A stretch of DNA of 62,979 bases. Origin: a virus. Shown piece after piece: positions 1 to 62,979 of the stretch (the first letter of the stretch is position 1; every line of letters begins with the position of its first letter). The translations under genes and the position numbers were made by a program. The DNA lies in the IMG/VR virus record IMGVR_UViG_3300023216_001509; one strand, given 5' to 3'. The notes beneath the pieces were generated by a model. The model saw only the letters and a list, made by a program, of their open reading frames with translations. It searched no databases and had not been told where the DNA came from.

Positions 1-42
1 GTGTTTGCAGGGGGTTTCCCAGGTGGCGGGCAAATCGGATCG
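1..42. repeat. Terminal overlap, copy 1 (identical to 62938-62979)
   Basis: gtgtttgcagggggtttcccaggtggcgggcaaatcggatcg occurs at both ends of the window. This implies a circular assembly or a short direct terminal redundancy, so the window is a complete replicon. Confidence 0.9.
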
Positions 43-65
43 GATCGGATCGGATCGGATCGGAT
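36..65 (+). repeat. (CGGAT)x6 pentanucleotide array with 5 GATC sites; inverted partner of 61687-61736
   Basis: Direct reading: cggat repeated six times without interruption. Confidence 0.95.
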
Positions 66-91
66 TTGTGGGGATTTCCCAGGTGGGTTTC

Positions 92-100
92 TGTTACAAT
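92..100 (+). promoter_or_regulatory. Extended -10 promoter element TGtTACAAT for the rightward operon starting at 138
   Basis: ctgttacaat at 91-100, about 38 nt upstream of the first rightward ATG. The same TGTTAnAnT form recurs at 47875-47883 and 49951-59. Confidence 0.45.
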
Positions 101-137
101 ACTTGTTTCAGCTGTTTCACCATCCAAGGAGATTGAA

Positions 138-365
138 ATGGAGTGGCTCAAAAACACCGTCAAGGATTGGTGGGCATCGGCATCGTCCAAGCGACTGGCT
201 GCCGGTATCGTCACCGCCGTGTTCGTAACCACTGCCACGAACTCGGGCTACCTTTCGGAAGACCAAGCTTACCGACTTTCCGGATTCGTAATCGCCCTCA
301 TTATTGGCGACTCCTACCGACCGCTAAATCCGAAGAAGGTTGAGGGTGGTTCCAATGGGACGTAG
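138..365 (+). CDS. Small membrane protein, holin-like two-TM topology (hypothetical)
   Basis: ATG at 138 is preceded by AAGGAG (126-131). Hydrophobic segments LAAGIVTAVFVTTA and LSGFVIALIIG. No family recognised. Confidence 0.45.
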   Translation: MEWLKNTVKDWWASASSKRLAAGIVTAVFVTTATNSGYLSEDQAYRLSGFVIALIIGDSYRPLNPKKVEGGSNGT

Positions 366-636
366 ACGACGAGGAAAATACAACCTCCCAGAACCCGAGG
401 GGCCGGTCACAGTGGTTCGGCGGGAAGAGAAAAAGGATGGGAAGTATGAATATAAGCTAGCGAAAATTGATGGAAAAACAGATCGCGCCTTGGCTACCGC
501 CGCCAAGCGAAGCGCCACCGCGAGCCTTCTGAAATGGCTCGTCATATTGATCGGCGTGGTGTTTGCGATGTTCAAAATGGGTGGCGGTGGGTTCAGCAAA
601 ATCATTGACGTTGTGAAAGGATTTGGGGGTGGCTAA
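355..636 (+). CDS. Small basic protein with C-terminal TM segment (hypothetical)
   Basis: ATG at 355 overlaps the upstream ORF end. RRRRGK N-terminus, TM segment LLKWLVILIGVVFAMF, Gly-rich tail. Confidence 0.4.
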   Translation: MGRRRRGKYNLPEPEGPVTVVRREEKKDGKYEYKLAKIDGKTDRALATAAKRSATASLLKWLVILIGVVFAMFKMGGGGFSKIIDVVKGFGGG

Positions 637-818
637 TGAGAATTCGTTTTATCAAACCGCAGCAGCGGGAACGGTTCATGGTGCGCGGCCCGTTTACGGA
701 AGACACCTTGAACCTCAGTCATATTTTGATTGATATGGGATATCGTCCTTGTGGCCTAGTCAAGTTCTGGCTGCACGTTTTATTTTGGAGGCGGAAGCCT
801 CGTGAGGGCAAGAAATAG
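636..818 (+). CDS. Hypothetical 60-aa protein
   Basis: ATG overlaps the previous stop (TAATG). No recognisable family. Confidence 0.25.
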   Translation: MRIRFIKPQQRERFMVRGPFTEDTLNLSHILIDMGYRPCGLVKFWLHVLFWRRKPREGKK

Positions 819-820
819 GA

Positions 821-850
821 TTGACACCGCCAATCCCATTTCTCTATTCT
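821..850 (+). promoter_or_regulatory. Possible sigma70-like promoter for the capsid operon
   Basis: TTGACA at 821-826, 18-nt spacer, TATTCT at 845-850, about 19 nt before the ATG at 869. Confidence 0.3.
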
Positions 851-868
851 TTATTGAATGGGGGAACT

Positions 869-2224
869 ATGAACCTGCAAAACATCACAGTGAATTTCAG
901 TTCAGCTGTGCGCCACGACACCATGGAGGGGCGTGACTATTTGGTCGCCCCGATGGTTATGTTGACTGAGGGCGTTCACAAGGGCAGCAACGGGTGGCTG
1001 TATTATCCGAAGGATGAATTGTCCAAGACCCCCGAGTCTTGGAACCACAAGCCCGTGGTCGTTTACCATCCAACGATGAATGGCATGGGCGTGTCCGCTT
1101 GTGACCCTGATATAATTACCAGCCGGAAGGTTGGTGTCATAATGAATACCCGCTACGACAAAGAAACCGGCAAGCTCCGGGCGGAGGCGTGGTTGGAAAA
1201 AGACAGAATTGAAATGGTGGACAAACGCATTTCCAAGTCATTGGAAAACAACGACCTCATGGAATTGTCCACGGGCCTGTTCACGGACAATGAATCGGTC
1301 GATGGCGAGTTCAACGGAAAACAATATGACACCATCGCCAGGAATTATCGACCCGACCATCTGGCTCTGTTACCAGACAAGAAGGGTGCCTGTTCGATTG
1401 AGGACGGTGCTGGCCTCCTCCAATTAAATTCGGCCCAGCAAACCACCTTGCAAGATGCACTTCATTTCGAGTTTGGTGGTTCAGTTGTAGCGAGAGACAT
1501 TGTTACGTCCCAGGTGGTCTACGAAAAGGATGATCAGTTGTGGCGTGTTGATTTTATTAATAACGATGGCGCCTTCGAGTTTGATAGGGAATCGCTTGCC
1601 CAGGTTGAGCAGCAGGTTCAGTATGAAACGACTAACGAAGCCCCAACCCAAGGAGAGGAAGACATGGCTAAGAAAGATATCGTCGCGGAATTGATTGCCA
1701 ACTCGAACACGCCGTTCGGTGATGAGGATCAAACAGGTCTGGCGGGTCTCGATGAATCGACGCTGGTTAAACTGCAACCAGTCGTCAACGATGACCCTGA
1801 AGACGAAGAGGAAGAAGAGAAGGCGGAGTGCGAAACAGGTGACGAGGAAACCTGTGAAGCAACTGCCGAGGTGGCGTGTGATGGTGATGTTGAAAATAAT
1901 CAGCAGCCCGTTTCCGCCGAGCAGTATGTCGCGAACGCTCCCCCTGAGATTCGTGATATGTTGTCGTCGGGTCTTGCCGCCCACGAACGTGATCGGCAGG
2001 AGTTAATCGAAGTCATTGTTGCCAACGAAAAGAATGTTTTCGGAAAGCAAGCACTGGCTGAAAAGTCCATGGTCGAGTTGCAGGGACTTGCTGCCTTAGC
2101 AGCGAAGGATGAGAGTGTCTCGCCTTCGTACGCTGGCGCCGCTGCCCCTGCTCCGGTTCGTAACACTACCGAGGAGCAACCCCTGTTGATCCCCGTCATG
2201 AACTGGGATGATTCGTCCAAGTAG
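869..2224 (+). CDS. Capsid scaffold / prohead-protease-like protein (DUF2213-like) with acidic C-terminal half
   Basis: N-terminus (DYLVAPMVMLTEGVHKGSNGWLYYPKDEL...HKPVVVYHP) resembles DUF2213 phage proteins. It lies immediately upstream of the decoration-like and major capsid genes. ATG at 869 is preferred over the upstream TTG. Confidence 0.6.
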   Translation: MNLQNITVNFSSAVRHDTMEGRDYLVAPMVMLTEGVHKGSNGWLYYPKDELSKTPESWNHKPVVVYHPTMNGMGVSACDPDIITSRKVGVIMNTRYDKETGKLRAEAWLEKDRIEMVDKRISKSLENNDLMELSTGLFTDNESVDGEFNGKQYDTIARNYRPDHLALLPDKKGACSIEDGAGLLQLNSAQQTTLQDALHFEFGGSVVARDIVTSQVVYEKDDQLWRVDFINNDGAFEFDRESLAQVEQQVQYETTNEAPTQGEEDMAKKDIVAELIANSNTPFGDEDQTGLAGLDESTLVKLQPVVNDDPEDEEEEEKAECETGDEETCEATAEVACDGDVENNQQPVSAEQYVANAPPEIRDMLSSGLAAHERDRQELIEVIVANEKNVFGKQALAEKSMVELQGLAALAAKDESVSPSYAGAAAPAPVRNTTEEQPLLIPVMNWDDSSK

Positions 2225-2267
2225 TTTGTTTCCAGAATTAACATTCTCAAAGTAAGGAGAGAAAGAA

Positions 2268-2705
2268 ATGGCAGGGAAAACAATTTTGCTGAAAGGCACC
2301 AACCATTTTGACGAGGGGACGCTTGAGGCTGCTGTCTCCCCCGGAATGGCTGTTGAGTTGACGCCCACTGGTGGCTTCGATGAAATTCAGGCTTCTCAAT
2401 CAGAAGCACTGAAGCAGGGCATTCCGATGGTTGCTATCGAAGATGCGCTTCAAGGCAATATCGTGACCACCGCTTATTCCAGTGGCGATGTGGTTTTCAC
2501 ATATCAGGCGGTCGCCGGCGACCACCTCCAGGTTCTTGTCAAAGATGGTGAGACGATTGCTGTTGCTGACAAGCTTGTTGTCGAAGGTGGCGGTTCTGGA
2601 TTGTGGTTAGGTATCACTGGTTCAGAAGGTGCTTACCAGGTCAAGGCACTCGAAGCCGTTTCCCCATCAGGCGCCAACGGGCTTTGCTCCGTTGCGGTGC
2701 TGTAA
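2268..2705 (+). CDS. DUF2190-like head decoration/cement-like protein
   Basis: 145 aa, Gly/Val-rich beta-type sequence between the scaffold and the major capsid gene, which is the usual DUF2213-DUF2190-capsid order. RBS AAGGAGAG. Confidence 0.5.
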   Translation: MAGKTILLKGTNHFDEGTLEAAVSPGMAVELTPTGGFDEIQASQSEALKQGIPMVAIEDALQGNIVTTAYSSGDVVFTYQAVAGDHLQVLVKDGETIAVADKLVVEGGGSGLWLGITGSEGAYQVKALEAVSPSGANGLCSVAVL

Positions 2706-2732
2706 CCTTGAACCCGAGAGGAGTCAAATACG

Positions 2733-3782
2733 ATGTCCGATTTCATTATGAATGGTCAGGCCAGCGGGGGCGTTGCTTCCACACTTATGGCCAACAACTT
2801 TGACCCCCATGCGTTGCGGCCCTACGTCGGAACGGATGGACGGTCATATATCACAGTGAACCAGGGCGGGCAACCGCAATCACTTGTGACGAATGCAAAT
2901 GCAACTCTCCGAAAGGACGATTGGATTTTGCTGGACGAGGCGGTAGTGAAGGCAGCGAAGCAGCGCTTGCGTGCTGTTGCTGATCTTCGATCGGCCGGAC
3001 TGCAATTCAATGTCCCCAACGGGATGAGCAAAACAGTTCTCCAATACGAGAACGAAAGTGACATCAGCGATGCCACAATCAGCATGGATGGTTTAAGGCA
3101 GAGTGACGGTGATCGACCAGAATACTCTCTGGTCAACTTGCCGCTGCCCATCATCCACAAAGATTTTCAGTTCAGCGCTCGCCAGGTTATGGCGTCGCGG
3201 AACGGTGGCAGTCCCTTGGACACCACGATGGCGGAACTCGCCGGTCGTAAGGTAGCCGAGGAAGCTGAAAACCTGTTGCTTGGTGTTTCCAGTTCGTACG
3301 CCTACGGTGGCGGCACGATTTACGGTTATACCAACTTCCCAAGTCGACTCACCAAGTCGATGACAATTCCTTCAACGACGAATCACGCAGTTACGATTGC
3401 GGAAATTCTTCAAATGAAGACGCAGTCCCAAGACGCCAAACATTATGGCCCTTGGTTCTGTTATTGCTCGACTTCTTGGGACGAGTTCATGGACGAGGAT
3501 TATCTGGCAGCGAAGGGGGACAACACCCTCCGCGATCGGATTGGTGCCATTGAAGGAATCGACCGTCCTCAGACGCTTGACTTCCTGCCAACGAAGACCC
3601 TTCTGCTTGTCCAAAAGACAGCGGACGTGGCTCGCATGGTGGTCGGCATGGACGTAACGACTGTCCAATGGGAAACGATGGGCGGCATGCAGCTGAACTT
3701 CAAGGTGATGGCCATCTTGGTTCCGCAGTTGCGCGCTGACTTCAACAGCAATACCGGCATCGTCCATGGGACGCATGCTTAA
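2733..3782 (+). CDS. Major capsid protein, HK97 fold, encapsulin/linocin-like family
   Basis: Motifs LRKDDWILLDEAVVKAAKQRL, SDISDATISMDG, LPLPIIHKDFQFSARQ and LDTTMAELAGRKVAEEAEN match the encapsulin-type capsid pattern. 349 aa. Confidence 0.85.
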   Translation: MSDFIMNGQASGGVASTLMANNFDPHALRPYVGTDGRSYITVNQGGQPQSLVTNANATLRKDDWILLDEAVVKAAKQRLRAVADLRSAGLQFNVPNGMSKTVLQYENESDISDATISMDGLRQSDGDRPEYSLVNLPLPIIHKDFQFSARQVMASRNGGSPLDTTMAELAGRKVAEEAENLLLGVSSSYAYGGGTIYGYTNFPSRLTKSMTIPSTTNHAVTIAEILQMKTQSQDAKHYGPWFCYCSTSWDEFMDEDYLAAKGDNTLRDRIGAIEGIDRPQTLDFLPTKTLLLVQKTADVARMVVGMDVTTVQWETMGGMQLNFKVMAILVPQLRADFNSNTGIVHGTHA

Positions 3783-3799
3783 CAACTAGCTGATCAACT

Positions 3800-3828
3800 T
3801 GGGAGGCAGGGGAACTCCCTGCCTCCCA
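3800..3828 (+). terminator. 12-bp perfect hairpin after the major capsid gene (attenuator/terminator-like)
   Basis: tgggaggcaggg-gaact-ccctgcctccca, 18 nt after the stop. The following tract is only weakly U-rich. Confidence 0.45.
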
Positions 3829-3856
3829 GGTGTTCGGCGTTTCGTGGAGACAGATC

Positions 3857-4267
3857 ATGGCACAATTCAAACTGAAGGCTGGAACCCATGCTGAGGGAAG
3901 AGAAATCTTTCGCCCAGGTGATGTAATTGAATCCGAGCTGAACTTGCTCGCTGTTTTCGGTAGCGAGAAATTCGAGCTGGTTGGCGGTGACTTTATCCCT
4001 GCCGAACCAGTCGAGGCCGAGGCCGAACCAGTCGAGGTCGAGGTCGAGGTGGAGGTGGAGGTAGAGGAAGATGAGGAGGGCGAAGAGGAAGATGAGGAGT
4101 CAGACAACCTAGCCGTCGCCTTTGGTGTTGCCGGTTTTGTCCCTGATGGATTATCGGTGGAGAAAAAGGCGGACGGCTTTTGGGTGTTTGACGATGGTGT
4201 CCCAGTCAATGAAAGCCCTCTCGAGGAAGATAAGGTTCAGCCGTTCGTGGAGGATTATTTTGGCTGA
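3857..4267 (+). CDS. Acidic repeat protein (hypothetical head-associated)
   Basis: ATG at 3857 with GGAGAC RBS. Central AEPVEAEAEPVEVEVEVEVEVEEDEEGEEEDEE tract. Confidence 0.5.
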   Translation: MAQFKLKAGTHAEGREIFRPGDVIESELNLLAVFGSEKFELVGGDFIPAEPVEAEAEPVEVEVEVEVEVEEDEEGEEEDEESDNLAVAFGVAGFVPDGLSVEKKADGFWVFDDGVPVNESPLEEDKVQPFVEDYFG

Positions 4268-4283
4268 TTAACAGGAGGAGACA

Positions 4284-4697
4284 ATGGCCAGAACAACCAT
4301 CGCGGATGTGAAGAAAATCATTGAGGTGGACACCTCAATCATTGCTGTTGATGCGGACATGGATTCGTTCATCAACACGTCCAATGAATTGGTCACTGAA
4401 ATGTGCGTGACCAATGGGCCGGCCACCGCTTACAGCGCCTCACGCTTGGAACTGATCGAGCGGTGGCTTGCTGCCCACTTCTATGCCATTCGCGACCCAC
4501 GGGTGAAGTCTGAAAAGGCTGGGTCAGTGGGTGTTAATTACCAAGAAAAAGTCGACCTGAATTTGTCTGTTACTACTTACGGGCAGCAGGCAATGATGCT
4601 GGACACGAACGGCGGTCTGCGTTCTCTCGACAAGGGCAAGCCATACCAGGTTCAAGTCTTGTGGCTGGGATCAACAACAACCTCGGCGCCAAGTTAA
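4284..4697 (+). CDS. Head-tail connector (adaptor) protein
   Basis: 137 aa. Position after the capsid genes. The LELIERWLAAHFYAI pattern is typical of gp6/DUF4054-like adaptors. Confidence 0.5.
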   Translation: MARTTIADVKKIIEVDTSIIAVDADMDSFINTSNELVTEMCVTNGPATAYSASRLELIERWLAAHFYAIRDPRVKSEKAGSVGVNYQEKVDLNLSVTTYGQQAMMLDTNGGLRSLDKGKPYQVQVLWLGSTTTSAPS

Positions 4698-4706
4698 AAG
4701 GCAGTC

Positions 4707-5045
4707 ATGAGCGTAATCACAAAGATGCGGAAACAGGATGCGGTCTACTGGGCGCCAGGTGCTTATGACGCCTATGGCCAGCCCACGATGGGAAGTGCGA
4801 CCGCTATCACGTGTCGGTGGGAAGAAATAGCTGAGCAATTCTTGGACTCGGAAAATCAGGTGCAAGTAAGCAACGCCCGGGTCTACGTGAGTCAGACGGT
4901 AGAGCTGGGCGGTATGTTGTGGCTGGGGGTGATTGGTTCAGCCCCTGCCAATCCCAGGGCGGACAACGACGCATGGGAAATCAGGAAGTACGAAAGCATC
5001 CCCAATTTCAAGGCAACTGAATTTCTCAAGAGTGCGCTGCTATGA
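4707..5045 (+). CDS. Head closure / head-tail joining protein
   Basis: 112 aa. The pattern (VYWAP...DAYGQP...ITCRWEE...NARVYV) is typical of phage head-tail joining proteins. Confidence 0.55.
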   Translation: MSVITKMRKQDAVYWAPGAYDAYGQPTMGSATAITCRWEEIAEQFLDSENQVQVSNARVYVSQTVELGGMLWLGVIGSAPANPRADNDAWEIRKYESIPNFKATEFLKSALL

Positions 5046-5392
5046 GAATGTCCGCAAAAGTTCTGAACGCAAAACAGGTTATGAAAGACCTTGAAGGCGC
5101 GACGGAGGATATGGAAAGGGCATTTGGCAAGGCGTTGAAACGGGCTGGGCTGCTGGTGCAGCGGGAGAGTATGAAAGTGACTCCCGTCGACACGGGTGCC
5201 TTGAAGCTTAGCGCATTTACGATGAGCGAAGGCAAGGGAACGGACACGGTGGTGACGGTTGGATACAGACAGGCTTATGCCATTTACGTCCACGAACTTC
5301 ACCCTAGCAAATCAAAGTTCCTAGAGAAGACCTACCGCCGCCTCCTGCCGAAGATTACAGAGGAATTGGTAAAGGCAATGAGGAACGCATGA
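5042..5392 (+). CDS. HK97 gp10-like neck / tail-completion protein
   Basis: KALKRAGLLVQRESMKVTPVDTGALK...YAIYVHE motif. ATGA overlap with the upstream gene. Confidence 0.6.
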   Translation: MRMSAKVLNAKQVMKDLEGATEDMERAFGKALKRAGLLVQRESMKVTPVDTGALKLSAFTMSEGKGTDTVVTVGYRQAYAIYVHELHPSKSKFLEKTYRRLLPKITEELVKAMRNA

Positions 5393-5838
5393 ACCTAACA
5401 GATTCACCAGCAGGAATTGTGAAGCAATATCTGATCGACGAGTCGGTTGGCGTTGATCCAGTGGCCTCACCGAACGATGATTGGCCAATCTTTATCGGCA
5501 CAATGCCGGATGATGATTCGGTCAAGGATAAGGCGCTGGCCGTGTACGACACTGCCGGCGTGAAGAATGGTAGGGCGTCACGGGATGGGGAGGTGTTTTA
5601 TCACTTCGGTGTCCAGGTTGTGATTCGAGCCGACACCTATCCCAACGGCTGGACGCAGATGAAATTGGTCATGGATAAACTTGACGTAGTGAAACTGACG
5701 AGCGTGACGTATAATTCAACAACGTACACCTTTTGGAACTCCACCCGGACTTCGTTTTTCGTGTTAGGAACGGAACCGGATAAACGACGACGTGAAACCT
5801 TTTCGGTGAACAGCCTAGTGGCCATCGCCGAAACTTAA
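5389..5838 (+). CDS. Tail terminator-like protein
   Basis: 149 aa, ATGA overlap, located between the gp10-like protein and the tail tube gene. Confidence 0.4.
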   Translation: MNLTDSPAGIVKQYLIDESVGVDPVASPNDDWPIFIGTMPDDDSVKDKALAVYDTAGVKNGRASRDGEVFYHFGVQVVIRADTYPNGWTQMKLVMDKLDVVKLTSVTYNSTTYTFWNSTRTSFFVLGTEPDKRRRETFSVNSLVAIAET

Positions 5839-5854
5839 CCATAGGAGAAAACTC

Positions 5855-6274
5855 ATGGCACGATTTGAAGATGGCACTGGAACAACTATTACACTCGCAA
5901 ATGGGACGACCCTCTGGGAAGTAAGTATCACCCCACCCTCCTTTGAAGGTGGCGGGGAAATTGATACCACAACCCTTCGCAACACGACAATGAGAACCAA
6001 GCAACCCAAGGTCTTGAAAGAACTTGGCGAGTGTTCGTTCTCGGCGGCTTACGACACTTCCCATCTGACCACCCTTTACGGCCAGGTCAATACGAACGCA
6101 GCGATATCGATCTCGTTCCCGGACGGCGCCTCCATTCTTTTCTGGGGGTTCATTGATTCGGTTTCGGTCGGTGAAGTTTCGGAAGGCGAGCAGCCGACTG
6201 TTGACGTCACCGTCATTTGCACAAATGCCGACAACAGCGACCCAGCAGTTGAGAAGGTGCCAGTGTTTGGCTAG
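5855..6274 (+). CDS. Major tail tube protein
   Basis: 139 aa beta-rich protein immediately upstream of the G/G-T chaperone pair. Followed by a strong terminator. Confidence 0.65.
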   Translation: MARFEDGTGTTITLANGTTLWEVSITPPSFEGGGEIDTTTLRNTTMRTKQPKVLKELGECSFSAAYDTSHLTTLYGQVNTNAAISISFPDGASILFWGFIDSVSVGEVSEGEQPTVDVTVICTNADNSDPAVEKVPVFG

Positions 6275-6286
6275 GTTCATGAATTT

Positions 6287-6336
6287 CCTCTGGGGGTGTT
6301 TTACCCTCAGAGGATTTTCCTGTTTGTGTTTTATTT
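6287..6336 (+). terminator. Rho-independent terminator after the tail tube gene
   Basis: cctctggggg / ccctcagagg stem followed by attttcctgtttgtgttttatttt. Confidence 0.7.
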
Positions 6337-6348
6337 TAGGAGATCAAG

Positions 6349-6747
6349 ATGGCAGATGATAAAGACGTTCAAGACGATGGTGTGATGCGGTTCAGTTTGG
6401 AGCTGGCTGAAATTGAAGTGGAGTTGGAAGACCCAACCTCGAAGGCGGTTGACAAATATATCTTGCGAGAGATGGACGGGTCAGCCAGGGATAAATATCT
6501 TGGTTTCATTGGAGCCAAGATGAATATATCCGGGGACGGGGATTCGACCCTGAAGGACTTCGATGGCCTCCAAGCAAACCTGCTGGCCCGTTGCTTGTTC
6601 AAGTTGGCAAGTGATGGGGAGCGGACTTGTGTTGAGTTCGACACCATCCAAGGGTTCCCCGCCCGTGTTCAAACTGCGTTGTTCAACAAGGCCAAACAGA
6701 TGTCCGGCATGGACGACGAAGCTGAGGATACAGCGGGAAACGATTAG
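6349..6747 (+). CDS. Tail assembly chaperone (gpG-like)
   Basis: 132 aa acidic protein directly upstream of the tape measure. Ends 4 codons after a slippery heptamer. Confidence 0.7.
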   Translation: MADDKDVQDDGVMRFSLELAEIEVELEDPTSKAVDKYILREMDGSARDKYLGFIGAKMNISGDGDSTLKDFDGLQANLLARCLFKLASDGERTCVEFDTIQGFPARVQTALFNKAKQMSGMDDEAEDTAGND

Positions 6748-7157
6748 ACCAGGGGGAGACCTTGCTATGGTTAAATCTTTGTGAGCGACTTGGGATGACC
6801 CTCCAAGAAGCACAGCGAAGGATTTCCAGTAGTGAGTTCACCCTCTGGAAAGTTTACATCAGTGAGGAAGCTGCCCGCTTCCATCGCGACGATCATAACT
6901 TCGCGATGATTGCGGCGGAAATTCGGAGGGTGTTATCCAAGAAACCCAACCGCGTGAAGCACGACGATTTCCTTTTGCAATTTACCACTCCCAGGGAACA
7001 GCGAAAGAAAAAGAAGCAACGCCAAGAACTCCAGCATCAGAAGGCGATGTGGGCGTTGGCGCTTGGAATAAAACCCCCAGCATTGGAAGAGGATAAGGAC
7101 GACGACGACGAGGAAAATACAAACCCAGATGGCCTCCTTCGAGGTGGTGACGAATAA
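6349..7157 (+). CDS. Tail assembly chaperone G-T fusion (via -1 frameshift at 6735-6741)
   Basis: The downstream frame encodes a gpT/DUF4035-like segment (RRISSSEFTLWKVYISEEA) and ends at the tape measure start. Confidence 0.65.
6735..6741 (+). promoter_or_regulatory. -1 programmed frameshift slippery heptamer G GGA AAC
   Basis: X XXY YYZ in the zero frame of 6349..6747. The -1 frame is open from 6735 through 7157. Confidence 0.75.
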
Positions 7158-10100
7158 TGGCAAGCGAAATTGAAGAACTGGTTGTGAAGATAGCCGGCGA
7201 CGCCAAGGCGCTAGAAAAGGCGCTCAAGCAGTCCGAGAAAGCGGTTAAGAACTTTGCCCAGAAGACCGGCGCTTCGTTGAAGAAGGTCGGCAAGGGAATG
7301 CAGAATGTTGGCGGGGCGATGACCAAGTACATCACCGCCCCCCTGTTGGCCTTCGCCGGCATTGGGATTCATGCCTTCGCCAAGTTCAATGACAACATGA
7401 CCAAGTCCACGGCCATCATGCGGGATGAATTTGGGAACACCCTTTCCAAAGAAGTAATCGGCAAGATGGAGGAGGCGGCAATACTCATCGGTGAAACCAC
7501 CGTTACGTCTTCCGTGGATGCGGCCGAGGCGTATTTCTTCCTCGCCTCTGCTGGTTTGAGTGCGGCACAAGCAATCGAAGCCCTCCCCATCGTGAACAAC
7601 TTGGCAATCGCCGGCGCCTTCGATCTGGCAACAGCAACCGACCTTCTAACGGACGCGCAGTCCGCGCTTGGTTTGATGACTGGTTCAACTGCCCAGAAGA
7701 TGGAAAACATGATTCGGGTTTCCGATGTACTTGTCAAAGCGAACACGATGGCGAATGCCACGGTTGCCCAGTTCAGCACCTCCCTCACGTCCAAGGCTGG
7801 TGCGGCGTTGAAGTCTTTCAATAAGGATGTAGAGGAAGGTGTTGCTGTGCTCGCGGCAATGGCCGACCAGGGAGTGAAGGCGCAGTTGGCGGGCAATAAC
7901 CTGAATCGCATGATCACGTTGCTGGGCCAAGCTGCCCAGCGAAATGCCGCCGATCACAAGCGACTGGGATTTGAGGTGTTCGATGCAGCAGGGAAGATGA
8001 ACAACCTTGGGCAAATTATCGGGCAGCTTGAACAGATCACGACAGATATGACCGACGAGCAACTGACGGCGACGTTGGCCATGCTCGGGTTCCAGGCGGA
8101 AACCCAAGCGGTGATCATGCCCTTGCTGGGAACGTCCGCAACTATCGCAGAATATGAGGAGGCACTTCGTAGCGCAGGTGGCATGACGGAGGATGTTGCT
8201 AACGATCAGATGAAGTCTTTTTCCGCCCAGATGAAAATCCTTTGGAATCAAATTCGTAACCTTGCCATGGAACTTGGGAAGAAACTTGCGCCGGCAATAA
8301 CTTGGGTTGCCAAGAAAATCCAAGGCGCCATTGAGTGGTACAAGAAGCAATCGGAGTGGGTGAAGACCACCATGTTCTGGGTAGGTGTTTTGGCGGCGGC
8401 ATTGGGGCCGCTGCTTATGATAGTTGGGACGTTGATCGTTATGATCGGGGGGACGGTGGCAGCATGGGGTGCAATGACGGCAGCAATGGGCGCCACGTCC
8501 GTCACGGGTGTTATTCTCACCGCCGTCCAGTGGGCGTTGAATGCGGCAATGGCCGCGATGCCATTTGCTATTTTCTTGATGGCGGCAGCAGCCGTCATAG
8601 CTTTGTCGGTTTGGATTTACAAATCCAATAAGGCCATGCAGGATTTCAATAAGGAAATGGAACGCGGGAAGAAGTTAAACGACCAGCTCAAGGAAATGCG
8701 GGAGGGGGATGAGAAAAAGGTCGACAAAGAGATTTCGGAAATAAAAGACCCAAAGAAAAAGATAGAAGCCCTGAACGCGGAATTGGAACGGTCAACCAAG
8801 AACATGAAAGGCTATCAGTTCCAAGTTAAGAATTCAACAAATGAAGCGGCGAAACTTGCGCCCACTTGGAAGTCGGGTTGGCAGGCAGGCAAGAAACTTC
8901 ATGAGGCGTCACTTGTTACGTTGGCAGAATCGGAGGAACGCCTCGAGAACCAGGTTGAACGGCAGAAGGAATTGAAAGAGCAACTTGAAGCCGCCAAGGA
9001 GGAACAGGCCGAACTCAATGCCCTCCAAGTCTCGACGGGAATTACTACGCAACAAGAAATGTTGCTGGTGTCAGATCAGATAGCAGCCCTAAACGAAATG
9101 AACGATTCACTCGCACTCCAGGAACAGACGGTCGGCATGACCAAGGACGAGATTGAATTGTATAAAGCCGCCCAGGCAGGCGCCAACGAACAAACAATGG
9201 CAACCCTTCAAGCCATCGCAGATGAGAATACGGCAATGCGGGAAAGTATTAAGGCAAAAGAAAAGGCAGCCGCCGCGGCAAAGGAATTGGAAGAGAAGGC
9301 GGAGAAGGCAGGTGAGGCGGCGGCAGGTTTGACGGAAAAGTATAGTGAGCAGGTTGCCATCTTTGGCATGAATTCCAGGGAGGCGGCGATTTATAAGTTA
9401 GAGGTGGCTGGTGCGACTGAGGCTGACTTGGAACAGGCGCGTGCCTTGGATATGAAATTGACTGAATTGGAAAAGAACAAGAAGTTGATGAAACAGGGCG
9501 AGGCCATTACCAAGAAACTTCGCACCGAAGAACAGAAGCTGGCAGACAGTGAGAAAGAATTGTCGGACATGCTGGCGGCTGGGGCCATCGACTTGGACAC
9601 CTATGAGCGAGGGATGGTGAAACTCCATGAAGAAACGAAGAAAGATTTCAAGGTGAAGTTCAAGGTGTCCGGCGTGGAGGGTGTGATTGCCGGAACAGCC
9701 GACGCAGCAGCCAGGTTGGAGGAGTTTAGGACACTCGCGAAGAAGCAAAAAGAAGACCCGCCCATTGATTTCCGCGGTCAAGGGCAAGACATCCAATCCT
9801 CTGGCTTGGCGAAGAGGTTCGGGGAAGCTGTGACAGGCACCGAGGCCGACAAAGCACTGGCTACGGCGCAAGCGAACGAAAAGAAACGGCAGGAAGAGGA
9901 AGCAGCGAAGGCCAAGGAACTTGCGGATGCGCGGGAGGCGGAGAGGAAAGCGGCTGAGGACGAAATAGTACGGCAAGTCAATGAACGAAAAGCCGTTTCC
10001 AAAATGACCCATGCCCAGCTTTTCCAGGTCTATGGCAGGGAAGTGGGCGAGCAGATTGCGGACTTGAAGGCCAGGGCCATGCCCATTCCAGCAGAGCTGC

Positions 10101-10639
10101 TGACGGGTGGAATGGAACCAGGTGTTTTGGATGAAGTGGTGCAGCGTAACAAGGAAGCGGAGGAGCAAGGCACCGCCACCACCAATCTAATAACCGGCGA
10201 GCAAAACGAAGTCTTCGAATCCCGCCCAGGTGATCCTGAGATGGGCATGTTCCAAGGCGGGGCAGTGACGCAGGCGGACATCAACCGGATGAATTATACG
10301 GGGCAGGACACGACCGAGATGCAGAAACAATTCGATCAGGCCCAGGCGGCAAAGGCGGGGACACCTTCTGCGACCCCCGGCCGCGATGCCATGGACGAGA
10401 TGCAGAAACAATACGACGTGGTGGCCAAGCCAATGACGTCGATGATGACCGATAAGCAGGCAGGCATACTTCAGCTCAGGGACAGGCCAGGCGACCCCAA
10501 TCTTAAAAAGACACCAGGCGGTCTCCCGGAGGCTGAAGAATTGACCTCGATGGACGAGGCGTTGCAACAGATCAACGAGAACACCGCCGGCATGCAGGGG
10601 CAGCAGCTTGTGGTTATTTCCCCAGCGGAGATTTCATAA
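7157..10639 (+). CDS. Tape measure protein
   Basis: 1160 aa directly after G/G-T. Contains a central cluster of hydrophobic helices and long Ala/Glu/Lys coiled-coil stretches. Confidence 0.9.
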   Translation: MASEIEELVVKIAGDAKALEKALKQSEKAVKNFAQKTGASLKKVGKGMQNVGGAMTKYITAPLLAFAGIGIHAFAKFNDNMTKSTAIMRDEFGNTLSKEVIGKMEEAAILIGETTVTSSVDAAEAYFFLASAGLSAAQAIEALPIVNNLAIAGAFDLATATDLLTDAQSALGLMTGSTAQKMENMIRVSDVLVKANTMANATVAQFSTSLTSKAGAALKSFNKDVEEGVAVLAAMADQGVKAQLAGNNLNRMITLLGQAAQRNAADHKRLGFEVFDAAGKMNNLGQIIGQLEQITTDMTDEQLTATLAMLGFQAETQAVIMPLLGTSATIAEYEEALRSAGGMTEDVANDQMKSFSAQMKILWNQIRNLAMELGKKLAPAITWVAKKIQGAIEWYKKQSEWVKTTMFWVGVLAAALGPLLMIVGTLIVMIGGTVAAWGAMTAAMGATSVTGVILTAVQWALNAAMAAMPFAIFLMAAAAVIALSVWIYKSNKAMQDFNKEMERGKKLNDQLKEMREGDEKKVDKEISEIKDPKKKIEALNAELERSTKNMKGYQFQVKNSTNEAAKLAPTWKSGWQAGKKLHEASLVTLAESEERLENQVERQKELKEQLEAAKEEQAELNALQVSTGITTQQEMLLVSDQIAALNEMNDSLALQEQTVGMTKDEIELYKAAQAGANEQTMATLQAIADENTAMRESIKAKEKAAAAAKELEEKAEKAGEAAAGLTEKYSEQVAIFGMNSREAAIYKLEVAGATEADLEQARALDMKLTELEKNKKLMKQGEAITKKLRTEEQKLADSEKELSDMLAAGAIDLDTYERGMVKLHEETKKDFKVKFKVSGVEGVIAGTADAAARLEEFRTLAKKQKEDPPIDFRGQGQDIQSSGLAKRFGEAVTGTEADKALATAQANEKKRQEEEAAKAKELADAREAERKAAEDEIVRQVNERKAVSKMTHAQLFQVYGREVGEQIADLKARAMPIPAELLTGGMEPGVLDEVVQRNKEAEEQGTATTNLITGEQNEVFESRPGDPEMGMFQGGAVTQADINRMNYTGQDTTEMQKQFDQAQAAKAGTPSATPGRDAMDEMQKQYDVVAKPMTSMMTDKQAGILQLRDRPGDPNLKKTPGGLPEAEELTSMDEALQQINENTAGMQGQQLVVISPAEIS

Positions 10640-11526
10640 TGGGAATGTCTGTTCAAGGAGCGTTGAAATGGTCATGCAGTCGTGATACGAAAGGCGACCG
10701 GACTTACAGAGTGTCGTGGCTGGTTAGATCGAATGATGTATACGATGGCCCTGCCCACGCCATTACCGCTTCCGGTTTGCCGCAGGTGGGTTCAACGTGG
10801 CAAGCGGGAAATGATTATGATGTTTGGGCGTTCTGTACGCCGGAAACTTCCGCCTCCCCTCTTCAAAGTAAGGAAAGAGGATATTATTGGGTGGTCGAAA
10901 ACACCTTCACCACCAAGCCACAGAACAGATGCCAGAATGCCTCGATTGAAAACCCCCTGCAGGAACCTGCTGAAATCAGTGGCAGCTTCGTGAAGTATTC
11001 TAAAGAGGTCGACAAGGACAAGGACGACAACCCAATCGAAACAAGCAGCCATGAAATCATTCGTGGGCCAGTGGTGGAGTTCGATCAAAACCGCGCCACC
11101 GTTTCCATCAAAGGAAACATTCTTACCCTCCCGCTGGAAATGTTTACGGACATGATCGACAAGGTGAATGACGCGACCTTGTGGGGACTGGCGAAAAGGA
11201 AAGTGAAGTTGTCCAATGTGAGCTGGGCGCGGGTGCTCTATGGGACTTGTTTCTTCTATTACACTGTCACCTATGAATTCGATATCGACTTCGAAACTTT
11301 TGACCGCACAACCTTGGACGAGGGAACCAGAGTGCTCACCAAGGGCGGCGACAAGGACAACAAGAATGATTTCGAACTTTACAAAGACGTGAACGGGGAG
11401 AACACGAGGGTTTTCCTGAACGGGGAAGGTGAGAAGTTGGGGGATGGTGAAGACCCTATTGAAATCGAAATCAAGTATTATGAGGAAGCGAATTTCCTGC
11501 AGTTGGGCATTCCCACCTCATTATGA
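10639..11526 (+). CDS. Distal tail / baseplate protein candidate
   Basis: 295 aa. Start overlaps the tape measure stop (TAATG). Call is positional only. Confidence 0.35.
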   Translation: MGMSVQGALKWSCSRDTKGDRTYRVSWLVRSNDVYDGPAHAITASGLPQVGSTWQAGNDYDVWAFCTPETSASPLQSKERGYYWVVENTFTTKPQNRCQNASIENPLQEPAEISGSFVKYSKEVDKDKDDNPIETSSHEIIRGPVVEFDQNRATVSIKGNILTLPLEMFTDMIDKVNDATLWGLAKRKVKLSNVSWARVLYGTCFFYYTVTYEFDIDFETFDRTTLDEGTRVLTKGGDKDNKNDFELYKDVNGENTRVFLNGEGEKLGDGEDPIEIEIKYYEEANFLQLGIPTSL

Positions 11527-11539
11527 TTAGGGGACTAAG

Positions 11540-12022
11540 ATGGAAGACAAACAGATTCAAGCTGCTATAGATAAAATGATTCCCATCGAGGAAATGAGGC
11601 AAGGGGCAACCAATGACCACGATCGTTTGACAGTTAAGTTGGAGGTCTATTATGAGCAGTCTGAATTTGACCCTGCCCAGGTGTCGTGCAGCTTTGTTCA
11701 GTTGCTTCCCCAGTCCCAAGATCAAATCTACGTCCGCCGAATTTTAGTGGGGCCAGAATGGCAGGCGTTGGACATAGGGTGGGTGAAGGAGGTTGGTTTC
11801 ATCCTTGTGGAAAACAGACCGAAACGATTCCAAGCAATGCCAACCGAAGAGGAACAGGCGGAGGTAGAGAAAAAGGTGTTGAGTATTCGAAACAGTGAGG
11901 CCAGTGAATGGCCGATTGCTTCCGGAGCATTCTTCTTCGGCAAGCCCCAAGATATTAGCACCGTGCAGATTCGTTGTCTGTCCGGTGAGACCCAGGCCGT
12001 TGTGAATATCTTCCCAGGTTAA
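11540..12022 (+). CDS. Hypothetical tail-tip protein
   Basis: 160-aa ORF between the distal tail candidate and the fibre candidate. Confidence 0.3.
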   Translation: MEDKQIQAAIDKMIPIEEMRQGATNDHDRLTVKLEVYYEQSEFDPAQVSCSFVQLLPQSQDQIYVRRILVGPEWQALDIGWVKEVGFILVENRPKRFQAMPTEEEQAEVEKKVLSIRNSEASEWPIASGAFFFGKPQDISTVQIRCLSGETQAVVNIFPG

Positions 12023-12023
12023 A

Positions 12024-15000
12024 ATGGCAGGCGGCAACCAATACTTTCTGAACGAAAAAGACAAGGAACGCATCCTTGCCGCCCTCACCCGTTTAGACAA
12101 TACGCGGCAGGATGGGATTACGCCCTACGTCCCACCAGGTGACCCACGGGCGCCCGAAGTTTATGTCGGCATTCTGCCTTGTGGTGAAGAAATCCCCAAG
12201 CGGGAAGGTGACACTCCAGGAGTGGCCAAGGTTTGTCTTTATAAGATGGTCGGAACTGCTGCCGGCCAACCCATCATCGGCCCGGGCGGTGTTCCCGAAG
12301 AGGAGCCGGAAACTCCCCCTGACGACTCGCCGGGGCAGACGTACAAGTTGGAACCTGTTGTTGATTTACAAGACCCACCAGTTCAAATCCGAGTCGATGT
12401 CTATAACATTTATGATGAGCCAGTTACGGACGGAGAACATTACATTCGACTGCAGCGGGATAAATATGGTCGATGGTTAAACGAACGGCCGCAAGATTCA
12501 GCGCCTCCTCCTGCTGTGACCAATGATAGTATCAATCCAATTGAAAATGCCTGCACCGGAATTTGCGTTTGGGTCTGGGATGAGCTGGCTTTTGAGTGGG
12601 TTCCCGATCAAGAAAACGCCAACGCTTGTAGCAATCCACCAGGGACAACCCAAACAACAGAAGACCCATGTGCGGCGATGGCCTCGTCAGGGGATTGCTC
12701 TTGTTGTCCGGGCATTGACCCGTACACGAACACAAGCACCACGGCCGCGCCCACCACCACCACCCTTGATCCAGATGAATTTGTTTGCGTGTGCCAGTAT
12801 CCATTGCACTGCGGAATTACTGATCAGGAAATTACCGAAACAAGTTGTTCGGTCGGAGAAAATACGCCGGACTTGGATTGCACCACCACCCTCACCACGG
12901 GCGACCCGGACACCACCACCACGCCGGATTGTAATTGCGATACGTCAACCACTCTCGGGCAGTGCGGGAACGGATGTGATTGGAAAGCGGTTCCGGTGTG
13001 GATGGGTGGTGGCGGGTGGGCTTGGGCCAATACATCTAACGATTGCGCTCCACATTGCCCTTGCCCCTACCCGGATAAAATCCCCGATTGCAATACAGAC
13101 CATACCAATTGCGTCCCGCTTCCACCGCCAGGACCTCCAGGTCCCGCGCCACCATGCCAAGGCGGCTGCCACTTCATTTACACTGCCGTGGGCGGCAACT
13201 GGATTCTGATTGACCACGACTGTTCCCAGTTGGCTTGGTGTCACGGGGTATGGGCGTCGAATCAAGGTGACTGCTGCACCTGCGTGTATCCTTCTTACAC
13301 CGGCCAGGATTGCGAGCAGGCCAGCACTGGCTGCGTAATGCCGCCGGCAAACTCAACAACGCAAGACCCATGCGCCCCATGCTATTCAAGTACCACCACA
13401 CCAGGCCCAACCACTTCATCGACAACCACATCCTGCAACCCTTGTTCTGCTTGTACTTATCCAGATGAGAAATGCTGCTACAACTATTCCACGGAATGTG
13501 AGCAGTGGGTTTTGGTACTTGACCTGTGCGAACCTGAAGGCTGTGTTGATTGCAAGACCTCCCTCGACGACGCCCCACCCTTTACCAGTGGATCAGGATT
13601 TACGAAATGCATCCCATGTAGCGGCGTGGCCCCCGAGCCACCTCCAGACCCATGTGAGGAGGAAGGCGCCAAGTGTGACACGGGAACTGATTGCGCAAGA
13701 TGCAAGTGGAAATGGAGTTGCGATTGTGACCCGCCGGCGTGGGTGGAAATTCAAATGCCTTGTGAAGGGAATTGCCCATGCTCTTATCCGGATTATGAAT
13801 GCAATCGTTCCTATACAGAATGGGAGCGGTGCGGAAGTGACCCGTCGATGACAATCGAAACAACAGAGGCACCAGTATGCAACCAGGTGTATTCCAATTT
13901 CTGCCTCTCGCAGAATACGTCCACCACCCTCGCGCCAACCACCACCACCACCGCAGAACCAACCACCACGGACACCACGATCACAACTTGCGACCCAACC
14001 ACCACTGCACCTCCGGTAACGCCAGCCCCCACCACCACTGAATGCCCCACATCCACCACCACCACGGCCACATCCACAACTTCAACTTCTTGCAATCCTG
14101 CTCCCGGTTGTTCGGAACCAGTTGATCCAAATTACCCATGCGGGAACCCGCCCTTCGATCCCGCGTTTTGGAGCACCTGTTGCTGCCACGGGCCATGCTG
14201 CGTCTATGCGAAGAACCCTGATCCGGTCTGCTTCGTTGGCGAAGGCGCGTTCATGAATTGCACCAACAACTCCACCGTCTGGCATTGTAATGCGGAAGGC
14301 GGAGCGTGTTGTGACCCGGATGGGGCGGAGGAATGTGATGTCTATTTCTTGGGGGAGGGTTACACTTGCGAAGATTGCCCAGAGGGTTGGACAGGGATTA
14401 CGTCCACCACCACCACTCCATCCCCCGAGACGGGCGCGTGCTGTTGGGATCATGGTGAGGAATGTACAGATGGTTTGACTTATGGTGCCTGTTCGATCAA
14501 GGACGATTCCATTGAATGGCGGCAGGACACCTTCTGCGCCTCGTTTACTTGTCCGACCACCCTGCAACCAGACGAGGGTGCTTGCTGTTACAATTACGGG
14601 AGTTGCACTCCACGCGAACAAGTGAATTGCCAAGGGGCAGGTGAATTATGGTATGAGGACAAGCGATGCGACCAGGTGGATTGCCCAACAACCATCGCGC
14701 CCGGGGATGGTGCCTGTTGTTACGACAACGGTTCTTGTAACGTCGAGACACAAGTAAACTGCCAAACACGTCCGGGCTTCGATGAATGGCACGATGGCGT
14801 CGGTTGTGCAGCGGTGACTTGCCCGCCTTGTGATTGCTCCGAAGAGGCCTGCACTTATATTTGGACATGCGACCCGTTTGATTGCGCGGGGACTGGGAGC
14901 TGGTCAATATACGCCCCCGGCGACAACAGTTGCACCGACCCGCCAGGATGCAATGAGACTTGCGAATGTACTCCGCCGTCCTCACCCGGAAGTTCACCCA

Positions 15001-15041
15001 TGGAGCAGGGAAGCGGAACTTGTATAAACATCAGTCCTTAA
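12024..15041 (+). CDS. Tail fibre / receptor-binding candidate, extremely Cys- and Thr-rich
   Basis: 1005 aa. The first ~170 aa are ordinary. The remainder has about 100 Cys (by-eye count 104), poly-Thr linkers, and two reiterated Cys modules (GACCxxxGxC...VNCQ and CxC(P/S)YPD). Confidence 0.55.
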   Translation: MAGGNQYFLNEKDKERILAALTRLDNTRQDGITPYVPPGDPRAPEVYVGILPCGEEIPKREGDTPGVAKVCLYKMVGTAAGQPIIGPGGVPEEEPETPPDDSPGQTYKLEPVVDLQDPPVQIRVDVYNIYDEPVTDGEHYIRLQRDKYGRWLNERPQDSAPPPAVTNDSINPIENACTGICVWVWDELAFEWVPDQENANACSNPPGTTQTTEDPCAAMASSGDCSCCPGIDPYTNTSTTAAPTTTTLDPDEFVCVCQYPLHCGITDQEITETSCSVGENTPDLDCTTTLTTGDPDTTTTPDCNCDTSTTLGQCGNGCDWKAVPVWMGGGGWAWANTSNDCAPHCPCPYPDKIPDCNTDHTNCVPLPPPGPPGPAPPCQGGCHFIYTAVGGNWILIDHDCSQLAWCHGVWASNQGDCCTCVYPSYTGQDCEQASTGCVMPPANSTTQDPCAPCYSSTTTPGPTTSSTTTSCNPCSACTYPDEKCCYNYSTECEQWVLVLDLCEPEGCVDCKTSLDDAPPFTSGSGFTKCIPCSGVAPEPPPDPCEEEGAKCDTGTDCARCKWKWSCDCDPPAWVEIQMPCEGNCPCSYPDYECNRSYTEWERCGSDPSMTIETTEAPVCNQVYSNFCLSQNTSTTLAPTTTTTAEPTTTDTTITTCDPTTTAPPVTPAPTTTECPTSTTTTATSTTSTSCNPAPGCSEPVDPNYPCGNPPFDPAFWSTCCCHGPCCVYAKNPDPVCFVGEGAFMNCTNNSTVWHCNAEGGACCDPDGAEECDVYFLGEGYTCEDCPEGWTGITSTTTTPSPETGACCWDHGEECTDGLTYGACSIKDDSIEWRQDTFCASFTCPTTLQPDEGACCYNYGSCTPREQVNCQGAGELWYEDKRCDQVDCPTTIAPGDGACCYDNGSCNVETQVNCQTRPGFDEWHDGVGCAAVTCPPCDCSEEACTYIWTCDPFDCAGTGSWSIYAPGDNSCTDPPGCNETCECTPPSSPGSSPMEQGSGTCINISP

Positions 15042-15065
15042 CAAGGAAACAAAGGAGACCAAGCG

Positions 15066-16997
15066 ATGCCGAAACTTACGATTGGAATGGCCCATTTTGA
15101 TGATTACGATGGGGTCTACTTTACGATTCAAGCGATGCGAATGTATCACCCTGAAGTGATGCAGGATGTGGAGTTTGTCGTTGTGGACAACTCGCCCAAC
15201 ACCAGGGCGGGTCAGCAGATCAAGCACATGTTTGAGGGGTTCGTTAAAGTCGGAACGGCAGGGGCCATCTATCACCCGCTGCCCGATGTCTATGGGACTT
15301 CAGTTGCTCGTGACGCAATTTTCTCCGTGGCAACTGGTGACGCTGTTCTTGTTGTTGATTGCCATGTTCTGTTGCCCGTTGGGTCTATCGCAAGACTGGT
15401 GAAGTGGTACGACGACCACCCGGACACTCGGGACATCTATTCCGGCCCGCTGTGTTATGATAACTTCCAATCTTATACCACCCACTTCAATGATCAGTGG
15501 CGGGGCGAGATGTGGGGGACGTGGGGTTCCACTTTCAGAGGGAACTGCAAGGGGCAGGAGTGTCTCTTTTCTGTTATCGAGGAGGGTATCCCATCCCCGG
15601 AAAATCCTTCCCGAGCGAAGTTTGTTTCAATGGACATGGGGCCGATTGAAATCAGCCAGTGCGGTCAGTGCGAACCTTTCCCAGACATGCTATTCGCTGG
15701 TCATGCTTTGGAGTTGTTCAAGTTGGGATATGAGTACGCTGGGGAAAGTGATGATGAGGAACCTTGGGAAACACCAGGCCACGGGTTGGGGTTGTTTTCC
15801 TGCCGGCGGGATGCGTGGTTGGGGTTCAACAAGGATGCAATCGGTTTCGGTGGCGAGGAACTTTATATCCATGAAAAGTTTCGGCAGGAAGGCGCCAAGT
15901 CTATCTGCCTTCCTTTCATGCGTTGGATGCACAGGTTCGCCCGCCCAGGTGGGGTCAAGTTCCCGCTGACCCGCTTCAACAAGGTGCGCAACTATATTCT
16001 GGAGTTCAACGAGTTGGGCCGCGACCTCGACCCCATCCACGAGCACTTCGTGAAGTCTGGTTTGATGACGCAAGATGGTTGGGATGAGTTGGTGGCAGAC
16101 CCTGTGAACACTAGGAAAGACCCTGTGAAGGATGAGGGCTGCGATGGTTGCGGCAAGAAGGTTGGCGGGATTGATTTGAAGAACCTGAAGAACTTCAGGA
16201 ACGTGGACGAAATATATGACGCACTGAAAAGTATTCCCAGGGATTTGGATCAACACCTCCCGAAACTAAAGGAACTTGCGGAACAATGCGACCACGTCAC
16301 AGAGTTCTCCCAGCGGCGGGAATCGACGATTGCCTTCCTTGCCGCCAGGCCGACGAAGTTGGTGTCCTACAATACTGAATGGGATCACGTTCAGGAACAT
16401 GCGGCGAGGTTGTGCGTGGGCGAAACGGAATACATTCACACCGTTTTCCGTTCGCACTTTGTTGATGAAATAGAAGAGACGGACATGCTGTTCATCGACT
16501 CGACGCACACCTACGCCTATCTGAAAACCGAGTTTGAGAAGTTCGCCAAACAGGTGAAGCGGTACATTGTGATTCACGATACGCTGCTCTATGGGGAACG
16601 CGGGGAAGACGCGGGGCCAGGGAAGCTGCCCGCCATGCGTGAGTTCATGAAAGAGAACCCCGAATGGTCGGTGGTACATCACACTGCGGATCAATACGGG
16701 TTGACCGTGATGGGGTGCCAGAAGGCGGACAAGCCCAAACTCCCCACCACGATTGAGATGGCGAAGAACCTAGTGAAGGCGGTGGCCGACCATGTTGCGG
16801 ACGGTGGTCGCAAAGTGTCGGACGAAACTTTCGAGAAACGGCTGTTGGTTTGTTCAACATGCCCACAACGGGTCGACACCCGTTGCACAGTTTGTGGATG
16901 TTTTATTTCCAAGAAAGCATCTTGGAAGGAGCAAGGTTGCCCGATTGGATTGTGGGAACCGGAGACCGATGAAGAAAAGGAGACCAATGATGACTGA
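15066..16997 (+). CDS. Fusion of a GT2-like glycosyltransferase and a class I SAM methyltransferase-like domain, with a terminal Cys cluster
   Basis: N-terminus LTIGMAHFDDYDGVYFTIQA...FVVVDNSP...VLVVDCH is GT2-like. The C-terminal half (MLFIDSTHTY...YIVIHDT) is Methyltransf_24-like. The tail carries CSTCPQRVDTRCTVCGC. Confidence 0.6.
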   Translation: MPKLTIGMAHFDDYDGVYFTIQAMRMYHPEVMQDVEFVVVDNSPNTRAGQQIKHMFEGFVKVGTAGAIYHPLPDVYGTSVARDAIFSVATGDAVLVVDCHVLLPVGSIARLVKWYDDHPDTRDIYSGPLCYDNFQSYTTHFNDQWRGEMWGTWGSTFRGNCKGQECLFSVIEEGIPSPENPSRAKFVSMDMGPIEISQCGQCEPFPDMLFAGHALELFKLGYEYAGESDDEEPWETPGHGLGLFSCRRDAWLGFNKDAIGFGGEELYIHEKFRQEGAKSICLPFMRWMHRFARPGGVKFPLTRFNKVRNYILEFNELGRDLDPIHEHFVKSGLMTQDGWDELVADPVNTRKDPVKDEGCDGCGKKVGGIDLKNLKNFRNVDEIYDALKSIPRDLDQHLPKLKELAEQCDHVTEFSQRRESTIAFLAARPTKLVSYNTEWDHVQEHAARLCVGETEYIHTVFRSHFVDEIEETDMLFIDSTHTYAYLKTEFEKFAKQVKRYIVIHDTLLYGERGEDAGPGKLPAMREFMKENPEWSVVHHTADQYGLTVMGCQKADKPKLPTTIEMAKNLVKAVADHVADGGRKVSDETFEKRLLVCSTCPQRVDTRCTVCGCFISKKASWKEQGCPIGLWEPETDEEKETNDD

Positions 16998-17586
16998 ACT
17001 ATACCCTCACGTTGCCGGCTGGTTATTTGATAATGAGTTTCTCATGTTGAGCGAACTCGCGAAGGGGAAAGATGTTTTGGAGGTTGGGTGTTTCCAAGGC
17101 CGCTCCACGGTGGCCCTTGCACAGACAGCGAGGCACGTCACGTCCGTGGACTATTTTCACGGGGACGATTATACCGCCTCGGTTGGGCATATTGATTCAC
17201 CTGAAGTCCGGAAGAAGGTCATGCAGGCATGGGTTGAAAATACAGAGCCATTTGAAAAGAAATGCTCTCTGTTGATGGGGGACATGTACAACATCCTCCC
17301 CCTTCTGAAACCGCTGGACTTCCAATTGATTTTCTACGACGCTGATCACACGGCGGAGGCGGTTGGGTTCTTCTTTGCTTGGTTGGACTCGCACACCCTG
17401 CCGGACGACACGGTCATTGTCTTGCACGATTACAAACCAGGGCAAGGTGAGCAATGGCAGGATGGATGTGATGTCATGGATGGCTGGCATACGAAGAGCA
17501 AGCGCCTCGCGAAGCTGGTCGGTTCCTTGATTACCTTCTCAACGAAACCTCTGCGAATCGATTCGTTCGGGGAGATGGTTCAATGA
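16987..17586 (+). CDS. Class I SAM-dependent (O-)methyltransferase
   Basis: VLEVGCFQGRST (motif I) and LIFYDADHT. The ATG at 16987 overlaps the upstream stop. Confidence 0.6.
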   Translation: MMTELYPHVAGWLFDNEFLMLSELAKGKDVLEVGCFQGRSTVALAQTARHVTSVDYFHGDDYTASVGHIDSPEVRKKVMQAWVENTEPFEKKCSLLMGDMYNILPLLKPLDFQLIFYDADHTAEAVGFFFAWLDSHTLPDDTVIVLHDYKPGQGEQWQDGCDVMDGWHTKSKRLAKLVGSLITFSTKPLRIDSFGEMVQ

Positions 17587-18377
17587 AAGTATCCTGCTTG
17601 ATGCCAACCTACAACCGCTGCCCAGACCGGCAGCATCTGGTGGACGAGGCGCTGCATTCTTTTCTCCTCCAAGACTACCCGGACAAGGAGTTGATCATTT
17701 GTAATGACACTCCCGGGCAGCAGTTAAATTTCGCTGAGGTGGAGAAGGGAATCGAGTTCTTGCAGCAGGGGGTTCGGGTGTTCAATTTGGAAACACGGTT
17801 CCCCACTTTGTCGGACAAGTTGATGTGGATGATTGAACGGGCAAGGGGCGAGGTTTTGTGTCGATGGGACGACGACGATATCTGCCTGCCCCACCGCCTA
17901 TCATATTCCATGGATAAGCTTGGCGACGATTTGGAATGGCGCCCAGGGAATTACTATTATTGCCCATTCGCGGAAACCATCTACGTTGAACATCCAGGGA
18001 ATACGCACTGCATGGCTGTCTGGCGGCGGGAGGTTTTGAATGAGATTGGTGGCTACCCACCGAAGGCCAGCGGCTGGGAAGACCAGGCATTCAATAAAGC
18101 CCTTCACCGAGCAGGTGTTTCCGAATGGCTGGGCGAGATAATTCCGGCAGAAGACATTTTCTATCTGTACCGCTGGGGTGTGAGTGACCGACACCTATCG
18201 GGGAAGGGCGGTGGGACACCGGAGGGGATGCAACGGCATTATGATCATATCGGCATCCAGGAAATTGATAAGGATTTATTCAACCTCGACCCTCACTGGC
18301 AGCAGGATTATATTGGCAGAGGGCGAGAGGGTCTGATACGTCACCGCATGGAAACTGACGGTCAGGTAGCGTCATGA
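17583..18377 (+). CDS. Glycosyltransferase family 2-like
   Basis: VSCLMPTYNRCP...LLQDYPDKELIICNDTP...RWDDDDI (DxD-like). ATGA overlap with the upstream gene. Confidence 0.7.
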   Translation: MKVSCLMPTYNRCPDRQHLVDEALHSFLLQDYPDKELIICNDTPGQQLNFAEVEKGIEFLQQGVRVFNLETRFPTLSDKLMWMIERARGEVLCRWDDDDICLPHRLSYSMDKLGDDLEWRPGNYYYCPFAETIYVEHPGNTHCMAVWRREVLNEIGGYPPKASGWEDQAFNKALHRAGVSEWLGEIIPAEDIFYLYRWGVSDRHLSGKGGGTPEGMQRHYDHIGIQEIDKDLFNLDPHWQQDYIGRGREGLIRHRMETDGQVAS

Positions 18378-18400
18378 AGGGCGGGCCGCAGCCGAGGTGA

Positions 18401-18700
18401 TCAGGGCTTGGTCTCCAACTGGTCGCCTTCGGTTTGCGGCCCGCCTGTTTTACTGTCACCATACCAAGCAGCATAATTGTCGATCATCATTTGCAAATAG
18501 TGTTGCGCTTTCTTCAGGTCTTCGATGCCGCCCTTCTGGGGAAAGCGAACAACATACTTCACCACGTTGCCCTGCGCAAACCCCAAGCCAAGACGTTCCA
18601 CCGCATCCGTAAACTCAATGCGGCCTGACGTGTAATGCTTAGGCGCCGTGACAGGATTATGCGGACGAATTGGTGAACTCCCATCTCCCCAATCTTTCAT
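18401..18700 (-). CDS. DUF3310-family phage protein
   Basis: HYTSGRIEFTDAVE...GNVVKYVVRFPQKGGIEDLKKAQHYL matches the DUF3310 signature. Confidence 0.6.
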   Translation of the reverse strand: MKDWGDGSSPIRPHNPVTAPKHYTSGRIEFTDAVERLGLGFAQGNVVKYVVRFPQKGGIEDLKKAQHYLQMMIDNYAAWYGDSKTGGPQTEGDQLETKP

Positions 18701-18930
18701 GATTGCTCCTTTTTATTTGTCCATGCCTGCCTGTTTGCCGCTGCCAATTCCGCTGCCTCGATCGCTGCCGCGCCTGCCTCGATCGCTTCCTCCCGTTGGT
18801 CAATTTCGGCTTGGTGCAAGTCCAAGTGATCGGCAATACGTTCAAGCACCCGGATGAGCTTGGGCATGGTTCCATCAAGGAAGGTGCGCCCCCTGCCGGT
18901 TTCAAAGAATTCTGGCCCATGCATTCCCAT
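18697..18930 (-). CDS. Hypothetical 77-aa protein
   Basis: ATGA overlap with the downstream gene. Ala/Glu-rich helix. Confidence 0.4.
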   Translation of the reverse strand: MGMHGPEFFETGRGRTFLDGTMPKLIRVLERIADHLDLHQAEIDQREEAIEAGAAAIEAAELAAANRQAWTNKKEQS

Positions 18931-18939
18931 TTCGTTCTC

Positions 18940-19506
18940 CTAGTTAATTTCCACCAACTTGCCACATTCCAGTTCTGGGATGTGCGTCACCATAATAAAC
19001 TGAACGCCCATTTCCTCGGACAGGGTTTTCAGCATTCTCTTTGTGTTGTTTCTATAATTCTTGGACAAGAATTTGAACGGTTCATCCAAGATAAGTGTCC
19101 GCCGTTTCTTTGGAAGGGACAACACTAGGCAGGCCAGCCGAAGGGCGAAGGCGGCAACATCCACAACACCACCACCCGAGGCGCTAAGGGGGTCGACCTC
19201 CAGGTTGTTTCTAACGAAAGACAGGCGGGCGTCTGTTTTTCCCCGCTTGCGTTCGAATGTAATTCGGAACTCATACGGCTGCTCGAAAATGGATTCGAGA
19301 CACTTGGAAACCACCGCCGCGATCTTGGAGTGGGCCTGTTCCTGAACCTCGGCGGCAATGGTTTGGACAATGGTTTGTGCCTCGCCGGCTCGAAACTCAA
19401 ATTCTTCTGCGGCAATCATTTCTTGCCTAGCAGAATCGAGTGACCCCTTCGCTGCCCGCTGGGCAACCAGCAACTCATTCATCTGTATCCGGTTCACTGA
19501 TAACAT
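18940..19506 (-). CDS. sbcC: Rad50/SbcC C-terminal ATPase lobe (stand-alone ORF)
   Basis: Signature-like LSASGGG, Walker B TLILDEPF, H-loop FIMVTH. ATG at 19506 follows GAGGTGG. Confidence 0.7.
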   Translation of the reverse strand: MLSVNRIQMNELLVAQRAAKGSLDSARQEMIAAEEFEFRAGEAQTIVQTIAAEVQEQAHSKIAAVVSKCLESIFEQPYEFRITFERKRGKTDARLSFVRNNLEVDPLSASGGGVVDVAAFALRLACLVLSLPKKRRTLILDEPFKFLSKNYRNNTKRMLKTLSEEMGVQFIMVTHIPELECGKLVEIN

Positions 19507-19738
19507 CTGCCCACCTCTCGTTGAATGTTGTAACAAGCTGATCGTGCTTGTCTTGCTGTTTCGCGTGTTTGGTTTCCATCCGTTTGAGTAGGGCCAGGCC
19601 GGACTTCAACGACTTTGCCCCGAACTCTTTTTCGAGTTCAGCACGGACGTGTTGTAAGGCGCCCTCCCGTTGGTCAATTTCGCTGGTGAGGTTTTCCAGT
19701 TTCTTTTTGAGGCGTTCGTATTCTGTGGCGTTGGTCAT
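19475..19738 (-). CDS. 87-aa coiled-coil protein (possible Rad50 coiled-coil fragment)
   Basis: Heptad-rich sequence. ATGA overlap with the SbcD stop. Lies between the nuclease gene and the C-terminal ATPase lobe. Confidence 0.5.
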   Translation of the reverse strand: MTNATEYERLKKKLENLTSEIDQREGALQHVRAELEKEFGAKSLKSGLALLKRMETKHAKQQDKHDQLVTTFNERWADVISEPDTDE

Positions 19739-20658
19739 TGTGGAAATATCTCCATGACGATGGCGGTGGTTTCTTCGTCTACATCGTTGTCGCGGCAGTA
19801 CCGTCGGACGGCAGCTTCGAAATCAAGCGAGTCGTCGCCCAGTTGTTGCAACTGGGAAATGAACTCAAGCAAATCCGCGTCCACGGGTTCGGCCGTCAGG
19901 CCGTGCTCCTCCTGTTCCAAGCACTTGTCTTGCTTGCAGTTCACTGCCCACCGTTCAATGGTGCCATCCCCATGCAGCAGCCCAAACGACGGGACACGGT
20001 CGGCGTCGTCTTTACTTCTTTTCATGAACCCGCCACTGTTTAAGATGGGTGGTTGCGCCTCTGTTTTATTGATGAGGAACCCCTTGTGGTTATCCCCGAA
20101 CACCATTGCATCGAATCCGGTCAGCTGACGGATAATCCATCCAGCGATGTGGTCGGCAGAATTTGCTCCAGGATAACTGTCCGAGGGGTCGCTCCAGATG
20201 TACTTGTGAACCACTGCCAGGTGGAGGCAGAGGTCGCCTTCCTCACATGGTTTCAGTTGGGCATTCCAAGGGAACCCGTGGAGGACAATCCCGTTCACTT
20301 CAATGGGCTTGTCGGGTTCCAAGTTAATGAGTTTCCCTGCCTTCACGAGTGTCCAATATGCGGACTGCTCAATGTCCTCGTAGCGGTGGTGCGGCAAGTC
20401 GTGTTGCCCAGGGATGGCATAGGCGTTCGGCAGTTCATCCAGCGCAAAGTTAATGAGGGCCGGCGAGCTGTTCCATTTGTGAAACACGTCGCCGGCAATA
20501 ACAATCGGGACACCATAATGATCAGCAGCGTCGCCCAGTTCGCGAAGTGGGCGGGCCATCGCCTCGAACCAATCCGGTTCGGTACTGCGGAAGATAGGCG
20601 CATGGTCACTCAAGTGGATATCGCTGCACAGGATTAATCTCACATCGGACGCTGGCAT
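19735..20658 (-). CDS. sbcD: Mre11/SbcD-type metallophosphoesterase nuclease
   Basis: LILCSDIHLSD, IAGDVFH, GQHD, FGDNH phosphoesterase motifs. Confidence 0.8.
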   Translation of the reverse strand: MPASDVRLILCSDIHLSDHAPIFRSTEPDWFEAMARPLRELGDAADHYGVPIVIAGDVFHKWNSSPALINFALDELPNAYAIPGQHDLPHHRYEDIEQSAYWTLVKAGKLINLEPDKPIEVNGIVLHGFPWNAQLKPCEEGDLCLHLAVVHKYIWSDPSDSYPGANSADHIAGWIIRQLTGFDAMVFGDNHKGFLINKTEAQPPILNSGGFMKRSKDDADRVPSFGLLHGDGTIERWAVNCKQDKCLEQEEHGLTAEPVDADLLEFISQLQQLGDDSLDFEAAVRRYCRDNDVDEETTAIVMEIFPQ

Positions 20659-21521
20659 GTTGGGCAGACCTCGTAGGTTTCAAGTTCTTGTTGAATTTCG
20701 TTTGCTCTTTCTTTTCGTTTCGCCAGGACTTCGGTTTCGCTTATTAGGTCATCGGTATAAGACCGTAACCGCCTCACATAATAATCGTGATCAATTATTG
20801 TTTCGACGGATTTCTGAAGGGCCGTAATATCGGCAACCAACTTCCGGTCTTGTTCAACCTCCTTGGAGTAACGGCTCGCGTCATGAGTCAAGGCTTCCAA
20901 GCGAATCTGGCTCTCTGTGCTGGCCTCTAACGCAGCTGCGCCTGCCTCTAGGTCTACCAACTCGCCGTTCGCTTCGACCACCCACGCCAAGTCCTCTTTC
21001 TGTTTCCGGTAATGAAGGAACCGTTCCTTGGTCGACTCAGCTTCCCATTTTGCCTTGCGCATCGTTTTGGAAGTTTGTGCCAGGGCAGCATCGATAATTC
21101 CCAGGTCAACGATTTGATTTAAGTTGCGTGAAACTTGGGCAGCGGATTCGCTTAACCAGAAGGGGGCGTCGTGTTGGGACTGGAAATTGATTTCCCCCAA
21201 CTGCAACACGTTTTGAATTGATTCAGGAACGTCGTTTCCGAATGCGCGGTATTCTTTCCCGTCTAGGTGATAGGTGTTTTCCTTGCCTCGTGTGCGAGTG
21301 ATTTTGTGGCTGCTGGTTTCAATACGAACGGTGCAACCTTTTTGACCCTCGCGGATAAACTCGGTGCCGACTGGTCGGTTGAACACCACCCAAGACAACG
21401 CCCGAAGGAGGGCGGACTTGCCGGCATCGCTGGGGCCGATGATGGTGGTCACGCCCTTATCAAATTCGATGTCTATCTTTTTGTGGTTTTGGAAATTCTT
21501 AATTCGTAAGCGAGTCAGCAT
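20640..21521 (-). CDS. sbcC: Rad50/SbcC N-terminal ATPase lobe with coiled coil, ending at a CxxC zinc hook
   Basis: LRIKNFQNH...IIGPSDAGKSALLRAL (Walker A), long coiled coil, and a C-terminus ending ...EVCPTCQRPM. Confidence 0.75.
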   Translation of the reverse strand: MLTRLRIKNFQNHKKIDIEFDKGVTTIIGPSDAGKSALLRALSWVVFNRPVGTEFIREGQKGCTVRIETSSHKITRTRGKENTYHLDGKEYRAFGNDVPESIQNVLQLGEINFQSQHDAPFWLSESAAQVSRNLNQIVDLGIIDAALAQTSKTMRKAKWEAESTKERFLHYRKQKEDLAWVVEANGELVDLEAGAAALEASTESQIRLEALTHDASRYSKEVEQDRKLVADITALQKSVETIIDHDYYVRRLRSYTDDLISETEVLAKRKERANEIQQELETYEVCPTCQRPM

Positions 21522-21524
21522 GCG

Positions 21525-21875
21525 TTACTCCAAAGGGCGTTGTTGAATTTGATGGTGCGCGTCTTTTTCAAATTTGCTTTCAATCTCTTCTCTTAACCTC
21601 AGAATTTCTTCTAGCAATAAGGGGTCTGAATCTAGTTGGTGGAGGTGGGCTTTGATGGGCGCTAGTTCCTCCGCCAGGAGTTGCTGTGTCTTGGTTAAAT
21701 CCTTGCGGAGGTTTCGAATTTCCAGCGAGTGGATACTGATAGAAGTTTGGGCGTGATTAACCTGCTGGAATAGCAACAGGGCAAGACCGGCAACCACCGT
21801 CGCAATGATGGAGGAAACCGTGGTGATGATTATTGCGTCCAGCAGCCGGGTTTTCGGTTTGGTTGGTTCCTTCAT
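21525..21875 (-). CDS. Membrane-anchored coiled-coil protein (hypothetical)
   Basis: The start at 21875 gives an ATGA overlap. TM segment IIITTVSSIIATVVAGLALLLF. Confidence 0.4.
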   Translation of the reverse strand: MKEPTKPKTRLLDAIIITTVSSIIATVVAGLALLLFQQVNHAQTSISIHSLEIRNLRKDLTKTQQLLAEELAPIKAHLHQLDSDPLLLEEILRLREEIESKFEKDAHHQIQQRPLE

Positions 21876-22468
21876 CGTCCTTCCCAATCTGTTAAGGTGC
21901 TTCGGATTTTCAATTGTGATGTTCCTGTTTTCCAATCCTCCCACCGCATCATCACGCAGCACGGTTCTTGCCCGAGGAAGTAACGGTCGCAGAAGGTGAA
22001 CCGCATAATGGGGGCGGGTTCGGTTTGGAAACTGAGGGACTTCACCATCTTGGCATAGAGCAGTTCTGGCATGTAGACCAAGGGGTCACGCCGGTCTCGT
22101 TGGTGAACCAACAACCAGCCACACGACCCAGCGTCTAAGTGACTGCGCACTGCTTGTTCGTACCACTTTGTCCATTGCTGTTGTGCTCCGGCTGTCTTCA
22201 CATCGAAGGGGTCTTGGATGGTGAATTTGCTGTAACCACGTTTCAGTTCGATGGTGACAAAGTCCATCAGGGGGACACCACTTGGGCAAGTGGCTGCCAC
22301 GTCACCATACTGACCGGCCGTGGTTTTGCCCAGGGCAGCTCGAACGGTTGCCCTGCCTCCAGAGTTACTGGAACGCCAGAAGATATCGTCACGGCCATCC
22401 CGATCACAGTCCCACCACCGTGACAGGTCTTTACAGAACTCCCGTTCAAATGAAGAACCCTTCGCCAT
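21872..22468 (-). CDS. Holliday-junction resolvase-like PD-(D/E)XK nuclease
   Basis: GSSFEREFCKDLS...WRSSNSGGRAT...GDV...FVTIELKRG pattern. ATG at 22468 follows GGAAGGGG. Confidence 0.5.
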   Translation of the reverse strand: MAKGSSFEREFCKDLSRWWDCDRDGRDDIFWRSSNSGGRATVRAALGKTTAGQYGDVAATCPSGVPLMDFVTIELKRGYSKFTIQDPFDVKTAGAQQQWTKWYEQAVRSHLDAGSCGWLLVHQRDRRDPLVYMPELLYAKMVKSLSFQTEPAPIMRFTFCDRYFLGQEPCCVMMRWEDWKTGTSQLKIRSTLTDWEGR

Positions 22469-22481
22469 GCCTTGCCCCTTC

Positions 22482-22601
22482 CTACTTGCTAAGTTCGGCA
22501 ACCACCCAAGCCAGCGCCCCACAACCAGCGGTCAGAGTAATCAACATTCCCCACCACCTCAACGCCCCCTGCCGTTCCTTTTCGTGTTGTTCGTAAGTCA
22601 T
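22482..22601 (-). CDS. 39-aa single-TM peptide (not in the ORF track)
   Basis: GGAGGTGGAAA-ATG. Translation MTYEQHEKERQGALRWWGMLITLTAGCGALAWVVAELSK. Confidence 0.35.
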   Translation of the reverse strand: MTYEQHEKERQGALRWWGMLITLTAGCGALAWVVAELSK

Positions 22602-22625
22602 TTTCCACCTCCTTGTGGTTGTTTT

Positions 22626-22774
22626 GCATGCCAGATGTCATGACTGAACTCATGCAAAATGTCATGACATCTGGCATGCGGGTCTCATGCAAAATGTCAT
22701 GACATCTGGCATGCGGGTCTCAGGTTGTTTGTCATGACTAAACTCATGACATCTGTCATGACATCTGTCATGAC
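22626..22774. repeat. Palindrome/iteron cluster: six GTCATGAC palindromes, a 35-bp tandem duplication (22651-22685, 22686-22720) and an inverted 19-mer (22626-22644)
   Basis: Direct reading. Lies in the 5' untranslated region of the leftward resolvase-Rad50 operon. Confidence 0.9.
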
Positions 22775-22794
22775 TGACTCATGCAAGATATCAC

Positions 22795-22806
22795 CTTATA
22801 CTCGGG
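22795..22806 (-). promoter_or_regulatory. CCGAGTATA-box promoter-like element (copy 1 of 3)
   Basis: Minus strand reads CCCGAGTATAAG. The same box occurs at 37996-38009 and 46266-46279, each upstream of leftward genes. Confidence 0.4.
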
Positions 22807-22920
22807 AGATAAACGTGTTTCCACAATGTTCGACAAGCCCCCTAGTTGCCCGTCTAAGGCACTTTCGACCCTTAAACCCTTGGTCATGCGGGAAACTGGG
22901 AAAACCCCCCAGATCGCGAA

Positions 22921-24039
22921 TTATGGGTTTTGATGGTATGGCGAAACCCGTTCCACCGAACACTCTTTTTCGATGCTGTCCCAGACCTCGGCCACCACCT
23001 CCGCCAAGTCCCCGCCCAGGTGGTTATCTTGGATGAACTGAATCAGTTTCTCGCGTCCCAGTTCCTCGTCAAAGTCATGGGCTTCAATTATGTTTTTCTT
23101 TTTGGGCCAATGTTTTTCCGCAACCAGGTAATCAATGCAACTGCCCACCTCGTCGATTCCGAATGAATGGTAAAGCGGCAGCTCGACCGTTCGGAGGCGC
23201 CCAGTGAAGCGGTTCTTTTTCACTTGGACTTTACAGACAATCCCAATCTCCCGTTCCTTGCCACGCACCGTCCGCTTCATTTTGCTTTTGATGGACGACC
23301 AGATTTCCAAGGTTGCGTAAAACCGAAGGGCGTGTCCGCCGCTTCTGCTTTTCTTTTCAAAACCGAATCCCAGGTTGTCCCGTGTCTGGTTTATGATGAT
23401 CAGGATGGACTTCGACTTACGAAGGGCCGGCATAAGTTTGCGGAGGTTGGAGGAGTTTTTCTTTGCCTTGCCATCCCCATAACTGCCGGTCGTTACCTTG
23501 CCTGCCCGGGAGGCGGTTTTCTCTTCCTTGAATTTGTCTTGTTCGGAGGCGCTACTTAGCGAATCCATTGAATCCAGGATATAGATAAACGGTTCGTCCC
23601 GCCCCACCGCATCGTCCAAGTGGTAATAGAAATCCTCAATCGTTTCGCTGTGGATGGGAACTATCCCTGCCCCAGAACCCTTGGCGCCAATGTCCATTGA
23701 GTCGGGTGGTTCCATGCGTTCCGCCACCCCCTTGCCGAAGAACCGTTGAATGTCCATCAGCGCACCGTCCTCGGCGTTGTCGTAGATGAAACGGTAGTCC
23801 TTGAATTCGGGATTGATACTTGCCTCGGCAAGGCAAGTAAGAGATAGCCAGGTTTTGCCCGAGGCGCTGTCCCCCACGAGGAAGTGATATTTGCCCTTGG
23901 CAAATCCACCACGGTAGTCACCGCTGCACGCTAGGTTCAACAAGGTGGAGCCCGTGGACAGCAGGTCGGTTGGCAAGACAGGCGGATCGTTTTCTGATTT
24001 CATTCGCAATGCCTTTTTGATGTCTTCTGTTTCATTCAT
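22921..24039 (-). CDS. RecA/UvsX-family recombinase
   Basis: STGSTLLNLACSG...VGDSASGKT (Walker A), YILDSMDS (Walker B), IINQTRDNLG...SGGHALRFYATLEIW. Confidence 0.8.
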   Translation of the reverse strand: MNETEDIKKALRMKSENDPPVLPTDLLSTGSTLLNLACSGDYRGGFAKGKYHFLVGDSASGKTWLSLTCLAEASINPEFKDYRFIYDNAEDGALMDIQRFFGKGVAERMEPPDSMDIGAKGSGAGIVPIHSETIEDFYYHLDDAVGRDEPFIYILDSMDSLSSASEQDKFKEEKTASRAGKVTTGSYGDGKAKKNSSNLRKLMPALRKSKSILIIINQTRDNLGFGFEKKSRSGGHALRFYATLEIWSSIKSKMKRTVRGKEREIGIVCKVQVKKNRFTGRLRTVELPLYHSFGIDEVGSCIDYLVAEKHWPKKKNIIEAHDFDEELGREKLIQFIQDNHLGGDLAEVVAEVWDSIEKECSVERVSPYHQNP

Positions 24040-24045
24040 GGCATA

Positions 24046-24093
24046 ATCGAAAACCCACCTCGACCGCTGGGATTGAACAACGGCCGAGGTGGG
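24046..24093 (-). terminator. Rho-independent terminator/attenuator after the SSB gene
   Basis: On the minus strand, a 13-bp stem with one mismatch (cccacctcggccg / cggtcgaggtggg) is followed by UUUUCGAUU. Confidence 0.6.
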
Positions 24094-24121
24094 TGGGACT
24101 CAAAATGGTGGACTGTTTAGC

Positions 24122-25015
24122 TCAGTCGTCCCATTCTTCATCGTCCCAATCTTCGTCCTCGTCCTCGTCGTCGTCCACGTCCTCGTCCACGGCTTTGCCA
24201 GCCTTCGCCTTCGCCGGTTTGTCGTTGGCTGGTTCATCAGCCACCTCCTCCTCGGCTTCTTCCTCCAACACCTCTTCGTCCTCGTCCTCGTCGTCGTTGG
24301 TTTGAAGGAAAATGGCCTTCAACTTGCTGTACGCCTCGACCTTGATCAAGTCGTCCAGTGAAGGGAGGTCTTCAAACAACTCGGGGTCGATCGGGTTCTT
24401 GCGTGGTTTGAAGTCAACCGTTTCAACTTCATAAAACGCCCTCCCGCCAAACGACCGTTCTGCGATTCCCAATCTCAAAGTCAAACCCTCATCTGGATCA
24501 AAGAACATTTCAAACCCATCATCCTCATCTGAGTTCTTAATTCTTGCGTCCAGTTGTTTGCCGAATAGATACCAACTAATATCCCACAGCTGAACACCCT
24601 TCTCGGGTTCGTCGTGGTCTATCACGTAAAACAGTTGTCGTTCCTTCGGTCGGAGGCTTTTGATAAGTTCCTCGTCTGCCTCCGGGTCGCGTCGCAGCTT
24701 GGCCAGGTGTTCGCAGATGGGACACTTTTCGTTCGTTGTCTTTTCCCTGCAAACATAGGCGTCCCCATTCGGCCCAATCCGGTGAACCCAGAATGTCCTT
24801 TCATAGTGCAACTCACCAGCGTCCGCAAAACGACTGGACACCTTCACCGTATAGGGCAGGATATCAATCCTCTTGATGCCAGATGCTTTGAGGGCAAAGT
24901 ATCCCATCCCTTCGGGCGTTGTTGTTGTCGTTCGTTCGTACCCTTGCGAGTGGGCCTCAGCCCGTCGTTTGGCCGACGCCAACTTTCGTTTCTTTTTCTT
25001 CTTTGTCTTTGCCAT
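24122..25015 (-). CDS. gp32-like ssDNA-binding protein with zinc motif and acidic tail
   Basis: YVCREKTTNEKCPICEH zinc-finger-like motif, and a C-terminal DDEDEDEEVLEEEAEEE...DEDEDWDDEEWDD tail. Confidence 0.65.
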   Translation of the reverse strand: MAKTKKKKKRKLASAKRRAEAHSQGYERTTTTTPEGMGYFALKASGIKRIDILPYTVKVSSRFADAGELHYERTFWVHRIGPNGDAYVCREKTTNEKCPICEHLAKLRRDPEADEELIKSLRPKERQLFYVIDHDEPEKGVQLWDISWYLFGKQLDARIKNSDEDDGFEMFFDPDEGLTLRLGIAERSFGGRAFYEVETVDFKPRKNPIDPELFEDLPSLDDLIKVEAYSKLKAIFLQTNDDEDEDEEVLEEEAEEEVADEPANDKPAKAKAGKAVDEDVDDDEDEDEDWDDEEWDD

Positions 25016-25031
25016 TTTGACTCTCCTAGTG

Positions 25032-25493
25032 TTAAGACCGTTTCCGACGTACAGACTGCTTCTCGAGTTCAGTTATTGCTTCCTTGGAGGTTGGGTCTTT
25101 GGCCCGCGGGGAGGAGAAGTAATCCTGCCCATGCAAGCTAACAAGATTTTCCAAGGCGCGTTTCCTGTGATCCAATGTTGTGACGGCAGCTTGCAGGATA
25201 TCGACTTGATGTTTCAGGTCGATCACCTCCGCTTGGCGCTGCTGGTATTTGTCCTGAATTATAATCGTAGACGAAACCACGTTTTCGGTGATTTTCTCTA
25301 AATTAAATTGCCCAGGTTCGCTACGAATATCTCTGTCCAATTCTGCCTTGCACAGTTCCAACTCTGCTTTTTCCTCCTCGAGGTGTTGCTTGGCGTTCGC
25401 CAGCTTCTTCGCATACTTGTGATAGAGGCGTGGTTGGTTCAACCACATTTCATCCAAGTTATGTTCGTCCATGTTCAACAAGTCGTCGTCCAT
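25032..25493 (-). CDS. Coiled-coil protein, possible UvsY-like recombination mediator
   Basis: 153 aa, located between the clamp loader and the SSB/recombinase genes. Only weak pattern similarity to UvsY. Confidence 0.3.
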   Translation of the reverse strand: MDDDLLNMDEHNLDEMWLNQPRLYHKYAKKLANAKQHLEEEKAELELCKAELDRDIRSEPGQFNLEKITENVVSSTIIIQDKYQQRQAEVIDLKHQVDILQAAVTTLDHRKRALENLVSLHGQDYFSSPRAKDPTSKEAITELEKQSVRRKRS

Positions 25494-25506
25494 TTGTGTC
25501 TCCTTG

Positions 25507-26421
25507 TTAGGTGTTAATAACTTCCCAGCACGCGGCGGTCAGTCCTGTCTTTTTCGTGTCGTAGAAATTCTCCCGAAATGCCTCAATGATTAGATAGGCA
25601 CGGCCAGCCTGTTGCCCCCCTTTCAACAAAACAGAATTCGCGTAACCAAGAACCATCCAGCGCAAGGACTCGGGGTCTTCTGTTACCTTGCCCAGGATAG
25701 CCGCCACCTCCTTCCAAACGGTGTTCGGCCGAATGAGCAACCTCGCTAATTCAATGGCCTCCCGCTTGGCATCGCTATTTGCGATGGATTGGAGTTGGTC
25801 TTCCTCGTTGCCCAGGTGACGAACTCCATCCAGTAAAACCAGCAGCCGGCGCGGGGAACCTTCCCCGTGTTTCATTAAGCAATCCATCACGTCGTCGGTG
25901 ATGTTTATTTCTTCCCTCTCACAAATTAATCGCAGCAAATCCGTGGCCTCTAAAACACCCAGCGGCCTCACCTTGAACTCGGTGCATCGCGTCCGGATGG
26001 TGGGCAACAGTTTCTGCGGGTCGGTGGTTGCCAGCATGAAGTAAACATGCCGAGGCGTGTCCTCCAGGATTTTCAGGAAGGCGTTCTGTGCTTGGGTGGA
26101 GAGTTGGTGCGCCTCGTCAATCAACCAGACACGACACTCCCCGCTCATGGGCGCCAGGTTCATTCGGGAACGGATGTCCCTCACCATATCGATCCCACGA
26201 AAGTCCGCGCAGTTCACTTCTGCGAAATCCGGGTCGCCGCAATCCAACTTGTTTCGCATGATGCGTGCGAGGGTGGTCTTGCCGCATCCACTTGGGCCGC
26301 TGAACAGACTGGCATGGGGGAACTGGGATTGGCGAGTCATGGATACCAGTTGTTCGGTCACTGTCGTGTTGCCCACAATTCGCTTGAAAGTCATGGGTCG
26401 GTGTTTCTTGTATAGTTCCAT
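25507..26421 (-). CDS. Clamp loader AAA+ ATPase (DnaX/HolB-like)
   Basis: LYKKHRPMTF..., SGPSGCGKTT, WLIDEAHQL, LKILEDTP, PTIRTRC (SRC-like). Confidence 0.85.
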   Translation of the reverse strand: MELYKKHRPMTFKRIVGNTTVTEQLVSMTRQSQFPHASLFSGPSGCGKTTLARIMRNKLDCGDPDFAEVNCADFRGIDMVRDIRSRMNLAPMSGECRVWLIDEAHQLSTQAQNAFLKILEDTPRHVYFMLATTDPQKLLPTIRTRCTEFKVRPLGVLEATDLLRLICEREEINITDDVMDCLMKHGEGSPRRLLVLLDGVRHLGNEEDQLQSIANSDAKREAIELARLLIRPNTVWKEVAAILGKVTEDPESLRWMVLGYANSVLLKGGQQAGRAYLIIEAFRENFYDTKKTGLTAACWEVINT

Positions 26422-27801
26422 CTAAATTTCCATTTCCTTTTTCTCATGCCACGTCCCATTCACGGGTGTGACTTCTGCCTCCACTTCCAGCGGAGTGATT
26501 ATCCACGGCCACGCTGCCCGCAAGTCTTCCGTCATTATTTGTTTTGCGGTGGTGAGGTAGGCACCCAACTCATCCTCATGGACATCCCCCACAATACTAT
26601 CGTGAATCTGCCCAACGATTTTAGAACGCATCCTGTTTTTGCCAAGCCATTTGTTGAGGCGGATAAGCGACCACAGCAGGCAGTGAAACGCTGACCCTTG
26701 AACCGGATAATTGATAACGTCGTTCCGCCCATAAACGCCATCGATGCGAAACCCTGTCAGGGTTGTGAACCCACCTTGTCGCAAGTATTTCTCCCACCAC
26801 TTTTTCTTCCATGCATCATAAACTTGGAACCGCTCTCCCCAGAAATTCTTCTCCACGGATTTGATGTGGTGTTCAAACGTCCCACGACGAGGGGGTTGTT
26901 TTGGATTGCAGGCGCCCAGGGAACTGATCCCGTTTTCACGCAGGTGGTCTTTGAGTGGGGTGTCCTCGATACGGTGGTTCATCTTACCGATGGCCTCCCA
27001 CAACGCCCGGGCGTTGTTGATGTAATAGTCGCCATAGAATTGTGGGAAGACGAACATATTCTTTCCGCAATACCGCATCCACTTAGAGACTTGAGTGGGG
27101 TGGCACTTGTAACACTCCGCCGCCATGTCCCGATGCATATCCTTGGAAGGGTCTTCAATATAGGAAACCATTGACGGGTCTTTGTGGTAGCAGGCAGCAA
27201 CCCGAACCTCGATGCCGCTGTAATCAATTTCGACAATGTGGTGGCCTTCACGTGGTATGAAGCAACGACGAATCACCTCGCCCATCCTTGGGTCGCGAAT
27301 AGGGAAGTTCTGGAAGTTGGGGCTGTCCGAACTGCTGCGGTAGGTTTGCACGGTGTGCAAGTTGAACACGGGATGCAAGTAACCATCACAGACCTCCCGT
27401 TTAATGCCCGCCAAGAAGGTGTTCCGAACCTTCTTTATCTTTTCCAATTCCAAGTAGCGGACAACAAACGGCTCATCAATGTTTTCAAACGAGGAACCGT
27501 CTGTCTTGGGCCTGCCGGTCTTTGTGAAGGAGGAACACTTATGCCCCATGATGTTGAATAGGATGTTCCCAAGCTGCTCCCGGCTTCCCAGGTTTGCCCG
27601 GGCGCCGTATTCCCGCCGCCAGACACGGTAGACCTCCATCCCTCTTAATTCGGCCTCCCCTGCTGCGATCTGCTGGCCTATCTCTTCGGACGTGGTGTTT
27701 AGATACTCCACATCAACCCGCATTCCATTGGCCTCGACGTTGGCCAGCGCAATGCAGCCATCGTGAAGCAATCGGTAGGCGTCAGCGGTGGTTGGTTTCA
27801 T
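26422..27801 (-). CDS. polA: Family A DNA polymerase, polymerase domain only
   Basis: Motif A DYSGIEVRVAA, motif B RYCGKNMFVFPQFYG, motif C QIHDSIV. No exonuclease motifs in this ORF. Confidence 0.9.
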   Translation of the reverse strand: MKPTTADAYRLLHDGCIALANVEANGMRVDVEYLNTTSEEIGQQIAAGEAELRGMEVYRVWRREYGARANLGSREQLGNILFNIMGHKCSSFTKTGRPKTDGSSFENIDEPFVVRYLELEKIKKVRNTFLAGIKREVCDGYLHPVFNLHTVQTYRSSSDSPNFQNFPIRDPRMGEVIRRCFIPREGHHIVEIDYSGIEVRVAACYHKDPSMVSYIEDPSKDMHRDMAAECYKCHPTQVSKWMRYCGKNMFVFPQFYGDYYINNARALWEAIGKMNHRIEDTPLKDHLRENGISSLGACNPKQPPRRGTFEHHIKSVEKNFWGERFQVYDAWKKKWWEKYLRQGGFTTLTGFRIDGVYGRNDVINYPVQGSAFHCLLWSLIRLNKWLGKNRMRSKIVGQIHDSIVGDVHEDELGAYLTTAKQIMTEDLRAAWPWIITPLEVEAEVTPVNGTWHEKKEMEI

Positions 27802-29015
27802 GGCAGCGGGTGTTCCAGGATTTCCATTTGTTTGATGGCGACCTTGTACTGCAACAGGGAATCGAGTCCGTTGTAAAGCAGCAGGTCTTTCGTTTCGATT
27901 AGATCAATCTGGTTGCTCTCCTGCCCCCTTATCCCCTGCAAGAACTTTTTGATGTGACCGTCGTAACTTGGTGCGCCCAGCAAGGCGAAGGCTTGGAACT
28001 TTATACTCGTGATTCCCGGTTGGTTGTCGATCACATGGGCTGCGAGCATGGTGTCCCAGTACCAATTCCGAACTCGATGGCCGAGGTGTCGCCGTGTCCA
28101 ACGGTCTTCGAATTTCAAGTTGCAGCCAATCTTGGGAAGTGGGGAACGCAGCAGTTCACCCACCGCTGTGACGGCGTCCCCATGCCAAGGGAAGGCGATG
28201 GTATGTTTGCCCCTCCAACAGACACTAGCGGACACAATGCGGGATTCTTTGTTGTCTGGTTTGATGCGGTCTGTTTCGTAATCAAAGGCCACCGCCCCTC
28301 CCCGTTTAATCATCTTGCGAATTTGGGCAGCAGCTTTTCTTGGTTCTTGGACAATGGTTATTTCCTTGCGGTAATCCGGAACCGTGTCCCACGGTTTGCC
28401 ATCGTGTTTTAATGCGTTGGCAATATGTTTGTTGAAATGGATTCGGAGGACTGGCGCTTTCATGTGGTTGCTGTTGATGGCGTGGTTCACATAGGCGGGC
28501 GAGTACGAAGGGCAGACCCACGCATTTAATTCCTGGCAGGGGATTTGCAAACCGAACCACCGATTTGAAACGCCAATGCTCCCCTTCCAGATATAAGGAA
28601 GTAGCGACCCCACGCCAGCGGTTCCCAAGGGGATGATCACATTGGGTTGGAGCGTGTTGATTGTCTTGATAAGGTTGGGTCGGCAGTAGTCTATCTGATC
28701 GGGGGTGGGCGGCTTGCCTCCGGTATGGCAGATCAATGCGGTTGTCACCCAGCAGTCCCGTAAGATATCTCCCGAGCATTTCCGAATGGCTGTTTCCAGT
28801 GGCAGGGAACTATTCGGTCGGGACAACAACCGCCCAGCGGTGTCGTCGTTATCACAAGGCGCCTCGTATACAATCAAAACCTTCCGCTTGCCTTGCCCCA
28901 CGGGTTCAAGTTTGGGGGACTGGCATTTCTTATACAGACCACATGCCCCGCATTTAGGAATGAGGCTTGTGGGTGGTTTTGAATCAAGAACGGAACTTGA
29001 AAAGAACCCGCTCAT
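27798..29015 (-). CDS. Fusion of a UDG family-4-like domain and a DnaQ-type 3'-5' exonuclease
   Basis: The N-terminus (CGACGLYKKC...VLIVYEAPCDNDD) resembles family-4 UDG with a non-canonical active-site motif. Exonuclease motifs are AFDYETD, NLKFEDRW and YNGLDS. ATGA overlap with the polymerase ORF. Confidence 0.65.
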   Translation of the reverse strand: MSGFFSSSVLDSKPPTSLIPKCGACGLYKKCQSPKLEPVGQGKRKVLIVYEAPCDNDDTAGRLLSRPNSSLPLETAIRKCSGDILRDCWVTTALICHTGGKPPTPDQIDYCRPNLIKTINTLQPNVIIPLGTAGVGSLLPYIWKGSIGVSNRWFGLQIPCQELNAWVCPSYSPAYVNHAINSNHMKAPVLRIHFNKHIANALKHDGKPWDTVPDYRKEITIVQEPRKAAAQIRKMIKRGGAVAFDYETDRIKPDNKESRIVSASVCWRGKHTIAFPWHGDAVTAVGELLRSPLPKIGCNLKFEDRWTRRHLGHRVRNWYWDTMLAAHVIDNQPGITSIKFQAFALLGAPSYDGHIKKFLQGIRGQESNQIDLIETKDLLLYNGLDSLLQYKVAIKQMEILEHPLP

Positions 29016-30046
29016 GCGTTGTCCGTTTCGTGAATGCTTAGGCTGGTGACGTAGACAAAGTTCCCACCATCCACCTTCAGTCTATCGGATGTGATTTCAC
29101 ACTCGTTGTGACGGGACACAAGGTCGGCCAGCAGCTTCGGTGAGATGCGGAAGCTTAGGCTGCTCCCCTTGTACTTCAAATTCTTAACCTCTGTGAACCA
29201 CCCGAAGTTCCCCTCCCCACGGATGCGGAGTTTGCCGGACTTCAACTGGATTGTCACTTGGTTGTCGTCGGTGTTTTCCGAAGAGAAAACCTCTGCCTTT
29301 TCCACCGCTTCCACCAGGCCAGTTGGCAAGGTGGTGGGTTCCCCCTTGAAGTTAATGATGGGAGTTAGGTCTGGGAAGTCGCTTGCCTCGTCGACGTAGC
29401 GCCGGCAGGACAACGTGAGGCCAGTTGGGTTGCGGAAATGAATCCAGGTTTCCGTTTCACAGAATTGGGTCATGCCGAGTTCGACGATATGTTTAATGCT
29501 GTCCCGCCTCACCAGGGTTGATTCTTTTATGGTTGTCTCCAACGTGTAGCGGGAGACTTGGAAGTTGTCGCTCGCTTCGATGTGGTGTGGAGTAAGGTGG
29601 AGGCACGTCAGGCGGAATTGGGACTCGTCGTCGCCGGCGCATTGGATAACAATTTGAACAGCGTCATTGAATTCTTCTGGCAGGTCTTTCCATTCGTCTG
29701 GCTGTTCAATGCGTTCAATGGGTAGGAGGATTTCCTGCTCCATTCGGATGCCAGCTTTTCGTCTCTTGCCTTCAATTATGAACTCCTCCTCGGTGCCAGT
29801 TACGCCCACCATGTCCTCGGGCAACTTCCGAAGGATACCAAGCAACGGTTCCGCTTGCACTGCGCCGCTCATTGTCAAAACGCAATCCTGCTTGCACGCT
29901 ATTTCGTCGTTGTAAGTTTGGACAGTCCCGTTCTGAAAGACGAAGCAAGAGGACTGTTCCATGACCTCCCGGGAGGACAGCCCCGCTTGCACGGACTCGA
30001 GTTGTTGTAGAAGTTTCTCACGGTTGACTTGCTGGGTTGTTCCCAT
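29012..30046 (-). CDS. dnaN: Sliding clamp (DnaN-like)
   Basis: 344 aa with a three-domain-like repeat pattern. Located next to the polymerase and near the clamp loader. Confidence 0.55.
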   Translation of the reverse strand: MGTTQQVNREKLLQQLESVQAGLSSREVMEQSSCFVFQNGTVQTYNDEIACKQDCVLTMSGAVQAEPLLGILRKLPEDMVGVTGTEEEFIIEGKRRKAGIRMEQEILLPIERIEQPDEWKDLPEEFNDAVQIVIQCAGDDESQFRLTCLHLTPHHIEASDNFQVSRYTLETTIKESTLVRRDSIKHIVELGMTQFCETETWIHFRNPTGLTLSCRRYVDEASDFPDLTPIINFKGEPTTLPTGLVEAVEKAEVFSSENTDDNQVTIQLKSGKLRIRGEGNFGWFTEVKNLKYKGSSLSFRISPKLLADLVSRHNECEITSDRLKVDGGNFVYVTSLSIHETDNA

Positions 30047-30058
30047 TTGTGCTTCTCC

Positions 30059-31207
30059 TTATTGCAAGAACCCGAACCCCTTGGGGCGGGTGCTTTGGAA
30101 TGGTTTGAGTTCAATTTGTTTTCGTGATTCCTCAAAGAACAGCAGGTTGGCAACACGGCGGTGAGTATGGTGGGTCACAATGCCCTTCGTTTCCTCTACG
30201 GGTTTCCCCTCCTCATCGTAATGCCATTCGCCCAAGGGTATGTCGAGGAACTCCAACCACTCCTCTACGATTTGCCGGTCGCCTTTAGTTAAGTTGAGGA
30301 GGTGGTATGGCGTTTTGATTTTGGGGGACTCGAACGACACCGAGATGAGATACGGTTGCCGGTCGAATACAAACTGGCCCCCACGCTTGTGCGGGACAAG
30401 GAGGTTGCCATAGGCGCCCATCTTCGTCCAACTGGTCGAATCAACGGAGTGCCAGGGATACGATGTCATCATATTAAATCCTGTGACACCGAACCCATGC
30501 ACGTCCACCGCCGGCAGTCTGTCCTTTGTATCACAAATGATATTGAAGCAGCGGTCGACCCAACCTTGGCAAGAGTCTTGCATTACACTGCCCACAAGGC
30601 CACCGAGTCCGATGTATTCGTATCCCTTTTTCAAGTAGCGTTCCAAGACACTCATTGGCGCCTTGTAATGAACAACGGGAACAGGCGTGAGGCCACGCTT
30701 CTCCAGTTCTACTTGGTTGCGCCAGGTAAGCTTGTGGGATGTTTTGTCCTTGGGCGCCTTGAGTTGGCCTCGGAAGGGAAGCACGTCGATGTTGGCATAG
30801 TGGTCAATCCCCTGCTGGTACTTGTTAATGAATTCGACGTACGAATCAACGTACGACCAGAATTCATCCGTGTCGTAGAACTCCCATTCCCCGCAACGGT
30901 TTTCCCTTGCGAACTCCTCAGCCCGTGTCCACAAGGTGAACGACCCGGAATCAAAGAAATGGCAGGATGGAACGCCCACTGGGATGTCCCTTGTCTCTAG
31001 GTGGGCGATGTCCTCCGGCCGAACCCCCTCCCGAGGTTGCCACGGTGGCGAATTGCGGCGGCTAATCTCATCCAGGATTGCTTGGAACCGTTTGGTGGGG
31101 CGCCCGCTGCCTACCATGTCATGGAAGGTCAGCATGAGAGTTGCGTCGTCGGCGAGTGTGATTTCGGGATTGCTCCTGCTGCCCTCCCCGGAATAGAAAA
31201 TGATCAT
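30059..31207 (-). CDS. dpdA: DpdA-type DNA guanine transglycosylase (TGT superfamily)
   Basis: FFDSGSFTLW, YIGLGGLVG, VHGFGVT and HSVDSTSW motifs. Adjacent to folE, queC, queE and queD. Confidence 0.75.
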   Translation of the reverse strand: MIIFYSGEGSRSNPEITLADDATLMLTFHDMVGSGRPTKRFQAILDEISRRNSPPWQPREGVRPEDIAHLETRDIPVGVPSCHFFDSGSFTLWTRAEEFARENRCGEWEFYDTDEFWSYVDSYVEFINKYQQGIDHYANIDVLPFRGQLKAPKDKTSHKLTWRNQVELEKRGLTPVPVVHYKAPMSVLERYLKKGYEYIGLGGLVGSVMQDSCQGWVDRCFNIICDTKDRLPAVDVHGFGVTGFNMMTSYPWHSVDSTSWTKMGAYGNLLVPHKRGGQFVFDRQPYLISVSFESPKIKTPYHLLNLTKGDRQIVEEWLEFLDIPLGEWHYDEEGKPVEETKGIVTHHTHRRVANLLFFEESRKQIELKPFQSTRPKGFGFLQ

Positions 31208-31211
31208 GAGG

Positions 31212-32186
31212 TTACTTTCGAATCAGCGCCATAAACTCGGCACGCACTTCCGGTTTGCGAAACACCCCCGACAAGGAGGACGTCAGCATGGTCGCGTTCT
31301 GTTTCTTAACCCCCCGTGCCACCATGCACAAGTGCTGTGCCTCCAACACGCAAGCGCTGCCCAGGCATTTGAGATGCAGGTCAAGTGCGTCTGTGATTTG
31401 CTGGCAGATGCGTTCCTGAATTTGTAATCGCCGAGCATAGATTTCTAACAAGCGGGCCAACTTGCTAATCCCAATGATCCGCCCGTTGGGGATGTAAGCA
31501 ATGTGCGCCGTCCCAAAGAACGGGATCATGTGGTGTTCACAGGTAGATTGAAATTCAATCCCACGCAACACCACCATCTCATCACTCGAGTCGTTTTCGA
31601 ATGTTTTGAATACGCTCTGGGGGTCTTGGTTGTAACCGGCAAACAACTCCCCATAAGACTTCACCACCCTTGCCGGTGTTTCCAACAACCCTTCCCGTCG
31701 TGGGTCTTCACCCAAGTATTCAAGGACGCGGACAATGTTTTCCTCTGGGCCGGTTTCACCCGACATCCTTTCCCAAGGAAACTGAACCCACTCCTGCCCG
31801 AGGTTGCTGTCCAAGTGGGTTTTGTCCACCAGGGCATAGAAGGGTTTCTCCGGATACAATTCCCGGAACTTTTTGCGGGTGGCACCCGAGTCAATGATGT
31901 CGTCGATGAACAATTGCGCCTCCTCTGGCGACTCCACCAGTTCCATGCCACCACCCGTGAACGTCCCATCTGTTAAGAGATGCGGGTGCTCACCGTACAT
32001 TTCTGATTGAACGGCCAGCGCGGCAGGGATACCACCTCTCGGAATTGGGTAGGCGCGCAGGAACGAGGTCTGCCCCTCCGCGGCGGTGGCGACCCGACCA
32101 GGTGCCTCGAGGCACATTGTGTTGACAAGGCGTTTCGCCTTCTGTTGTATGTCCGTCCATGACAGTTCAATCATTGGGTGCTCCAT
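31212..32186 (-). CDS. folE: Fusion of a Gpt-like phosphoribosyltransferase and GTP cyclohydrolase I
   Basis: N-terminal ~135 aa: PIPRGGIPAA, FIDDIIDSGATR (PRPP motif), EWVQFPWER (compare E. coli Gpt). C-terminal: GLLETPARV, STCEHHMIPF, RLQIQERI. An alternative start at 32174 gives an ATGA overlap. Confidence 0.8.
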   Translation of the reverse strand: MEHPMIELSWTDIQQKAKRLVNTMCLEAPGRVATAAEGQTSFLRAYPIPRGGIPAALAVQSEMYGEHPHLLTDGTFTGGGMELVESPEEAQLFIDDIIDSGATRKKFRELYPEKPFYALVDKTHLDSNLGQEWVQFPWERMSGETGPEENIVRVLEYLGEDPRREGLLETPARVVKSYGELFAGYNQDPQSVFKTFENDSSDEMVVLRGIEFQSTCEHHMIPFFGTAHIAYIPNGRIIGISKLARLLEIYARRLQIQERICQQITDALDLHLKCLGSACVLEAQHLCMVARGVKKQNATMLTSSLSGVFRKPEVRAEFMALIRK

Positions 32187-32875
32187 TCTTCCTTCGGTAG
32201 TATAACTCGGGATTCATATTCAATCGGGTCATCGATTTCGTTGTTGTGGAATGCTTCCAGGCGTTCTTGGCAGGCGCCACATTTCCCGCATGCCACCTCT
32301 TGGTCTTTGTAACACGTCCGGGTCAAGTTGTAGGGAACGTCATGTTGGTATCCCCACGCAATGATGGAGGTCTTGTCGCCTTGCAGGAAGGGGGCCATGA
32401 GCCGGACGTTCCCGTCTGTCCCGTGGTGGATGGCAGATTGCATGGCTTGGAAGAACTCTGGCCGGCAGTCCGGATAGATTTGATGGTCGCCAGAATGTAT
32501 CCCCAACCAGACTTCATTCGCCCCAAGGTTCCAAGCCACCCCAGCCAACACGGCAGAGAAAATTATGTTCCTCCCAGGGATGACGGTTTGCGTCATGTTT
32601 GCCTGCTCGTAATGACCTTCCGGAATATCCCCTCCCGAACTCATTAAATTGGAATTGAAGTTCGCCATCAATTCGTTCAGGGACATTAGGGTGAAGGGGA
32701 CGTTGTAATGCTGGGCAATCTTTTCGGCAGCGGCGTTCTCATAGGGGTTGTGCTTTGACCCGTAACAGAACCCAATGCACTCCACCTCCATCCCTGCCGC
32801 CAGCGCGGAGGCAAGTACCGTGGTCGAGTCCATGCCCCCACTCAAGGAAACGATTCCCGTGTCAACTCGTGCCAT
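32171..32875 (-). CDS. queC: 7-cyano-7-deazaguanine synthase
   Basis: VSLSGGMDSTT, VIPGRNIIF, and a C-terminal CGKCGACQER zinc motif. ATG at 32875 follows AAGGAGAG. Confidence 0.9.
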   Translation of the reverse strand: MARVDTGIVSLSGGMDSTTVLASALAAGMEVECIGFCYGSKHNPYENAAAEKIAQHYNVPFTLMSLNELMANFNSNLMSSGGDIPEGHYEQANMTQTVIPGRNIIFSAVLAGVAWNLGANEVWLGIHSGDHQIYPDCRPEFFQAMQSAIHHGTDGNVRLMAPFLQGDKTSIIAWGYQHDVPYNLTRTCYKDQEVACGKCGACQERLEAFHNNEIDDPIEYESRVILPKEEWSTQ

Positions 32876-32885
32876 TGCCCTCTCC

Positions 32886-33584
32886 TTATTCCAGTCCAAT
32901 AAACTTGTGCGTTTGAAGGCACAGCAAATAATCAAATCGATAGCATGATTCCAAGGCAGCTTCAACGTGTTTCTGGTTCAGCTCTGGGTCTTGTTCATCC
33001 ATTGGCTGGATGTAGATGGTGGACAGCGATTTGGCAAGATGGAGGTCTGGCGGCCGCGCTGGGGGCATGCCTCCAAGAGTTACGGTCGGCAACCCGTCCT
33101 CCTCGTCCACGAAGCCAGCAGCCAGAACATACTTCAACGCATTGATGTGAGGCAGCAACTCGGGGTGAATCTTGGGGGTCTTGGGGGAGCAAACAACAAC
33201 CACCTTTTCCCATGGAATGTTGTCGCGGTACAACACCCCATTCGTTTCGATTTGGACTCGGTAGTCAGCGGCCAGTAGCGCCACAATCATCGGGCCGATG
33301 TTTTGGCGGATGGGCTCGCCGCCGGTCAAGACGACCAATCCTGACCGACGGGTCGCCCGCACCAACTCAACCACTTCACTCGGTGAATACATTGTACGGG
33401 AACTCGTGTAATCCGTATCACAGAACGGGCATTGAAGGTTGCAACCAGCCAGGCGAATGAAAACAGAGGGCGACCCAATTTGTGGCCCCTCGCCTTGGAT
33501 GGTCAACCAGACTTTCACGATGTCGACATGCCCATCGTTCGGGGGCGCATATCCTTCGGTTGGTTGGCTGTTCACTTCCATCAT
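32886..33584 (-). CDS. queE: 7-carboxy-7-deazaguanine synthase (radical SAM)
   Basis: TIQGEGPQIGSPSVFIRLAGCNLQCPFCDT. Confidence 0.9.
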   Translation of the reverse strand: MMEVNSQPTEGYAPPNDGHVDIVKVWLTIQGEGPQIGSPSVFIRLAGCNLQCPFCDTDYTSSRTMYSPSEVVELVRATRRSGLVVLTGGEPIRQNIGPMIVALLAADYRVQIETNGVLYRDNIPWEKVVVVCSPKTPKIHPELLPHINALKYVLAAGFVDEEDGLPTVTLGGMPPARPPDLHLAKSLSTIYIQPMDEQDPELNQKHVEAALESCYRFDYLLCLQTHKFIGLE

Positions 33585-34033
33585 TCTGTCCTTCGGCGAT
33601 AAGTAGCCGAGTTGTTTTCAGTTTCAATGCACGTCACCCGTGTGACGTAAACACGCCCCTTCGTTTCGGCAGCGACAAAGTTGTTCACCATTTTCAAAAC
33701 GTGTCTGGCAAACATTTCGCAGCCGACATGCGGCATGGTTCGCAGTTGGATAATCCCTTCCTTGTCCAACTTCATAAAGGCGTTCAGTGCTGGGTCGTCC
33801 TCTGCCACTATTGTCGTATGATCAAAGAAGTCCGCGAGCTGCTTTTTCAGTTCGCCTGCCCCTCCGAAATCCATCACCCAATTCTTGTAATCCAGCCTCC
33901 CCTCAAATGTAACATCGAAGGCCAGGGCGTAACCATGTAAGAACCGGCAGTGGGACATATCCGCTCGCCACTGTCGGAAACAAGTGCTGAAGCCCGCAAA
34001 TCGTTTATTGCTCTGCCACATGAAATCGCTCAT
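33581..34033 (-). CDS. queD: 6-carboxytetrahydropterin synthase
   Basis: 150 aa. CRFLHGYAL...FD pattern of the PTPS/QueD family. ATGA overlaps on both sides. Confidence 0.8.
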   Translation of the reverse strand: MSDFMWQSNKRFAGFSTCFRQWRADMSHCRFLHGYALAFDVTFEGRLDYKNWVMDFGGAGELKKQLADFFDHTTIVAEDDPALNAFMKLDKEGIIQLRTMPHVGCEMFARHVLKMVNNFVAAETKGRVYVTRVTCIETENNSATYRRRTE

Positions 34034-34827
34034 GTCATCCTCCTCATAATTTGATTGCCCAGGTACTCCGCCACCTGCGGAACGACTGAGTTGCCTAGCG
34101 CTTTAAGTCTGTCCACCCGTCCGGGAAACCCATCAGATACTCTATCCAATTCGGATTCAGTGGCCCACCAGCCACTGCGTTCAGTGGAAGCGAGTTTCTT
34201 GCATATTGACTTGGGCCGGCGTTGTTGGCCGAGTCCTGCACCGTCGGTGTTGGTAGCAATGACGAAAATTCTGTCCCTCTCATGAGGCGCACCAAGGGCC
34301 GACGCTGGTATGCAATGCCACTCCGCATCAAACCCGAGCGCGGCCAGTTCCGAGAGTACGATTCCCAACCCCCGACCAAGTAACGCCGATACGTTTTCCA
34401 ACAAACAGATTCGGGGTCGGAGGTGTCCAACCAAGCGAATGACTTCATAGAACAGCGCGCTCCTTTCCCCCTTGAGCCCTTCTTTATTTCCTGCGATTGA
34501 AATATCTTGACACGGGAAACCCGCACAAATTAAATCCACAGCCAGGTGCTCCTCTGCCCAGCTTGCCGGCGGGAAGGTGGTCACGTCGTCCCACCTCCTC
34601 ACGTCTGGCCAATGCTTCTCCAACACTCGGCGGCAGAAGTCGTCCAGTTCTACTTGCCATTTGATTTGAAACCCAGCGCGTTGAAGACCCAAGTCCAGCC
34701 CGCCCACTCCAGCAAACAAACTGCCCACGGTAAAATCATTCACTCGGCCATTTCTCCGCGAGGGTTTCGTTGACATTTGTTTCATTGCCTTCCACCAGGG
34801 AGGTGAACCACCCCAGCCATCGTCCAT
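34030..34827 (-). CDS. DNA (cytosine-5) methyltransferase with a very short target-recognition region
   Basis: Motif I FAGVGG, motif IV FPCQDIS, motif VI LLENV, motif VIII ERDRIFV, motif X GNSVVP. The start is uncertain (34827, 34785 or 34776). Confidence 0.85.
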   Translation of the reverse strand: MDDGWGGSPPWWKAMKQMSTKPSRRNGRVNDFTVGSLFAGVGGLDLGLQRAGFQIKWQVELDDFCRRVLEKHWPDVRRWDDVTTFPPASWAEEHLAVDLICAGFPCQDISIAGNKEGLKGERSALFYEVIRLVGHLRPRICLLENVSALLGRGLGIVLSELAALGFDAEWHCIPASALGAPHERDRIFVIATNTDGAGLGQQRRPKSICKKLASTERSGWWATESELDRVSDGFPGRVDRLKALGNSVVPQVAEYLGNQIMRRMT

Positions 34828-35257
34828 ACTTCCCTGCCTTGTGGCTAACCAATTTCACCTGCCCTTCTGCGTCAGCTGCCTTGTCCAATAAATGCTGAAG
34901 GCGCTTGGTCGCCACGGCGAAATCTGGCTCCCCACGTTCGGGCGTGTCCACGCCCAGCAGGCGGATGCGTTGTAGTTGTTGCAGGTTGAACCCATAGTCC
35001 ACCAACACGTCCACGGTGTCCCCATCCACAACCCGCACCGGCGTTACTTTGTAGCTGTACGACCAGCCCCCATCCTCTTCCGATTCTTCATCATAGAATT
35101 TGTCACAGTGGGGGCAGATATAGAGTTGGTGAACCATGTCCACCATGCCAGTATAGCAAGTGGGGCAGAAGGCCATTGGCAGAATGCCGAAGTTGCCGGC
35201 GACGCCTCCTTCTGTTTCCAGATCGAAGTCGCCTTTGCATGCTGTGCAGTTTGTCAT
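34736..35257 (-). CDS. Zn-ribbon plus staphylococcal-nuclease (SNase)-like nuclease
   Basis: CTACKG...CPTC...CPHC, then VVDGDTVDV...IRLLGVDTPE. Confidence 0.65.
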   Translation of the reverse strand: MTNCTACKGDFDLETEGGVAGNFGILPMAFCPTCYTGMVDMVHQLYICPHCDKFYDEESEEDGGWSYSYKVTPVRVVDGDTVDVLVDYGFNLQQLQRIRLLGVDTPERGEPDFAVATKRLQHLLDKAADAEGQVKLVSHKAGKYGRWLGWFTSLVEGNETNVNETLAEKWPSE

Positions 35258-35346
35258 TTTGAATCCTTTCACCAGGGAAAGCCCCCAAGGCAGGAGAGGG
35301 AATGAAAACTCTCCACACCTTGGGGGCAACACCACTTCACTTCGCC

Positions 35347-35892
35347 TTACTCAATCCAGTATCCACCCTCCCCCTTCGACACGACGATTTGCTTGTCGGT
35401 CTTCAGGCGGCTGGGGACTTGGATGTTAATGGTCGACATCATCCCCTCCGCTTTCCTGTCCGGGAATCGCTTAACCAATCCCTCGAGGATGGTCGGCTTG
35501 TCCACGGGCTTCTTCTCCGTGGCACCATTGAGGCATTCGATGATGGTGGCAATGACGCCAACCTTCTTCGGTGCCTTGCCGTTGTCCTCGGCGGGTGCCT
35601 TGGCGGGTGCCTTGGCAGCGGACTTCGGTGCCTTCTTGGTTGCCTTCTTGTCGGGGACGTCAGCCACGTCCACGCTGTCCTCATGGGCAACCAAGTCCAC
35701 GCCATCCCCATCGTCCAGCGCAGTCAGAATCTGCTCCAGAAGGGGTTGGCTGTCGCCGGCATCGGTGTCTTCGTCCACGATGTCGGGCAGGCCTTCGACC
35801 TTCTTTTGCAGCCGGCTGGAACTCCACTTCTTGGCAGTGGGAAATCCCAAGTCAACAAACAACTTCACAGCAGCTTTCATAGAAACTTTCAC
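35347..35892 (-). CDS. Hypothetical protein with a histone-H1-like Lys/Ala/Pro tract
   Basis: DKKATKKAPKSAAKAPAKAPAEDNGKAPKK central tract. Confidence 0.45.
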   Translation of the reverse strand: MKVSMKAAVKLFVDLGFPTAKKWSSSRLQKKVEGLPDIVDEDTDAGDSQPLLEQILTALDDGDGVDLVAHEDSVDVADVPDKKATKKAPKSAAKAPAKAPAEDNGKAPKKVGVIATIIECLNGATEKKPVDKPTILEGLVKRFPDRKAEGMMSTINIQVPSRLKTDKQIVVSKGEGGYWIE

Positions 35893-36398
35893 TTCAACGT
35901 CTCCTTCAAAATCGAGTAAACTTCTTCAGACTGTCGTTTCGTCAATTTGGCCGGTTCCCCTCCCGTCATATTTCTGCCCGCCCTCAGTTGCGCCTTGATG
36001 GTGCGGTCGGCAAGTTTGATATTCAGGAACTTAAAGAACCGGAGTGCATCCCATTCACTTAATCGTTCTTCCCCCATCCATCTGAGAATTGCCGTTGATG
36101 AAAATCCAAACGGCCTTGGATTGCCTCCTTGGGTTTCTGGTGGTTGTACGTCTACCGCCGGCAGCTTGAGTTTCTCTTTTTCGTTAAACTCGGCAACCAG
36201 ACGGTGAAGGTGCCTCGACCAGAAACGTCCCAAGGTGGCTGCCTCCTCCACAATCTCGTCTGTCATGTCCTCCTGTTTTAGGTTCGCGGTTTCCAGTATG
36301 TCTGGGAAACGGGCAACGTCTTTTTCCCACATCCCATTCTTGCTTGCCAACCGGCAAAGGCTGGCCGGCAACGTGTCCTCCTCCCAAGGGTATGTCAT
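35889..36398 (-). CDS. Hypothetical protein carrying one LRWMG-type domain
   Basis: FGFSSTAILRWMGEERLSEWDA...TIKAQLRAGRNMTGGEPAKLTKRQ. Paralogous segments occur in 46292..46846 and twice in 56476..59484. Confidence 0.5.
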   Translation of the reverse strand: MTYPWEEDTLPASLCRLASKNGMWEKDVARFPDILETANLKQEDMTDEIVEEAATLGRFWSRHLHRLVAEFNEKEKLKLPAVDVQPPETQGGNPRPFGFSSTAILRWMGEERLSEWDALRFFKFLNIKLADRTIKAQLRAGRNMTGGEPAKLTKRQSEEVYSILKETLK

Positions 36399-36712
36399 TC
36401 TCCCTTTCCGCCTGCTTGAGTTACCAGGGCCAACGCGACCTGCAGGTTTCCGTCACAGGTTTCGACAAGTTGCTGCGCCAGCTTGAGCGCAGTGATGACG
36501 TTTCCAATGGAAATGGATTGCCCGTTGACGGCTTCGTCCTTTCGCCGCTTCCAGGATTTCTGCATGGCGATGGAGCGGGTCTTACTGATCCGACCCTTGC
36601 CGCCCTTCCGCCGGCGTGACGCCTTGCGCCTGCCAGCAGCCATCGCATCCGTTCGGCGTTTCTTTTCCTCGGGAGTCATGTTGTCCCACATCGTTTGCGC
36701 CGTCATTGGCAT
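36395..36712 (-). CDS. Hypothetical basic protein
   Basis: AAGGAGAC RBS. Arg/Lys-rich (GRRKASRRRKGGKGR). Confidence 0.45.
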   Translation of the reverse strand: MPMTAQTMWDNMTPEEKKRRTDAMAAGRRKASRRRKGGKGRISKTRSIAMQKSWKRRKDEAVNGQSISIGNVITALKLAQQLVETCDGNLQVALALVTQAGGKGE

Positions 36713-36745
36713 TGGTGTCTCCTTGTGATTAGAAGTTTCGGTTGC

Positions 36746-36949
36746 TTACCTTATTATCGGAACTTGATTTTGACTTTTCGGTGGCTTGTCCTTTATTTCT
36801 TTTCTGATGATCTTCACGTCGGGTGGTGCGTCAATTCCAATTCGGGCCTTGCCGTCGGAGTGGGTACTCACCAGCACAATTCGGGCCAGCACCTCCCCAT
36901 TTAATATCAGGTGAATTTCTTCACGCAGCCTTCTTGTCAGCACCAGCAT
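36746..36949 (-). CDS. csrA: CsrA-family RNA-binding translational regulator
   Basis: MLVLTRRLREEI...ARIGIDAPPDVKIIRKEI aligns by eye with E. coli CsrA MLILTRRVGETL...VRIGVNAPKEVSVHREEI. Confidence 0.85.
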   Translation of the reverse strand: MLVLTRRLREEIHLILNGEVLARIVLVSTHSDGKARIGIDAPPDVKIIRKEIKDKPPKSQNQVPIIR

Positions 36950-36959
36950 CGCGGTCTCC

Positions 36960-37256
36960 CTATTTCACTTTTTCTACGAACTGATCCAAACCATAACTGA
37001 GAACAACTCGTTCAATATGAATCCCATTCACCAGATCAATGCTGGTGACAGCATGGGCCAGTTCGCCGTTCACGAAAACATGGCAGCACCGTTCGAGTTG
37101 TTCCCACCAATCCTCGTTCATCTCCTGCTCGACCAGGGATGGTACGAAGGGCGCCTCGACCAGCACTTTCCCATCCTCGGCACGGACTACTCCTTTTCCT
37201 GTTTCCCCACTAGGGAAAGTGATTTTGATGGCGCAGAATTCTGGGTTCGCTTTCAT
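36960..37256 (-). CDS. Hypothetical 98-aa early protein (N-terminus MKANPEF)
   Basis: ATG at 37256 lies behind the conserved leader. The longer ORF-track start merely translates the leader as PPPTKETKT. Confidence 0.5.
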   Translation of the reverse strand: MKANPEFCAIKITFPSGETGKGVVRAEDGKVLVEAPFVPSLVEQEMNEDWWEQLERCCHVFVNGELAHAVTSIDLVNGIHIERVVLSYGLDQFVEKVK

Positions 37257-37287
37257 GGTCTTGGTCTCCTTGGTTGGTGGTGGTGTT
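37257..37287 (-). promoter_or_regulatory. Conserved CA-rich leader/SD cassette
   Basis: Minus strand reads ACACCACCACCAACCAAGGAGACCAAGACC-ATG. Confidence 0.7.
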
Positions 37288-37960
37288 ACTTGCCAACGAT
37301 CATCTCGTTGCCAATGCGGGCGAGCGTGGGGTATTCCTTTTTCAAGTAATTCTTCATCTCTTGGTCGAAGGGCATTTTGATCTGGTGCCACGCACCGAAG
37401 TCGCCTTCAAGCTGGAACACGGTCATGGTCTTGCACCAGCGCTTCAGGTCACGAAGCTCAAGCCAGTTGGTAAACATCTGGCCCACAATCCAATCCAGTT
37501 TCTCCGACTCCACGTCGTAGATTACGTCATCCAGTTCGTACGTCAAATCCTGGCCGTCGGCCCAGTCCTCAAGGGTCTGTTCGATCTGACGATTGCGGCG
37601 CCATTTGCCATCCTTGCCCTTGAACGACCAGTCATAGAAGTTGGGGCCACCTTGGCCTTGATTTCGGACTTCACAAACCTTCTTGCCATTCAGATAAAGG
37701 TTGGCACTGAAGCAGTCGGTTTCCTCACTCATGTCGGCGTGGTACTTCACGGCCTTGAGTTCGACCTTGAAATGTTCCGACCCGTCGCCTTCCCCTGTCT
37801 CCACTTCATGAAAACAAGATTTACAGCAGAGGGTATAGCCTTCGGCGTCTGGCCCTTCCATGTGGAAGGTGGAGTGGGCGCCACAGCAGTCGGTCAGGCG
37901 CAGTCCAAAGTGGGGTGAAGCGAGGTTATTGTCGAATCGTTTTGTTGTTGTCGCGGTCAT
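37286..37960 (-). CDS. Hypothetical 224-aa protein with an N-terminal Cys cluster
   Basis: Leader-type RBS GAGGAGACCAAGACC-ATG. CCGAH...CCKSC motif. Confidence 0.5.
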   Translation of the reverse strand: MTATTTKRFDNNLASPHFGLRLTDCCGAHSTFHMEGPDAEGYTLCCKSCFHEVETGEGDGSEHFKVELKAVKYHADMSEETDCFSANLYLNGKKVCEVRNQGQGGPNFYDWSFKGKDGKWRRNRQIEQTLEDWADGQDLTYELDDVIYDVESEKLDWIVGQMFTNWLELRDLKRWCKTMTVFQLEGDFGAWHQIKMPFDQEMKNYLKKEYPTLARIGNEMIVGK

Positions 37961-38014
37961 GGTCTTGGTCTCCTCGTGATAGTGGTGTTGGTTACTTTAT
38001 ACTCGGAACTCGTG

Positions 38015-38066
38015 TGCAGCATTCTCCCCTCGTCCGACAACCGGACGAGGGGGTGATGGCGAACAC
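38015..38066 (-). other. Conserved post-stop hairpin element (copy X)
   Basis: Minus strand reads GUGUUCGCCAUCAC-CCCCUCGUCCG-GUUGU-CGGACGAGGGG-AGAAUGCUGCACAC. A paralogue at 46880-46931 has the same flanks and a different stem top. Confidence 0.6.
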
Positions 38067-38888
38067 TTAACTCAAGTTAACGCTGCTGTGCCAAGTGTCC
38101 AACTTTTCGCCGGACAGGTTATGATCCGTCGGGTCTCGTTCCATATCCTTTTCGAATGCCTTGCAAACCTGCGAGGCAATCCGCGACCACTTCTGGGAGG
38201 CACGAAATTCCTCCATCAACCTCACCCGAGACATGGCGTCGCTGCTGCCGAAGTTGATGTCGGAGGTGACGTGGGCAATGGCATCGTTCCGAACATCGAT
38301 GAAATAACCGAGCACCTCGTCCTTGGTCATGCGGTCATCTCCCTTTGCCTCCAGCCAGGTTTTGATCCGACTGCGCAGTTGGTGTCCGTAGGACGCGAGT
38401 GCGCCGTGGTAGAACACTTCCGAACCATGCCGACGAATTTCCTCGCCCATGTGGATAGCCGACGAGGCAGCAATCAGCTTGCCGATTTTGTCGCACTCAA
38501 TTTCGGAGGAACGAATGATGGTGGCAAGGCCACGCTCAAGTGCGAGCAAGGCGTGGGGCAGGGGCATGCGGTCGTCCCGCGAGTAATCCCAGTCACGCTT
38601 CAGGATACCCTGCCGGTATTTGGTATCGGAGAGTTCCTGCCTCGCCTGTACATCCTCCTCGTGGCGGATGTAAGGCAACAGCGCGTCCATGAGCCCATCC
38701 TTGTTGAGCTTGTGGACTGCGGACTTGGTCAGGAAGCATTTGCCTGCGTCCTCGTCCGCGGAATGGATGACGCCACCGTATTCCCAATTCTCCATCGCGG
38801 CGAAGAGGGCGTGCTTGAGGTCGACTTTGCTGTACTCGACCAGTGCGGTTGAAACTTGGTTGATGATGTTTTTGACGGTCATGGTCAT
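38067..38888 (-). CDS. Hypothetical 273-aa early protein
   Basis: ATG at 38888 lies behind the conserved leader. Confidence 0.5.
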   Translation of the reverse strand: MTMTVKNIINQVSTALVEYSKVDLKHALFAAMENWEYGGVIHSADEDAGKCFLTKSAVHKLNKDGLMDALLPYIRHEEDVQARQELSDTKYRQGILKRDWDYSRDDRMPLPHALLALERGLATIIRSSEIECDKIGKLIAASSAIHMGEEIRRHGSEVFYHGALASYGHQLRSRIKTWLEAKGDDRMTKDEVLGYFIDVRNDAIAHVTSDINFGSSDAMSRVRLMEEFRASQKWSRIASQVCKAFEKDMERDPTDHNLSGEKLDTWHSSVNLS

Positions 38889-38919
38889 GGTCTTGGTCTC
38901 CTTGGTTGGGGTTGGTGTT
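38889..38919 (-). promoter_or_regulatory. Conserved CA-rich leader/SD cassette
   Basis: Minus strand reads AACACCAACCCCAACCAAGGAGACCAAGACC-ATG. It directly abuts the hammerhead motif. Confidence 0.7.
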
Positions 38920-38970
38920 GGTCTCATCAGTGCGCGCCATAAGCGGCAGACCCCCGAGGGGGTTTCGACC
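38920..38970 (-). ncRNA. Type II hammerhead ribozyme motif (copy A)
   Basis: Minus strand reads GGUC-GAAA-CCCC(CUCG)GGGG-UC / UGCCGC(UUAUG)GCGcGCA-CUGAUGA-GACC. All invariant core positions are present. Confidence 0.8.
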
Positions 38971-38972
38971 TT

Positions 38973-39518
38973 CTACAGAACCCGGCCGAAGTCACACTCG
39001 TCAAACTTTTCGACGGCAGCTTTGACGATCGCATACTGTGCATTCATTGCAACCATCAGCCCAATGGCCCGGCCGCAGTTGAAGTTGTTTGCGCCGGCGG
39101 CGGCAAGGCTGGTTGCCTTGGCGGCGGTGTCCATCGCATCCATGAGGGCAAGCATCCCGTCGCTAGCTTTGTAATAACTATCCCGCAGGGCGTTGAAGTC
39201 ATCATTGTCCAAGTCACCCACTGCTGCGTTCAGGGTGTCGTCCTCGATGACCTTTTTCTTGGGGGCGGGTTGGACTTTGGTATCGTTCACCCACATCCCG
39301 AAGTCCTCGATGAGGTAATCAATCGCGCCGGTGCCTTCCTGCGCTTCCAGATAAGTGACGAGGCCGGCTGCCTTGTTGTGGTCATAGAGTTCAGCAAAAT
39401 ACTGATCGACCTGCTGGTGAATATGGTGACACGCGGCTTCGCTGCAGTTGATACCGATCAGCCAGTCGCACAGGTCAATTTTGAAGTTGTTAAGTTCGTT
39501 GTTTTTGGTCATGGTCAT
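38973..39518 (-). CDS. Hypothetical 181-aa early protein
   Basis: ATG at 39518 lies behind the conserved leader. Confidence 0.5.
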   Translation of the reverse strand: MTMTKNNELNNFKIDLCDWLIGINCSEAACHHIHQQVDQYFAELYDHNKAAGLVTYLEAQEGTGAIDYLIEDFGMWVNDTKVQPAPKKKVIEDDTLNAAVGDLDNDDFNALRDSYYKASDGMLALMDAMDTAAKATSLAAAGANNFNCGRAIGLMVAMNAQYAIVKAAVEKFDECDFGRVL

Positions 39519-39543
39519 GGTCTTGGTCTCCTTGGTTGGTGGG
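39519..39543 (-). promoter_or_regulatory. Conserved CA-rich leader/SD cassette
   Basis: Minus strand reads CCCACCAACCAAGGAGACCAAGACC-ATG. It fills the whole gap from the upstream stop. Confidence 0.7.
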
Positions 39544-39750
39544 TTACATCCAATTGACTTCGCCGTAGGCGAGTTCAACATAAAGGCGAAAGTCTTCAAG
39601 TGTCGTATCAAAGTCTTGGAGGTCTTCGGTGTCTGACTCGTTGAAGTATTCCTCGACGGTTTCAATCATTGTGGTCTGGTCGTCTTGGCCACAAATGTTT
39701 TCCAGCAGGGTTTCGATGATTTCAGTTTTGATTTCGTTTTGCTTGGTCAT
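39544..39750 (-). CDS. 68-aa strongly acidic early protein (first gene after promoter PL1)
   Basis: MTKQNEIKTEIIETLLENICGQDDQTTMIETVEEYFNESDTEDLQDFDTTLEDFRLYVELAYGEVNWM. Many Asp/Glu and very few basic residues. Confidence 0.55.
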   Translation of the reverse strand: MTKQNEIKTEIIETLLENICGQDDQTTMIETVEEYFNESDTEDLQDFDTTLEDFRLYVELAYGEVNWM

Positions 39751-39783
39751 TGTTTTGTCTCCTGTTTTGTTTCTTGTCTATGT

Positions 39784-39812
39784 AATATAACGGCTGTCTA
39801 AGACCCTGTCCA
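39784..39812 (-). promoter_or_regulatory. Sigma70-like promoter PL1 (TGGACA-17 nt-TATATT)
   Basis: Minus strand: -35 at 39812-39807 and -10 at 39789-39784. Near-identical copies at 47763-47791 and 61561-61589. Confidence 0.7.
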
Positions 39813-39952
39813 CTCCTATTTCCCTGATATTTTCAGGATTTCTGCCCGGGCAATTTAACGGTGATCTAAGGGGGTTTCCGGGTTCCCCGCATAATCTAGG
39901 GGCCAGGGCATGGAAGTCCCTTAGATGGGCAGCAGGGGCCACCGTGAGCAAC

Positions 39953-41347
39953 CTAGAACGTAGACCGAATGGCTGGGTTCCCCACCTCTAAACAGCCCGC
40001 GACGTGGACGCATTGGGTTTCGCTGAAAGGCGATTCCCGTAACACAATCCAATTCAACCGCATGAGCCCGCATTCCTTTTCGTCCGAGTTGGCGTTCAGC
40101 CCAACCATGCCGGTGACGTGGGCGAACTTGCGTTTGTCCTCGCTGAAGTTTGACCGCCCAATGGTGTTGGCATTGTACGAGGCGGCGTCGGCTTGGGTGG
40201 CGGTCACGACCAGGGAATGAGTAGACTGGGACAGCGCCCGAAGTTGTTTCCAAGTGGTGTTGATTTGATCACGGGTGTCCGCAATCCCATGAGGTGGAGC
40301 CAGGATATCCGCGTAGTCAATTACGATCACGTCAGGTATCCAACCACCACGTTCCCAGTTCTGGAGGATGGCACGAATGCCGCTGACCGTCAGCGTCGAG
40401 TTCGGGTGGCAGCTGAGGCGAAGCATCGCCTCCTTGGATTTGATTTTGGTTTTGATGATTCGCTGGCAGGCCTTGTAAGCGGTCTGCCATCCCATCTCGG
40501 TCGCCTCCTTCCTGTCCTCCACCACCAGCGCTGCCATTGGCGCACCAGATTCGCGTTCAATCTTTGTTGGGTATTTGTACTCCGACGGTTTCAACGGACG
40601 GCGGGCAGCGCGCACCATCAGGCGCCGCATGATTTGGTTCTGGCTCATGTCCCCCACTTCAAAGAAGGCAACTTTCCTGCGCTGGGTCATTGCCCTCCAA
40701 GCCACGTCCAACAGCCACCACGTCTTGCCTCGTTTTTCTGCCCCCATGAATGAGATGAATGCGTCACGTTGTAAGGCGGCGCCAAAGAACCTTCCCAAGG
40801 CACCAGGATATTTGATAAGGGGTTCCAGTTGTTCCTCGAACGCCTCACGGATGGCCCCCTCGTCGGACAGGGGATCAATCCCCGCGCCCACTCCCATCTC
40901 AACTTGACCATAGGTACTGACCCGCTTCAGGGCGCTGTCCAAGTTGCCGGCAGTAACGTCCCCGCTGATCGAGTCGGCAAGGCGTTTGAGTTTTACTTGG
41001 TTGAAATACTTGGACGCTAAATCAATCACGTAGTTGCTATTCGATTCTTTGCTGAGGTGTTCATGTTCCTCGGACAGGCCACCTAGGAACCGCTCCACAA
41101 TCTTGACGGTGTCTTCGTCGCGGTTGGTGCTGGCCCATGCCTCAAACAGCCCTTCGATTTCTTTCCCGGGGGCGTCCTCGTACTCGTTGAAGAAGTCAAC
41201 GCACCACCCGCCAATGAGGTTGCCCCATTGGGAACGGAACAAGTCGCCTTCCCACTTGGTTGCTATGCGGGCGAGAACCTGCTTGTCCACAATCATGCCG
41301 GTGAGGATTCGGCGTTCGTTTGACCCGTCACGCTTTGCTACCTTCAT
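39953..41347 (-). CDS. dnaB: DnaB-family replicative helicase
   Basis: Walker A GAEKRGKT, Walker B VIVIDYADIL, LVVTATQA. Confidence 0.8.
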   Translation of the reverse strand: MKVAKRDGSNERRILTGMIVDKQVLARIATKWEGDLFRSQWGNLIGGWCVDFFNEYEDAPGKEIEGLFEAWASTNRDEDTVKIVERFLGGLSEEHEHLSKESNSNYVIDLASKYFNQVKLKRLADSISGDVTAGNLDSALKRVSTYGQVEMGVGAGIDPLSDEGAIREAFEEQLEPLIKYPGALGRFFGAALQRDAFISFMGAEKRGKTWWLLDVAWRAMTQRRKVAFFEVGDMSQNQIMRRLMVRAARRPLKPSEYKYPTKIERESGAPMAALVVEDRKEATEMGWQTAYKACQRIIKTKIKSKEAMLRLSCHPNSTLTVSGIRAILQNWERGGWIPDVIVIDYADILAPPHGIADTRDQINTTWKQLRALSQSTHSLVVTATQADAASYNANTIGRSNFSEDKRKFAHVTGMVGLNANSDEKECGLMRLNWIVLRESPFSETQCVHVAGCLEVGNPAIRSTF

Positions 41348-42476
41348 AGTCCATCCCTGTCAGGAGTTTATTTGCTTCCATTGCATCCTGCCCATAATTA
41401 ACGATCAGGCCCGCGATGTACTTTTCAAATTCTGAAGAATCAACATCGAAGCTCAACGGCGCCAAGTTGCCACTCCACGCTTCCCAGTTGTTCACCCGCT
41501 TCCAGATGTTGCTGAACCACGTCTCTACGAAGTGGCTGGGCGCCGGCAACACGTCCACCAGGTGCCGCAGCAGGTTCCGATGCCGTGTCAGCCGCATCCT
41601 TTCTTGTGGTTCGCTGGCCGTGTTGGGATCGATCAGTTCTGCCTGCTGTATAACTTGATCACGGAACCACCCGTATCCATCCAATGAGACTTGGACAAAC
41701 GCTGGCAGTTGTTGCCCTGCCCCCTTCGGCCAATGCGCCATCAACAACCTCTCCACAACCTTTTCTGCTTCAGGGGTGACGGTGATCTGGGGGTTGTCCC
41801 GTTGCCCACGTTTCATTGCCGCAACCACCCTGTCAAACTTGTCACGGAAGATTTTGGCCGTGTAGCATTTCGGTGTCCATTGGTCACGGTAGTTTTCGCA
41901 GTACCAATCCAAGGCAGCTTCAATCATTTCCTTGGGGATGTTGTCTGCCGTTCGTAATAGTCGGAAGTGATTGGGCCAGGTTTTGGGCAGACGTTGTTTC
42001 TGTTTGTTGGGTGGCAAGGTTGTTTGAAGTTGAAGCGCTGCCGCTTTGTCGAATGGTGCGTGGTGAGTTGTTTCTTCTTCCTCTGGCTCAAATCCAAACC
42101 CGCCAGCGGGATGTGCTTTGTTCTTAACCTTCCCCAAGGGGGAAGGGGGAGGTGGATTGTCCTCCAACTCAGCCGAGGACAACCTGTCCAACTCTACCCG
42201 ACTCCAGACGGTTTCCAAGTACCGCCGGCGCCCGTCGAACTTGACTTGTTTGATGAGGTCTTTGTGTTTCAGTTTACTGATCAATCGGGCGATGTAATCC
42301 GGTCGAACCCCAAGGATTTCTCCGAGGTATTTGTTGGACGCATAGCAGCCCTTTTCTGGTGTGACCAGGGAATCGATCGTCGCCAGCAAGTGAAGTTCCG
42401 TGGCTCCAATTTCCTTGTTCAGGAACATGAACCAGACTGTCGCTGGTATCCAAATCCCTCTGAATTTCGGGTTCAT
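41328..42476 (-). CDS. Replication initiator/organiser candidate with N-terminal winged HTH
   Basis: ASNKYLGEILGVRPDYIARLISKLKHKDLI. Located between the primase and helicase genes. Confidence 0.45.
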   Translation of the reverse strand: MNPKFRGIWIPATVWFMFLNKEIGATELHLLATIDSLVTPEKGCYASNKYLGEILGVRPDYIARLISKLKHKDLIKQVKFDGRRRYLETVWSRVELDRLSSAELEDNPPPPSPLGKVKNKAHPAGGFGFEPEEEETTHHAPFDKAAALQLQTTLPPNKQKQRLPKTWPNHFRLLRTADNIPKEMIEAALDWYCENYRDQWTPKCYTAKIFRDKFDRVVAAMKRGQRDNPQITVTPEAEKVVERLLMAHWPKGAGQQLPAFVQVSLDGYGWFRDQVIQQAELIDPNTASEPQERMRLTRHRNLLRHLVDVLPAPSHFVETWFSNIWKRVNNWEAWSGNLAPLSFDVDSSEFEKYIAGLIVNYGQDAMEANKLLTGMDYEGSKA

Positions 42477-43339
42477 TCCAGGAACCTCCTCAGCTCTTGG
42501 ATTTCCATTTCACTGGCCTCGGCCGCGTCCTTCGCCACGAGTGTCACGTTGTAGGTTTCACCCGGGAACGGTTCTATTAGATCACAGAGTTGCTCTGCTC
42601 TTTTCTGGGCTTGGGTTTCGTTGTCAAAACATATCACTCGCACAGGGTACTTGCTAATCTTTAAGACTTGAGCCTTGGAGAACCCTGTCCCGCATGTTGC
42701 CACCGCTCCCGGGCCAGTCCGCCAAGTATCGAACGGCCCCTCGTGTACGATCACCGCATGCCGACAGAAGTCTTCTCCATAAAGTAATTTCTTGTGATTG
42801 ATTTCCTCGTGGTCTGCTGGCGCTGATAAGTACCGAACGCCCCTGTCCGAAATGGAACGGGTTGTCCACGAAACAACTCGCCCACGGTAATGAATTGGAA
42901 TGAACAACCTCCACGGGAGGCGTGCATGTAATCCGATTCCCCGGACACCCCATAATCGTGACAGGGATTTGAAATCCAGACCACGCCATTTCAAGTAGTT
43001 GATGTGCGCTGGCAGCAACTTGCCGACTCCCGTCGGTAACACTAGGGAACCACGTCTCTCGATGGTGGTTTGGATGGTGGTGCTGTTGAGCCCTTGTGTT
43101 AGCTCACGGATGGCGGCGTGGGTCTTGCCGGTCATTTCAACCAACGTGTCCACGACGCGGTGGGAACCACATTGCCAGCAGTTGACATAGTGAAGGTTCA
43201 GGTTCCACCCAAGATGGAAGCGGTTCGTGTCCCGCCCACAGAACGGACAATCAGTTTGGAGCCAGCCCGGGCGGCAGTGGTGGTGTCCCTCTTTTAAGAA
43301 CTTAACTCCCAGGGACAGGAGCAAGTTATCTAGATTCAA
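42473..43339 (-). CDS. DNA primase (zinc finger plus TOPRIM)
   Basis: CPFCGRD...CWQCGSH, then VIVHEGPFD and VICFDNE. Confidence 0.75.
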   Translation of the reverse strand: MNLDNLLLSLGVKFLKEGHHHCRPGWLQTDCPFCGRDTNRFHLGWNLNLHYVNCWQCGSHRVVDTLVEMTGKTHAAIRELTQGLNSTTIQTTIERRGSLVLPTGVGKLLPAHINYLKWRGLDFKSLSRLWGVRGIGLHARLPWRLFIPIHYRGRVVSWTTRSISDRGVRYLSAPADHEEINHKKLLYGEDFCRHAVIVHEGPFDTWRTGPGAVATCGTGFSKAQVLKISKYPVRVICFDNETQAQKRAEQLCDLIEPFPGETYNVTLVAKDAAEASEMEIQELRRFLE

Positions 43340-43553
43340 GTTGGTTGTCCTTTTTGATGGCTTCCCGCATCAGTTCCACAACCTTGTCCGTCATGGTGAT
43401 ACCACGTCTGGCGCAGTAGGCTTTGAACTGGTCTTTCACTCCCCTTGGGATGTTTCGTAGGAATACGGTGGCGGGTGGCTTAACTGGTTTCACGTGTAAG
43501 TTCCTCCTGAAGTTGATCGAAGATATTGAGCTGCTCATCAATGGTGCCTCCAT
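43326..43553 (-). CDS. Ribbon-helix-helix DNA-binding protein candidate
   Basis: VFLRNIPRGVKDQFKAYCARRGITMTDKVVELMREAI. The true start is probably internal (GTG near 43494). Confidence 0.4.
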   Translation of the reverse strand: MEAPLMSSSISSINFRRNLHVKPVKPPATVFLRNIPRGVKDQFKAYCARRGITMTDKVVELMREAIKKDNQLESR

Positions 43554-44832
43554 CTAGGGTTGCGGATAGAACGGCCTGTTTCTCTTGGATGATTCGGGAC
43601 AACCTTTCCTCAATGGTGTTCACGCCGATCAAGTAATAGCACGTCGACTTGTACTGCTGCCCAATCCGGTGGATGCGGTCTTCGCCCTGAATATGCTCTC
43701 CGGGTGTCCACCCAAGTTCCGCGAACAGGACGGTGGAGGCAGCGGTGAGGGTCAGTCCTATGCCTGCCGCTTGGAGGTTCCCAATGAACAGGCGTGTTCC
43801 CTTGTGGCGTTGGAATTTGTCGACGGAGCGTTGCCGCTTTTTCCCCGTCACCTGCCCAGTCACAGTCACGCAACCCGGATAGCGTTCCTTCAGTTGCTGA
43901 ATGATGTTTTTGTGGATGGCGAACACCACAAGCTTGTCATCTGTTTCTTCCAGAAACGTGTCTATCCAATCCATCACCGCTTTGAGTTTTAGTTCGGCCG
44001 CGAGGCGTTTCAAGTATCCCATTTTGACTAGCCGCTGGGCGCGGGCAGCAGAGGTCGCCTTCTGTTTGGAATACTTGGACAGCCACAAGATCAAGTCCTC
44101 CTCGGCCTCGTCGTATTCCTTTCGGTTTTCCAAGGGGACAGGAACCGCGTGCCTTGCCTTCGCCGGCAGGTCTTTCAACACGTCCACCTTCCGCCGGCGC
44201 ACCATACAATTCGTGATGAGGATTTCATGGAGTTCGGGTAGGTTCCGAGCGCCCTTGTATTCCCAGCCCCACGGTTTCCGCTGGGCGGCACAATACTCAA
44301 GGGCGTAACTCATGAACGACTTGAACAAGTCCGGGCGGATGATGTTTAGAGTTGTCCATAACTCGGCGGGGCGGTTGGTAAGAGGTGTCCCAGACAACGC
44401 CAACACGTGAGGCACTGACTTGCACAGTTGCTTCACGTAGCGTGTCCGCTTGGCCTGCCTGTTTTTGATGTACTGGCACTCGTCCAAGATTACCAACTTG
44501 GGTTCCAAGTCCACCAGGTATTCCAACCAAGGGCCGAGGATTTCGTAATTGATAATCACGAAGGGGTTTTGCTTGAAGACCTTTTTCTTCGGCGGCTTGG
44601 TTCCCTCCAGGATTTCGGCTCGCTCCTTGATGTGGACTGCCGCTTCCCTTGCCCAGTTGTACTTGAGCGAGGCAGGGCAGATGACCACAACGGGCGACAT
44701 CTTATTGCGTTTGAAATAGTAGAGGGCTTGGATGGTCTTGCCCAGTCCCATTTCATCTGCCAGCAGGACACGGCCACCGAGCTTCTCCAGTTGTAGCACG
44801 CCTCTCTTCTGGTAGCGATAAAGTTTGGTCAT
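43480..44832 (-). CDS. SNF2-family helicase/translocase
   Basis: ADEMGLGKT, LILDECQYIKN, LSGTPLTNRPAELW, HRIGQ. The ATG at 44832 follows GGAGGTGG and forms an ATGA overlap. Confidence 0.85.
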   Translation of the reverse strand: MTKLYRYQKRGVLQLEKLGGRVLLADEMGLGKTIQALYYFKRNKMSPVVVICPASLKYNWAREAAVHIKERAEILEGTKPPKKKVFKQNPFVIINYEILGPWLEYLVDLEPKLVILDECQYIKNRQAKRTRYVKQLCKSVPHVLALSGTPLTNRPAELWTTLNIIRPDLFKSFMSYALEYCAAQRKPWGWEYKGARNLPELHEILITNCMVRRRKVDVLKDLPAKARHAVPVPLENRKEYDEAEEDLILWLSKYSKQKATSAARAQRLVKMGYLKRLAAELKLKAVMDWIDTFLEETDDKLVVFAIHKNIIQQLKERYPGCVTVTGQVTGKKRQRSVDKFQRHKGTRLFIGNLQAAGIGLTLTAASTVLFAELGWTPGEHIQGEDRIHRIGQQYKSTCYYLIGVNTIEERLSRIIQEKQAVLSATLDGGTIDEQLNIFDQLQEELTRETS

Positions 44833-45362
44833 GCCACCTCCTTCAGGATGGTAATTATTTCGGCGAAACACGCCTTGGTTTCTTCCGGTGTCCACTTATA
44901 CTCGGTCGCCAGGATTTCCTTCAGGGCTGCTTTCCCATCACGGCAACTGTCCGGAACATCTCTCCGGGTGGCGACGAGCTTGACGATCAGCCGGGCGCCT
45001 TTACTTAGTTCCCGAACAGCGCAGAAGTCCTCGAGGTCGAACTCAACTTGGATGGGGGCGGTTGCCGCCTCCAAGACACCCACGTCCTCCCGTGGTAGCA
45101 GGACGAGGTGCTGCTGTCGCACGCGCACTTCATCCTTCAGCTTCCACCAGATAAGTTGCCTCACCCAAGTGGTGAACTTCATGCCCTTGCCTTCGGTGTA
45201 TCGATCGTAAGCGGCGATGAAGATTTCTTGGGCGTAAGAGAACAAATCCTGGTAGTCCCCGCCATACTGTTTCTGAAAGTCGTGGCAGGTTTTGTGAATG
45301 AGCAGTTGCACGTCAGCGTATGTTTCCGCAAGTGCATCGCGGCGCATGGTCTTTGCCTTCAT
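44829..45362 (-). CDS. Sigma-70 family (ECF-like) sigma factor
   Basis: Region 2-like DLFSYAQEIFIAAYDRYTEGKGMKFTTWVRQLIWWKLKDEVR. Region 4-like LSKGARLIVKLV...LKEILATEYKWTPEETKACFAEI. Confidence 0.6.
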   Translation of the reverse strand: MKAKTMRRDALAETYADVQLLIHKTCHDFQKQYGGDYQDLFSYAQEIFIAAYDRYTEGKGMKFTTWVRQLIWWKLKDEVRVRQQHLVLLPREDVGVLEAATAPIQVEFDLEDFCAVRELSKGARLIVKLVATRRDVPDSCRDGKAALKEILATEYKWTPEETKACFAEIITILKEVA

Positions 45363-45412
45363 GGCTTTGGTCTCCATTTGAAGTGGCGCTTCGTGAATTG
45401 GTATTTTACCAC

Positions 45413-45430
45413 GTCCAACAAATGTTGGAC
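45413..45430. promoter_or_regulatory. Operator-like palindrome upstream of the sigma gene
   Basis: gtccaac-aaat-gttggac, between the terminator and the sigma factor RBS. Confidence 0.4.
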
Positions 45431-45435
45431 AGCAG

Positions 45436-45474
45436 TATAAAAAGGAACCCTCCCGAGGGATGTCCCCGGGAGGG
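45436..45474 (-). terminator. Rho-independent terminator after the DUF932 gene
   Basis: On the minus strand, a CCCUCCCG...CGGGAGGG stem is followed by UUCCUUUUUAUA. Confidence 0.65.
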
Positions 45475-45487
45475 CGCCGGCCAGGTT

Positions 45488-46222
45488 TTAGTTAGCGGAG
45501 AAACAGTCCCTCGCGTTTGGGAGCAATGCCCTGAACCGATTCATCTGGTTCATCTGCTCGATGGGCGGGTTGCGCTTCACGGTGTGCGTGAACGCATTGA
45601 GCAGCGCCCAACTTGTGTCACGTCCGTGCTCGGCGAAGGTGGGGTTGCGGTACTCTTTGTCCACAGCACCAATTCGCGACCAAGGCATGAGTCGGTTTCG
45701 GCCCGCTTCCATCAAAATCTCGTCAGCCTGAGCTGGACGAAGTTTGTTGTTGCGGAGGTCTTCCACCACCTCGTTGATGCCGCGTGCCTTGGCGACATAC
45801 TGGTCAAGGGCTGCTTCAATTTCCCCGAACAGCTGAAAGCCATGAGTATGCTTCCGCTGCATGACGATCTCGCCTGTTGCCATCCCGTTGTTACAGACGA
45901 CGACGTTGGTTCCCACAACCAGCAGCAACGAGCGCCGCATCATGTTGGAGGTGAGGAACCCAAGGGACAACTCCTGCCCCTCCGGCGCGTCCAGTCCCTT
46001 GATGTCCAAAGTGAACGCCCCGGCGAGGTCTGCCTTGTCCTTGGACACAGCAAAGCGCTGGCCCTTGATAACCCAACCACGGGTTCCGATTTCATCAACC
46101 AGTGCCGATGCTAATGCACCATGCGGTATCCCTTGCCAGTACGCGCCGGCCTTGGCTGGGCGCTGCAGGGGGATGCGGTTCAGGTCGGCGAGGGACGTGT
46201 TGGCTCCGTAAACAGTAATCAT
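45488..46222 (-). CDS. DUF932-family protein
   Basis: LLLVVGTNVVVCNNGM...TSWALLNAFTHTVK pattern typical of DUF932 proteins of phages, plasmids and ICEs. Confidence 0.55.
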   Translation of the reverse strand: MITVYGANTSLADLNRIPLQRPAKAGAYWQGIPHGALASALVDEIGTRGWVIKGQRFAVSKDKADLAGAFTLDIKGLDAPEGQELSLGFLTSNMMRRSLLLVVGTNVVVCNNGMATGEIVMQRKHTHGFQLFGEIEAALDQYVAKARGINEVVEDLRNNKLRPAQADEILMEAGRNRLMPWSRIGAVDKEYRNPTFAEHGRDTSWALLNAFTHTVKRNPPIEQMNQMNRFRALLPNARDCFSAN

Positions 46223-46265
46223 CAGATTCTCCTTGAAGTGAAATGGTCAAAGTTTGTTGGTCTAC

Positions 46266-46279
46266 AATATACTCGGAAC
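46266..46279 (-). promoter_or_regulatory. CCGAGTATA-box promoter-like element (copy 3)
   Basis: Minus strand reads GTTCCGAGTATATT, 44 nt upstream of the ATG at 46222. Confidence 0.4.
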
Positions 46280-46291
46280 AAAGATTTGAAA

Positions 46292-46846
46292 TTATTCGGA
46301 GGCCCGTTCCAATGCCCTCCCCTCTGCCTCGGTCAGGGGCGCGACCTTGCCCATCTTCATCGTGTCCCAATCGTGGTCGCTTACCATGCGCGCCCCAGCC
46401 TTGAGCTGAAGCTTGATTGTGACGTCACTGATTTTGTAATTTTCGGAAACGGTACAGATGGCAATGGTGGCGTCTTCAACTCGGTCGGCCCACCCGTTTG
46501 CTCCCATCCAACGAAGGACGGCGCAGACACTATATCCGAACGCCTTGGCTCGGACAGGTTTGGTTCCGCTGCCCTTCTTCTTGCCCATTCGGGCAACGAT
46601 GTCTGCCGGCAGGGACAGGGTCTCCACATCGTACGAAAGTTGATTTCCATCAACTAGGTGAACCCCACGCTTGGCCATGGCGACCGTCAGGTCGGCACGC
46701 CACTGCTTCCAGATGCGCTGGGCATCGTGGACGTGTTTCTCGCTCAGGTTCATTCGCTCGGCTACCGACTCAATTGTGACGCATTCTTGGTCGGCCAGGA
46801 TTGCCAACTCGTTTGATTCCTTGGAAAATTCTGGGTTCGCTTTCAT
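46292..46846 (-). CDS. Hypothetical early protein with MKANPEF N-terminus and one LRWMG-type domain
   Basis: ATG at 46846 lies behind the conserved leader. Contains FGYSVCAVLRWMGANGW...VTIKLQLKAG. Confidence 0.5.
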   Translation of the reverse strand: MKANPEFSKESNELAILADQECVTIESVAERMNLSEKHVHDAQRIWKQWRADLTVAMAKRGVHLVDGNQLSYDVETLSLPADIVARMGKKKGSGTKPVRAKAFGYSVCAVLRWMGANGWADRVEDATIAICTVSENYKISDVTIKLQLKAGARMVSDHDWDTMKMGKVAPLTEAEGRALERASE

Positions 46847-46880
46847 GGTCTGGTCTCCTTGGTTGAGGTTGGTGTTGGTG
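46847..46880 (-). promoter_or_regulatory. Conserved CA-rich leader/SD cassette
   Basis: Minus strand reads CACCAACACCAACCUCAACCAAGGAGACCAGACC-ATG. Confidence 0.7.
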
Positions 46881-46931
46881 TGCATCAATCTCCCCTCGCC
46901 CGCTTGTGGGCGAGGGGGTGGTGGCGAACAC
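46880..46931 (-). other. Conserved post-stop hairpin element (copy Y)
   Basis: Minus strand reads GUGUUCGCCACCAC-CCCCUCGCCC-ACAAGC-GGGCGAGGGG-AGAUUGAUGCACAC. Confidence 0.6.
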
Positions 46932-47327
46932 CTATGCGCCGTTGATCAGTGCCAGCTTGGCAGCAATCGAATCGGCACCGAACTTGAAAGCCTTGCCGGA
47001 GCGGACTTCCGTGGCAGAGATGGGGTACTTGCGTCGACGCGACTTCAGTCCCGTGATGACGAACAGGTTCCCACGGCTGTTGAACTCCTTGCCAAGGTCT
47101 GACGGCTGCAGTCCGTAGCTGGCTGCATGCCGCTTGAAGTCCTCGGCCTCTTGGGAAAAGACTTCCCCGTCCTCGGACACTTCGCTACCCACGACTTTGA
47201 AGGTGGCGGTGTTGTCCGTGTAACTGACACTCCCCATTTCAAACTTCATTCCAGTGGCCTCTTCGATGGTTCGCAGGGCCGCTTCAATTCGCAACTTGAC
47301 GCTCGTGATGTAAACTCTGTCGATCAT
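46932..47327 (-). CDS. Hypothetical 131-aa early protein
   Basis: RBS GGGAGACC. Confidence 0.5.
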   Translation of the reverse strand: MIDRVYITSVKLRIEAALRTIEEATGMKFEMGSVSYTDNTATFKVVGSEVSEDGEVFSQEAEDFKRHAASYGLQPSDLGKEFNSRGNLFVITGLKSRRRKYPISATEVRSGKAFKFGADSIAAKLALINGA

Positions 47328-47359
47328 TGTGGTCTCCCGAAAAGTGGTTAAGTGCTGAT

Positions 47360-47409
47360 GGTCTCATCAGGCCCGGAACAACCGGACGACCCCCGAAGGG
47401 GTTTCGACC
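47360..47409 (-). ncRNA. Type II hammerhead ribozyme motif (copy B)
   Basis: Minus strand reads GGUC-GAAA-CCCC(UUCG)GGGG-UC / GUCCGG(UUGUU)CCGGGC-CUGAUGA-GACC. It begins at the last base of the upstream stop codon. Confidence 0.8.
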
Positions 47410-47720
47410 TACTCCTCGGTTTCCAGCAGCATGAACTCGTAGAGGATTGCTTCAAGTCTTGCCAGCCCTTCGATGGTCTTGTCGGCAAGGTAATCCTCGG
47501 AGTGCAGGACGAGGTAATAGCTGTCCACGTTTTCCTCGATCGTCCAGCCCTCACCGTAGACAAGCACGGCCACTGCCTCGCTGTCGAACACGCCGAGGCC
47601 ATCCCACGGCCCGTCAGCGTTGCGGATTACAGTTGCCCTGAAAGCATTGAAGTTAACCAGGTGATTTAGGATGTTGAATTTGAAAGGGCGGAAAATCTCA
47701 TCATGTTTGGTTGTGGTCAT
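47409..47720 (-). CDS. Hypothetical 103-aa early protein (first gene after promoter PL2)
   Basis: ATG at 47720 lies behind a leader variant (CAACCAAGGAAACCAAGACG-ATG). Confidence 0.5.
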   Translation of the reverse strand: MTTTKHDEIFRPFKFNILNHLVNFNAFRATVIRNADGPWDGLGVFDSEAVAVLVYGEGWTIEENVDSYYLVLHSEDYLADKTIEGLARLEAILYEFMLLETEE

Positions 47721-47762
47721 CGTCTTGGTTTCCTTGGTTGAAGTTGGTGTCCTTGTCCATGT

Positions 47763-47791
47763 AATATATCGGCTGTCTAAAACCACGTCTA
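47763..47791 (-). promoter_or_regulatory. Sigma70-like promoter PL2 (TAGACG-17 nt-TATATT)
   Basis: Shares the TAGACAGCCGATATATTACATGGACAAG core with PL1 and PL3. Confidence 0.6.
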
Positions 47792-47854
47792 TCCCTTTTC
47801 CCTTGATTTTCTTGGGTTTTCGTTTGCCCCCTTATTTTCGTATCCGAATTGAAA

Positions 47855-47883
47855 TTGGTTGGGAAGTGGGGTGGTGTTATAAT
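47855..47883 (+). promoter_or_regulatory. Rightward promoter TTGGTT-17 nt-(TGt)TATAAT
   Basis: Perfect extended -10 (tgttataat) 40 nt upstream of the ATG at 47923. Divergent from PL2. Confidence 0.6.
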
Positions 47884-47922
47884 GGGAGGACAAACCATTC
47901 CCCCAACACAAGGAGCCACCCA

Positions 47923-48471
47923 ATGGCCAAAGAGTTGAAGGCCGAATTGATCTTGGATGTAAAGTGGACGCACACTGACCAGCCAGACAGCGCCATTGAT
48001 CCAGTCAGCGCCCCCAAGATTATTGATTCAAATAAAGCTAGCCTGCGGAGTACGTTGGAGGACGGGACGGACGCGCCGGCGGAGAACGAGGATACCTGCC
48101 GGTTGTCCTACCACGATATCCGAAGGTTGCCAGCAAGTGCTACTGAGGAATTTGATTTATATGGCGGGCTGGTGGACGTGTTCGGCGCGACGATTAACTT
48201 CACCACCGTTCGGTCGTTCTGCATTATTAACCGCAATGAATCATCGAAGGTGAACAACATCTTGGAAATCGGTGGGGCCACGAACGCATGGGCAACGTGG
48301 GCCGGGCATTCATCGGACACAATCAAAATCGGCCCAGGTGGGGCTGTCACGATGTGGAACCCGTCGGCGGCTGGGTTTGTGGTTACTAACTCAACAGGCG
48401 ACAAATTGAAAGTCGTCAACACCGGCGGCGACGACACCCTAGAATATCAAATTACCATCATTGGAGATTAA
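47923..48471 (+). CDS. Hypothetical 182-aa protein
   Basis: ATG at 47923 follows AAGGAG. Beta-rich sequence, no family recognised. Confidence 0.5.
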   Translation: MAKELKAELILDVKWTHTDQPDSAIDPVSAPKIIDSNKASLRSTLEDGTDAPAENEDTCRLSYHDIRRLPASATEEFDLYGGLVDVFGATINFTTVRSFCIINRNESSKVNNILEIGGATNAWATWAGHSSDTIKIGPGGAVTMWNPSAAGFVVTNSTGDKLKVVNTGGDDTLEYQITIIGD

Positions 48472-48501
48472 AGGGATACGGGAACCAGGGAAGGAACAAC
48501 A

Positions 48502-48771
48502 ATGAAAATTCTCAAGATGCTTTCGGTGGCGCTCCTCGTCGCGGCGGTGGTCGTGCTGGGTGTTAGCCAGTTCCGGATAATGAAGGAACTGGACAAGTAC
48601 AAGCGCGGTCTGCTTCATAGCTATCAGCAGTCGTCTGAGACGCAAATGATGATGCAGATGTTTTTCGATATGGCTCCAGCCGAGATGGAACGTATTTCTC
48701 GGCAGGTGATTCGTGAGGAGCTTGGGCGCCCGTCGGAACCGGACGACCACAACATCACGCTCAGTGATTAA
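48502..48771 (+). CDS. Signal-anchored small membrane protein (lysis-cassette candidate)
   Basis: N-terminal MKILKMLSVALLVAAVVVLGV. Confidence 0.45.
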   Translation: MKILKMLSVALLVAAVVVLGVSQFRIMKELDKYKRGLLHSYQQSSETQMMMQMFFDMAPAEMERISRQVIREELGRPSEPDDHNITLSD

Positions 48772-48834
48772 GCTCTAAGCCAGGTTCCCAATTTGTGATA
48801 GAGATATCGAATCACAAATGGAAGGAGGAGAGAA

Positions 48835-49476
48835 ATGGTAACAAGAAGAACATTCATCAACTTGAGTGCGGCTGCTCTGGTGGGGATGGGGTTGGTGCCG
48901 GCGAGTGATGTCGATGGTGGCCTGTTCAAGTGGCGCCCGTGTCCATATTGTGATGTCGAAACTGTTCCTGCTTTGGCTGCTCGGCAGCGGGCGTATTGGG
49001 CTCGGCGGCATTTGAGGTATCACATGGCTGGGCGGGATTTGTACGACATGACCCGGGAGGTCTGGGACAAGGAATTTCGATTGGCATTTGACGCTTGGTC
49101 GGAGGTAACACCACTGACGTTTGAGCAAGTGGGTGTGACTGGTGAATTTGATATCATCATTGCCGTGGGCAACAACCGCCGGCAAGGGTTCGGTCGGGTT
49201 GGTAGGACACTGGCTTGGGCGCAGTTACCCCCATCCAAGAATTATGATGGGGTGCTGCTAACGAAATTTGATTTGGCAGAAAATTGGATACTCCCAGGGA
49301 CGGATGAGTTTGGTGTTGTCCTTCGGTCGGTGGCGTGTCACGAGATTGGCCACTTGCTGGGGTTGAACCATTCACGCGACCCAGAGGCGTTGATGTTTCC
49401 GTATATCAACAACGCACTGGCGCCCAGGGCAGACGACATCCAGAGGATTCAGCAACTTTATGGGGGGCCGATATAG
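48835..49476 (+). CDS. Matrixin-type (M10) zinc metalloprotease with twin-arginine signal peptide
   Basis: MVTRRTFINLSAAALVGMG (Tat motif). VACHEIGHLLGLNHSRDPEALMFPY (HExxHxxGxxH plus Met-turn). DDIQRIQQLYG. Confidence 0.85.
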   Translation: MVTRRTFINLSAAALVGMGLVPASDVDGGLFKWRPCPYCDVETVPALAARQRAYWARRHLRYHMAGRDLYDMTREVWDKEFRLAFDAWSEVTPLTFEQVGVTGEFDIIIAVGNNRRQGFGRVGRTLAWAQLPPSKNYDGVLLTKFDLAENWILPGTDEFGVVLRSVACHEIGHLLGLNHSRDPEALMFPYINNALAPRADDIQRIQQLYGGPI

Positions 49477-49482
49477 GTGGAC

Positions 49483-49914
49483 ATGAAATGGGTGGGTGGG
49501 AAGCTGCTTGGTCTTGTCCTTTCGGTGTTTGTTGATGTGGATACGCTCCAGCCGGTAATCGAAGACAGGTGTGACGTAATTGAAGTCAACCAGGTATTTG
49601 ATCCGACTTGGACTGTCCGCCGTTTCACGCAAGTGATTCTGTATGACTACCGGAACAAGTTTGACCAGGTAAGCGGGGAACGTGAGTGGGATCATTTCAT
49701 TGGAAACTGGCGCATGCTGGAAATGGGGAACGTCCGGTTCTCCCATGTGAAACGGGAGTGGATATTGATTTTCTATGATGACGCGGACGACGTGTTTCGA
49801 ACGGTGAGGGCAACTTCCTACCGTTTCACCAAGGCCAATTTCGACTGCGAAGTGGAGGCACGGAAAAGGTTGCCGGTCAACCAACGAACGCCAATCCTTT
49901 CCCCCATCCCATAG
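49483..49914 (+). CDS. Hypothetical protein
   Basis: Co-directional ORF right after the protease stop. Preferred over the antisense ORF 49372..49884. Confidence 0.35.
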   Translation: MKWVGGKLLGLVLSVFVDVDTLQPVIEDRCDVIEVNQVFDPTWTVRRFTQVILYDYRNKFDQVSGEREWDHFIGNWRMLEMGNVRFSHVKREWILIFYDDADDVFRTVRATSYRFTKANFDCEVEARKRLPVNQRTPILSPIP

Positions 49915-49950
49915 CCAGGTCCATCCAACGTGGAGTGAAAGCGCTCGCTG

Positions 49951-49959
49951 TGTTATATT
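49951..49959 (+). promoter_or_regulatory. Extended -10 element TGtTATATT upstream of terS
   Basis: gctgtgttatatttgtttca. Resembles the 91-110 element. Confidence 0.4.
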
Positions 49960-49994
49960 TGTTTCATGTACGCAATAGCGGGAGGGAGCAAACC

Positions 49995-50783
49995 ATGCCC
50001 AAGAGTGTCTGGAAAGATGAGTTCTACGTCACCTCCTACGAGTTGGCACGAGGGGGAATGTCCGAGCAGAAAATTGCTACCTCGCTGGGGGTGAGCTCTG
50101 CTACTCTAAGGAAATGGAAGACCAACAAACCCGCATTGCGTGATGCTATCGCAAGAGGTCGGGCAGTCGGTGGTGGAGCGAGCGCCACAGCCACGTTCCA
50201 TGAATACATTTTCCAGAAGCTGCCGCCAAACCTTGCCCAGTTGTACAAAGAAATCGAGGCGGTGGAGGCAGAGGAAAACGGGATTGCCCGCATCGAGGCT
50301 ATGCTAGTCAAACAAGGTAAGCGGGCCAGGCAACATCTGTTCCTTCATGCCTTGGTCACATCCAATTTCAACGTCAGCCGTGCCTGTTCCATGGTAAACA
50401 TTTCCCGCAAGACGTTTGAGAGTTGGGTTACGTCCGAACCTGACTTTCAGGAGTTAATGGACGAAATGGATTACCACAAAAAGAACTATTTCGAGTCAGC
50501 CTTGGTTGGGTTGGTAGCAAGGGGAGATAGCAGCGCAACAATTTTCGTGAATAAGACGGTGAACCGTGATCGTGGATACAACGATAAGCTTGACGTGAAT
50601 ATCCAAGGTCACATCGAGCACAACCATGCCCATGCCTTGATCCCAATCAGTGACCTAGAGCTGCCCTTAGAAACACGAACGGCAATCCTCCAGGCTATGA
50701 GGACAAGGAAGTTAGCGTTGGAAAATAACAACGGGAGAAAAGACCTTGAACAGACAGTCGGGGAACGAGCCAGGATTTCGTGA
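49995..50783 (+). CDS. terS: Terminase small subunit candidate (HTH)
   Basis: GGGAGGGAG RBS. GMSEQKIATSLGVSSATLRKWK HTH. Immediately upstream of and overlapping TerL. Confidence 0.55.
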   Translation: MPKSVWKDEFYVTSYELARGGMSEQKIATSLGVSSATLRKWKTNKPALRDAIARGRAVGGGASATATFHEYIFQKLPPNLAQLYKEIEAVEAEENGIARIEAMLVKQGKRARQHLFLHALVTSNFNVSRACSMVNISRKTFESWVTSEPDFQELMDEMDYHKKNYFESALVGLVARGDSSATIFVNKTVNRDRGYNDKLDVNIQGHIEHNHAHALIPISDLELPLETRTAILQAMRTRKLALENNNGRKDLEQTVGERARIS

Positions 50784-52221
50784 GGTAGATTTGGTTCGCA
50801 GTATTTGTGAGGAGTCGTTTTACGAGTTCCTCAAGGAATTCTGGGATGTGATAATCCCTGAAACCCCTGTCTGGAATTGGCACATCGAATATATGTGCAA
50901 CCAACTCCAATCCATGGCGGAACGGGTGTTCGATAACCAGCCCAAACGCTACGACCTGATCGTAAACATTTCACCAGGGAGTACGAAGAGCACCATTGCC
51001 TCGGTTGCCTTCCCTGCTTGGACGTGGACACGTATGCCCACCGCCCGCCACATCTGTGGCAGCCATGCCTTCGACCTTGGGATGGACTTGTCCCGTAGGT
51101 GCCGAGACATACTGCAAGAGACATCCCGCCACGATGGGAAACCGTCCTACCGCGACTGCTGGCCCCACATCCAGCTCAGGGAAGACCAGAACACGAAAGG
51201 CTACTTCGCCAATACGCTCGGCGGGATGCGCAAGAGTGTAACGGTGGGGGGCAAGTCACCAGTCGGGTTTCATGGCCACTTCCTAATTATCGACGACCCC
51301 ATTGATCCGCAGAAGGTACTGTCCGATGCCGAGATCAAGAACGCCAACGAATGGATGAACGAAACCCTGCCCAGCCGTAAAGTCCAGAAAGACATTACCC
51401 CCATGATCCTGATCATGCAGCGCCTCCACCAGAACGACCCCACGGGGAACCGTATGTCCAAGGGGGTGGCAGGGGGCAAGATAAAGCACGTCTGCCTGCC
51501 GGCAGATATGCACGAGGGATACGAGGTGAAGCCAAGGTTCCTCCGCCGCCGATACCAGGATGGCCTGATGGATGCGACACGCATGCCCAGGGAAGTCTTA
51601 ACCGAGGCCCGCGCCCAGCTCGGGGAGTTCGGTTATTCAGGCCAGTATGGTCAACACCCTGTCCCCCTTGGAGGGGCCATGTTTAAGACCGAGCGGATAG
51701 ACATAGACGAAGCACCAGACACTTCACGACTGCGCAAGCGGATACGGTATTGGGACAAGGCAGGGACAGCAGGGGGTGGTGCTTATACGGTGGGTGCGTT
51801 GTTGGGGGTGGACATTGCTGACCGTTATTGGGTGCTCGATATTGTGCGAGGCCAGTGGGACAGCAGCGAGCGTGAAAGGGTGATAGAACAGACAGCGGAA
51901 ATGGATGGTAAGAAGGTGCTCATTGGACTGGAGCAGGAACCAGGGAGTGGTGGCAAGGAATCGGCCGAGTCAACAGTCCGCCGGCTGGCTGGCTACCGCC
52001 TACGAATAGACCGTCCCACTGGAGCCAAGGAATGGCGAGCTGACCCCTTTAGCAGCCAGGTAAACGGACACAATGTATCAGTGAAGAAGGCTGATTGGAA
52101 TGCCCCCTTCCTTGAGGAACTTCGCTTCTTCCCTGCCTCGACTTACAAGGATCAAGTGGACGCGGCCAGTGGGGCGTTCAACATGATCGCCACTATACGG
52201 AAGAAGGTGGGCGCCCTATGA
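50746..52221 (+). CDS. terL: Terminase large subunit
   Basis: ATPase motifs NISPGSTKST and HFLIIDDPID. Nuclease-domain pattern YWDKAGT...GLEQEPGSGGKE...YKDQVDAASGAF. The TTG start is uncertain. Confidence 0.9.
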   Translation: MNRQSGNEPGFREVDLVRSICEESFYEFLKEFWDVIIPETPVWNWHIEYMCNQLQSMAERVFDNQPKRYDLIVNISPGSTKSTIASVAFPAWTWTRMPTARHICGSHAFDLGMDLSRRCRDILQETSRHDGKPSYRDCWPHIQLREDQNTKGYFANTLGGMRKSVTVGGKSPVGFHGHFLIIDDPIDPQKVLSDAEIKNANEWMNETLPSRKVQKDITPMILIMQRLHQNDPTGNRMSKGVAGGKIKHVCLPADMHEGYEVKPRFLRRRYQDGLMDATRMPREVLTEARAQLGEFGYSGQYGQHPVPLGGAMFKTERIDIDEAPDTSRLRKRIRYWDKAGTAGGGAYTVGALLGVDIADRYWVLDIVRGQWDSSERERVIEQTAEMDGKKVLIGLEQEPGSGGKESAESTVRRLAGYRLRIDRPTGAKEWRADPFSSQVNGHNVSVKKADWNAPFLEELRFFPASTYKDQVDAASGAFNMIATIRKKVGAL

Positions 52222-52544
52222 GATACGAAACAGGGCCACATCACCAGCAGCCCATAGGTGACATTCCCGACCATTACGAACAGCTCGCGAGGGTGGTGGA
52301 CAACGTGGACATGGACACCGACTTCCCCGCCTACGTTTACGAAGACCCATTCTTTAGTGACCCGGACTATCCGGTTGCTATGCGATGTATTAACTCTGAA
52401 ACACGTGAGCCATTGCACGTTGTTCTGATCTCGTCGGTCGATGGTGTTTCTTGGTTCTGCTGGATGGTGGAACACAAGCGATTCGAAATCATGGAACTTC
52501 AGATGGATGACGAAGAAACATGGGATGGCGACGAGAGCATATAA
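52218..52544 (+). CDS. Hypothetical acidic protein
   Basis: ATGA overlap with terL. Confidence 0.4.
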   Translation: MRYETGPHHQQPIGDIPDHYEQLARVVDNVDMDTDFPAYVYEDPFFSDPDYPVAMRCINSETREPLHVVLISSVDGVSWFCWMVEHKRFEIMELQMDDEETWDGDESI

Positions 52545-52555
52545 GGTGAACACGC

Positions 52556-53458
52556 ATGCCAGGTACCAAGCAACGGGAACCACGGTTCAACATTAAACGG
52601 ACAGGGAAGAACCTGTTCGATATCACATACGACATCACAGGCAAGCTGTCCAAGTGGGAGGAGTGGATACTGCTGACCAGTGACCGCCATTGGGACAACC
52701 CGCACTCCAACTGGGAACTCCAGAAGGAGCACATGGACGAAGCACTTAGGCGTGGTGCGGCCGTAATCGACTGCGGCGATTTCTTCTGCGCCATGCAGGG
52801 GAAGTGGGACAAAAGAAGTAGCAAGGCAGACCTGCGCCCAGAGCACCAGGTGCCTGATTACTTGGATGCGTTGGTGGGGACAGCGGCCGAGTTCTTCGAA
52901 CCGTATGCCAGCATCATGCCCATTGTCGCAAGGGGCAACCACGAGGCCGCAATTCTGAAGCACCACGAGACATGCCTGATCGAGCGGTTCTGTTCGACCA
53001 TGAAATACAAGACAGGTCACACCATTTTCAACGGTGGTTATTCGGGCTTCTTTCGCATCCGGGTTCGCCAGGACGGGCGCACTCCAGGGCGGATACTGAC
53101 CTGCCATTACAGCCATGGATACGGCGGCGGTGGGCCTGTGACTCGCGGTGTTATCCAGACCAACCGAAGGGCCGTTTATCTGCCCGATGCCGACCTCGTT
53201 GTTTCGGGACACGTTCACGAGCACTGGCAAGTCGAGCTGATGCGGATGCGAGTGGGGCGTCGCGAGATATATCACGACCGGCAACTGCACGTCTGCCTAC
53301 CCACTTACAAGGAGGAGATGGGAACAGGTTTCGAGGGGTGGCATGTTGAGAGTGGAAGGCCACCGAAGCCACAAGGGGCTGCGTGGATGCGGTTGTATTT
53401 TCGGGGCAGCCACGACGCCATTGGAAGGGGGTTGGCGTTCGACATTATCAGGACATAA
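52556..53458 (+). CDS. Calcineurin-like metallophosphoesterase
   Basis: LTSDRHWD, DCGDFF, ARGNHE, VSGHVHEH motifs. Confidence 0.7.
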   Translation: MPGTKQREPRFNIKRTGKNLFDITYDITGKLSKWEEWILLTSDRHWDNPHSNWELQKEHMDEALRRGAAVIDCGDFFCAMQGKWDKRSSKADLRPEHQVPDYLDALVGTAAEFFEPYASIMPIVARGNHEAAILKHHETCLIERFCSTMKYKTGHTIFNGGYSGFFRIRVRQDGRTPGRILTCHYSHGYGGGGPVTRGVIQTNRRAVYLPDADLVVSGHVHEHWQVELMRMRVGRREIYHDRQLHVCLPTYKEEMGTGFEGWHVESGRPPKPQGAAWMRLYFRGSHDAIGRGLAFDIIRT

Positions 53459-53539
53459 CCAGGGAGGCAGGAGGAGATGGTTATTTTGAGGCGGAGATGT
53501 TACCATTCAAGTCTATCCATCTAATGGGAGGGCCGTAAC

Positions 53540-53671
53540 ATGCCGAAGGTTGGAAACAAGCACTTCCCCTATACTGCCAAGGGGGAGCGGGCAGCACGAG
53601 CCCATGCCAAGAAGACAGGGCAACGAGTTGTTATGCCGAAGTCCAGGGCCAGCAAGAAGAAGGGGATGTAA
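53540..53671 (+). CDS. 43-aa very basic peptide (not in the ORF track)
   Basis: GGGAGGG RBS. Translation MPKVGNKHFPYTAKGERAARAHAKKTGQRVVMPKSRASKKKGM. Confidence 0.3.
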   Translation: MPKVGNKHFPYTAKGERAARAHAKKTGQRVVMPKSRASKKKGM

Positions 53672-53673
53672 CC

Positions 53674-55215
53674 ATGCCAACAGATACATCGAAGGGGAAT
53701 GGGAAACCAACGCTCAACGTCCGTGGTGTGATGAACGCTACCGACTCGTTGATGCGGTCGCAGTTCCTGACCAAGCTACTCGACCCACGCCGGGACATAG
53801 ACGACGAGTGCGGTTATCCAAAGGAAATAAGCGCCCAGCAATATCGCTACCTCTACGACCGTGAGGGTATCGCCCAGCGGGTGGTGGCCATGATGCCGAC
53901 CGAGTGCTGGGCGTCTGACCCCCATGTCCGCGAAAACGAAGATGCGGATTTAACCGAGTTCGAGGAGACATGGGAACTGCTTCAAAAGGAAATGAACCTC
54001 TTCCACTTCCTAGCCAGGGCCGATGAGATGTCGGGCATTGGTGCCTTCGGAATTCTGTTGCTTGGCATAGGCGATGGGCAGGACATGGGGCAACCCGTTG
54101 AGGGCATTAGCGAGACAGGGGAGAAGGTGGGCAACGCCCAACACGAGCTGCTTTACTGCCGCGTATTTGATGAGTCGTTGGTCGAGGTTGCCACGTTCGA
54201 AACGGACGAGGGCAATCCCAGGTTCGGCCAGCCCTTAACCTACAACGTCACCTTCGCCGACCCTCGCAACGAGGACACCGTCGGCCTCACCTCCCCCACG
54301 GGAACACAAAAGACGGTTCACTGGACACGGTGCCTCCACCTAGCGGACAACCGCAAGTCGAGTGAGATATTCGGTGTCCCCAGAATGCGCCCAGTTTACA
54401 ATCGCCTCTACGACCTGCGGAAGTTGTTGGGTGGCTCGGCTGAGATGTTTTGGAAGGGGGCGTTCCCAGGGATTGCCTTCGAGGTGAACCCGGACTTGGG
54501 GGACGTGGAATTGGACGCAGCTGCGCTGCGTACAGAGTTCGATGCATACTCGAACGGGCTTCAACGCTACCTCGCCCTCGCCGGAGTGTCAGCTAAGTCC
54601 CTTGCCCCTCAAGTCGCAAATCCCGAGGCTCACATCAACAGCCAGATCAAAGCGATAGCAATCACGCTGTCCATTCCTTGGCGAATCTTTGTTGGTAGTG
54701 AGCAGGCACAGCTCGCCAGTTCCCAGGACAAACATACTTGGAACACAAGGCTGGCCCACCGCCAGCACAAGTATGTCGGGCCGTTGGTGGTTCGCCCGTT
54801 CATAGACAGGCTCATCACGTTCGGCATTCTACCCGAGGTCGAAGAATACTTCGTGGAGTGGGAAGACCTTGCCTCCCCGTCAGACGAGGACAAGGCCATT
54901 GTCGCGGCCAAGGTGGTTGAGGCGATTGCCAAGTATGTTCAGGCTGGCGTGGATACGCTTGTTCCACCGATGGAATTCTTCACGATCATAATGGGCATGC
55001 CGGCCGAACAGGCGGAGGCCATTATTGAGGCAGCGGACGAACAGGCGGACGAGTTGGAACTTGAGGAGGAGGATGTGGAAATGCCTGTGCCACCACTCCC
55101 AGGTGAACCATTACCAGGTGAACCATTACCAGGCGAACCCGTTCCACCACCCATCCCACTCCCAGAGGATGAGGAGGACGAGGACGAAGACGAGGAGGAG
55201 GAGGACGATGAATAA
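53674..55215 (+). CDS. Portal protein (DUF1073-like) with PLPGE repeats and an acidic tail
   Basis: 513 aa, located between the terminase and the MuF-like gene. The N-terminal region resembles DUF1073 portals. C-terminus PLPGEPLPGEPLPGEP...EDEEDEDEDEEEEDDE. Confidence 0.7.
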   Translation: MPTDTSKGNGKPTLNVRGVMNATDSLMRSQFLTKLLDPRRDIDDECGYPKEISAQQYRYLYDREGIAQRVVAMMPTECWASDPHVRENEDADLTEFEETWELLQKEMNLFHFLARADEMSGIGAFGILLLGIGDGQDMGQPVEGISETGEKVGNAQHELLYCRVFDESLVEVATFETDEGNPRFGQPLTYNVTFADPRNEDTVGLTSPTGTQKTVHWTRCLHLADNRKSSEIFGVPRMRPVYNRLYDLRKLLGGSAEMFWKGAFPGIAFEVNPDLGDVELDAAALRTEFDAYSNGLQRYLALAGVSAKSLAPQVANPEAHINSQIKAIAITLSIPWRIFVGSEQAQLASSQDKHTWNTRLAHRQHKYVGPLVVRPFIDRLITFGILPEVEEYFVEWEDLASPSDEDKAIVAAKVVEAIAKYVQAGVDTLVPPMEFFTIIMGMPAEQAEAIIEAADEQADELELEEEDVEMPVPPLPGEPLPGEPLPGEPVPPPIPLPEDEEDEDEDEEEEDDE

Positions 55216-55828
55216 AGTCACAAGCAGCCCAGCCAGTGCAGCAGGCAAGTCACCTGCCTCCGTTATCACAGGCCCAGGAGGGGGCGGCATCACGACGTGG
55301 TCATCCCGGATTGTGGCCAGCGGGGATGATGGCTATTGGGTTGTTGGACAGAGCTTCCACAACAGTGCCACCACCGCTCGGGTCGGATATGAATTCATGA
55401 TGTTCACGCCCATCCATTCGTTCTTCCGCTTCCAGAATGTTACGGTTCCAAACGCCACCACAATTTCAACGGCGACGTTGACGCTGGTGGTTGGCGCTGC
55501 TGCCTCCACTGCATTCAACATGAGAATGAAGGGGGAGGACGTAGACGACTCAGTTGCCTATGCCAATTTGACGGCGGCGAATGACGCAGCAAATACCGGG
55601 GCGAGCGTGGTGTGGCGAGGTGCAGCGTCTTGGGCAACTTCCGACGTGGAGGTCAGCCCAGATATTAAAACGGTGATTCAGGAAATTGTGAATCGGGGTG
55701 GTTGGGCTTCGGGCAATGACTTGACGTTGCGGCTGCATTACGAGGATATCGCCACCGAGGAAGATTACGAGTTCAAAACTTTTGATGATTCGGCGGGCGT
55801 GTCTGCCTTGCTGACCATCCAATACTAA
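55208..55828 (+). CDS. Hypothetical virion-module protein
   Basis: The ATG at 55208 overlaps the portal stop (ATGAATAA). Beta-rich. Confidence 0.45.
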   Translation: MNKVTSSPASAAGKSPASVITGPGGGGITTWSSRIVASGDDGYWVVGQSFHNSATTARVGYEFMMFTPIHSFFRFQNVTVPNATTISTATLTLVVGAAASTAFNMRMKGEDVDDSVAYANLTAANDAANTGASVVWRGAASWATSDVEVSPDIKTVIQEIVNRGGWASGNDLTLRLHYEDIATEEDYEFKTFDDSAGVSALLTIQY

Positions 55829-55839
55829 AGGAGAGAGAA

Positions 55840-56148
55840 ATGGCAGACAAGAGTTTAGTCAAAGTCCTAACAGCAGCTGCGAGTGGTTCCTCCTCGACCT
55901 TGGATTGGCCAGGTGGGGTTGGCCAGATGGCGGTCGCTGGGACGTTCGATGATTGCACGGTGAAACTTCAGATGAGCCCCGACGGCGCGGTCACTTGGAT
56001 TGACGTTGGTGGGGACGCATCCGTAACAGAGGCGGGCGTGGTCAATTTTGACTTGCGCAGTTGTGAAGTTCGTTTAACGATTGCCTCTGCCGGCGGTTCC
56101 ACTGCCATTGATGGCTGGGTCACACGCACCACGGGCCTTTTCGCATAG
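55840..56148 (+). CDS. Hypothetical 102-aa protein
   Basis: RBS AAGGAGAGAG. Confidence 0.45.
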   Translation: MADKSLVKVLTAAASGSSSTLDWPGGVGQMAVAGTFDDCTVKLQMSPDGAVTWIDVGGDASVTEAGVVNFDLRSCEVRLTIASAGGSTAIDGWVTRTTGLFA

Positions 56149-56156
56149 GAACCAGC

Positions 56157-56495
56157 ATGGGCATTCATCGGACAAGATTTGCTTGTCCCGTTTGTTTAAC
56201 TCACCAGGAAACTCAAAGGGGGATGTGCGTGGAATGTGGGAACCTGATTGGTTGCACCGCGGTTGGCCATGACGAGTCCCGCCCATTCTACGGGTGTCAA
56301 GATAATGGTGTTCTCACAGCGGAGATATTGAAACTGAGCAGGGAACGCAACAACCTTCTGTCGGCATTATCCTTGATTGCTAAACATGAACCCGACCCCC
56401 TTATTGCCTACGACTTTCGGGCGTCACAATTGATCAGGGAACTTAAACAGGTAGCGTTGAACGTGTTGAAGGATTATGACGACGACATATCTTAA
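56157..56495 (+). CDS. Zn-ribbon protein (hypothetical)
   Basis: CPVC...CVECG. Confidence 0.4.
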   Translation: MGIHRTRFACPVCLTHQETQRGMCVECGNLIGCTAVGHDESRPFYGCQDNGVLTAEILKLSRERNNLLSALSLIAKHEPDPLIAYDFRASQLIRELKQVALNVLKDYDDDIS

Positions 56496-59484
56496 ACCAG
56501 GCCTCACGCATAACCGCGAGTTCGCTCGGGCGCCACGAGAGTACCCAGCAACGGCGAGGGGCAATCCACTTCAACGTGATCCCACGCGCACCACCATGTT
56601 GCGCAAGAAGTTCATGGCGGATATGAAGAGAAGGTTGCTCGCACTTCGCCGCGCCATCACTTACATCGTGATTGAATTGGATGTCTTCCAACTCAAGGGC
56701 AACACGGGCGGCAATCCGTTTACCGCCAACGCCCCCTTCCGGTTCAGTTCTTACGGGCTACCAGACACCGGACTTGATGCAACCCTTGCCATTCCTCCCG
56801 CTGATTTCCTGGCCGACCCGAGTGCCATTTTCACTGCGGCGTCACCGTCCAGACAATTAACCGCATATCAGATATGGTTCAAGGAACAGGTGGACGCGGG
56901 GCTGCTGCAAGTGGCACCAGGTTTCGAGGATGCGCCGTGGACTTCCCCTTATGTTGAGAGTGCTTACAAGAAGGGCGTGGTGCGTGGCTACAACGATACG
57001 AAAGGACTTGCCGGCCAGGCTGGGCCGTTTGGACAGGGCGCCCAGTCCCAGTTCCTCGAGTCCGCTTTTAGTGGGCCGATAGGAACCCGTCAACTTCAGC
57101 TGCTTGGGACACGGGCGTTCCAACAACTGAAGGGCGTGTCGGCTGCGATGGAACAACAGATGAGCCGGACGCTGGCAGACGGATTAGCGCATGGATTGGG
57201 GCCGCGGGAAATTGCTAGGAACCTCAACAACACGGTGACAGAGTTGGGCGCCAAGCGGTCGCTTGTGATAGCGCGGACTGAAATCATTAACTCGTATGCC
57301 GAGGGCCAACTTGATTCATTCGATATGTTGAACGTGGAAGAAGTTGGGGTCATGGCCGAATGGTCGACTGCCGGCGACGATCGGGTCTGCGACTTGTGCA
57401 ATGATTTGCTGGGCGTGGTGCTGACGGTGAAGGAGGCCCGAGGGTTGCTGCCACGTCATCCGAACTGCCGTTGTGCTTGGTTGCCGGCGATGGTGGGTGA
57501 GAAAGCTGCCGGCAGGAAGACCACGCAAACCCAGATCAAATCCTCCATCAACAAATCGGCCAAGGGGCAGAAGGGGTGGGCAGGGGCAGACAAGACAATC
57601 GCCAAGTCCAGAACCAAGACACCAGGTTTTGACGCCAAGAGCATACTTGGAAAACAAGTAGCGCAACGGGCTCTTGCTGGTACGGCTGGTGAGGCGGCGG
57701 CTGCTGACATTGCCTTCGCACCGGCGGCTGGATTATGGGAGCACAATCCCACGGCTGTCCTTCGTTGGATGGGGACAGAGGGGTTCACGGTTGAAGAAGC
57801 GGCAGCAGTGATGGAGGCAACAGGAACCAACGTCGCCAAGGCCACAATCAAAACCCAACTCAACGCAGGGATCAAAGGGACACGGGGAGCGATTGCCGCA
57901 TTGACCGAGGAACAGGGGGCGGCGTTGAAGTTCTTGCGGTCAGGTGCTGTCCCAGAGTTCACCCAAGCGAAAACCGGAATCGTGAGGTGGATGGGGACAC
58001 AAGATTTGACCTTCGCTGAGGCGAAGGCTGTGCTGGGCGATGCGGGAATAGAGATGGCGGATTCGACCATCCGGGCGCAGCTTCGTGCTGGGAAAATTGG
58101 AACCCGTGGGGCGCCTGCCGAACTTACGCAAACTCAACAGAAGTGGGTGCTGTCCAAACGTGCCAAGCCAGGGCAGGTCAGTAAGCCAGGTGCTGGCGTT
58201 CCGGCGCAACCAACCCCTGCCGGCGCACCGACAACAACGCCCACGAAGGCACCCACGAAGGCGAAGGCTGACGCTGGGCCGACGGGAATGGATGTGGCTG
58301 GGGTGGATGCAAGCGACCCGTTCGTTCAGGAAATATGGGCGGCGGTTGGGGACGAGGGAATTACTTCGGCGGCACATGCGAAGAAGGTTGGCAAGTTAAT
58401 GGACAAGGAAATTAAAAGTCATCCCAAGGTCAAGAAGTTGCAGAAGGAAATCGACAAGGCAAACAAACGCCTCGTCGCAATCGAAAAGGAAATGGATGGC
58501 CTCTCTTATGGCCACCCCAAGTTCAACGAGTTGAGGGAGGAGTTTAAGGAACTTACCCAGAAGATGAATGGGACAGCCTATGCTAATGAGCAGGGCCGTT
58601 TCGGATTGATAGGTAACTACTCCGACGCCTATGCGGAAGCACTTATTGAAACGACTGGTCGTGTCCGGTCAGTGGGTGGCAAATTGAATTATTCTTCTGG
58701 CACCACACCGGAAATGAAGCAGGTTGTGAATGGGGCATGCGAGGCCTTCCCGACTGATTGGGTTGATCTCATAAATGAAAATTGCACGATGAACGTGTCG
58801 GTTGTTGATCGGGGTTACTTCGGCCCGCGGTCGAACATTCGAAGTTCTGTTGAACCATCTGGCGGCACTCGGCGTCCGGGTGTTACGGGCAGGCACAATA
58901 AGCGATCGAACCTTGCTGAGCGTGGGGAAAAGTGGCACCCCAGCGTCAGCGATGCCGAATCCATGAGGAAAACAGGTTGTCATTTGAAACTTAGCGATCG
59001 CCCAGGTGTGAAGGTTCGCGATTCCGTGGTGAAGAAGAATAACGGGAAATATGATTACAAGGGAAAAGTTTACAACCACAGAGTAGCAACTCACGAAACA
59101 ATTCATGGATTGGAATACAGCGCGGGAAACAAATTGACGCAGCTTGAATATGAATTCCTGTCGTCGAGATATGGTGTTGGTGAACTCCCTGTTGTATTCG
59201 AAGACGCGGGTGTGAGGCGGATTGTGTTGGAAGACAAATTTCACCAAGACTATTCCGGGAAAATATATTTGAGGTCAAGCAATTCGGCCGATGGTTGGAT
59301 TGCAGTGGAGGAGGCAACAACTGGGGACGAACTGCTGGCGATGTTTGAGGCCTCGGAAAGCGCGTCTGCGGAAGTGGCGACAATGGGGGTGGAGGATATT
59401 TTGCACGGTGGCCCGTCAGGTGCTCGGTTGATGGACGACGACGATTATCGAGAGTTCATCCTTGGGTTGTTTGGAGGCTTTTGA
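56476..59484 (+). CDS. MuF/SPP1-gp7-type minor head protein extended into a polyvalent protein (two LRWMG-type domains plus a C-terminal HExxH domain)
   Basis: MuF core IARTEIINSYAEGQ...DDRVCDLCN...HPNCRCAW. Also AVLRWMGTEGF and GIVRWMGTQDL repeats, a Lys/Pro/Thr linker, and ATHETIHGLEY. Confidence 0.8.
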   Translation: MTTTYLKPGLTHNREFARAPREYPATARGNPLQRDPTRTTMLRKKFMADMKRRLLALRRAITYIVIELDVFQLKGNTGGNPFTANAPFRFSSYGLPDTGLDATLAIPPADFLADPSAIFTAASPSRQLTAYQIWFKEQVDAGLLQVAPGFEDAPWTSPYVESAYKKGVVRGYNDTKGLAGQAGPFGQGAQSQFLESAFSGPIGTRQLQLLGTRAFQQLKGVSAAMEQQMSRTLADGLAHGLGPREIARNLNNTVTELGAKRSLVIARTEIINSYAEGQLDSFDMLNVEEVGVMAEWSTAGDDRVCDLCNDLLGVVLTVKEARGLLPRHPNCRCAWLPAMVGEKAAGRKTTQTQIKSSINKSAKGQKGWAGADKTIAKSRTKTPGFDAKSILGKQVAQRALAGTAGEAAAADIAFAPAAGLWEHNPTAVLRWMGTEGFTVEEAAAVMEATGTNVAKATIKTQLNAGIKGTRGAIAALTEEQGAALKFLRSGAVPEFTQAKTGIVRWMGTQDLTFAEAKAVLGDAGIEMADSTIRAQLRAGKIGTRGAPAELTQTQQKWVLSKRAKPGQVSKPGAGVPAQPTPAGAPTTTPTKAPTKAKADAGPTGMDVAGVDASDPFVQEIWAAVGDEGITSAAHAKKVGKLMDKEIKSHPKVKKLQKEIDKANKRLVAIEKEMDGLSYGHPKFNELREEFKELTQKMNGTAYANEQGRFGLIGNYSDAYAEALIETTGRVRSVGGKLNYSSGTTPEMKQVVNGACEAFPTDWVDLINENCTMNVSVVDRGYFGPRSNIRSSVEPSGGTRRPGVTGRHNKRSNLAERGEKWHPSVSDAESMRKTGCHLKLSDRPGVKVRDSVVKKNNGKYDYKGKVYNHRVATHETIHGLEYSAGNKLTQLEYEFLSSRYGVGELPVVFEDAGVRRIVLEDKFHQDYSGKIYLRSSNSADGWIAVEEATTGDELLAMFEASESASAEVATMGVEDILHGGPSGARLMDDDDYREFILGLFGGF

Positions 59485-59485
59485 T

Positions 59486-59800
59486 ATGATGAAATGGAAA
59501 GTGATTTACCGTGGGGAGGAGTGGGATGTCCGCTGGGACGAGGACAGCACTCCACGCCTTCAGGCGTTCCCTACAATCCTCGATCACTTGGGATGGATGG
59601 TTGAACTCCGGACAGGGGAAGACAGGGAGGGGCTGTTCTATTTTCGGAATGATATGTTTGTGCCAGGGAAGGAAATCCTGGACACGGGTGCCGCCATTTT
59701 CTCATTCATGAAGGTGGCGTTCGGAGTTGGCAATGTGAAATTCATAGAGGGAGAAGTTCCCGATTTTGGGCCGGAGTTGCCTGAGTGGGCAATTCCATAA
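59486..59800 (+). CDS. Hypothetical 104-aa protein
   Basis: ATG lies 2 nt after the upstream stop. Confidence 0.4.
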   Translation: MMKWKVIYRGEEWDVRWDEDSTPRLQAFPTILDHLGWMVELRTGEDREGLFYFRNDMFVPGKEILDTGAAIFSFMKVAFGVGNVKFIEGEVPDFGPELPEWAIP

Positions 59801-59816
59801 TCAAGGAGAAACGGCT

Positions 59817-60050
59817 ATGGTTGATTTCAAAAAGATGTACGAGGAGCTGAAGGTGGAGGAGGGCAAGCTAGAGGCGGGCGGCAAGTCCGCAGGGATGGTT
59901 GGCACGGCAGTGAATGTCCTGCGCATTTGTTGGCAATGTGATTGCTCCGACTGGCGCGAGGTGGAGGCAGCAGAAAGGAAGAAGAAACCTGCTGCGAAGA
60001 AAAAGAAAACAGAGGGGTCGCCTACCTCGCCGTCAGGCGTAGGTTCGTGA
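59817..60050 (+). CDS. Hypothetical 77-aa protein with a Lys-rich tail
   Basis: AAGGAGAAACGGCT-ATG. Confidence 0.4.
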   Translation: MVDFKKMYEELKVEEGKLEAGGKSAGMVGTAVNVLRICWQCDCSDWREVEAAERKKKPAAKKKKTEGSPTSPSGVGS

Positions 60051-60172
60051 CCAAGGGGCGCTCCCTTCCTTGGGTGAACTCCCGTTCGCTGGTTAGCTTT
60101 CACCAGTCGAACTCTCAAGGAAGGTGACGCGTCCGCGGGTCGGCAATGGTGGCTGGGGTGGGCGCCGACCTG

Positions 60173-60550
60173 CTATCGACCGGCGCAGACCGGGCCGATG
60201 CCGGTCTCGATGCTCAGAGGGTTTGTGAGCGGCCGGTTACAGACGCGGCACCTGCCCTCGAACATATAGTCGACCCCATGCTGGTCGGCGTAATGGTCAG
60301 TCCGAATCAGCATGTCGGCATACTTGGCGAACAAGGGCGTTGCCTTCTTCCGCCAGACATTGATCGACCCGTCGTCGGTCACAAATCCGAAGCCCCGATA
60401 ATCCTCCCCGTCGCACAGCAACGAAACCACCCGCTGCCCGGGCGCGAAGTTTGACTCCTCGTGTTGCGTCCGGACTTGGAAGGTTCGGTGGCCTCCCGTG
60501 GTAGGGTTCCGAAGGGTGATGGTTCCGTTGTGGGTTGCGAGCTTGAACAT
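60173..60550 (-). CDS. DUF6011-like protein
   Basis: C-terminal GRCRVCNRPLTNPLSIETGIGPVC. Conserved leader upstream. Confidence 0.55.
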   Translation of the reverse strand: MFKLATHNGTITLRNPTTGGHRTFQVRTQHEESNFAPGQRVVSLLCDGEDYRGFGFVTDDGSINVWRKKATPLFAKYADMLIRTDHYADQHGVDYMFEGRCRVCNRPLTNPLSIETGIGPVCAGR

Positions 60551-60572
60551 TTGGTCTCCTTGGTTGGTGGTG
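60551..60572 (-). promoter_or_regulatory. Conserved CA-rich leader/SD cassette
   Basis: Minus strand reads CACCACCAACCAAGGAGACCAA-ATG. It fills the gap from the upstream stop. Confidence 0.7.
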
Positions 60573-60989
60573 TTACGAAAGGTATTCCATGACGACGATT
60601 ACTTTTCCCAAACGCTTCGCTTCACGAATCGCTTCATTTGTTTCGGCCATGCAACGATACGACTCGCCATGCCAACTGTGAAAGTGGGCATCATTGTCAG
60701 CCACCCATTTCCGGATGACAACGCCTTCCGCTTCCCAATTATCAGGACACGGTTCGCCGGTCTGCTTTTCAACCTCGTCCAGGATTTCGGTCACGGTGGT
60801 GAGTATTACACGCCACGGGTTGGCAGATTCTTCACAGCCTGCCTCGAGGCCAAGTTCCTTGACCAGCTCGAGGAGGTGGTTGGCCACAACAGGGCGGGCC
60901 GCGAGGGTTCGCCATTCCAGTTTCATGTAGCGGGCAGCTGCCTTCAGTGTTCCGAGGTCTTTCGAATTGAAGTTGAATTTGACGGTCAT
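60573..60989 (-). CDS. Hypothetical 138-aa early protein
   Basis: Conserved leader upstream. Confidence 0.5.
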   Translation of the reverse strand: MTVKFNFNSKDLGTLKAAARYMKLEWRTLAARPVVANHLLELVKELGLEAGCEESANPWRVILTTVTEILDEVEKQTGEPCPDNWEAEGVVIRKWVADNDAHFHSWHGESYRCMAETNEAIREAKRLGKVIVVMEYLS

Positions 60990-61016
60990 GGTGGTCTCCT
61001 TGGTTGGTGGTGGTGT
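60990..61016 (-). promoter_or_regulatory. Conserved CA-rich leader/SD cassette
   Basis: Minus strand reads ACACCACCACCAACCAAGGAGACCACC-ATG. Confidence 0.7.
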
Positions 61017-61406
61017 TTACAGACTGAAGAAACTGTCGATGGTTGCTTGGGCAGCGACTTGGGCAACGATGCTGTCCGCCTTTGTCCAAGTCACGTCGCC
61101 GTCCAGCGCCTCTTCCTTTTCCATTGCATCCCAAGTTTTGAACAGGATGTTGGTGCGCTTGCGGTGGGTTCGGTTATCAATTTTCTTGCCATTGATGTGC
61201 TTGATAATTCCCTCGGCGGTTTGAATTTCAAACACTCCCGAGCGGTGGGAACCACCGTAACCGACGGCGCTGATTAGCTCGTCGATGGTGGTCTCGGTGT
61301 CCAGCACCTTGGTTCCACAAGTGACGGTGAAATTTTCAGGGGCCAGTCGGTTTGATTCTGCCTTGCGGAAGAAGTCGATTTCTTGTGGTTTGAATTTGAG
61401 TGTCAT
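61017..61406 (-). CDS. Hypothetical 129-aa early protein
   Basis: RBS TAGGAGACCAAC-ATG. Confidence 0.5.
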   Translation of the reverse strand: MTLKFKPQEIDFFRKAESNRLAPENFTVTCGTKVLDTETTIDELISAVGYGGSHRSGVFEIQTAEGIIKHINGKKIDNRTHRKRTNILFKTWDAMEKEEALDGDVTWTKADSIVAQVAAQATIDSFFSL

Positions 61407-61415
61407 GTTGGTCTC

Positions 61416-61526
61416 CTAGCGAGTGGTGAAGGGTTTTGAAACTGGGCCAATTTTGGCTTCAAATCGGACGGCCAGTTTGTGGCCGAAGTAAAGTGTTGCT
61501 GCGATTGTTATCGTGATGGTCAACAT
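61416..61526 (-). CDS. 36-aa hydrophobic peptide (not in the ORF track), first ORF after PL3
   Basis: CGGAGACCAACC-ATG. Translation MLTITITIAATLYFGHKLAVRFEAKIGPVSKPFTTR. Confidence 0.3.
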   Translation of the reverse strand: MLTITITIAATLYFGHKLAVRFEAKIGPVSKPFTTR

Positions 61527-61560
61527 GGTTGGTCTCCGTTGAGTTACTGCTTGTCCATGT

Positions 61561-61589
61561 AATATATCGGCTGTATAAAACCCTGTCCA
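61561..61589 (-). promoter_or_regulatory. Sigma70-like promoter PL3 (TGGACA-17 nt-TATATT)
   Basis: About 70 nt (61551-61617) is nearly identical to 39771-39840, including the upstream palindrome cctgatattttcagg. Confidence 0.7.
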
Positions 61590-61686
61590 CTCCTATTCCC
61601 TGATATTTTCAGGAAATCCTTTAGGGGGCAGGACGCTACCTGACGCACCTGAACCACCTGACGGGCTCATGCCCAACCTGACCATC

Positions 61687-61736
61687 CCGATCCGATCCGA
61701 TCCGATCCGATCCGATCTGATCCGATTCGTACCCCA
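61687..61736 (+). repeat. (CCGAT)n pentanucleotide array (8 perfect units plus 2 more), about nine GATC sites; inverted partner of 36-65
   Basis: Direct reading. Confidence 0.95.
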
Positions 61737-61745
61737 ACCTGACCA

Positions 61746-62225
61746 GCGAGATTTCCAGGTGGCTTCTCGGCAATCTCGTCCTACGAAACAAGGGGAATCG
61801 TTACAATCTCGCCCAGGTAAAACATTCCAGCGAGATTTCCAGGTGGGTTCTCGTCAATCTCGTCCTACAAAACAAGGGGAATCGTTAGAATCTCGCCCAG
61901 GTAAAACACCACCAATCTCCAGGCCGTTTCCCAGGTGTTTTCCAGCGAGATTTCCAGGTGGCTTCTCGGTGATCTCGTCCTACGAAACAAGGGGATCGGT
62001 ACAATCTCGAACGCCCGAAACCACCCCCATTTCCCCAGCTGAAAATCTCCAGTCAAAATCCCCAACCGAGATTCTCGGTGGGCTCTCGGTGATCTCGTCC
62101 TACGAAACAAGGGGATCGGTACAATCTCGCTGCACCTGAAACCACCGTTGATTTCCAGCAGCGAGATTCTCGGTGGGCTCTCGGTGATCTCGTCCTATAA
62201 AACAAGGGGATCGGTACAATCTCTC
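61746..62225 (+). repeat. Five dispersed ~65-bp direct repeats with internal dyad GCGAGAT...ATCTCG...ATCTCGC
   Basis: Units start at 61746, 61830, 61945, 62066 and 62161. A degenerate sixth lies near 62262-62318, and a truncated hybrid copy at 70-100. Confidence 0.9.
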
Positions 62226-62937
62226 CCAGGTTAATTCCCAGGCTGGTTCCCAGGTAAACGTGATCACGATTCCCAGGTGGCTTCTCGGCAATCTCCACCT
62301 ATGAAATAAGGGGTTTCCCAGGTTAATTCCCAGGCTGGTTCCCAGGCTAATCCCAGGGGCCAGGCCAATTCAATTTCCAGGGGGCGGTTCCAGGCTGGTT
62401 TCCAGGGGGCAGTTCCAGGCTGGTTTCCAGGTGGTGGTTCCAGGGCGCTCAACCTAGAAAACAAGGGTTTCCCAGGTTGGTTCCCAGGCTAGGCACCAGG
62501 CTGTTCCCAGGTGTTTCAAAATAAGTTTCCAGGGGGTGGGTTTCCAGGTCACATTCCAGGTCACATTCCAGGTCACATTCCAGGTGATTCTCCAGGTGAT
62601 TCTCCAGGTGATTCTCCAGGTTGTTTCCACTATGAAATAGGGGGTTTCCAGGTCACATTCCAGGTGATTCTCCAGGCTGTTTCCCAGGTGATTCTCCAGG
62701 TCACATTCCAGGTGATTCTCCAGGCCGTTTCCCAGGCTGTTTCCCAGGCTGTTTCCCAGGTGTTTCCCAGGCTGCCTCCCAGGTGTTTCCCTGCGTGTCC
62801 CCTACGTGTCCATGCGTGTCCCTGCGTTTCCCAGGTGTTCGCAGTTGTTGCCCTGCGTGTCCCCTACGTGTCCCTACGTGTCCCAGGTGTCTGCAGGGGT
62901 TTCCCTACGTGTCCCTACGTGTCCCTACGTGTCCCAG
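62222..62937 (+). repeat. Dense same-strand array of (T)TCCCAGG / TTCCAGG motifs, including 12-bp tandem repeats
   Basis: By-eye count of about 43 CCAGG and no CCTGG. ggtcacattcca x3 and ggtgattctcca x3 at 62548-62619. gtccctacgt decamers at 62790-62935. Confidence 0.9.
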
Positions 62938-62979
62938 GTGTTTGCAGGGGGTTTCCCAGGTGGCGGGCAAATCGGATCG
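62938..62979. repeat. Terminal overlap, copy 2 (identical to 1-42)
   Basis: See the feature at 1-42. Confidence 0.9.

Follow-up and report, generated by a model that had tools for sequence, protein, structure and literature searches.

A Cys- and Thr-rich modular protein beside a glycosyltransferase cassette: a candidate glycosylated tail fibre of an uncultivated marine siphophage

What is the role of a 1005-residue protein that carries 104 cysteines and is encoded at the end of a phage tail module? The window, meaning the whole stretch of DNA that was analysed, is the complete 62.9-kb genome of an uncultivated marine siphophage, and the protein, referred to here as the target, is the product of its last tail gene. 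We propose that the target is a distal tail fibre in which mini-domains stabilised by Cys are strung on O-glycosylated poly-Thr linkers, and that its phage probably infects Planctomycetota; we give this proposal an even chance of being right. The features on which it draws are listed in Table 1.

Table 1. Features of the locus, ordered by position in the window
Feature	Position	Strand	Evidence or remark
TMP, 1160 aa	7157..10639	+	phrog_1533 2.4e-70; Pfam PhageMin_Tail 4.6e-26; opens distal tail module
p295, candidate Dit/hub component	10639..11526	+	conserved distal-tail ORF by synteny
p160, second conserved distal-tail ORF	11540..12022	+	synteny
Target ORF, candidate glycosylated tail fibre, 1005-aa Cys/Thr/Pro-rich modular protein	12024..15041	+	ATG start
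Candidate N-terminal anchor domain, aa 1-158	12024..12497	+	one helix and a beta domain of about six strands; alignment; AF2 pLDDT 78
W-hairpin M1, aa 177-202, CxxxCxWxW...W...C	12552..12629	+	Cys columns 81-99% conserved; AF2 beta-hairpin pLDDT 85-91
Module B, aa 255-286, CxCxYPxxCGxxD...TxTxC...C	12786..12881	+	five Cys columns 100% in 68 sequences; pLDDT 76-89
Module A' (CxC + W-hairpin/CxCxYP), aa 303-363, CAPHCPCPYPDKIPDC	12930..13112	+	module 2 of the earlier note; pLDDT 77-90
Poly-Pro linker, aa 364-377, VPLPPPGPPGPAPP	13113..13154	+	lower AF2 confidence, between A' and A''
Module A'' (W-hairpin/CxCxYP), aa 378-437	13155..13334	+	pLDDT 93-94, hairpin and CxC part
Thr/Ser linker, aa 454-470, YSSTTTPGPTTSSTTTS	13383..13433	+	pLDDT 31-47
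Cys module, aa 471-532, CSACTYPDEKCC...WVLVLDLC...	13434..13619	+	pLDDT 79-86
W-hairpin/CxCxYP module, aa 544-603, CARCKWKWSC...CEGNCPCSYPDYEC	13653..13832	+	pLDDT 81-86
Long Pro/Thr/Ser linker, aa 628-689, single Cys residues interspersed	13905..14090	+	pLDDT 31-41
Cys cluster, aa 690-790, CCCHGPCC + degenerate GACC at 760	14091..14393	+	AF2 low confidence, pLDDT 31-41
GACC module 1, aa 804-844, 6 Cys	14433..14555	+	AF2 hairpin-helix-strand, pLDDT 81-89
GACC module 2, aa 852-888, 6 Cys	14577..14687	+	module count, alignment, AF2
GACC module 3, aa 896-934, 6 Cys	14709..14825	+	module count, alignment, AF2
C-terminal W-hairpin-type module, aa 936-1000, end ...GxGTC	14829..15023	+	pLDDT 87-89 for aa 980-1000
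GT643, GT2 (GT-A), 643 aa	15066..16997	+	Pfam Glycos_transf_2 1.1e-7; DUF6171 1.7e-8
Class I methyltransferase, Methyltransf_24	16987..17586	+	start ATGATG overlaps GT643 stop
GT2b, second GT-A glycosyltransferase, SpsA/heparosan-synthase-like	17583..18377	+	Pfam 2.6e-14; PDB 8vh7 3e-5, 1h7l 2e-3

Cysteine modules and disordered linkers

The composition of the target sets it apart from the other 55 large ORFs in the window, which contain 1.5% Cys on average and 3.6% at most. Its 104 Cys (10.3%) are accompanied by 127 Thr, 116 Pro, 25 Trp and 11 Thr/Ser runs of at least four residues, in line with the roughly 100 cysteines and poly-Thr linkers that an earlier note had described for a protein of this length. 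The same note had put Cys at about 12 percent after an ordinary N-terminus of ~170 residues; the value measured beyond residue 170 is 12.2% (102/835), and the N-terminal domain is indeed ordinary in composition. Both of its reiterated modules were recovered as well. The first, said to occur at least three times near the C-terminus, corresponds to GACC at residues 760, 804, 852 and 896, where the copy at 760 is degenerate and the other three begin complete 6-Cys modules. The second, said to occur about five times, corresponds to four CxCxYP motifs (255, 345, 418 and 584) plus CSACTYPDEKC at about 474.

As a control, residues 171-1005 were shuffled 5000 times, and no shuffle equalled the observed value for any of the four patterns counted: the GACC module (3 observed, shuffle mean 0.013), the W-hairpin pattern (3 and 0.021), CxCxYP (4 and 0.043) and Thr/Ser runs (11 and 1.24). 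The Thr tracts and the long linker are codon-diverse and are not a DNA repeat, suggesting selection at the protein level.

AF2 predicted the modules with pLDDT values from the 70s to the mid-90s, while the linkers received 31-47. Pro/Thr/Ser tracts (aa 287-302, 454-470, 628-689 and 791-803) thus alternate with Cys-rich folded domains, and this picture of folded beads on disordered linkers agrees with the mucin-like, disulfide-rich-looking anatomy read earlier from the letters. Across 68 family sequences at 25-50% identity, the Cys columns are 88-100% conserved, with a range of 81-99% in M1. Within the family, conservation is highest in module B, and a terminal module related to aa 936-1000 of the target is common to many members. 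The GACC modules are spaced CC-x5-C-x7-C-x11/14-C-x4-C, and 8-Cys variants gain two Cys at the same two positions.

The earlier note had allowed that the modules might belong to a well-described domain family, but profile, AF2 and Foldseek searches found no such family. Neither the modules nor the N-terminal domain matched anything in the Pfam, PHROGs, NCBIfam, PDB or Foldseek libraries, known fibre, receptor-binding and tail-tip domains included. EGF, TSR and disintegrin-type repeats gave no Pfam match at E<=10, and the best Foldseek matches were non-significant (ADAM17 Cys-rich, E=1.7; properdin TSRs, E=2.7).

The state of the cysteines was considered separately. Total Cys per family member is even in 29 and odd in 39 of the 68 members, so even numbers are not enriched, and each W-hairpin module has 7 conserved Cys. 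Therefore, a model in which every Cys is in an intrachain disulfide does not fit. Maturation in the periplasm, an option raised in the earlier note, is unlikely because no signal peptide or TM segment was found in the target or in the three enzymes encoded next to it (GT643, the methyltransferase and GT2b). The target also has no N-terminal hydrophobic segment (max KD19 1.03), in which it departs from secreted mucin-like proteins.

Another possible explanation is that the Cys modules coordinate Zn or Fe and fold in the cytoplasm, the W-hairpin being zinc-ribbon-like through its paired C-x3-C; the role of the protein would be unchanged. Cytoplasmic synthesis would suit this explanation, as would the uneven parity, the 7 Cys per module and the phage genome itself, in which no recognisable thiol oxidase, thioredoxin or Dsb was found. 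The C-x3-C before the predicted hairpin and the C-x3-C-x-C after it also resemble two knuckles. However, the spacing is C-x3-C and not the canonical CxxC, no His or Asp occurs at any Cys column in the 68 aligned sequences, and no zinc-finger or ribbon match appeared in Pfam or NCBIfam even at E<=10. In addition, M1 has a Thr-rich insertion of ~22 residues between Cys3 and Cys4, which a knuckle would not tolerate, and the 6-Cys GACC modules do not have knuckle geometry and acquire their additional Cys in pairs. We consider metal coordination rather unlikely as a general account. In the fibre that we propose, disulfides would most likely form after the virion has reached oxic seawater, with metal possible in the W-hairpin modules.

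Tail-module position and the N-terminal domain

The genes run in the order protease/scaffold, major capsid protein, tape measure protein (TMP), two small ORFs (p295 and p160) and the target ORF, after which come three transferase genes and a strand switch to replication genes. The gaps between p295, p160 and the target are 13 nt and 1 nt; the p160 stop lies 1 nt before the target ATG, giving the junction TAAAATG. Searches with p295 (Pfam, PHROG, PDB and phage databases) and p160 (family searches) returned no match, and both were recognised by their position. The order TMP, p295, p160, X is also present in at least 11 other contigs (L002, L003, L008, L009, L011, L012, L014, L017, L023, L028 and L049), and p295 homologs are without exception found between TMP and p160 (the same contigs, with L050 in place of L049). 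In L050 the X of this gene order is a Cys-poor relative. The location of the target behind TMP agrees with the earlier note, which had put the gene last in the tail module. After TMP, the window holds no other ORF fit as a fibre or receptor-binding protein.

The N-terminal domain belongs to a large family, with 1038 cluster representatives at E<=1e-3 and 166 at E<=1e-10, and it is nearly always found at residues 1 to ~135 of its proteins. The C-terminal parts fused to it are very diverse and range from 0 to ~1200 aa. They fall into two composition classes, being Cys/Thr-rich in 72 of 134 members and ordinary in the remainder. A fibre anchor would be expected to look like this, with a conserved N-terminal domain and exchangeable C-termini, and the domain behaves like those of receptor-binding proteins in this respect. 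It had no Foldseek match below E=0.5, and one relative, P0150, gave a tail-collar (Collar) match that was sub-threshold only. The interpretation in the earlier note is partly supported. The target occupies the distal-tail slot and has an anchor-like N-terminal domain; its presence in the virion and its receptor-binding role are putative.

The adjoining glycosyltransferase cassette and its partners

A cassette of GT643, a methyltransferase and GT2b lies directly 3' of the target and is translationally coupled; it is absent from the earlier note. GT643 consists of a GT2 domain with an invariant D98-x-H100, a middle region, a methyltransferase-like region (weak RMNT_CmcI/Methyltransf_24 matches) and a DUF6171 Cys motif. 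A PDB search found no close solved structure. A tblastn search of 50,697 phage records, which are GenBank-derived and expected to include characterised mycobacteriophages, gave no match, so homology to characterised phage enzymes was not detected. A methyltransferase also follows the GT in L002, L006 and L008-L011.

Forty-one viral loci were retrieved with the GT alone as the query. In 27 of them, the ORF that ends immediately 5' of the GT has C>=5% and T>=9%, and in most of the others a Thr-rich ORF is still found there; in L013 and L021 an extra ORF separates the Cys/Thr ORF from the GT. Thr/Ser runs of at least 8 residues occur in 25 of 37 ORFs upstream of the GT compared to 7 of 467 background ORFs (Fisher ~4e-27, for 37 loci that are not phylogenetically independent). 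The pair is found behind unrelated upstream genes and N-termini, including in jumbo-phage contigs, which suggests that it moves as a cassette. A control locus with a Cys-poor, Thr-poor protein of the N-domain family had no GT (n=1). This near-constant pairing with Thr-rich ORFs gives the term mucin-like a mechanistic sense, namely probable O-glycosylation, and from gene neighbourhood only we propose the Thr tracts as the acceptor of GT643. Signal peptides and TM segments are absent from the enzymes and from their putative substrate, so that enzymes and substrate would meet in the cytoplasm.

It could also be that the target is a tail fibre while the cassette is late-operon cargo that alters host surface glycans, as in seroconversion or superinfection exclusion, or phage DNA, the adjacency being historical. 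Many phages carry GT2 enzymes that act on host O-antigen, serotype-converting phages being one example. GT643 shows no similarity to proven protein glycosyltransferases, which would suit a cargo function, as would the DNA-modification system that the phage already has. Nevertheless, O-antigen-modifying Gtr systems are membrane-bound, unlike the three enzymes here, and the cassette is coupled to the late structural operon. Furthermore, a Thr-rich ORF adjoins this GT family in nearly every locus, be it beside unrelated tail genes, in jumbo-phage contigs or on a bacterial chromosome, a pattern not easily accounted for unless the two are functionally linked. A cargo role is, thus, unlikely in our view.

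The bacterial chromosome is that of the planctomycete Bremerella volcania, which has the same pair of Cys/Thr ORF and GT (51% identity over 642 aa) together with a GT2b homolog (1e-68). The N-terminus of its Cys/Thr homolog differs from that of the target. No recognisable head or tail genes lie within +/-10 kb, and a neighbouring gene encodes a 2823-aa phage-type protein (phrog_10385, 5e-92). These homologs, which point to a planctomycete host, are absent from the earlier note. On the basis of this one genome and two weak plasmid matches, the host is probably a member of Planctomycetota (Pirellulales).

The Bremerella locus bears on whether the target is structural at all. A glycoprotein freed at lysis, acting as a decoy, a host-surface or matrix adhesin, or an anti-aggregation or anti-grazing factor, would account for a homolog with another N-terminus and without head or tail genes nearby. 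It would also fit a protein that has no homology to any structural protein and whose mucin-like counterparts are typically secreted. Several observations make this highly improbable, though: the gene is inside the tail operon, 1 nt behind conserved distal-tail genes, its N-domain family combines an anchor with a variable tip, no alternative fibre or receptor-binding ORF follows TMP in the window, and the Bremerella neighbour is itself of phage type.

If the target is a fibre, its N-terminal 158 residues would dock it to a tail tip made of p295 and p160, and the remaining 850 residues would form a beads-on-a-string stalk. The beads, small beta-hairpin mini-domains of the W-hairpin/CxCxYP type and three GACC modules, would have no real hydrophobic core and would be held by 6-7 invariant cysteines, with the disordered poly-Thr/poly-Pro linkers spacing them. 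The co-transcribed cytoplasmic enzymes would O-glycosylate the Thr tracts before or during assembly; GT643 may be the initiating or elongating glycosyltransferase, and the methyltransferase probably methylates the sugars. Sugars on the linkers could stiffen and extend them into mucin-like rods that resist proteases, and the Cys modules would in this way be displayed to the host surface. This would probably be a sugar-coated tail fibre of a kind so far undescribed for phages. We regard as somewhat doubtful a stronger version of this idea, a cystine-knotted fibre with its own dedicated mucin-type glycosylation (methylated sugars on poly-Thr). In its boldest form the sugar coat is bait: planctomycetes catch and internalise polysaccharides via surface fibres, and the host's nutrient-uptake apparatus might reel in a fibre coated with glycans. 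On this reading, the Cys/Thr stalk and its GT would be a mobile module for host range that unrelated planctomycete phages and prophage-like elements have in common.

Significance and comparison with known systems

The analysis defines three uncharacterised modules that have no Pfam, PHROG or PDB counterpart: the N-terminal anchor candidate (~1000 representatives), the W-hairpin/CxCxYP module and the 6-Cys GACC module. For phages of Planctomycetota it also gives an entry point at the genome level; a literature search found no characterised phage-host system in this phylum. If our proposal is right, virion glycosylation is not peculiar to mycobacteriophages and giant viruses but is widespread in marine phages, on the organelle of host recognition, and an undescribed GT family has a recognisable substrate signature in poly-Thr tracts. 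How a 10%-Cys protein from a reducing cytoplasm folds and joins the virion is the question that this raises.

In its position directly after TMP and two small tail ORFs, and in its anchor with an exchangeable distal part, the target is like the Dit, Tal, receptor-binding and central-fibre genes of siphophages. It differs in that neither its sequence nor its predicted fold matched Dit, Tal/gp27-like, collar or solved tail-tip proteins, and 10% Cys with mucin-like linkers is atypical for phage fibres.

Folded domains, Cys-rich or binding ones, alternate with O-glycosylated Pro/Thr/Ser tracts in mucins, fungal cellulase linker-CBM proteins and serine-rich-repeat adhesins, where the tracts are extended and protease-resistant. 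The adhesins also have dedicated cytoplasmic GTs encoded beside the substrate, but these are GT4/GT8 enzymes and not of the GT2 family found here. No Pfam domain is common to the target and these proteins, which use Sec, accessory Sec or the ER/Golgi, unlike the target with its lack of a signal peptide.

In the mycobacteriophages Che8, Corndog and Myrna, virion proteins are glycosylated by GTs that the phage itself encodes (Freeman et al. 2023, via PMC12363180). As in the present locus, the GTs sit with structural genes and modification is cytoplasmic; glycosylation is proven for the mycobacteriophages and inferred here. The acceptors there are capsid and tail-tube subunits rather than a distal fibre, and a Cys-rich modular stalk is not known from them. 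Mycobacteriophage hosts are Actinobacteria, and no similarity of GT643 to an isolated-phage protein was detected.

In the chlorovirus PBCV-1, A064R is a 638-aa protein with the layout GT + GT + MT (PMC7826918). GT643 is similarly a soluble virus-encoded enzyme of ~640 aa that combines GT-A with a weakly supported sugar-methyltransferase-like domain; it has the DUF6171 Cys motif besides, and the likeness is one of layout. PBCV-1 is a eukaryotic giant virus, and its multi-domain GT/methyltransferase enzymes A064R and A111/114R build the atypical N-linked glycans of the major capsid protein. The mycobacteriophages and PBCV-1 are thus earlier examples of viruses that encode enzymes for glycosylating their virion proteins in the cytoplasm.

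A cysteine- and threonine-rich ORF at the end of the tail module

The ORF proposed earlier as a fibre candidate with about 100 cysteines was present as described. It encodes 1005 residues, including 104 Cys, 127 Thr, 116 Pro, and 25 Trp. Cys accounts for 10.3% of the protein overall and 12.2% past residue 170, close to the ~12% that had been noted; in the window's other 55 large ORFs, the mean is 1.5% and the maximum 3.6%. The first repeated module, for which at least three copies had been claimed, was found as three complete six-Cys GACC modules of ~40 residues (aa 804-844, 852-888, and 896-934), and a fourth GACC at aa 760 is a degenerate copy. The second module, reported as about five copies, was recovered as four CxCxYP signatures and one CSACTYPD variant. 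The linker tracts were also seen, as 11 Thr/Ser runs of at least four residues, and the target is the only one of the window's real genes with multiple tracts of this kind. Residues 171-1005 were shuffled 5000 times with their composition kept, and no shuffle reached the observed count of any counted pattern; the three GACC modules compare to a shuffle mean of 0.013. The modular Cys/Thr pattern is confirmed and non-random. Slippage-prone DNA repeats were ruled out as the source of the Thr tracts, since all four Thr codons are used and Tandem Repeats Finder returned a single (ACC)5 array. Therefore, the tracts are kept at the protein level.

Residues 1-158 (the N-domain) are of ordinary composition, in agreement with the ordinary N-terminus of the earlier note, and align across 14 relatives. 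An exhaustive profile search with this domain against 1.84 billion cluster representatives gave 1038 matches at E<=1e-3, of which 166 reached E<=1e-10 and 16 reached E<=1e-30. In nearly all cases, the domain occupies residues 1 to ~135, in proteins of 85-1343 aa. Among the 134 top matches with a substantial C-terminal part, this part is Cys/Thr-rich in 72 and ordinary in the rest; no Pfam or PHROG domains were found in the ordinary parts beyond sub-threshold Collar (P0150) and DUF5907 (P0126). The AF2 model of the N-domain (mean pLDDT 78) has a single helix at aa 11-26 and, after it, six strands. Foldseek searches of this model against PDB and BFVD gave nothing below E=0.5, and an OB-fold likeness among the best matches (E>=0.5) was dropped as non-significant. 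PDB sequence searches with the target, the N-domain profile, and p295, a small conserved distal-tail protein, returned nothing meaningful.

The position at the end of the tail module, as claimed earlier, was upheld: the target follows the tape measure protein (TMP), p295, and p160, with one nucleotide between the p160 stop and the target ATG. A position after TMP, together with a conserved N-domain and exchangeable distal parts, is the hallmark, not proof, of a tail-fibre or receptor-binding anchor. The fibre role itself is plausible, supported by synteny and domain modularity, and unproven.

The ends of the window overlap exactly by 42 bp; the genome of ~62.9 kb is, therefore, complete and was assembled as a circle (Table). 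Short tandem repeats flank the junction within 1-80 and 62900-62979, namely (ATCGG)x6 at ~33-64 and CCCTACGTGT x3 at ~62902-62932, and could have a packaging- or origin-related role. The head genes encode terminase, portal, a MuF-like protein, protease/scaffold, and an HK97-type major capsid protein; the MuF-like protein is the second-largest non-TMP protein in the phage. The replication block contains PolA, RecA, a gp32-like protein, SbcCD, and a 7-deazaguanine gene set, which with the adjoining C5 DNA methylase suggests that the genomic DNA may be hypermodified. A CsrA homolog, a post-transcriptional regulator, is unusual for a phage genome. No tRNA genes were found in the window.

Table. 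Coordinates of features in the window (L004, a contig identical to the window)
Feature	Coordinates	Strand	Description
TMP	7157-10639	+	First gene of distal tail block
p295	10639-11526	+	Second gene of distal tail block
p160	11540-12022	+	Third gene of distal tail block
Target	12024-15041	+	Fourth gene of distal tail block
GT643	15066-16997	+	GT2-family glycosyltransferase with DUF6171 Cys motif, directly 3' of target
Class I methyltransferase	16987-17586	+	Start ATGATG overlaps stop of GT643
GT2b	17583-18377	+	Second GT2
PolA polymerase	26422-27801		Separate gene
405-aa protein	27798-29015	-	Uracil-DNA-glycosylase-family domain and PolA 3'-5' exonuclease domain; directly upstream of PolA polymerase gene
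7-deazaguanine set	30059-34827	-	Queuosine-type; Pfam labels from L004
Unannotated 382-aa ORF	30059-31207	-	Candidate transglycosylase
GTP cyclohydrolase I	31212-32186	-	Pfam label, L004
QueC	32171-32965	-	Pfam label, L004
Radical-SAM QueE	32886-33584	-	Pfam label, L004
PTPS/QueD	33581-34033	-	Pfam label, L004
C5 DNA methylase	34030-34827	-	Adjoins 7-deazaguanine set; Pfam label, L004
CsrA homolog	~36746-36949	-	67 aa, PF02599; L004:1958-2161
M10-family zinc metallopeptidase	48835-49476	+	Matrixin-like; upstream of terminase genes; may act in lysis, envelope degradation, or maturation
MuF-like head protein	56476-59484	+	1002 aa; PF04233 at aa 228-334, long uncharacterised C-terminal extension

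Coupling to a glycosyltransferase cassette

The conserved coupling of the Cys/Thr protein to a glycosyltransferase (GT) cassette is the most informative new fact. The contigs examined keep the order TMP, p295, p160, Cys/Thr protein, and ~640-aa GT, followed by the methyltransferase and GT2 where present. Probing with the GT alone gave 41 viral contigs. In 27 of them, the ORF that closes shortly before the GT has Cys >=5% and Thr >=9%; in two, upstream sequence is missing; and in the other 12, the upstream ORF is still Thr-rich (34% Thr with a run of 17 in L041-43; a run of 19 in L044). After duplicate removal, 37 loci were left. Thr/Ser runs of at least eight residues were found in 25/37 GT-upstream ORFs compared to 7/467 other ORFs of the same loci (Fisher p ~4e-27, a value that overstates independence since the loci are inter-related). 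Cys reached at least 5% in 25/37 and 12/467, respectively.

The sole control locus, L050, was obtained with a hand-made DNA pattern. This locus, from a related siphophage, has a TMP-like ORF, homologs of p295 and p160, and an N-domain protein poor in both Cys and Thr, and no GT. The short N-domain protein precedes a separate ORF of 374 aa (L050:8157-9278) with 10% Cys, in which Gly-Thr (GTGTG) spacers replace poly-Thr, again with no GT nearby. This arrangement resembles a split form of the target architecture that is apparently non-glycosylated.

The GT/Thr-rich pair behaves as a mobile cassette because it is also found after upstream genes that are unrelated, together with proteins lacking the N-domain, in contigs of jumbo-phage size, and in a bacterial chromosome. 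Four jumbo-phage-sized viral contigs (L016, L019, L022, and L047; 67-388 kb) carry the same GT family. Their ORFs of 900-1040 aa before the GT are Thr/Ser/Pro-rich with only 3-4% Cys, and several further conserved ORFs follow the GT; these contigs may carry a larger glycosylation locus.

Given the conserved coupling, the best mechanistic reading is that the linkers of the target would be O-glycosylated and mucin-like, a proposal to which we give about even chances. GT643, the 643-aa GT2-family enzyme after the target, matches Pfam GT2 with 32.4 bits (gathering threshold 23.3) and also DUF6171. Its D98-x-H100 motif is invariant in four homologs of 52-83% identity; polypeptide GalNAc-transferases presumably have this DxH motif also, which we take as a lead only. 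Residues 340-565 gave weak sub-threshold matches to rhamnosyl O-methyltransferase/CmcI and Methyltransf_24, and no close solved relative of GT643 was found. GT2b is similar to generic GT-A enzymes, heparosan synthase and SpsA among them. The coding strand switches downstream of GT2b.

Folds and chemistry of the cysteine modules

The profile and structure searches of the modules that had been suggested earlier were run, and no known domain family was matched. With the full target as query, Pfam, NCBIfam, and PHROGs returned nothing for the Cys modules or the N-domain, and neither did Pfam with nine isolated target segments at E<=10. An AF2 model of aa 170-1005, built with 20 relatives, predicts a beads-on-a-string anatomy. 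The W-hairpins, module B (CxCxYP), the three GACC modules, and the C-terminal module have pLDDT values from the 70s to the mid-90s, with each GACC module modeled as a beta-hairpin, a short helix, and a strand; the Thr/Pro linkers and aa 631-800 have values of 31-47. The best Foldseek match of this model in PDB had E=1.7, and the top entries, the ADAM17 Cys-rich region and properdin TSRs, were rejected as non-significant.

In 68 non-identical family members, core Cys columns are 88-100% conserved, and the rare replacements are S, T, P, A, or V, never His or Asp. GACC modules have six Cys as standard; eight-Cys forms (L031, L034, and L048) gain two at the same two positions. Such paired extra Cys are what an added disulfide would give, although these three modules may have a common origin. 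The W-hairpin modules have seven conserved Cys. Total Cys counts are even in 29 members and odd in 39. With seven Cys per W-hairpin module and no enrichment of even totals, not every Cys can be in an intrachain disulfide, and the simple all-intrachain-disulfide model was rejected; the remaining Cys must be explained by bonds between chains or, across linkers, between modules, by free thiols, or by metal sites. Covariation of Cys gain and loss in the core showed no pairing beyond obvious neighbours, the Cys being too invariant.

The earlier note offered three explanations for a Cys-rich virion protein. Periplasmic maturation was not borne out and is rejected because the target has no signal peptide; signal peptides and transmembrane segments are absent from the target, GT643, the methyltransferase, and GT2b. 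Post-lysis oxidation fared better: the phage genome showed no gene for a thiol oxidase, a thioredoxin, or a Dsb-like protein and, therefore, oxidation after virion release into oxic seawater is favoured. The third, metal-coordinated knots, is kept as a live rival for the W-hairpin modules. The first of these, M1, has a ~22-residue Thr-rich insertion between its third Cys and the CxxCP element, which argues against a rigid zinc knuckle there.

Relatives, host, and known systems

A search of a 5.8-billion-protein collection yielded 20 relatives of the target. All are on 50-85 kb metagenomic contigs, except for a single hypothetical protein from Bremerella volcania Pan97 (Planctomycetota, Pirellulaceae). 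The module order common to the relatives is a W-hairpin (CxxxCxWxW...W...C), a CxxCP element, the highly conserved CxCxYPxFCGxxDGxCTxTxC module, and at least two full W-hairpin/CxCxxP modules, set apart by poly-Thr or poly-Pro tracts. GACC modules occur in only a subset.

Downstream of the Bremerella homolog lie a GT643-like protein (51% identity over 642 residues) and a GT2b homolog (1e-68). A divergently encoded, repetitive 2823-aa protein precedes the homolog on the other strand (L001:911-9382; CP036289) and has 14 matched stretches to the phage-only phrog_10385 (5e-92), whose function is not known. This region may be a prophage remnant or phage-derived element. A scan of genome contigs with the GT found two MAG contigs and no more. 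One of them, the 6.4-kb L006 (NYZO01000004.1, 'MAG: archaeon isolate ARS54'), holds the 3' end of a Cys/Thr protein, GT643, the methyltransferase, and GT2b in phage order. Although binned as archaeal, this contig is with near certainty a phage fragment placed in the wrong bin. Plasmid matches of GT643 were limited to two Planctomycetota plasmids and were weak and confined to its C-terminal region. With one genome bearing the whole cassette and these two weak plasmid matches, Planctomycetota is proposed as the putative host with middling confidence.

No match was found by tblastn of the target, GT643, p295, or p160 against 50,697 isolated phages. The capsid protein has only 37% identity to that of Brevundimonas siphophages and, thus, the collection holds no cultured relative. 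Literature searches on planctomycete phages, fibres rich in Cys, and mucin-like proteins of phages gave no earlier description of the present system. The finding joins a candidate phage tail fibre and putative virion glycosylation with three uncharacterised modules and merits experimental follow-up.

Mucins, fungal cellulase linkers, and serine-rich-repeat adhesins resemble the target in architecture; it differs from them in that it does not qualify as a secreted protein and shares no domains with them. Phage-encoded glycosylation of capsid and tail-tube subunits is described for mycobacteriophages Che8, Corndog, and Myrna in the account of Freeman et al. 2023 given in PMC12363180. Chloroviruses have soluble multi-domain enzymes for building the capsid-protein glycan, among them A064R (638 aa), with two GT domains and a methyltransferase (PMC7826918). 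The present candidate cassette is like these systems in having virus-encoded, cytoplasmic transferases linked to structural genes. It differs in its enzyme family and in its presumed acceptor, a distal tail protein that carries dedicated poly-Thr tracts along with Cys-knotted modules.

Follow-up and report, generated by a model that had tools for sequence, protein, structure and literature searches.

The three genes that close the tail operon of a phage genome, complete at 63 kb, encode, in a reading that we regard as probable though by no means secure, a cytoplasmic machinery for O-glycosylation of the Thr-rich linkers of the adjoining fibre-like protein and for methylation of the sugars so attached. 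The source is an uncultured marine phage, probably a planctomycete phage (host phylum Planctomycetota). Domain identities, fold similarity and strict gene linkage were observed; what the acceptor and the donor sugar are, in what order the steps run and how the phage benefits are inferences. The preliminary description of this DNA had likewise proposed that the Thr-rich fibre carries a glycan built and methylated by these enzymes, and that proposal now gains support from the fold of the first enzyme, from its presence in 18/18 versus 0/18 phages with and without the Thr-rich fibre extension, and from the Thr-rich neighbours of its cellular relatives. All of this remains indirect support in the absence of an observed glycan, and there are no biochemical or proteomic data.

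Organization of the cassette

All features of the cassette and fibre gene described here lie on the + strand of the window, the whole 62,979-nt stretch of DNA that was analysed. The gene for the fibre-like protein (12024..15041; 1005 aa; Thr/Pro/Cys-rich), the proposed acceptor substrate, ends 25 nt before gene A (15066..16997; 643 aa), whose ATG lies 8 nt downstream of an AAGGAG ribosome-binding site read from the sequence (15052..15057). A combines a GT-A glycosyltransferase (GT), an O-methyltransferase fold and a zinc ribbon in one protein, and is followed by gene B (16987..17586; 199 aa), a stand-alone Methyltransf_24 SAM methyltransferase, and gene C (17583..18377; 264 aa), a GT2 glycosyltransferase. 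The ATG of B at 16987 precedes the stop codon of A (16995-16997), giving an 11-nt overlap, and B and C share an ATGA at 17583-17586; the three co-directional open reading frames and overlapping stop and start codons reported earlier are thus present as described. The frame of B is nested in a longer ORF opening at 16792, and B has an AAGGAG ribosome-binding site of its own at 16977-16982. A, B and C are translationally coupled within the late operon, and they are real genes rather than chance ORFs, given more than 1,700 homologues of A and a relative (A 83% identical) in which the same three genes are kept in the same order. The GT genes adjoin a plausible acceptor protein inside a structural operon.

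Gene A resembles polypeptide GalNAc-transferases in fold

The GT-A catalytic domain of A (residues 1-345; 15066..16100) matches Pfam Glycos_transf_2 (PF00535) over residues 33-142 with 32.4 bits (cut-off 23.3), and the same family is matched by 30/30 members of the A family. When the AF2 model of A (mean pLDDT 91.6) was compared with the PDB using Foldseek, the best 50 of 390 matches at E<=0.001 were all polypeptide GalNAc-transferases (ppGalNAc-Ts), with E-values from 2.7e-11 to 1.5e-8 over ~300-420 aligned columns. A putative Mn2+/UDP-sugar site is formed by the DxH motif D98-C99-H100 (15357..15365), in which D98 and H100 are invariant among 99 family members. A second stretch, FGGEE...H289 (15846..15932), was placed in alignment with the Gal/GalNAc-T motif and the '...VGH' His of GalNAc-T7/T10, and its residues G262, E264, E265, H269 and H289 are invariant across the family. 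A profile of residues 225-335 searched against the whole PDB retrieved only GalNAc-T7/T10, with E-values (0.19 and 1.2) that are not significant; in this weak alignment H289 pairs with the VGH His, which is the third Mn ligand in ppGalNAc-Ts. Judged by sequence, A is only a generic GT2 enzyme without significant similarity to GT27: the whole-protein profile found only the N-terminal halves of generic GT2 enzymes, TarP among them, in the PDB sequences, with no ppGalNAc-T, and Pfam Glyco_transf_7C was not matched.

The O-methyltransferase-like domain of A (residues ~379-565; 16200..16760; AF2 pLDDT 90.8) has a class I cation-dependent fold, for which Foldseek matched Anaplasma OMT, M. hassiacum MeT1 (a sugar O-methyltransferase), SafC and CCoAOMT/COMT. 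It had earlier been designated Methyltransf_24-like; the Pfam threshold is passed only in some family members. In A itself, residues 434-548 give weak matches to Methyltransf_24 (18.2 bits, cut-off 26.3) and RMNT_CmcI, both under the Pfam cut-off, and each of these profiles matches 13/30 members at E<=0.1 (best 5.3e-7). SAM motif I is non-canonical (VTEFSQRREST, with SQRRES in place of GxxxGxS), and because this glycine-rich loop is degenerate in most family members, the present A included, the domain may be inactive or may bind something else. The protein ends in a DUF6171 (PF19668) zinc ribbon (residues 579-630; 16800..16955) that scores 35.2 bits (cut-off 27) and is matched by 28/30 members. 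The domains first assigned to A, B and C were all right in kind; the "Cys4" label of this tail falls short, as it has six invariant cysteines (C596, C599, C607, C610, C612 and C625, each 100% conserved).

Genes B and C belong to a variable tailoring set

B is a clear Methyltransf_24 protein (Pfam, 50.2 bits, cut-off 26.3; E=5.2e-13) with canonical motifs (LEVGCFQGRST and DADH...HD). C matches Glycos_transf_2 (Pfam, 54 bits, cut-off 23.3; E=2.6e-14), carries a DDDD motif and has heparosan synthase B and SpsA as its best PDB sequence relatives; it is probably an elongating enzyme. In relatives, the genes downstream of A homologues include 21 GT2 enzymes, 12 Methyltransf_24 proteins, 4 sulfotransferases, 4 MptE-like proteins and 2 TylF proteins, along with an epimerase and GNAT. 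A is the conserved core of the cassette, and B and C are interchangeable accessories.

The fibre-like protein as proposed acceptor

The proposed acceptor is the product of the last large gene of the tail operon, which comes behind the tape-measure gene and two small tail genes. Profile searches matched it to no known fibre family, and its identity as a tail fibre-like protein rests on gene position and architecture. Its 1005 residues comprise 12.6% Thr (127), 11.5% Pro and 10.3% Cys (104). A conserved N-terminal anchor domain (residues 1-172; 12024..12539) is followed by a mucin-like region (12732..14426) in which we counted nine Thr tracts, from residues 237-247 to residues 793-801, in agreement with the long Thr/Ser/Pro tracts noted previously. 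These tracts, the proposed sites of O-glycosylation, alternate with Cys/Trp modules; examples are TSTTAAPTTTT, APTTTTTA, PTSTTTTATSTTSTS and TSTTTTPSP. The N-terminal domain heads proteins in 92 loci, against only 10 loci for the C-terminal 305 aa, and no other real protein of the genome has long Thr/Ser tracts.

The glycosyltransferase follows the Thr-rich extension

The A family is large and uncharacterised (1,928 clusters at E<=1e-30), with relatives in the Tara Oceans data and in further metagenomes, an aquatic, uncultured group; tblastn detected no homologue of the GT or methyltransferase domains of A in 50,697 GenBank phage records. The gene directly upstream of the A homologue is large (>=350 aa) and Thr-rich in 59/77 viral loci (46/63 unique), criteria that only 18/263 other large ORFs in these loci satisfy. 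This upstream gene is usually also Cys-rich, carries a median of 10 Thr tracts and is separated from the A homologue by a median of 31 nt. About a quarter of the viral loci lack a Thr-rich gene immediately upstream; in some, it is found one gene further off.

Co-occurrence was assessed in 36 non-redundant related phages picked via the tail protein in the Dit position. The GT was present in all 18 phages that have the Thr-rich fibre extension and in none of the 18 that lack it (Fisher p=2.2e-10), a value that overstates the independence of the sample because related phages share ancestry. All 18 GT-negative phages keep the fibre N-terminal domain in short proteins, from which the Thr/Cys-rich extension and its tracts are absent, and in other lineages the GT is paired with Thr-rich proteins of different N-termini. 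The GT thus tracks the Thr-rich extension and not the tail module or phage lineage. Such linkage establishes co-inheritance only and does not prove an enzyme-substrate relation.

Cellular relatives point to the same kind of partner. In 27/67 cellular loci, the relative of the GT domain is joined to, or encoded next to, HprK-related kinase A or a PqqD peptide chaperone; neither of these two occurs in any of 80 viral loci or within the window. A strong Thr tract is encoded within 2.5 kb upstream in 17/67 cellular loci, compared with 4 tracts in 871 kb elsewhere. The Thr-rich partners are small proteins that bear, besides a TAT signal, the motif W-x-[RK]-P-[IV][IV]...PAHA; Cys is essentially absent from them. 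The cultured bacterium Bremerella volcania has the same pair of A homologue and fibre homologue.

Discussion

If these lines of evidence are taken together, the GT-A domain of A would, at a late stage of infection, move the first sugar from a nucleotide sugar to Thr (and Ser) in the mucin-like tracts that link the small Cys-rich modules of the fibre, using a predicted metal site of D98-x-H100 and H289 as in the ppGalNAc-Ts. C would lengthen the glycan, its sugars may be O-methylated by the O-methyltransferase-fold domain of A and by B, and the zinc-ribbon tail would probably serve in docking or stability. The resulting coat could make the linkers stiffer, shield them against proteases and change what is displayed by the fibre.

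There are well-known phage glycosyltransferases that change polymers of the host surface, and the present enzymes could instead modify an envelope glycan or glycoprotein of the host in the course of infection, so as to exclude superinfection or mask a receptor, with the link to the fibre reflecting no more than a shared late-operon position. Consistent with this, the best PDB sequence match of the A family profile is TarP, a prophage-encoded wall-teichoic-acid GlcNAc-transferase, C resembles polysaccharide GT2 enzymes (heparosan synthase, SpsA, EpsE and WcaA), and a Bremerella chromosome has the module without adjacent tail genes. Against this, the GT follows the Thr-rich extension rather than the tail module or lineage. 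The fold of A is closest to peptide-directed enzymes, and its cellular relatives lie in PqqD peptide-chaperone loci beside Thr-rich proteins. In Gtr-type serotype conversion, which acts on O-antigen, a GtrA flippase and a bactoprenol GT, GtrB, work with the polytopic GtrC; the present cassette likewise places phage GTs near tail genes, but it has no flippase or other membrane component, and a 19-residue hydropathy scan found no transmembrane segment in A, B or C, the maximum (1.85) falling on the core β-strand around the DxH motif. Nor was an integrase present among the ORFs scanned, although that scan was not exhaustive. Host-surface modification is accordingly disfavoured, but not excluded, and we consider it unlikely.

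We attach equally little weight to the possibility that the fibre is the substrate but is modified differently, by S-glycosylation of Cys as with the SunS/ThuS-type GT2 glycocin enzymes, or that A is mainly a chaperone dedicated to assembly of the fibre, with minimal catalysis or none. The Cys content of the fibre speaks for these alternatives, and the zinc-ribbon and CxxC elements of A could dock onto a Cys-rich partner; the slot directly downstream of the fibre gene is the usual one for tail-fibre assembly proteins, and the degenerate SAM loop of A is a further point in their favour. Thr tracts are nevertheless the common denominator, because the cellular partners are Thr-rich but essentially Cys-free, and the fold matches of A are O-glycosylating enzymes. 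The invariance of D98, H100, E264, E265 and H289 in 99 members argues for real catalysis.

It is more doubtful still that the cassette glycosylates other virion proteins, such as the capsid or tail tube, in place of the fibre. The C-termini of those proteins are the targets in the established actinophage cases (cited in PMC12619734). A Che8 glycosyltransferase is a weak structural match (rank 15, E=4.1e-8), and a 137-aa head-module protein of this phage ends in ...STTTSAPS. Against this, neither the capsid, the tail tube nor other structural proteins have a Thr tract comparable to those of the fibre, and the co-occurrence is specific to the fibre extension. Many phage GTs and methyltransferases work on DNA, and B has a weak match (E=3.7e-9) to a PHROG that bears the label 'DNA methyltransferase', but base glycosylation or methylation is hardly credible for a cassette that sits within the tail operon and has COMT/CCoAOMT-type O-methyltransferase folds and a peptide-GalNAc-T-like GT fold, when the DNA modification genes lie elsewhere, in the replication module, which encodes FolE, QueC, a radical-SAM enzyme and PTPS/QueD of the 7-deazaguanine pathway together with a C5 cytosine methylase at 31212-34827.

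Glycosylation of the Thr tracts of the fibre, the reading that we favour, has partial parallels in known systems. Phage-encoded virion glycosylation has been described for mycobacteriophages Che8, Corndog and Myrna (Freeman et al. 2023, cited in PMC12619734, PMC12363180); mycobacteriophages are the only phages for which the literature searched mentions experimentally shown virion glycosylation by phage-encoded enzymes. According to these citing sources, phage GTs there also act, within the cytoplasm of the host, on virion proteins of the phage itself, but at capsid and tail-tube C-termini, whereas the targets proposed here are internal Thr tracts of a Cys-rich fibre; the lead enzyme, A, is moreover a distinct three-domain fusion. 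The pairing of GT and methyltransferase on a virion glycan, which in combination with a Cys-rich fibre the preliminary description had thought a distinct version of virion glycosylation, has a precedent in A064R of chlorovirus PBCV-1, a GT-GT-methyltransferase fusion that acts on a virion glycan (PMC7019647). Like A, A064R is a viral multidomain protein combining glycosyltransferase and sugar O-methyltransferase, and it builds the glycan of a virion protein; it differs in that its rhamnosyltransferase domains elongate an N-linked glycan of the capsid and that this takes place in a eukaryotic alga (PMC7019647), whereas A looks like an initiating peptide O-GT of a bacterial virus, and homology has not been shown. 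An O-linked, heavily methylated oligosaccharide is carried by the S-layer protein of Kuenenia stuttgartiensis, a surface protein in the phylum inferred for the phage host, although this is a cellular protein whose enzymes were not identified (PMC5088730) and no link to the A family has been shown.

With the ppGalNAc-Ts (GT27), the initiators of eukaryotic mucin-type glycosylation, A shares the GT-A fold, the DxH motif, a conserved His downstream of a GGE-containing motif, and a presumed acceptor of Thr-rich tandem tracts. Unlike them, it is soluble and cytoplasmic and carries a fused O-methyltransferase fold and zinc ribbon, it lacks the C-terminal ricin-type lectin domain, type II membrane anchor and Golgi context, and the sequence similarity is not significant. 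The HPr-rel-A system (TIGR04352 HprK-related kinase A, TIGR04353 PqqD-family chaperone), for which the literature searched gives no function, resembles the phage arrangement in that relatives of the A GT domain and small Thr-rich proteins adjoin; its kinase-like domain, RRE-type chaperone and TAT-signal PAHA precursors have no counterpart in the phage. We tentatively entertain the wider possibility, which may well prove wrong, that the GT domain of A represents a large clade, spanning prokaryotes and phages, of polypeptide O-glycosyltransferases with kinship to ppGalNAc-Ts, a cytoplasmic bacterial form of 'mucin-type' O-glycosylation recruited at least twice, for phage fibre linkers and for TAT-exported Thr-rich peptides of HPr-rel-A/PqqD loci.

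If the fibre is indeed glycosylated, virion glycosylation would extend from mycobacteriophages to a large uncultured group of aquatic phages and would reach the receptor-binding fibre, where a sugar coat could influence how the host is recognised, how well the fibre withstands proteases and how it adheres to particles or mucus. The cassette and fibre are candidates for an enzyme-substrate pair and lend themselves to direct testing in E. coli, and cultured Bremerella volcania, which carries the same pair, offers a point of access. HPr-rel-A, an unexplained cellular gene neighbourhood, would be linked to Thr-directed glycosylation, and a ppGalNAc-T-like fold beside mucin-like substrates, in bacteria as well as phages, matters for the origin of mucin-type O-glycosylation. 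Should the clade interpretation also hold, the receptor-binding fibres of this widespread uncultured group would be 'mucins' coated with methylated glycans, and the A family would bear on the evolutionary origin of GT27.

Results

The preliminary description, a reading of the sequence alone, placed a glycosyltransferase (GT)/methyltransferase cassette of three co-directional open reading frames (ORFs) downstream of a Thr-rich fibre gene, and all three were confirmed on the + strand: A (15066–16997, 643 aa), B (16987–17586, 199 aa) and C (17583–18377, 264 aa). In A, Pfam identified a GT2 domain at residues 33–142 (32.4 bits versus a cut-off of 23.3), weak Methyltransf_24 and RMNT_CmcI matches at residues 434–548, and DUF6171 at residues 579–630 (35.2 bits); B was assigned to Methyltransf_24 (E=5.2e-13) and C to GT2 (E=2.6e-14). 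Two details required amendment: the methyltransferase domain claimed for A scores under the Pfam threshold in this protein, and its tail, described as having four Cys, has six invariant ones. An AAGGAG lies 8 nt ahead of the ATG of A, B begins at an ATG 11 nt within A and has its own AAGGAG, and the B/C junction is an ATGA overlap. A promoter and terminator consensus scan of positions 11500–19000 revealed nothing informative, its counts being at the level seen in shuffled sequence, and no tRNA genes were found.

The window is a complete phage genome, and its 62,979 bp equal the length of the longest contig found to carry A. The + strand encodes terminase, portal, Mu-F-like, DUF2213, HK97-type capsid and tape-measure proteins. 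The gene order – tape measure, 295-aa protein, 160-aa protein, Thr-rich protein, A, B, C – indicates that the cassette closes the tail operon, and a Tara Oceans contig bearing an A homologue of 83% identity shares this order exactly. The minus strand carries the replication module, including a 7-deazaguanine/C5-methylase neighbourhood for DNA modification (29012–34827) with FolE (31212–32186), QueC (32171–32965), a radical-SAM QueE-like enzyme (32886–33584), PTPS/QueD (33581–34033) and, next to these, a C5 cytosine DNA methylase (34030–34827). Two ORFs without a Pfam match in this neighbourhood (29012–30046 and 30059–31207) could encode a DpdA-type transglycosylase. The convergent minus-strand block opens with a gene for a DUF3310 protein (18401–18700), which matched nucleotide-kinase PHROGs (E=1.9e-23) with the profiles covered only in part.

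The Thr-rich protein upstream of A (12024–15041, + strand, 1005 aa) contains 12.6% Thr, 11.5% Pro and 10.3% Cys, with nine Thr tracts located between small Cys/Trp modules. Neither this protein nor the two small tail proteins matched Pfam, PHROG or NCBIfam, and its identity as a fibre rests on gene position and architecture. Its N-terminal 172 residues are kept in 92 loci and its C-terminal third in only 10, a distribution typical of proteins that combine a conserved anchor with a variable distal part. The 104 Cys fall in repeated modules (C-x2-4-C-x-W-x-W...W...C...C-x-C-x2-P), and residues 805–940 (14436–14843) form three tandem ~45-aa repeats, GACC(W/Y)..G.C...C...W...C..CP. Such a protein might fold in the cytoplasm by binding zinc, or its disulfides might form after lysis. 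No other genuine protein of this genome has long Thr tracts like those of the fibre. A Ser/Thr-rich ORF of 155 aa (3742–4209, minus strand) was rejected because it is spurious, lying antisense to a + strand gene (3830–4267) for a 145-aa head-module protein with an acidic (EV)n/Glu-rich repeat. A 137-aa structural-module protein (4284–4697, + strand) ends in ...LGSTTTSAPS, a tract that recalls reported C-terminal glycosylation sites of mycobacteriophage virion proteins.

More than 1,700 homologues of A were found at E≤0.001; most of the top 120 span the full length, and many are on contigs of 45–75 kb. When 1.84 billion representatives were searched exhaustively with a profile, 1,928 clusters reached E≤1e-30. 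Among 30 family members, GT2 was matched in 30, DUF6171 in 28 and a Methyltransf_24 or CmcI-type domain in 13, and the three-domain architecture is conserved. Invariant residues include D98, H100, G262, E264, E265, H269, H289 and the six tail Cys. Two CxxC pairs, C199/C202 (15660–15671) and C359/C362 (16140–16151, in a low-confidence linker at residues 356–366), are kept in 73–87% of the family and might jointly bind a further zinc ion between domains. Homologues of A also occur on very large viral contigs (IMG/VR, 234–364 kb; L102, L105 and L156) and as GT-only versions of ~350 aa, still behind Thr-rich large proteins (L138–L161). Our literature search found no papers mentioning DUF6171.

The cassette DNA had no similarity match among GenBank phages, and tblastn with the GT and methyltransferase domains of A gave no matches in 50,697 phage records. 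Only the zinc-ribbon tail was matched: its residues 560–642 share 35% identity with a hypothetical protein from Synechococcus phage S-SRM01 (MW015081.1, 44312–44572); this cyanophage also has a glycosyltransferase that ranked third in a structural search of BFVD. In genome assemblies, full-length copies of A are found mainly in Planctomycetota metagenome-assembled genomes (MAGs; Pirellulales, Pirellulaceae, Thermogutta, Planctomycetia), and one isolate, Bremerella volcania, has such a copy; the phage host is therefore probably a planctomycete, an inference from MAG binning and a single isolate genome. GT-methyltransferase relatives with 30–38% identity are present in Actinomycetota and gammaproteobacterial MAGs.

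Single-sequence searches of the PDB were uninformative for A, and those with B and C retrieved only weak, generic matches. A profile of the whole A family matched only the N-terminal halves of generic GT2 enzymes, TarP best. For an AlphaFold2 model of A built from 99 homologues (mean pLDDT 91.6), the best 50 PDB fold matches were all polypeptide GalNAc-transferases (ppGalNAc-Ts; E=2.7e-11 to 1.5e-8), among them T1, T2, T4, T7, T10, T12, Toxoplasma T3 and Drosophila PGANT9. A profile of residues 225–335 matched two of 177,635 PDB sequences, GalNAc-T7 and T10, at non-significant E-values (0.19 and 1.2), aligning PFEIPGQGLGLF...FGGEELYIHEKYRQAG...LP..W.H289 with P..P..GGLF...WGGENFEISYKIWQCGG...VPCSRVGH. 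The resemblance to CAZy family GT27 rests on predicted structure and this non-significant motif alignment. Since the sequence evidence is weaker than the fold matches, we describe the GT domain as ppGalNAc-T-like in predicted fold and motif logic and do not place it in GT27. In a viral structure library, the top match of A was a GT-only relative from an uncultured phage (TM-score 0.82, normalised to the target), and the Che8 glycosyltransferase was a weak match at rank 15. We found no literature on ppGalNAc-T-like enzymes in phages.

Because a sequence profile of the methyltransferase and zinc-ribbon region found no relevant match among PDB sequences, this part of A was modelled separately (pLDDT 90.8). 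The model matched cation-dependent class I O-methyltransferases, namely the Anaplasma OMT, the sugar O-methyltransferase MeT1 of Mycobacterium hassiacum, SafC and CCoAOMT/COMT. The metal-site stretch of this domain, LFIDSTHT...IVIHDT, can be aligned with its counterpart in B. In most family members, SQRRES replaces the glycine-rich SAM loop, and only a minority keep G-x-x-x-G-x-S.

The association between the GT and Thr-rich proteins was examined in 77 viral loci (63 unique) with enough sequence upstream of the A homologue, counting proteins as Thr-rich if their length was at least 350 aa, their Thr content at least 10% and one 20-residue window at least 80% Thr/Ser/Pro. The gene immediately upstream of the A homologue qualified in 59 of the 77 loci (46 of the 63 unique). 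Of the 263 remaining large ORFs in these loci, only 18 did so. Several of the exceptional loci have a Thr-rich gene one position further off. The 45 unique partner proteins have medians of 866 aa, 15.5% Thr, 8.2% Cys and 10 Thr tracts, and a median gap of 31 nt separates their genes from the GT gene. A second set of phages was selected without reference to A, by the presence of the 295-aa tail protein at the Dit position, using an alignment of closely related sequences. In the 36 non-redundant loci with enough downstream sequence, the GT was present in all 18 with a Thr-rich large tail protein and in none of the 18 without (Fisher p=2.2e-10, inflated by shared ancestry). All 18 GT-negative phages retain the fibre N-terminal domain, in proteins of 181–731 aa without the Thr/Cys-rich extension, and in other lineages, including the Bremerella locus, the GT is paired with Thr/Cys-rich proteins that lack the fibre anchor. 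It is therefore the Thr-rich region, rather than the tail module, that the GT tracks.

Accessory genes are less constant, with homologues of B in 17 of 164 loci and of C in 69 of 164. In a set of 100 genes downstream of A homologues, Pfam matches were to GT2 (21), Methyltransf_24 (12), sulfotransferases (4), MptE-like (4), Glyco_transf_7C (3) and TylF (2), plus epimerase/dehydratase, GNAT and GT1-like families. The conserved core is the fibre and A; the tailoring set varies, which is what diversifying pressure on a glycan would be expected to produce. The sulfotransferases and MptE-like/Maf-type proteins in some relatives' downstream cassettes suggest sulfated or nonulosonic-acid-bearing glycans.

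The GT domain alone (residues 1–330) has relatives in Alphaproteobacteria, Acidobacteriota, Desulfobulbaceae, Gammaproteobacteria and Actinomycetota. An HprK-related kinase A (TIGR04352) or a PqqD-family chaperone (including TIGR04353) is fused or adjacent to the GT in 27 of 67 cellular loci; fusions include L051 (Oricola; 8694–10837), L025 (Labrys okinawensis), L032, L039, L058, L074 and L082, among others. The small proteins encoded directly upstream have a TAT signal (TIGR01409 in L051), then W-x-[RK]-P-[IV][IV]-x5-PAHA, then a Thr run such as AASPLDTTTTTGTTTGTTTTATTTATT. A strong Thr tract lies within 2.5 kb upstream in 17 of the 67 loci, versus four in 871 kb elsewhere. These partners contain almost no Cys, and thus Thr tracts are the feature common to phage and cellular contexts. 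The loci look like an undescribed system that glycosylates, and perhaps phosphorylates, exported peptides; no paper linking HprK-related kinase A with Thr-rich precursors was found in our literature search.

The locus in the cultured planctomycete B. volcania (L001; CP036289.1, 853323–875263) encodes a 900-aa Thr/Cys-rich protein directly upstream of the A homologue, and Gly_transf_sug, FrhB_FdhB_C and GT2 genes downstream. It is flanked by an RHS/YD-repeat protein and by cysN/cysD-like genes of the host. Tail genes are absent from the surrounding 10 kb, and an intact prophage is not supported. The module could be a phage remnant or in cellular use.

Discussion

We infer that A would initiate O-glycosylation on Thr/Ser residues of the fibre linkers in the cytoplasm, that C would elongate the glycan, and that sugar hydroxyls may be methylated by B and by the methyltransferase domain of A, the latter with its SAM loop replaced in most members. 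The absence of transmembrane segments from A, B and C and the restriction of long Thr tracts to the fibre are in keeping with this mechanism, though all of its steps are inferred, with no biochemical evidence. There are precedents: a planctomycete S-layer protein carries methylated O-glycans (PMC5088730), a chlorovirus GT-GT-methyltransferase fusion works on the capsid glycan (PMC7019647), and virion glycosylation by phage-encoded enzymes is documented in mycobacteriophages (as cited in PMC12619734 and PMC12363180).

It remains possible that the enzymes instead modify the host envelope, as the soluble GT2s of the cassette, the TarP-like sequence similarity of A and the chromosomal copy in Bremerella beside an RHS protein would allow, but this leaves unexplained why the GT tracks the Thr-rich extension. 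With the fibre still as partner, A might S-glycosylate Cys or serve mainly as a chaperone; both agree less well with the lack of Cys in the cellular partners and with the invariance of the catalytic residues. Capsid or tail tube as glycosylation targets lack suitable tracts. A role for the cassette in DNA modification was rejected because a separate 7-deazaguanine/C5-methylase module is encoded elsewhere in the genome.

Virus-encoded virion glycosylation is already known as a concept. What is new here is the fusion of a ppGalNAc-T-like GT, an O-methyltransferase-like domain and a zinc ribbon, the fibre with mucin-like linkers as its inferred target, the fact that the A family is large and uncultured, and its tie to an uncharacterised cellular peptide-modification neighbourhood.

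Follow-up and report, generated by a model that had tools for sequence, protein, structure and literature searches.

The accepted list of parts for phage 7-deazaguanine DNA modification is composed of FolE, QueD, QueE, QueC or its variants, DpdA1-4 and DpdL/M/N, while a purine phosphoribosyltransferase (PRT) is absent from it. Modification levels of 16–32% have been described in phages 9g, CAjan, Rosebush and Iggy, and replacement levels of 100% of G are also reported (PMC10516641). In assays of bacterial DpdA/B, [14C]guanine is exchanged into DNA, identifying free guanine as a competent DpdA substrate (PMC10164549). PRT homologues are described from a related setting, the biosynthesis of tubercidin and toyocamycin. 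TubE, a purine-PRT homologue encoded beside homologues of FolE, QueD and QueE, makes CDG ribotide from PRPP in vitro, and ToyH is proposed to act likewise on preQ0 (PMC6112128).

The stretch of DNA analysed here, referred to as the window, comprises 62,979 nucleotides of the IMG/VR virus record IMGVR_UViG_3300023216_001509. It harbors a complete cluster in which QueD, QueE, QueC, a PRT-FolE fusion and DpdA are adjacent and co-directional (34033..30059 (-)), within the following block of genes:

34030..34827 (-), C5-cytosine DNA methyltransferase (PF00145, E 1.4e-44), first gene of the co-directional block
33581..34033 (-), QueD, CPH4 synthase (PF01242, E 4.9e-18)
32886..33584 (-), QueE, radical SAM CDG synthase (PF04055, E 7.4e-10)
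32171..32965 (-), QueC (PF06508, E 6.9e-56), probable start M31 at 32875
31212..32186 (-), PRT-FolE fusion gene, ORF of 324 aa, stop codon 31212-31214
30059..31207 (-), DpdA1-type DNA guanine transglycosylase (tblastn), directly downstream of the fusion

The fusion gene and its setting

The ORF at 31212..32186 (-) is uninterrupted, with zero internal stops. Its true start is probably M5 (ATG 32174-32172), giving a protein of 320 aa, because this codon forms an ATGA overlap with the QueC stop (TGA 32173-32171), the JGI gene call (P0153) has the same 320-aa form and homologues likewise begin at M5. A single ORF in which both domains are supported by profiles bears out the original prediction that a Gpt-like part is genuinely fused with an intact FolE. 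A frameshift had been named as a possible refutation, and an artefact of this kind, or of assembly, joining two separate genes is vanishingly improbable. It is rejected because the fusion recurs, with the same continuous architecture and a linker of few residues, in 80/80 IMG/VR loci inspected, in 118 aligned metagenomic proteins of independent sources, in over 100 clusters of metagenomic proteins and in numerous cultured phages, whose hosts belong to six or more genera.

The fusion is flanked by QueC and a DpdA1-type transglycosylase. The latter shows 30–33% identity by tblastn to DpdA/TGT of Nonagvirus, NP1, Iggy and Dp-1, with a weak NCBIfam DpdA match. Across IMG/VR relatives (n=196) the synteny QueE-QueC-QueD-[PRT-FolE]-DpdA is conserved, and among 80 fusion loci DpdA is detectable in 69, QueE in 73, QueD in 72 and QueC in 56, in conserved order. 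The remaining conserved neighbours of the fused form are replisome genes, and a search of the neighbours at related IMG/VR loci revealed no conserved nucleotide kinase, MazG or RNR beside it.

The two domains of the fused protein

The protein is divided into an N-terminal PRT-like and a C-terminal FolE domain, with the following elements:

31758..32174 (-), Gpt-like type I phosphoribosyltransferase domain, residues 5-143 (hhalign, profile search, Foldseek, AF2)
32031..32042 (-), P49-R50-G51-G52, PPi-binding loop, aligned by hhalign to Gpt S36-R37-G38-G39
31947..31988 (-), lineage-specific insert HPHLLTDGTFTGGG, residues 67-80 (14 residues), at a gap of most homologues
31878..31913 (-), PRPP-binding motif LFIDDIIDSGAT, residues 92-103, aligned by hhalign to Gpt D88-D89..D92-T-G-G-T96
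31770..31829 (-), base-pocket elements, V-D-K122 at Gpt K115 and W133-V-Q-F-P-W-E139 at Gpt W134-I-E-Q-P-W-D140 (hhalign, profile)
31215..31748 (-), GTP cyclohydrolase I (FolE) domain, residues 147-324 (PF01227, TIGR00063, Foldseek)

Separate profile searches of the two domains, as suggested at the outset, gave strong matches for FolE and a Gpt-like assignment at family level for the N-terminal domain. Residues 148-323 match GTP_cyclohydroI (PF01227) with E 6.5e-69, and the TIGR00063 folE equivalog score of 219.5 bits lies above the cut-off of 181.6. The catalytic motifs C216-E-H-H219 and H285-L-C287 are intact, and invariant in 118 fusions. Foldseek comparison of the domain model with FolE of M. 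tuberculosis and T. thermophilus yields TMt 0.88–0.89 and rmsd 1.4–1.8 A at 46% identity. The C-terminal part is thus the standard FolE that had been expected, and these matches show it to be a normal GTP cyclohydrolase I, the enzyme that starts preQ0 synthesis from GTP.

For the N-terminal domain, single-sequence searches yielded a partial match to NCBIfam Gpt NF006613 (E 1e-5) and a match to PDB XGPRT (E 0.0055), both confined to approximately 40 residues around the PRPP motif, while the domain had no match to PF00156 at E <= 0.01 and did not reach the gathering threshold. Since such support is too weak alone, family profiles were used. A 45-sequence family profile retrieves XGPRT structures from the PDB at 1.8e-8, the match spanning positions 2-112 of the 120-position profile. 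When 187 homologues were compared with E. coli Gpt by hhalign, the probability was 98% and E 1.5e-13, with 125 aligned columns covering Gpt 4-142. Among 45 diverse family members, 38 match NF006613, all below its cut-off (best E 9.5e-10), and 20 match PF00156 at E <= 0.01; PyrR also appears among the weak matches of the family. The top 22 Foldseek matches of the AF2 N-terminal domain in the PDB are all XGPRT (probability 1.00, E approximately 3e-5, TMt 0.52–0.58). In the full-length AF2 model the core of the domain has pLDDT 92–97. This model is compact, with mean pLDDT 91.9, pTM 0.77 and an inter-domain linker of 3 residues. It was built from a 118-sequence alignment and supersedes one from a 10-sequence alignment, in which FolE was poor (mean pLDDT 61). 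Taken together, the family-level profiles and the predicted fold are decisive for assigning the N-terminal domain as a putative type I phosphoribosyltransferase with E. coli Gpt as its nearest relative.

The five motif pairs originally recognised by eye are all paired alike by hhalign. The accompanying claim of an alignment along nearly the whole of Gpt stands for the range covered, residues 4-142, but the alignment is gapped, with some 20 Gpt residues unmatched. These residues (approximately 54-75, strand beta3 and the putative mobile loop) have no counterpart in the family, and the domain scores only 25–27 bits against the curated NF006613 equivalog cut-off of 138 bits. By its sequence, the domain is shown to be a miniaturised relative of Gpt rather than a standard Gpt. 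In type I PRTases a mobile loop normally closes over the transition state, and the Gpt region concerned presumably includes this catalytic loop. The putative loop, expected after the second core strand and before the strand of the PRPP motif, is absent from the family. A standalone homologue from phage phiST keeps a segment of Gpt length at this position, while that of phage immuto, although a separate protein, also lacks the loop. The insert HPHLLTDGTFTGGG, which hhalign sets opposite Gpt residues of approximately 53-71, is present in only about 3–5 of the 187 homologues and is modelled with low confidence (block-mean pLDDT approximately 62–78).

Conservation is concentrated at the positions expected to hold PRPP and a purine. 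The type I PRT motif, a hydrophobic strand followed by two acidic residues and D-(S/T)-G-x-T, is present, with D95 kept in 187, D96 in 185, D99 in 183, S/T100 in 184, G101 in 186 and T103 in 187 of the 187 homologues. The corresponding counts in the PPi loop are P 181, R 173, G 186 and G 187, and those of the pocket are K122 154, W133 182, F136 183, P137 182, W138 185 and E139 181. K122, W133, D99 and E139 align to Gpt K115, W134, D92 and D140, which, on the basis of XGPRT structure papers, we take to be residues of the 6-oxopurine pocket. Such near-invariance of the PRPP and PPi sites and the base pocket, among homologues sharing only about 30–45% identity, argues for selection for ligand binding or catalysis.

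Distribution of the phosphoribosyltransferase family

A survey of FolE domain architectures in phage databases, proposed as a check, established the fusion as recurrent and widespread. The full-length search returned more than 100 metagenomic fusion clusters, and cultured phages with the fusion include NP1, PaMx25, Quinobequin-P09 and VpKK5, among others, with carriers infecting Pseudomonas, Vibrio, Stenotrophomonas, Xanthomonas, Variovorax and Sphingomonas. An apparent rarity of the N-terminal domain in a word-indexed search (9 proteins) was discarded, as an exhaustive search gave 2969 proteins at E <= 1e-3 and 541 at E <= 1e-10. Matches to rIIB of T4-like Enterobacter, Cronobacter and Klebsiella phages (E 0.2–1) were rejected as noise. 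The same architecture occurs in Dehalococcoidia chromosomes, at a distance from any Que or DpdA genes, where few housekeeping neighbours are readable by eye. Phage searches gave no match to the PRT domain in 9g and CAjan-type coliphages.

The fusion proteins are all annotated just as FolE or “GTP cyclohydrolase”. The PRT domain has been overlooked because the Pfam threshold is not reached and annotators write “GTP cyclohydrolase I”. In the phage deazaguanine literature searched the domain is unmentioned, with key papers lacking the word “phosphoribosyl”, and no description of the fusion was found there, in agreement with the initial impression that it had not been described as a part of the phage deazaguanine toolkit.

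Standalone homologues are encoded by phiST (CGPG_00045), CP220 (YP_009169316), immuto (immuto26A_60), MaInes (MaInes_00780) and BUCT-ZZ01 (UTS52039). Located in deazaguanine or nucleotide modules, they occur in all three groups with complete G replacement (CP220, phiST and immuto). In phiST the gene adjoining PRT is weakly dNMP-kinase-like, and RNR follows two genes farther along. In Brevundimonas phage MaInes the order is RNR, dNMP kinase, FolE and PRT, placing FolE directly upstream of PRT, while in Flavobacterium phage immuto_2-6A PRT lies directly upstream of FolE, followed by MazG-like, DpdA3, DpdN and kinase-like genes. All 15 Campylobacter phage records matching FolE-type queries are among the 15 that match PRT (15/15). 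By phmmer with two DpdA queries, no DpdA was found in MaInes or the locus of Synechococcus phage BUCT-ZZ01, DpdA subfamilies being very divergent.

Possible roles of the domain and comparison with known systems

The preferred reading, to which we assign a probability of roughly 45%, is that the N-terminal domain provides guanine salvage or clearance coupled to DpdA. One bifunctional polypeptide would combine FolE with a PRT domain using PRPP to turn free guanine into GMP. The neighbouring DpdA would expel one guanine from DNA per preQ0 inserted, and removal of this guanine would take away a base that DpdA can re-insert, pulling the exchange towards modification. Host guanylate kinase and NDP kinase would return the purine to the pool of GMP, GDP and GTP drained by FolE, so that the net guanine-nucleotide cost per modified position might be approximately halved. 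The fusion would give co-expression at a fixed stoichiometry on the FolE oligomer, without substrate channelling; since GMP needs two kinase steps before it can be used by FolE, the arrangement would constitute a salvage loop and not a direct channel.

Salvage is favored by a relationship to Gpt that is significant at family level, with near-invariant PRPP, PPi and base-pocket positions, and by the location of the gene between QueC and a DpdA1-type gene, in a Que/DpdA context conserved in 80 loci. Coupling to FolE, the consumer of GTP, recurs independently, the two being fused here and adjacent in immuto_2-6A and MaInes, and each of the three groups with 100% G replacement, in which the most guanine would be released, has standalone homologues. 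Free guanine is, moreover, a substrate that DpdA can use (PMC10164549). However, with two steps separating GMP from GTP, consecutive chemistry does not explain the choice of FolE as partner, and the conserved contacts to the base (O6, the N1/N2 edge and stacking) are equally fit for 7-deazaguanines, for which reason the substrate is not fixed by sequence. The domain may instead be a 7-deazaguanine phosphoribosyltransferase like TubE or ToyH, converting preQ0 (CDG or ADG elsewhere) and PRPP to a ribonucleotide that would enter a pathway at the nucleotide level (kinase, RNR, polymerase) or be put to another use. Such an activity, possible though on the unlikely side, has its precedent in TubE/ToyH (PMC6112128) and agrees with the family accompanying the FolE/QueD/QueE pathway in every phage checked, and with the kinase, RNR and MazG-like neighbours of standalone members (phiST, MaInes and immuto). 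A modified-dGTP route has also been proposed for Campylobacter phages (cited in PMC6884629), and FolE and PRT matches coincide in 15/15 records of these phages. At the fused loci the picture differs, in that downstream nucleotide enzymes are not conserved and no conserved neighbour able to process a deazaguanine nucleotide lies beside the fused form, which points to salvage. The adjacent DpdA1-type enzyme, in the window and across the 80 loci, needs the free base, for which a preQ0 PRTase would compete, and the PRT is coupled to FolE, with which the pathway begins, and not to QueC or QueE, by which the base is released. Also unfavorable to a deazaguanine substrate is the Asp at the position of Gpt D92, conserved in 183/187 homologues; the homologous D137 of HGPRT contacts the purine N7, an atom absent from deazaguanines.

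Against salvage also stand the missing 20 or so Gpt residues, which include the putative mobile loop, so that catalysis may be weak or lost, and the 25–27 bits obtained against the 138-bit equivalog cut-off. In addition, phages 9g, CAjan, Rosebush and Iggy attain 16–32% modification, and since the phage searches gave no match to the domain for 9g and CAjan-type coliphages, it appears dispensable. A non-catalytic domain would be a sensor or scaffold binding PRPP, purine or nucleotide on the first enzyme of the pathway, tuning FolE output to levels of guanine nucleotides, PRPP or preQ0, or tethering pathway enzymes. In a common regulatory arrangement, the first committed enzyme carries a fused domain that binds a ligand, and PRT-fold regulators are known in PyrR and PurR, the former being among the weak matches of the family. 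The compact full-length model (pTM 0.77) with a linker of only 3 residues, the loss of the loop segment in fused forms while standalone phiST keeps it at Gpt length, and the occurrence of the architecture in Dehalococcoidia chromosomes away from Que/DpdA genes are also consistent with this function. It is nevertheless distinctly unlikely, as the three PRPP sub-sites (PPi loop, acidic pair and 5'-phosphate loop) are near-invariant along with the base-stacking Trp, and neither a pure base sensor nor a pure scaffold would need them all. The standalone immuto homologue is loop-less though a separate protein, and bacterial FolE is not known to have an allosteric mechanism.

Hundreds of environmental phages and several cultured ones encode a conserved PRT domain or gene alongside the pathway, as do, with PRT as a separate gene, all three lineages with complete G replacement. 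Guanine recycling, if true, would answer the unaddressed fate of DpdA-expelled guanine and what drives the exchange forward, while deazaguanine nucleotide synthesis would reopen the question of post-replicative versus nucleotide-level incorporation. A wider proposal, that the mini-PRTase family has so far been missed as an enzyme of phage 7-deazaguanine DNA modification, turning CDG, ADG, preQ0 and preQ1 into ribonucleotides like TubE, seems unlikely. If it held, modified dGTP would be made in CP220, phiST and immuto and enter their DNA as it replicates, with the phage kinase, RNR and MazG-like genes beside PRT running this route, in contrast to the current view of all such modifications as post-replicative through DpdA. 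It could explain the inactivity of DpdL, the proposed CDG decarboxylase, on the free base, and in the FolE-fused form the ribonucleotide-forming activity would have been joined to the enzyme that opens the pathway.

Of the known systems, Gpt/XGPRT (E. coli and Yersinia; PDB 1NUL, 1A95 and 5XTK) is the top match of the phage domain in sequence, profile and fold. Both have an N-terminal strand and helix, the R-G-G loop, DDxxD(S/T)GxT, a Lys terminating the next strand and W-[IV]-x-x-P-W-[DE]. Unlike Gpt, the phage family lacks about 20 residues (Gpt approximately 54-75), shares only about 21% identity with it, scores far under the NCBIfam equivalog cut-off and is fused to FolE, and it is found in phages, with only 14 loci in the cellular-genome collection. 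Compared with FolE (PDB 1WM9 and 9P8Z), the C-terminal 178 residues are canonical (approximately 46% identity, TM 0.88, catalytic Cys/His intact), whereas a whole extra domain is present where cellular enzymes have an N-terminal extension.

TubE (tubercidin) and ToyH (toyocamycin), likened here by description and context, are purine-PRT homologues encoded with FolE, QueD and QueE homologues, TubE being shown to act on a 7-deazaguanine (PMC6112128). They differ in being standalone proteins of approximately 190 aa from clusters that make free nucleoside antibiotics, deazapurine secondary-metabolite clusters being reported without a transglycosylase, whereas a DpdA1-type gene lies directly downstream of the fusion and DpdA is detectable in 69/80 related loci. 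The standalone phage “phosphoribosyl transferase” genes are homologous to the domain, with tblastn E 3e-7 (phiST) and 1e-2 (immuto), local phmmer E 6e-11 to 3.5e-4, Foldseek 2.6e-6 and the same motifs, and among the phages checked they are always accompanied by the FolE/QueD/QueE pathway. They are, however, separate genes of approximately 25–30% identity, the phiST form keeping a loop segment of Gpt length, and sit with dNMP-kinase, RNR or MazG-like genes, in phages for which complete G replacement is reported. Gat-QueC of phage 9g likewise carries an extra enzymatic domain on an enzyme of the preQ0 pathway within a phage DpdA cluster (PMC6884629), but while Gat-QueC alters the final base (dG+), the PRT domain described here has no evident role in base formation.

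Structure of the fusion gene and its gene block

The fusion gene (31212..32186, minus strand) is an uninterrupted open reading frame of 324 codons with no internal stops, placing a Gpt-like phosphoribosyltransferase (PRT) domain and FolE in one gene, as originally predicted, and encoding one polypeptide whose FolE part is intact. The minus-strand sequence of 32186..32171 is ATG GAG CAC CCA ATG A; codon five (M5, 32174-32172) shares bases with the QueC stop TGA (32173-32171) in an ATGA overlap. Given this overlap, the JGI form of the protein (P0153, 320 aa from M5) and homologue starts that coincide with M5, the true product is probably 320 aa. The gene lies within a densely packed, co-directional block on the minus strand.

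Genes of the block surrounding the fusion gene
34827..34030, minus strand: C5-cytosine methyltransferase, heading the co-directional block that contains the preQ0 genes
34033..33581, minus strand: QueD
33584..32886, minus strand: QueE
to 32171, minus strand: QueC, plain form
31207..30059, minus strand: transglycosylase (DpdA1-type), next after the fusion gene
29012-30046: unannotated 344-aa protein between DpdA and polymerase, no Pfam match
27798-29015: ORF with a UDG-superfamily domain and a 3'-5' exonuclease
26422-27801: ORF with a family A DNA polymerase domain
after the polymerase domain: clamp loader

From QueD to the polymerase, most genes abut or overlap in the manner of the fusion gene and QueC (32171-32174), which suggests translational coupling. 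The transglycosylase is assigned to the DpdA1 type because it is 30-33% identical to DpdA/TGT genes of Nonagvirus phages, NP1, Iggy and Dp-1. Since QueC is of the plain form and the window gene set contains neither QueF nor an amidotransferase, the predicted modification, following Hutinet 2019 (PMC6884629), is dPreQ0 at a fraction of G positions; with a C5-cytosine methyltransferase in the preQ0 block, the phage may combine 5-methylcytosine with dPreQ0. No RNR, nucleotide kinase or MazG was seen in the window.

The family A polymerase is divided between two ORFs (26422-29015), a UDG-like/exonuclease part and a polymerase part, and this split downstream of DpdA also occurs in 47 related loci. 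The 344-aa protein has a counterpart at the same place in 59 of the 80 related loci and may be sliding-clamp-like, in view of the adjoining clamp loader and the MMDA13 annotation. Elsewhere the window resembles a siphovirus genome and includes a replication module. At the window end (61687-62957) lie dense non-coding repeats, with CCGAT eight times, an 84-bp unit twice, long arrays of 12-nt period (TTCCAGG..., ~16 copies) and then arrays with periods of 10, 31, 52 and 62 nt; this region could be iteron- or origin-like, or close to a genome terminus.

Identity of the two domains

Separate profile searches of the two halves returned FolE for the C-terminal domain and family-level, Gpt-like support for the N-terminal one. 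The former is a standard FolE, as had been claimed: residues 148-323 match PF01227 (E 6.5e-69) and TIGR00063 (219.5 bits; cut-off 181.6), and the CEHH and HLC motifs, intact here, do not vary across 118 homologues. In the full-length model (118 full-length homologues aligned; mean pLDDT 91.9, pTM 0.77), the C-terminal half shares 46% identity with the FolE proteins of M. tuberculosis and T. thermophilus and superposes on them at TMt 0.88-0.89 (rmsd 1.4-1.8 A).

Some fusions reach ~580-594 aa (proteins P0014, P0022 and P0105; loci L025:9908-11650 and L032:9959-11743), their FolE domain being split between model positions ~72 and 70 by an insert of ~285 aa. When P0014 and P0105 were scanned with Pfam, the P0014 insert proved to be an intein (Intein_splicing, E 3e-15, plus HNH endonuclease) and that of P0105 gave a weaker intein match. 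Among BFVD matches, FolE proteins of Providencia phage PSTCR4 (A0A873WT87, 338 aa) and Pantoea phage Vid5 (A0A2P1CKR2, 271 aa) carry N-terminal extensions without a match to the Gpt-like domain, and may be further, different fusions.

As a single sequence, the N-terminal domain matches NF006613 (Gpt) marginally (1e-5 across ~50 residues) and PDB XGPRT at 0.0055, with no match in Pfam. A 10-sequence profile matches XGPRT structures at 6e-7 over almost its entire length, a 45-sequence profile at 1.8e-8 with HPRTs next (3e-5), and hhalign aligns 187 non-redundant N-domains with E. coli Gpt at 98% probability (E 1.5e-13, Gpt 4-142 covered), pairing exactly the segments originally aligned by eye. 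NF006613 is matched by 38 of 45 diverse family members and PF00156 by 20, while the top 22 PDB matches of the first structural model are all XGPRT. The description as a Gpt-like PRTase fused to FolE is therefore right for fold and ancestry, and not right for membership of the Gpt equivalog, as the family scores far under that cut-off.

Judged from the alignment, every position corresponding to PRPP or base binding is under strong constraint.

Residue conservation among 187 N-domain homologues (protein numbering)
PPi loop: P49 181, R50 173, G51 186, G52 187
Acidic residues: D95 187, D96 185, D99 183
S/T100 184, G101 186, T103 187
K122 154, W133 182, F136 183
P137 182, W138 185, E139 181

The counterparts in Gpt are R37-G38-G39, D88-D89, D92, T93-G94..T96, K115, W134 and D140, which we take, following structural work on XGPRT and HGPRT, to represent the PPi loop (R37-G38-G39), ribose/Mg ligands (D88-D89), an N7 contact (D92), the 5'-phosphate loop (T93-G94..T96), an O6 contact (K115) and base stacking (W134). 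Compared with Gpt, the family lacks ~20 residues (Gpt ~54-75) where helix 2 leads to the PRPP strand; these comprise one core strand and, presumably, the mobile loop. Close to this position the window protein has a 14-residue insert (residues 67-80, HPHLLTDGTFTGGG), common to a handful of close relatives and of low model confidence.

Distribution of fused and standalone forms

The survey of FolE-homologue architectures found the same fusion repeatedly. With the full-length query, at least 120 clusters are recovered (290-320 aa, ~98% query coverage), all named 'GTP cyclohydrolase I' where the source names them. For nearly all, PF01227 is the single domain annotation; PF14489 joins it in a few. 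An IMG/VR scan gave 196 relatives. Each of the 80 loci retained has the domain joined to FolE in one gene; these loci sit in the same replisome module as in the window and show conserved synteny, with QueE (73), QueD (72), DpdA (69) and QueC (56). Deposited genomes add Pseudomonas phages (NP1, PaMx25, JG054, JG012, Quinobequin-P09, PAJD-1 and others), Vibrio phages (VpKK5, 033B, GH32, 1.207.B) and phages of Stenotrophomonas, Xanthomonas, Variovorax and Sphingomonas; GTP cyclohydrolase is the annotation in every case. The fusion is thus not peculiar to the window but a widespread component of phage deazaguanine systems, and the domain's association with deazaguanine clusters is obligatory. Recurrence in clusters, IMG/VR loci and deposited phages excludes a sequencing artefact falsely joining two genes; the observation stands, on solid statistical grounds.

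Among 185,579 cellular genomes, only 14 loci matched. Some look like binned phage contigs: three are on contigs of 52-58 kb, and the Que-DpdA synteny of the phage loci occurs in a total of four. Several others (L087-L093) are isolated chromosomal genes of Dehalococcoidia/Tepidiformaceae that share the PRT-FolE architecture but have CERH in place of CEHH and a changed HLCM region. No Que or DpdA genes lie nearby, the neighbours resembling housekeeping genes, and the gene may represent a functionally different cellular paralogue.

Standalone relatives of the PRT domain
Flavobacterium phage immuto_2-6A: 131-aa 'phosphoribosyltransferase', followed directly by FolE; order QueD-QueE-PRT-FolE-MazG-like-DpdA3-DpdN-kinase-like-QueF
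Cellulophaga phiST and relatives: 142-aa homologue adjoining a weak dNMP-kinase-like gene, RNR two genes beyond
Campylobacter Firehammervirus-type genomes: one homologue per record, 15 records in the collection
Brevundimonas phage MaInes: RNR-dNMP kinase-FolE-PRT, QueC/D/E elsewhere in the genome
Synechococcus phage BUCT-ZZ01: QueE-PRT-x-QueD-FolE

The phiST protein has retained, where the loop would lie, a segment as long as that of Gpt; the immuto and fused forms have not. The standalone PRT lies beside dNMP-kinase-like, RNR, MazG-like or kinase-like genes in phiST (L001:9422-10030, L001:10713-13082), MaInes (L098:2654-7468) and immuto (L002:8971-13133); together these genes would make up the set required to convert a base to a dNTP. 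Complete G replacement is reported in three cases, CP220, phiST and immuto (Cui 2023, PMC10516641).

Possible function and comparison with known systems

The function of the fusion is testable and potentially consequential. In our best reading, to which we give a probability of about 45%, the PRT domain would phosphoribosylate guanine expelled from DNA by DpdA, so that it would no longer be available for re-insertion and the purine would go back to the GTP pool used by FolE. Bacterial DpdA/B exchanges guanine into DNA (PMC10164549), which makes free guanine a competing substrate. Guanine salvage fits the Gpt-type pocket, an adjoining DpdA that uses the free base, and the lack of downstream nucleotide enzymes in the window lineage. 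It also fits two patterns: FolE in particular is the recurrent partner, and the gene is found wherever the most guanine would be set free. It is weakened by 9g- and CAjan-type phages, which reach 25-32% modification despite having no match to the domain, and by the missing ~20-residue segment. This lost loop region suggests instead a non-catalytic sensor or scaffold on the first pathway enzyme, which we regard as quite improbable. A TubE-like deazaguanine PRTase, somewhat unlikely overall, is attractive for the standalone genes with their kinase, RNR and MazG-like neighbours, but awkward in the window, where it and DpdA would be competing for preQ0.

The expectation that the fusion lies outside the described phage deazaguanine toolkit agrees with the literature: the word 'phosphoribosyl' is absent from Hutinet 2019 (PMC6884629), Cui 2023 (PMC10516641), the Iggy paper and the MMDA13 paper, a 2026 genome-mining preprint mentions a PRTase for the tubercidin cluster only, and as far as can be told the fusion is undescribed. 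Among known systems, condensation of CDG with PRPP has been shown for TubE, and the same has been proposed for ToyH with preQ0 (PMC6112128). A modified-dGTP route was proposed for Campylobacter phages (noted in Hutinet 2019, PMC6884629). The position of Cui 2023 (PMC10516641) is that modification is in every case post-replicative, via DpdA.
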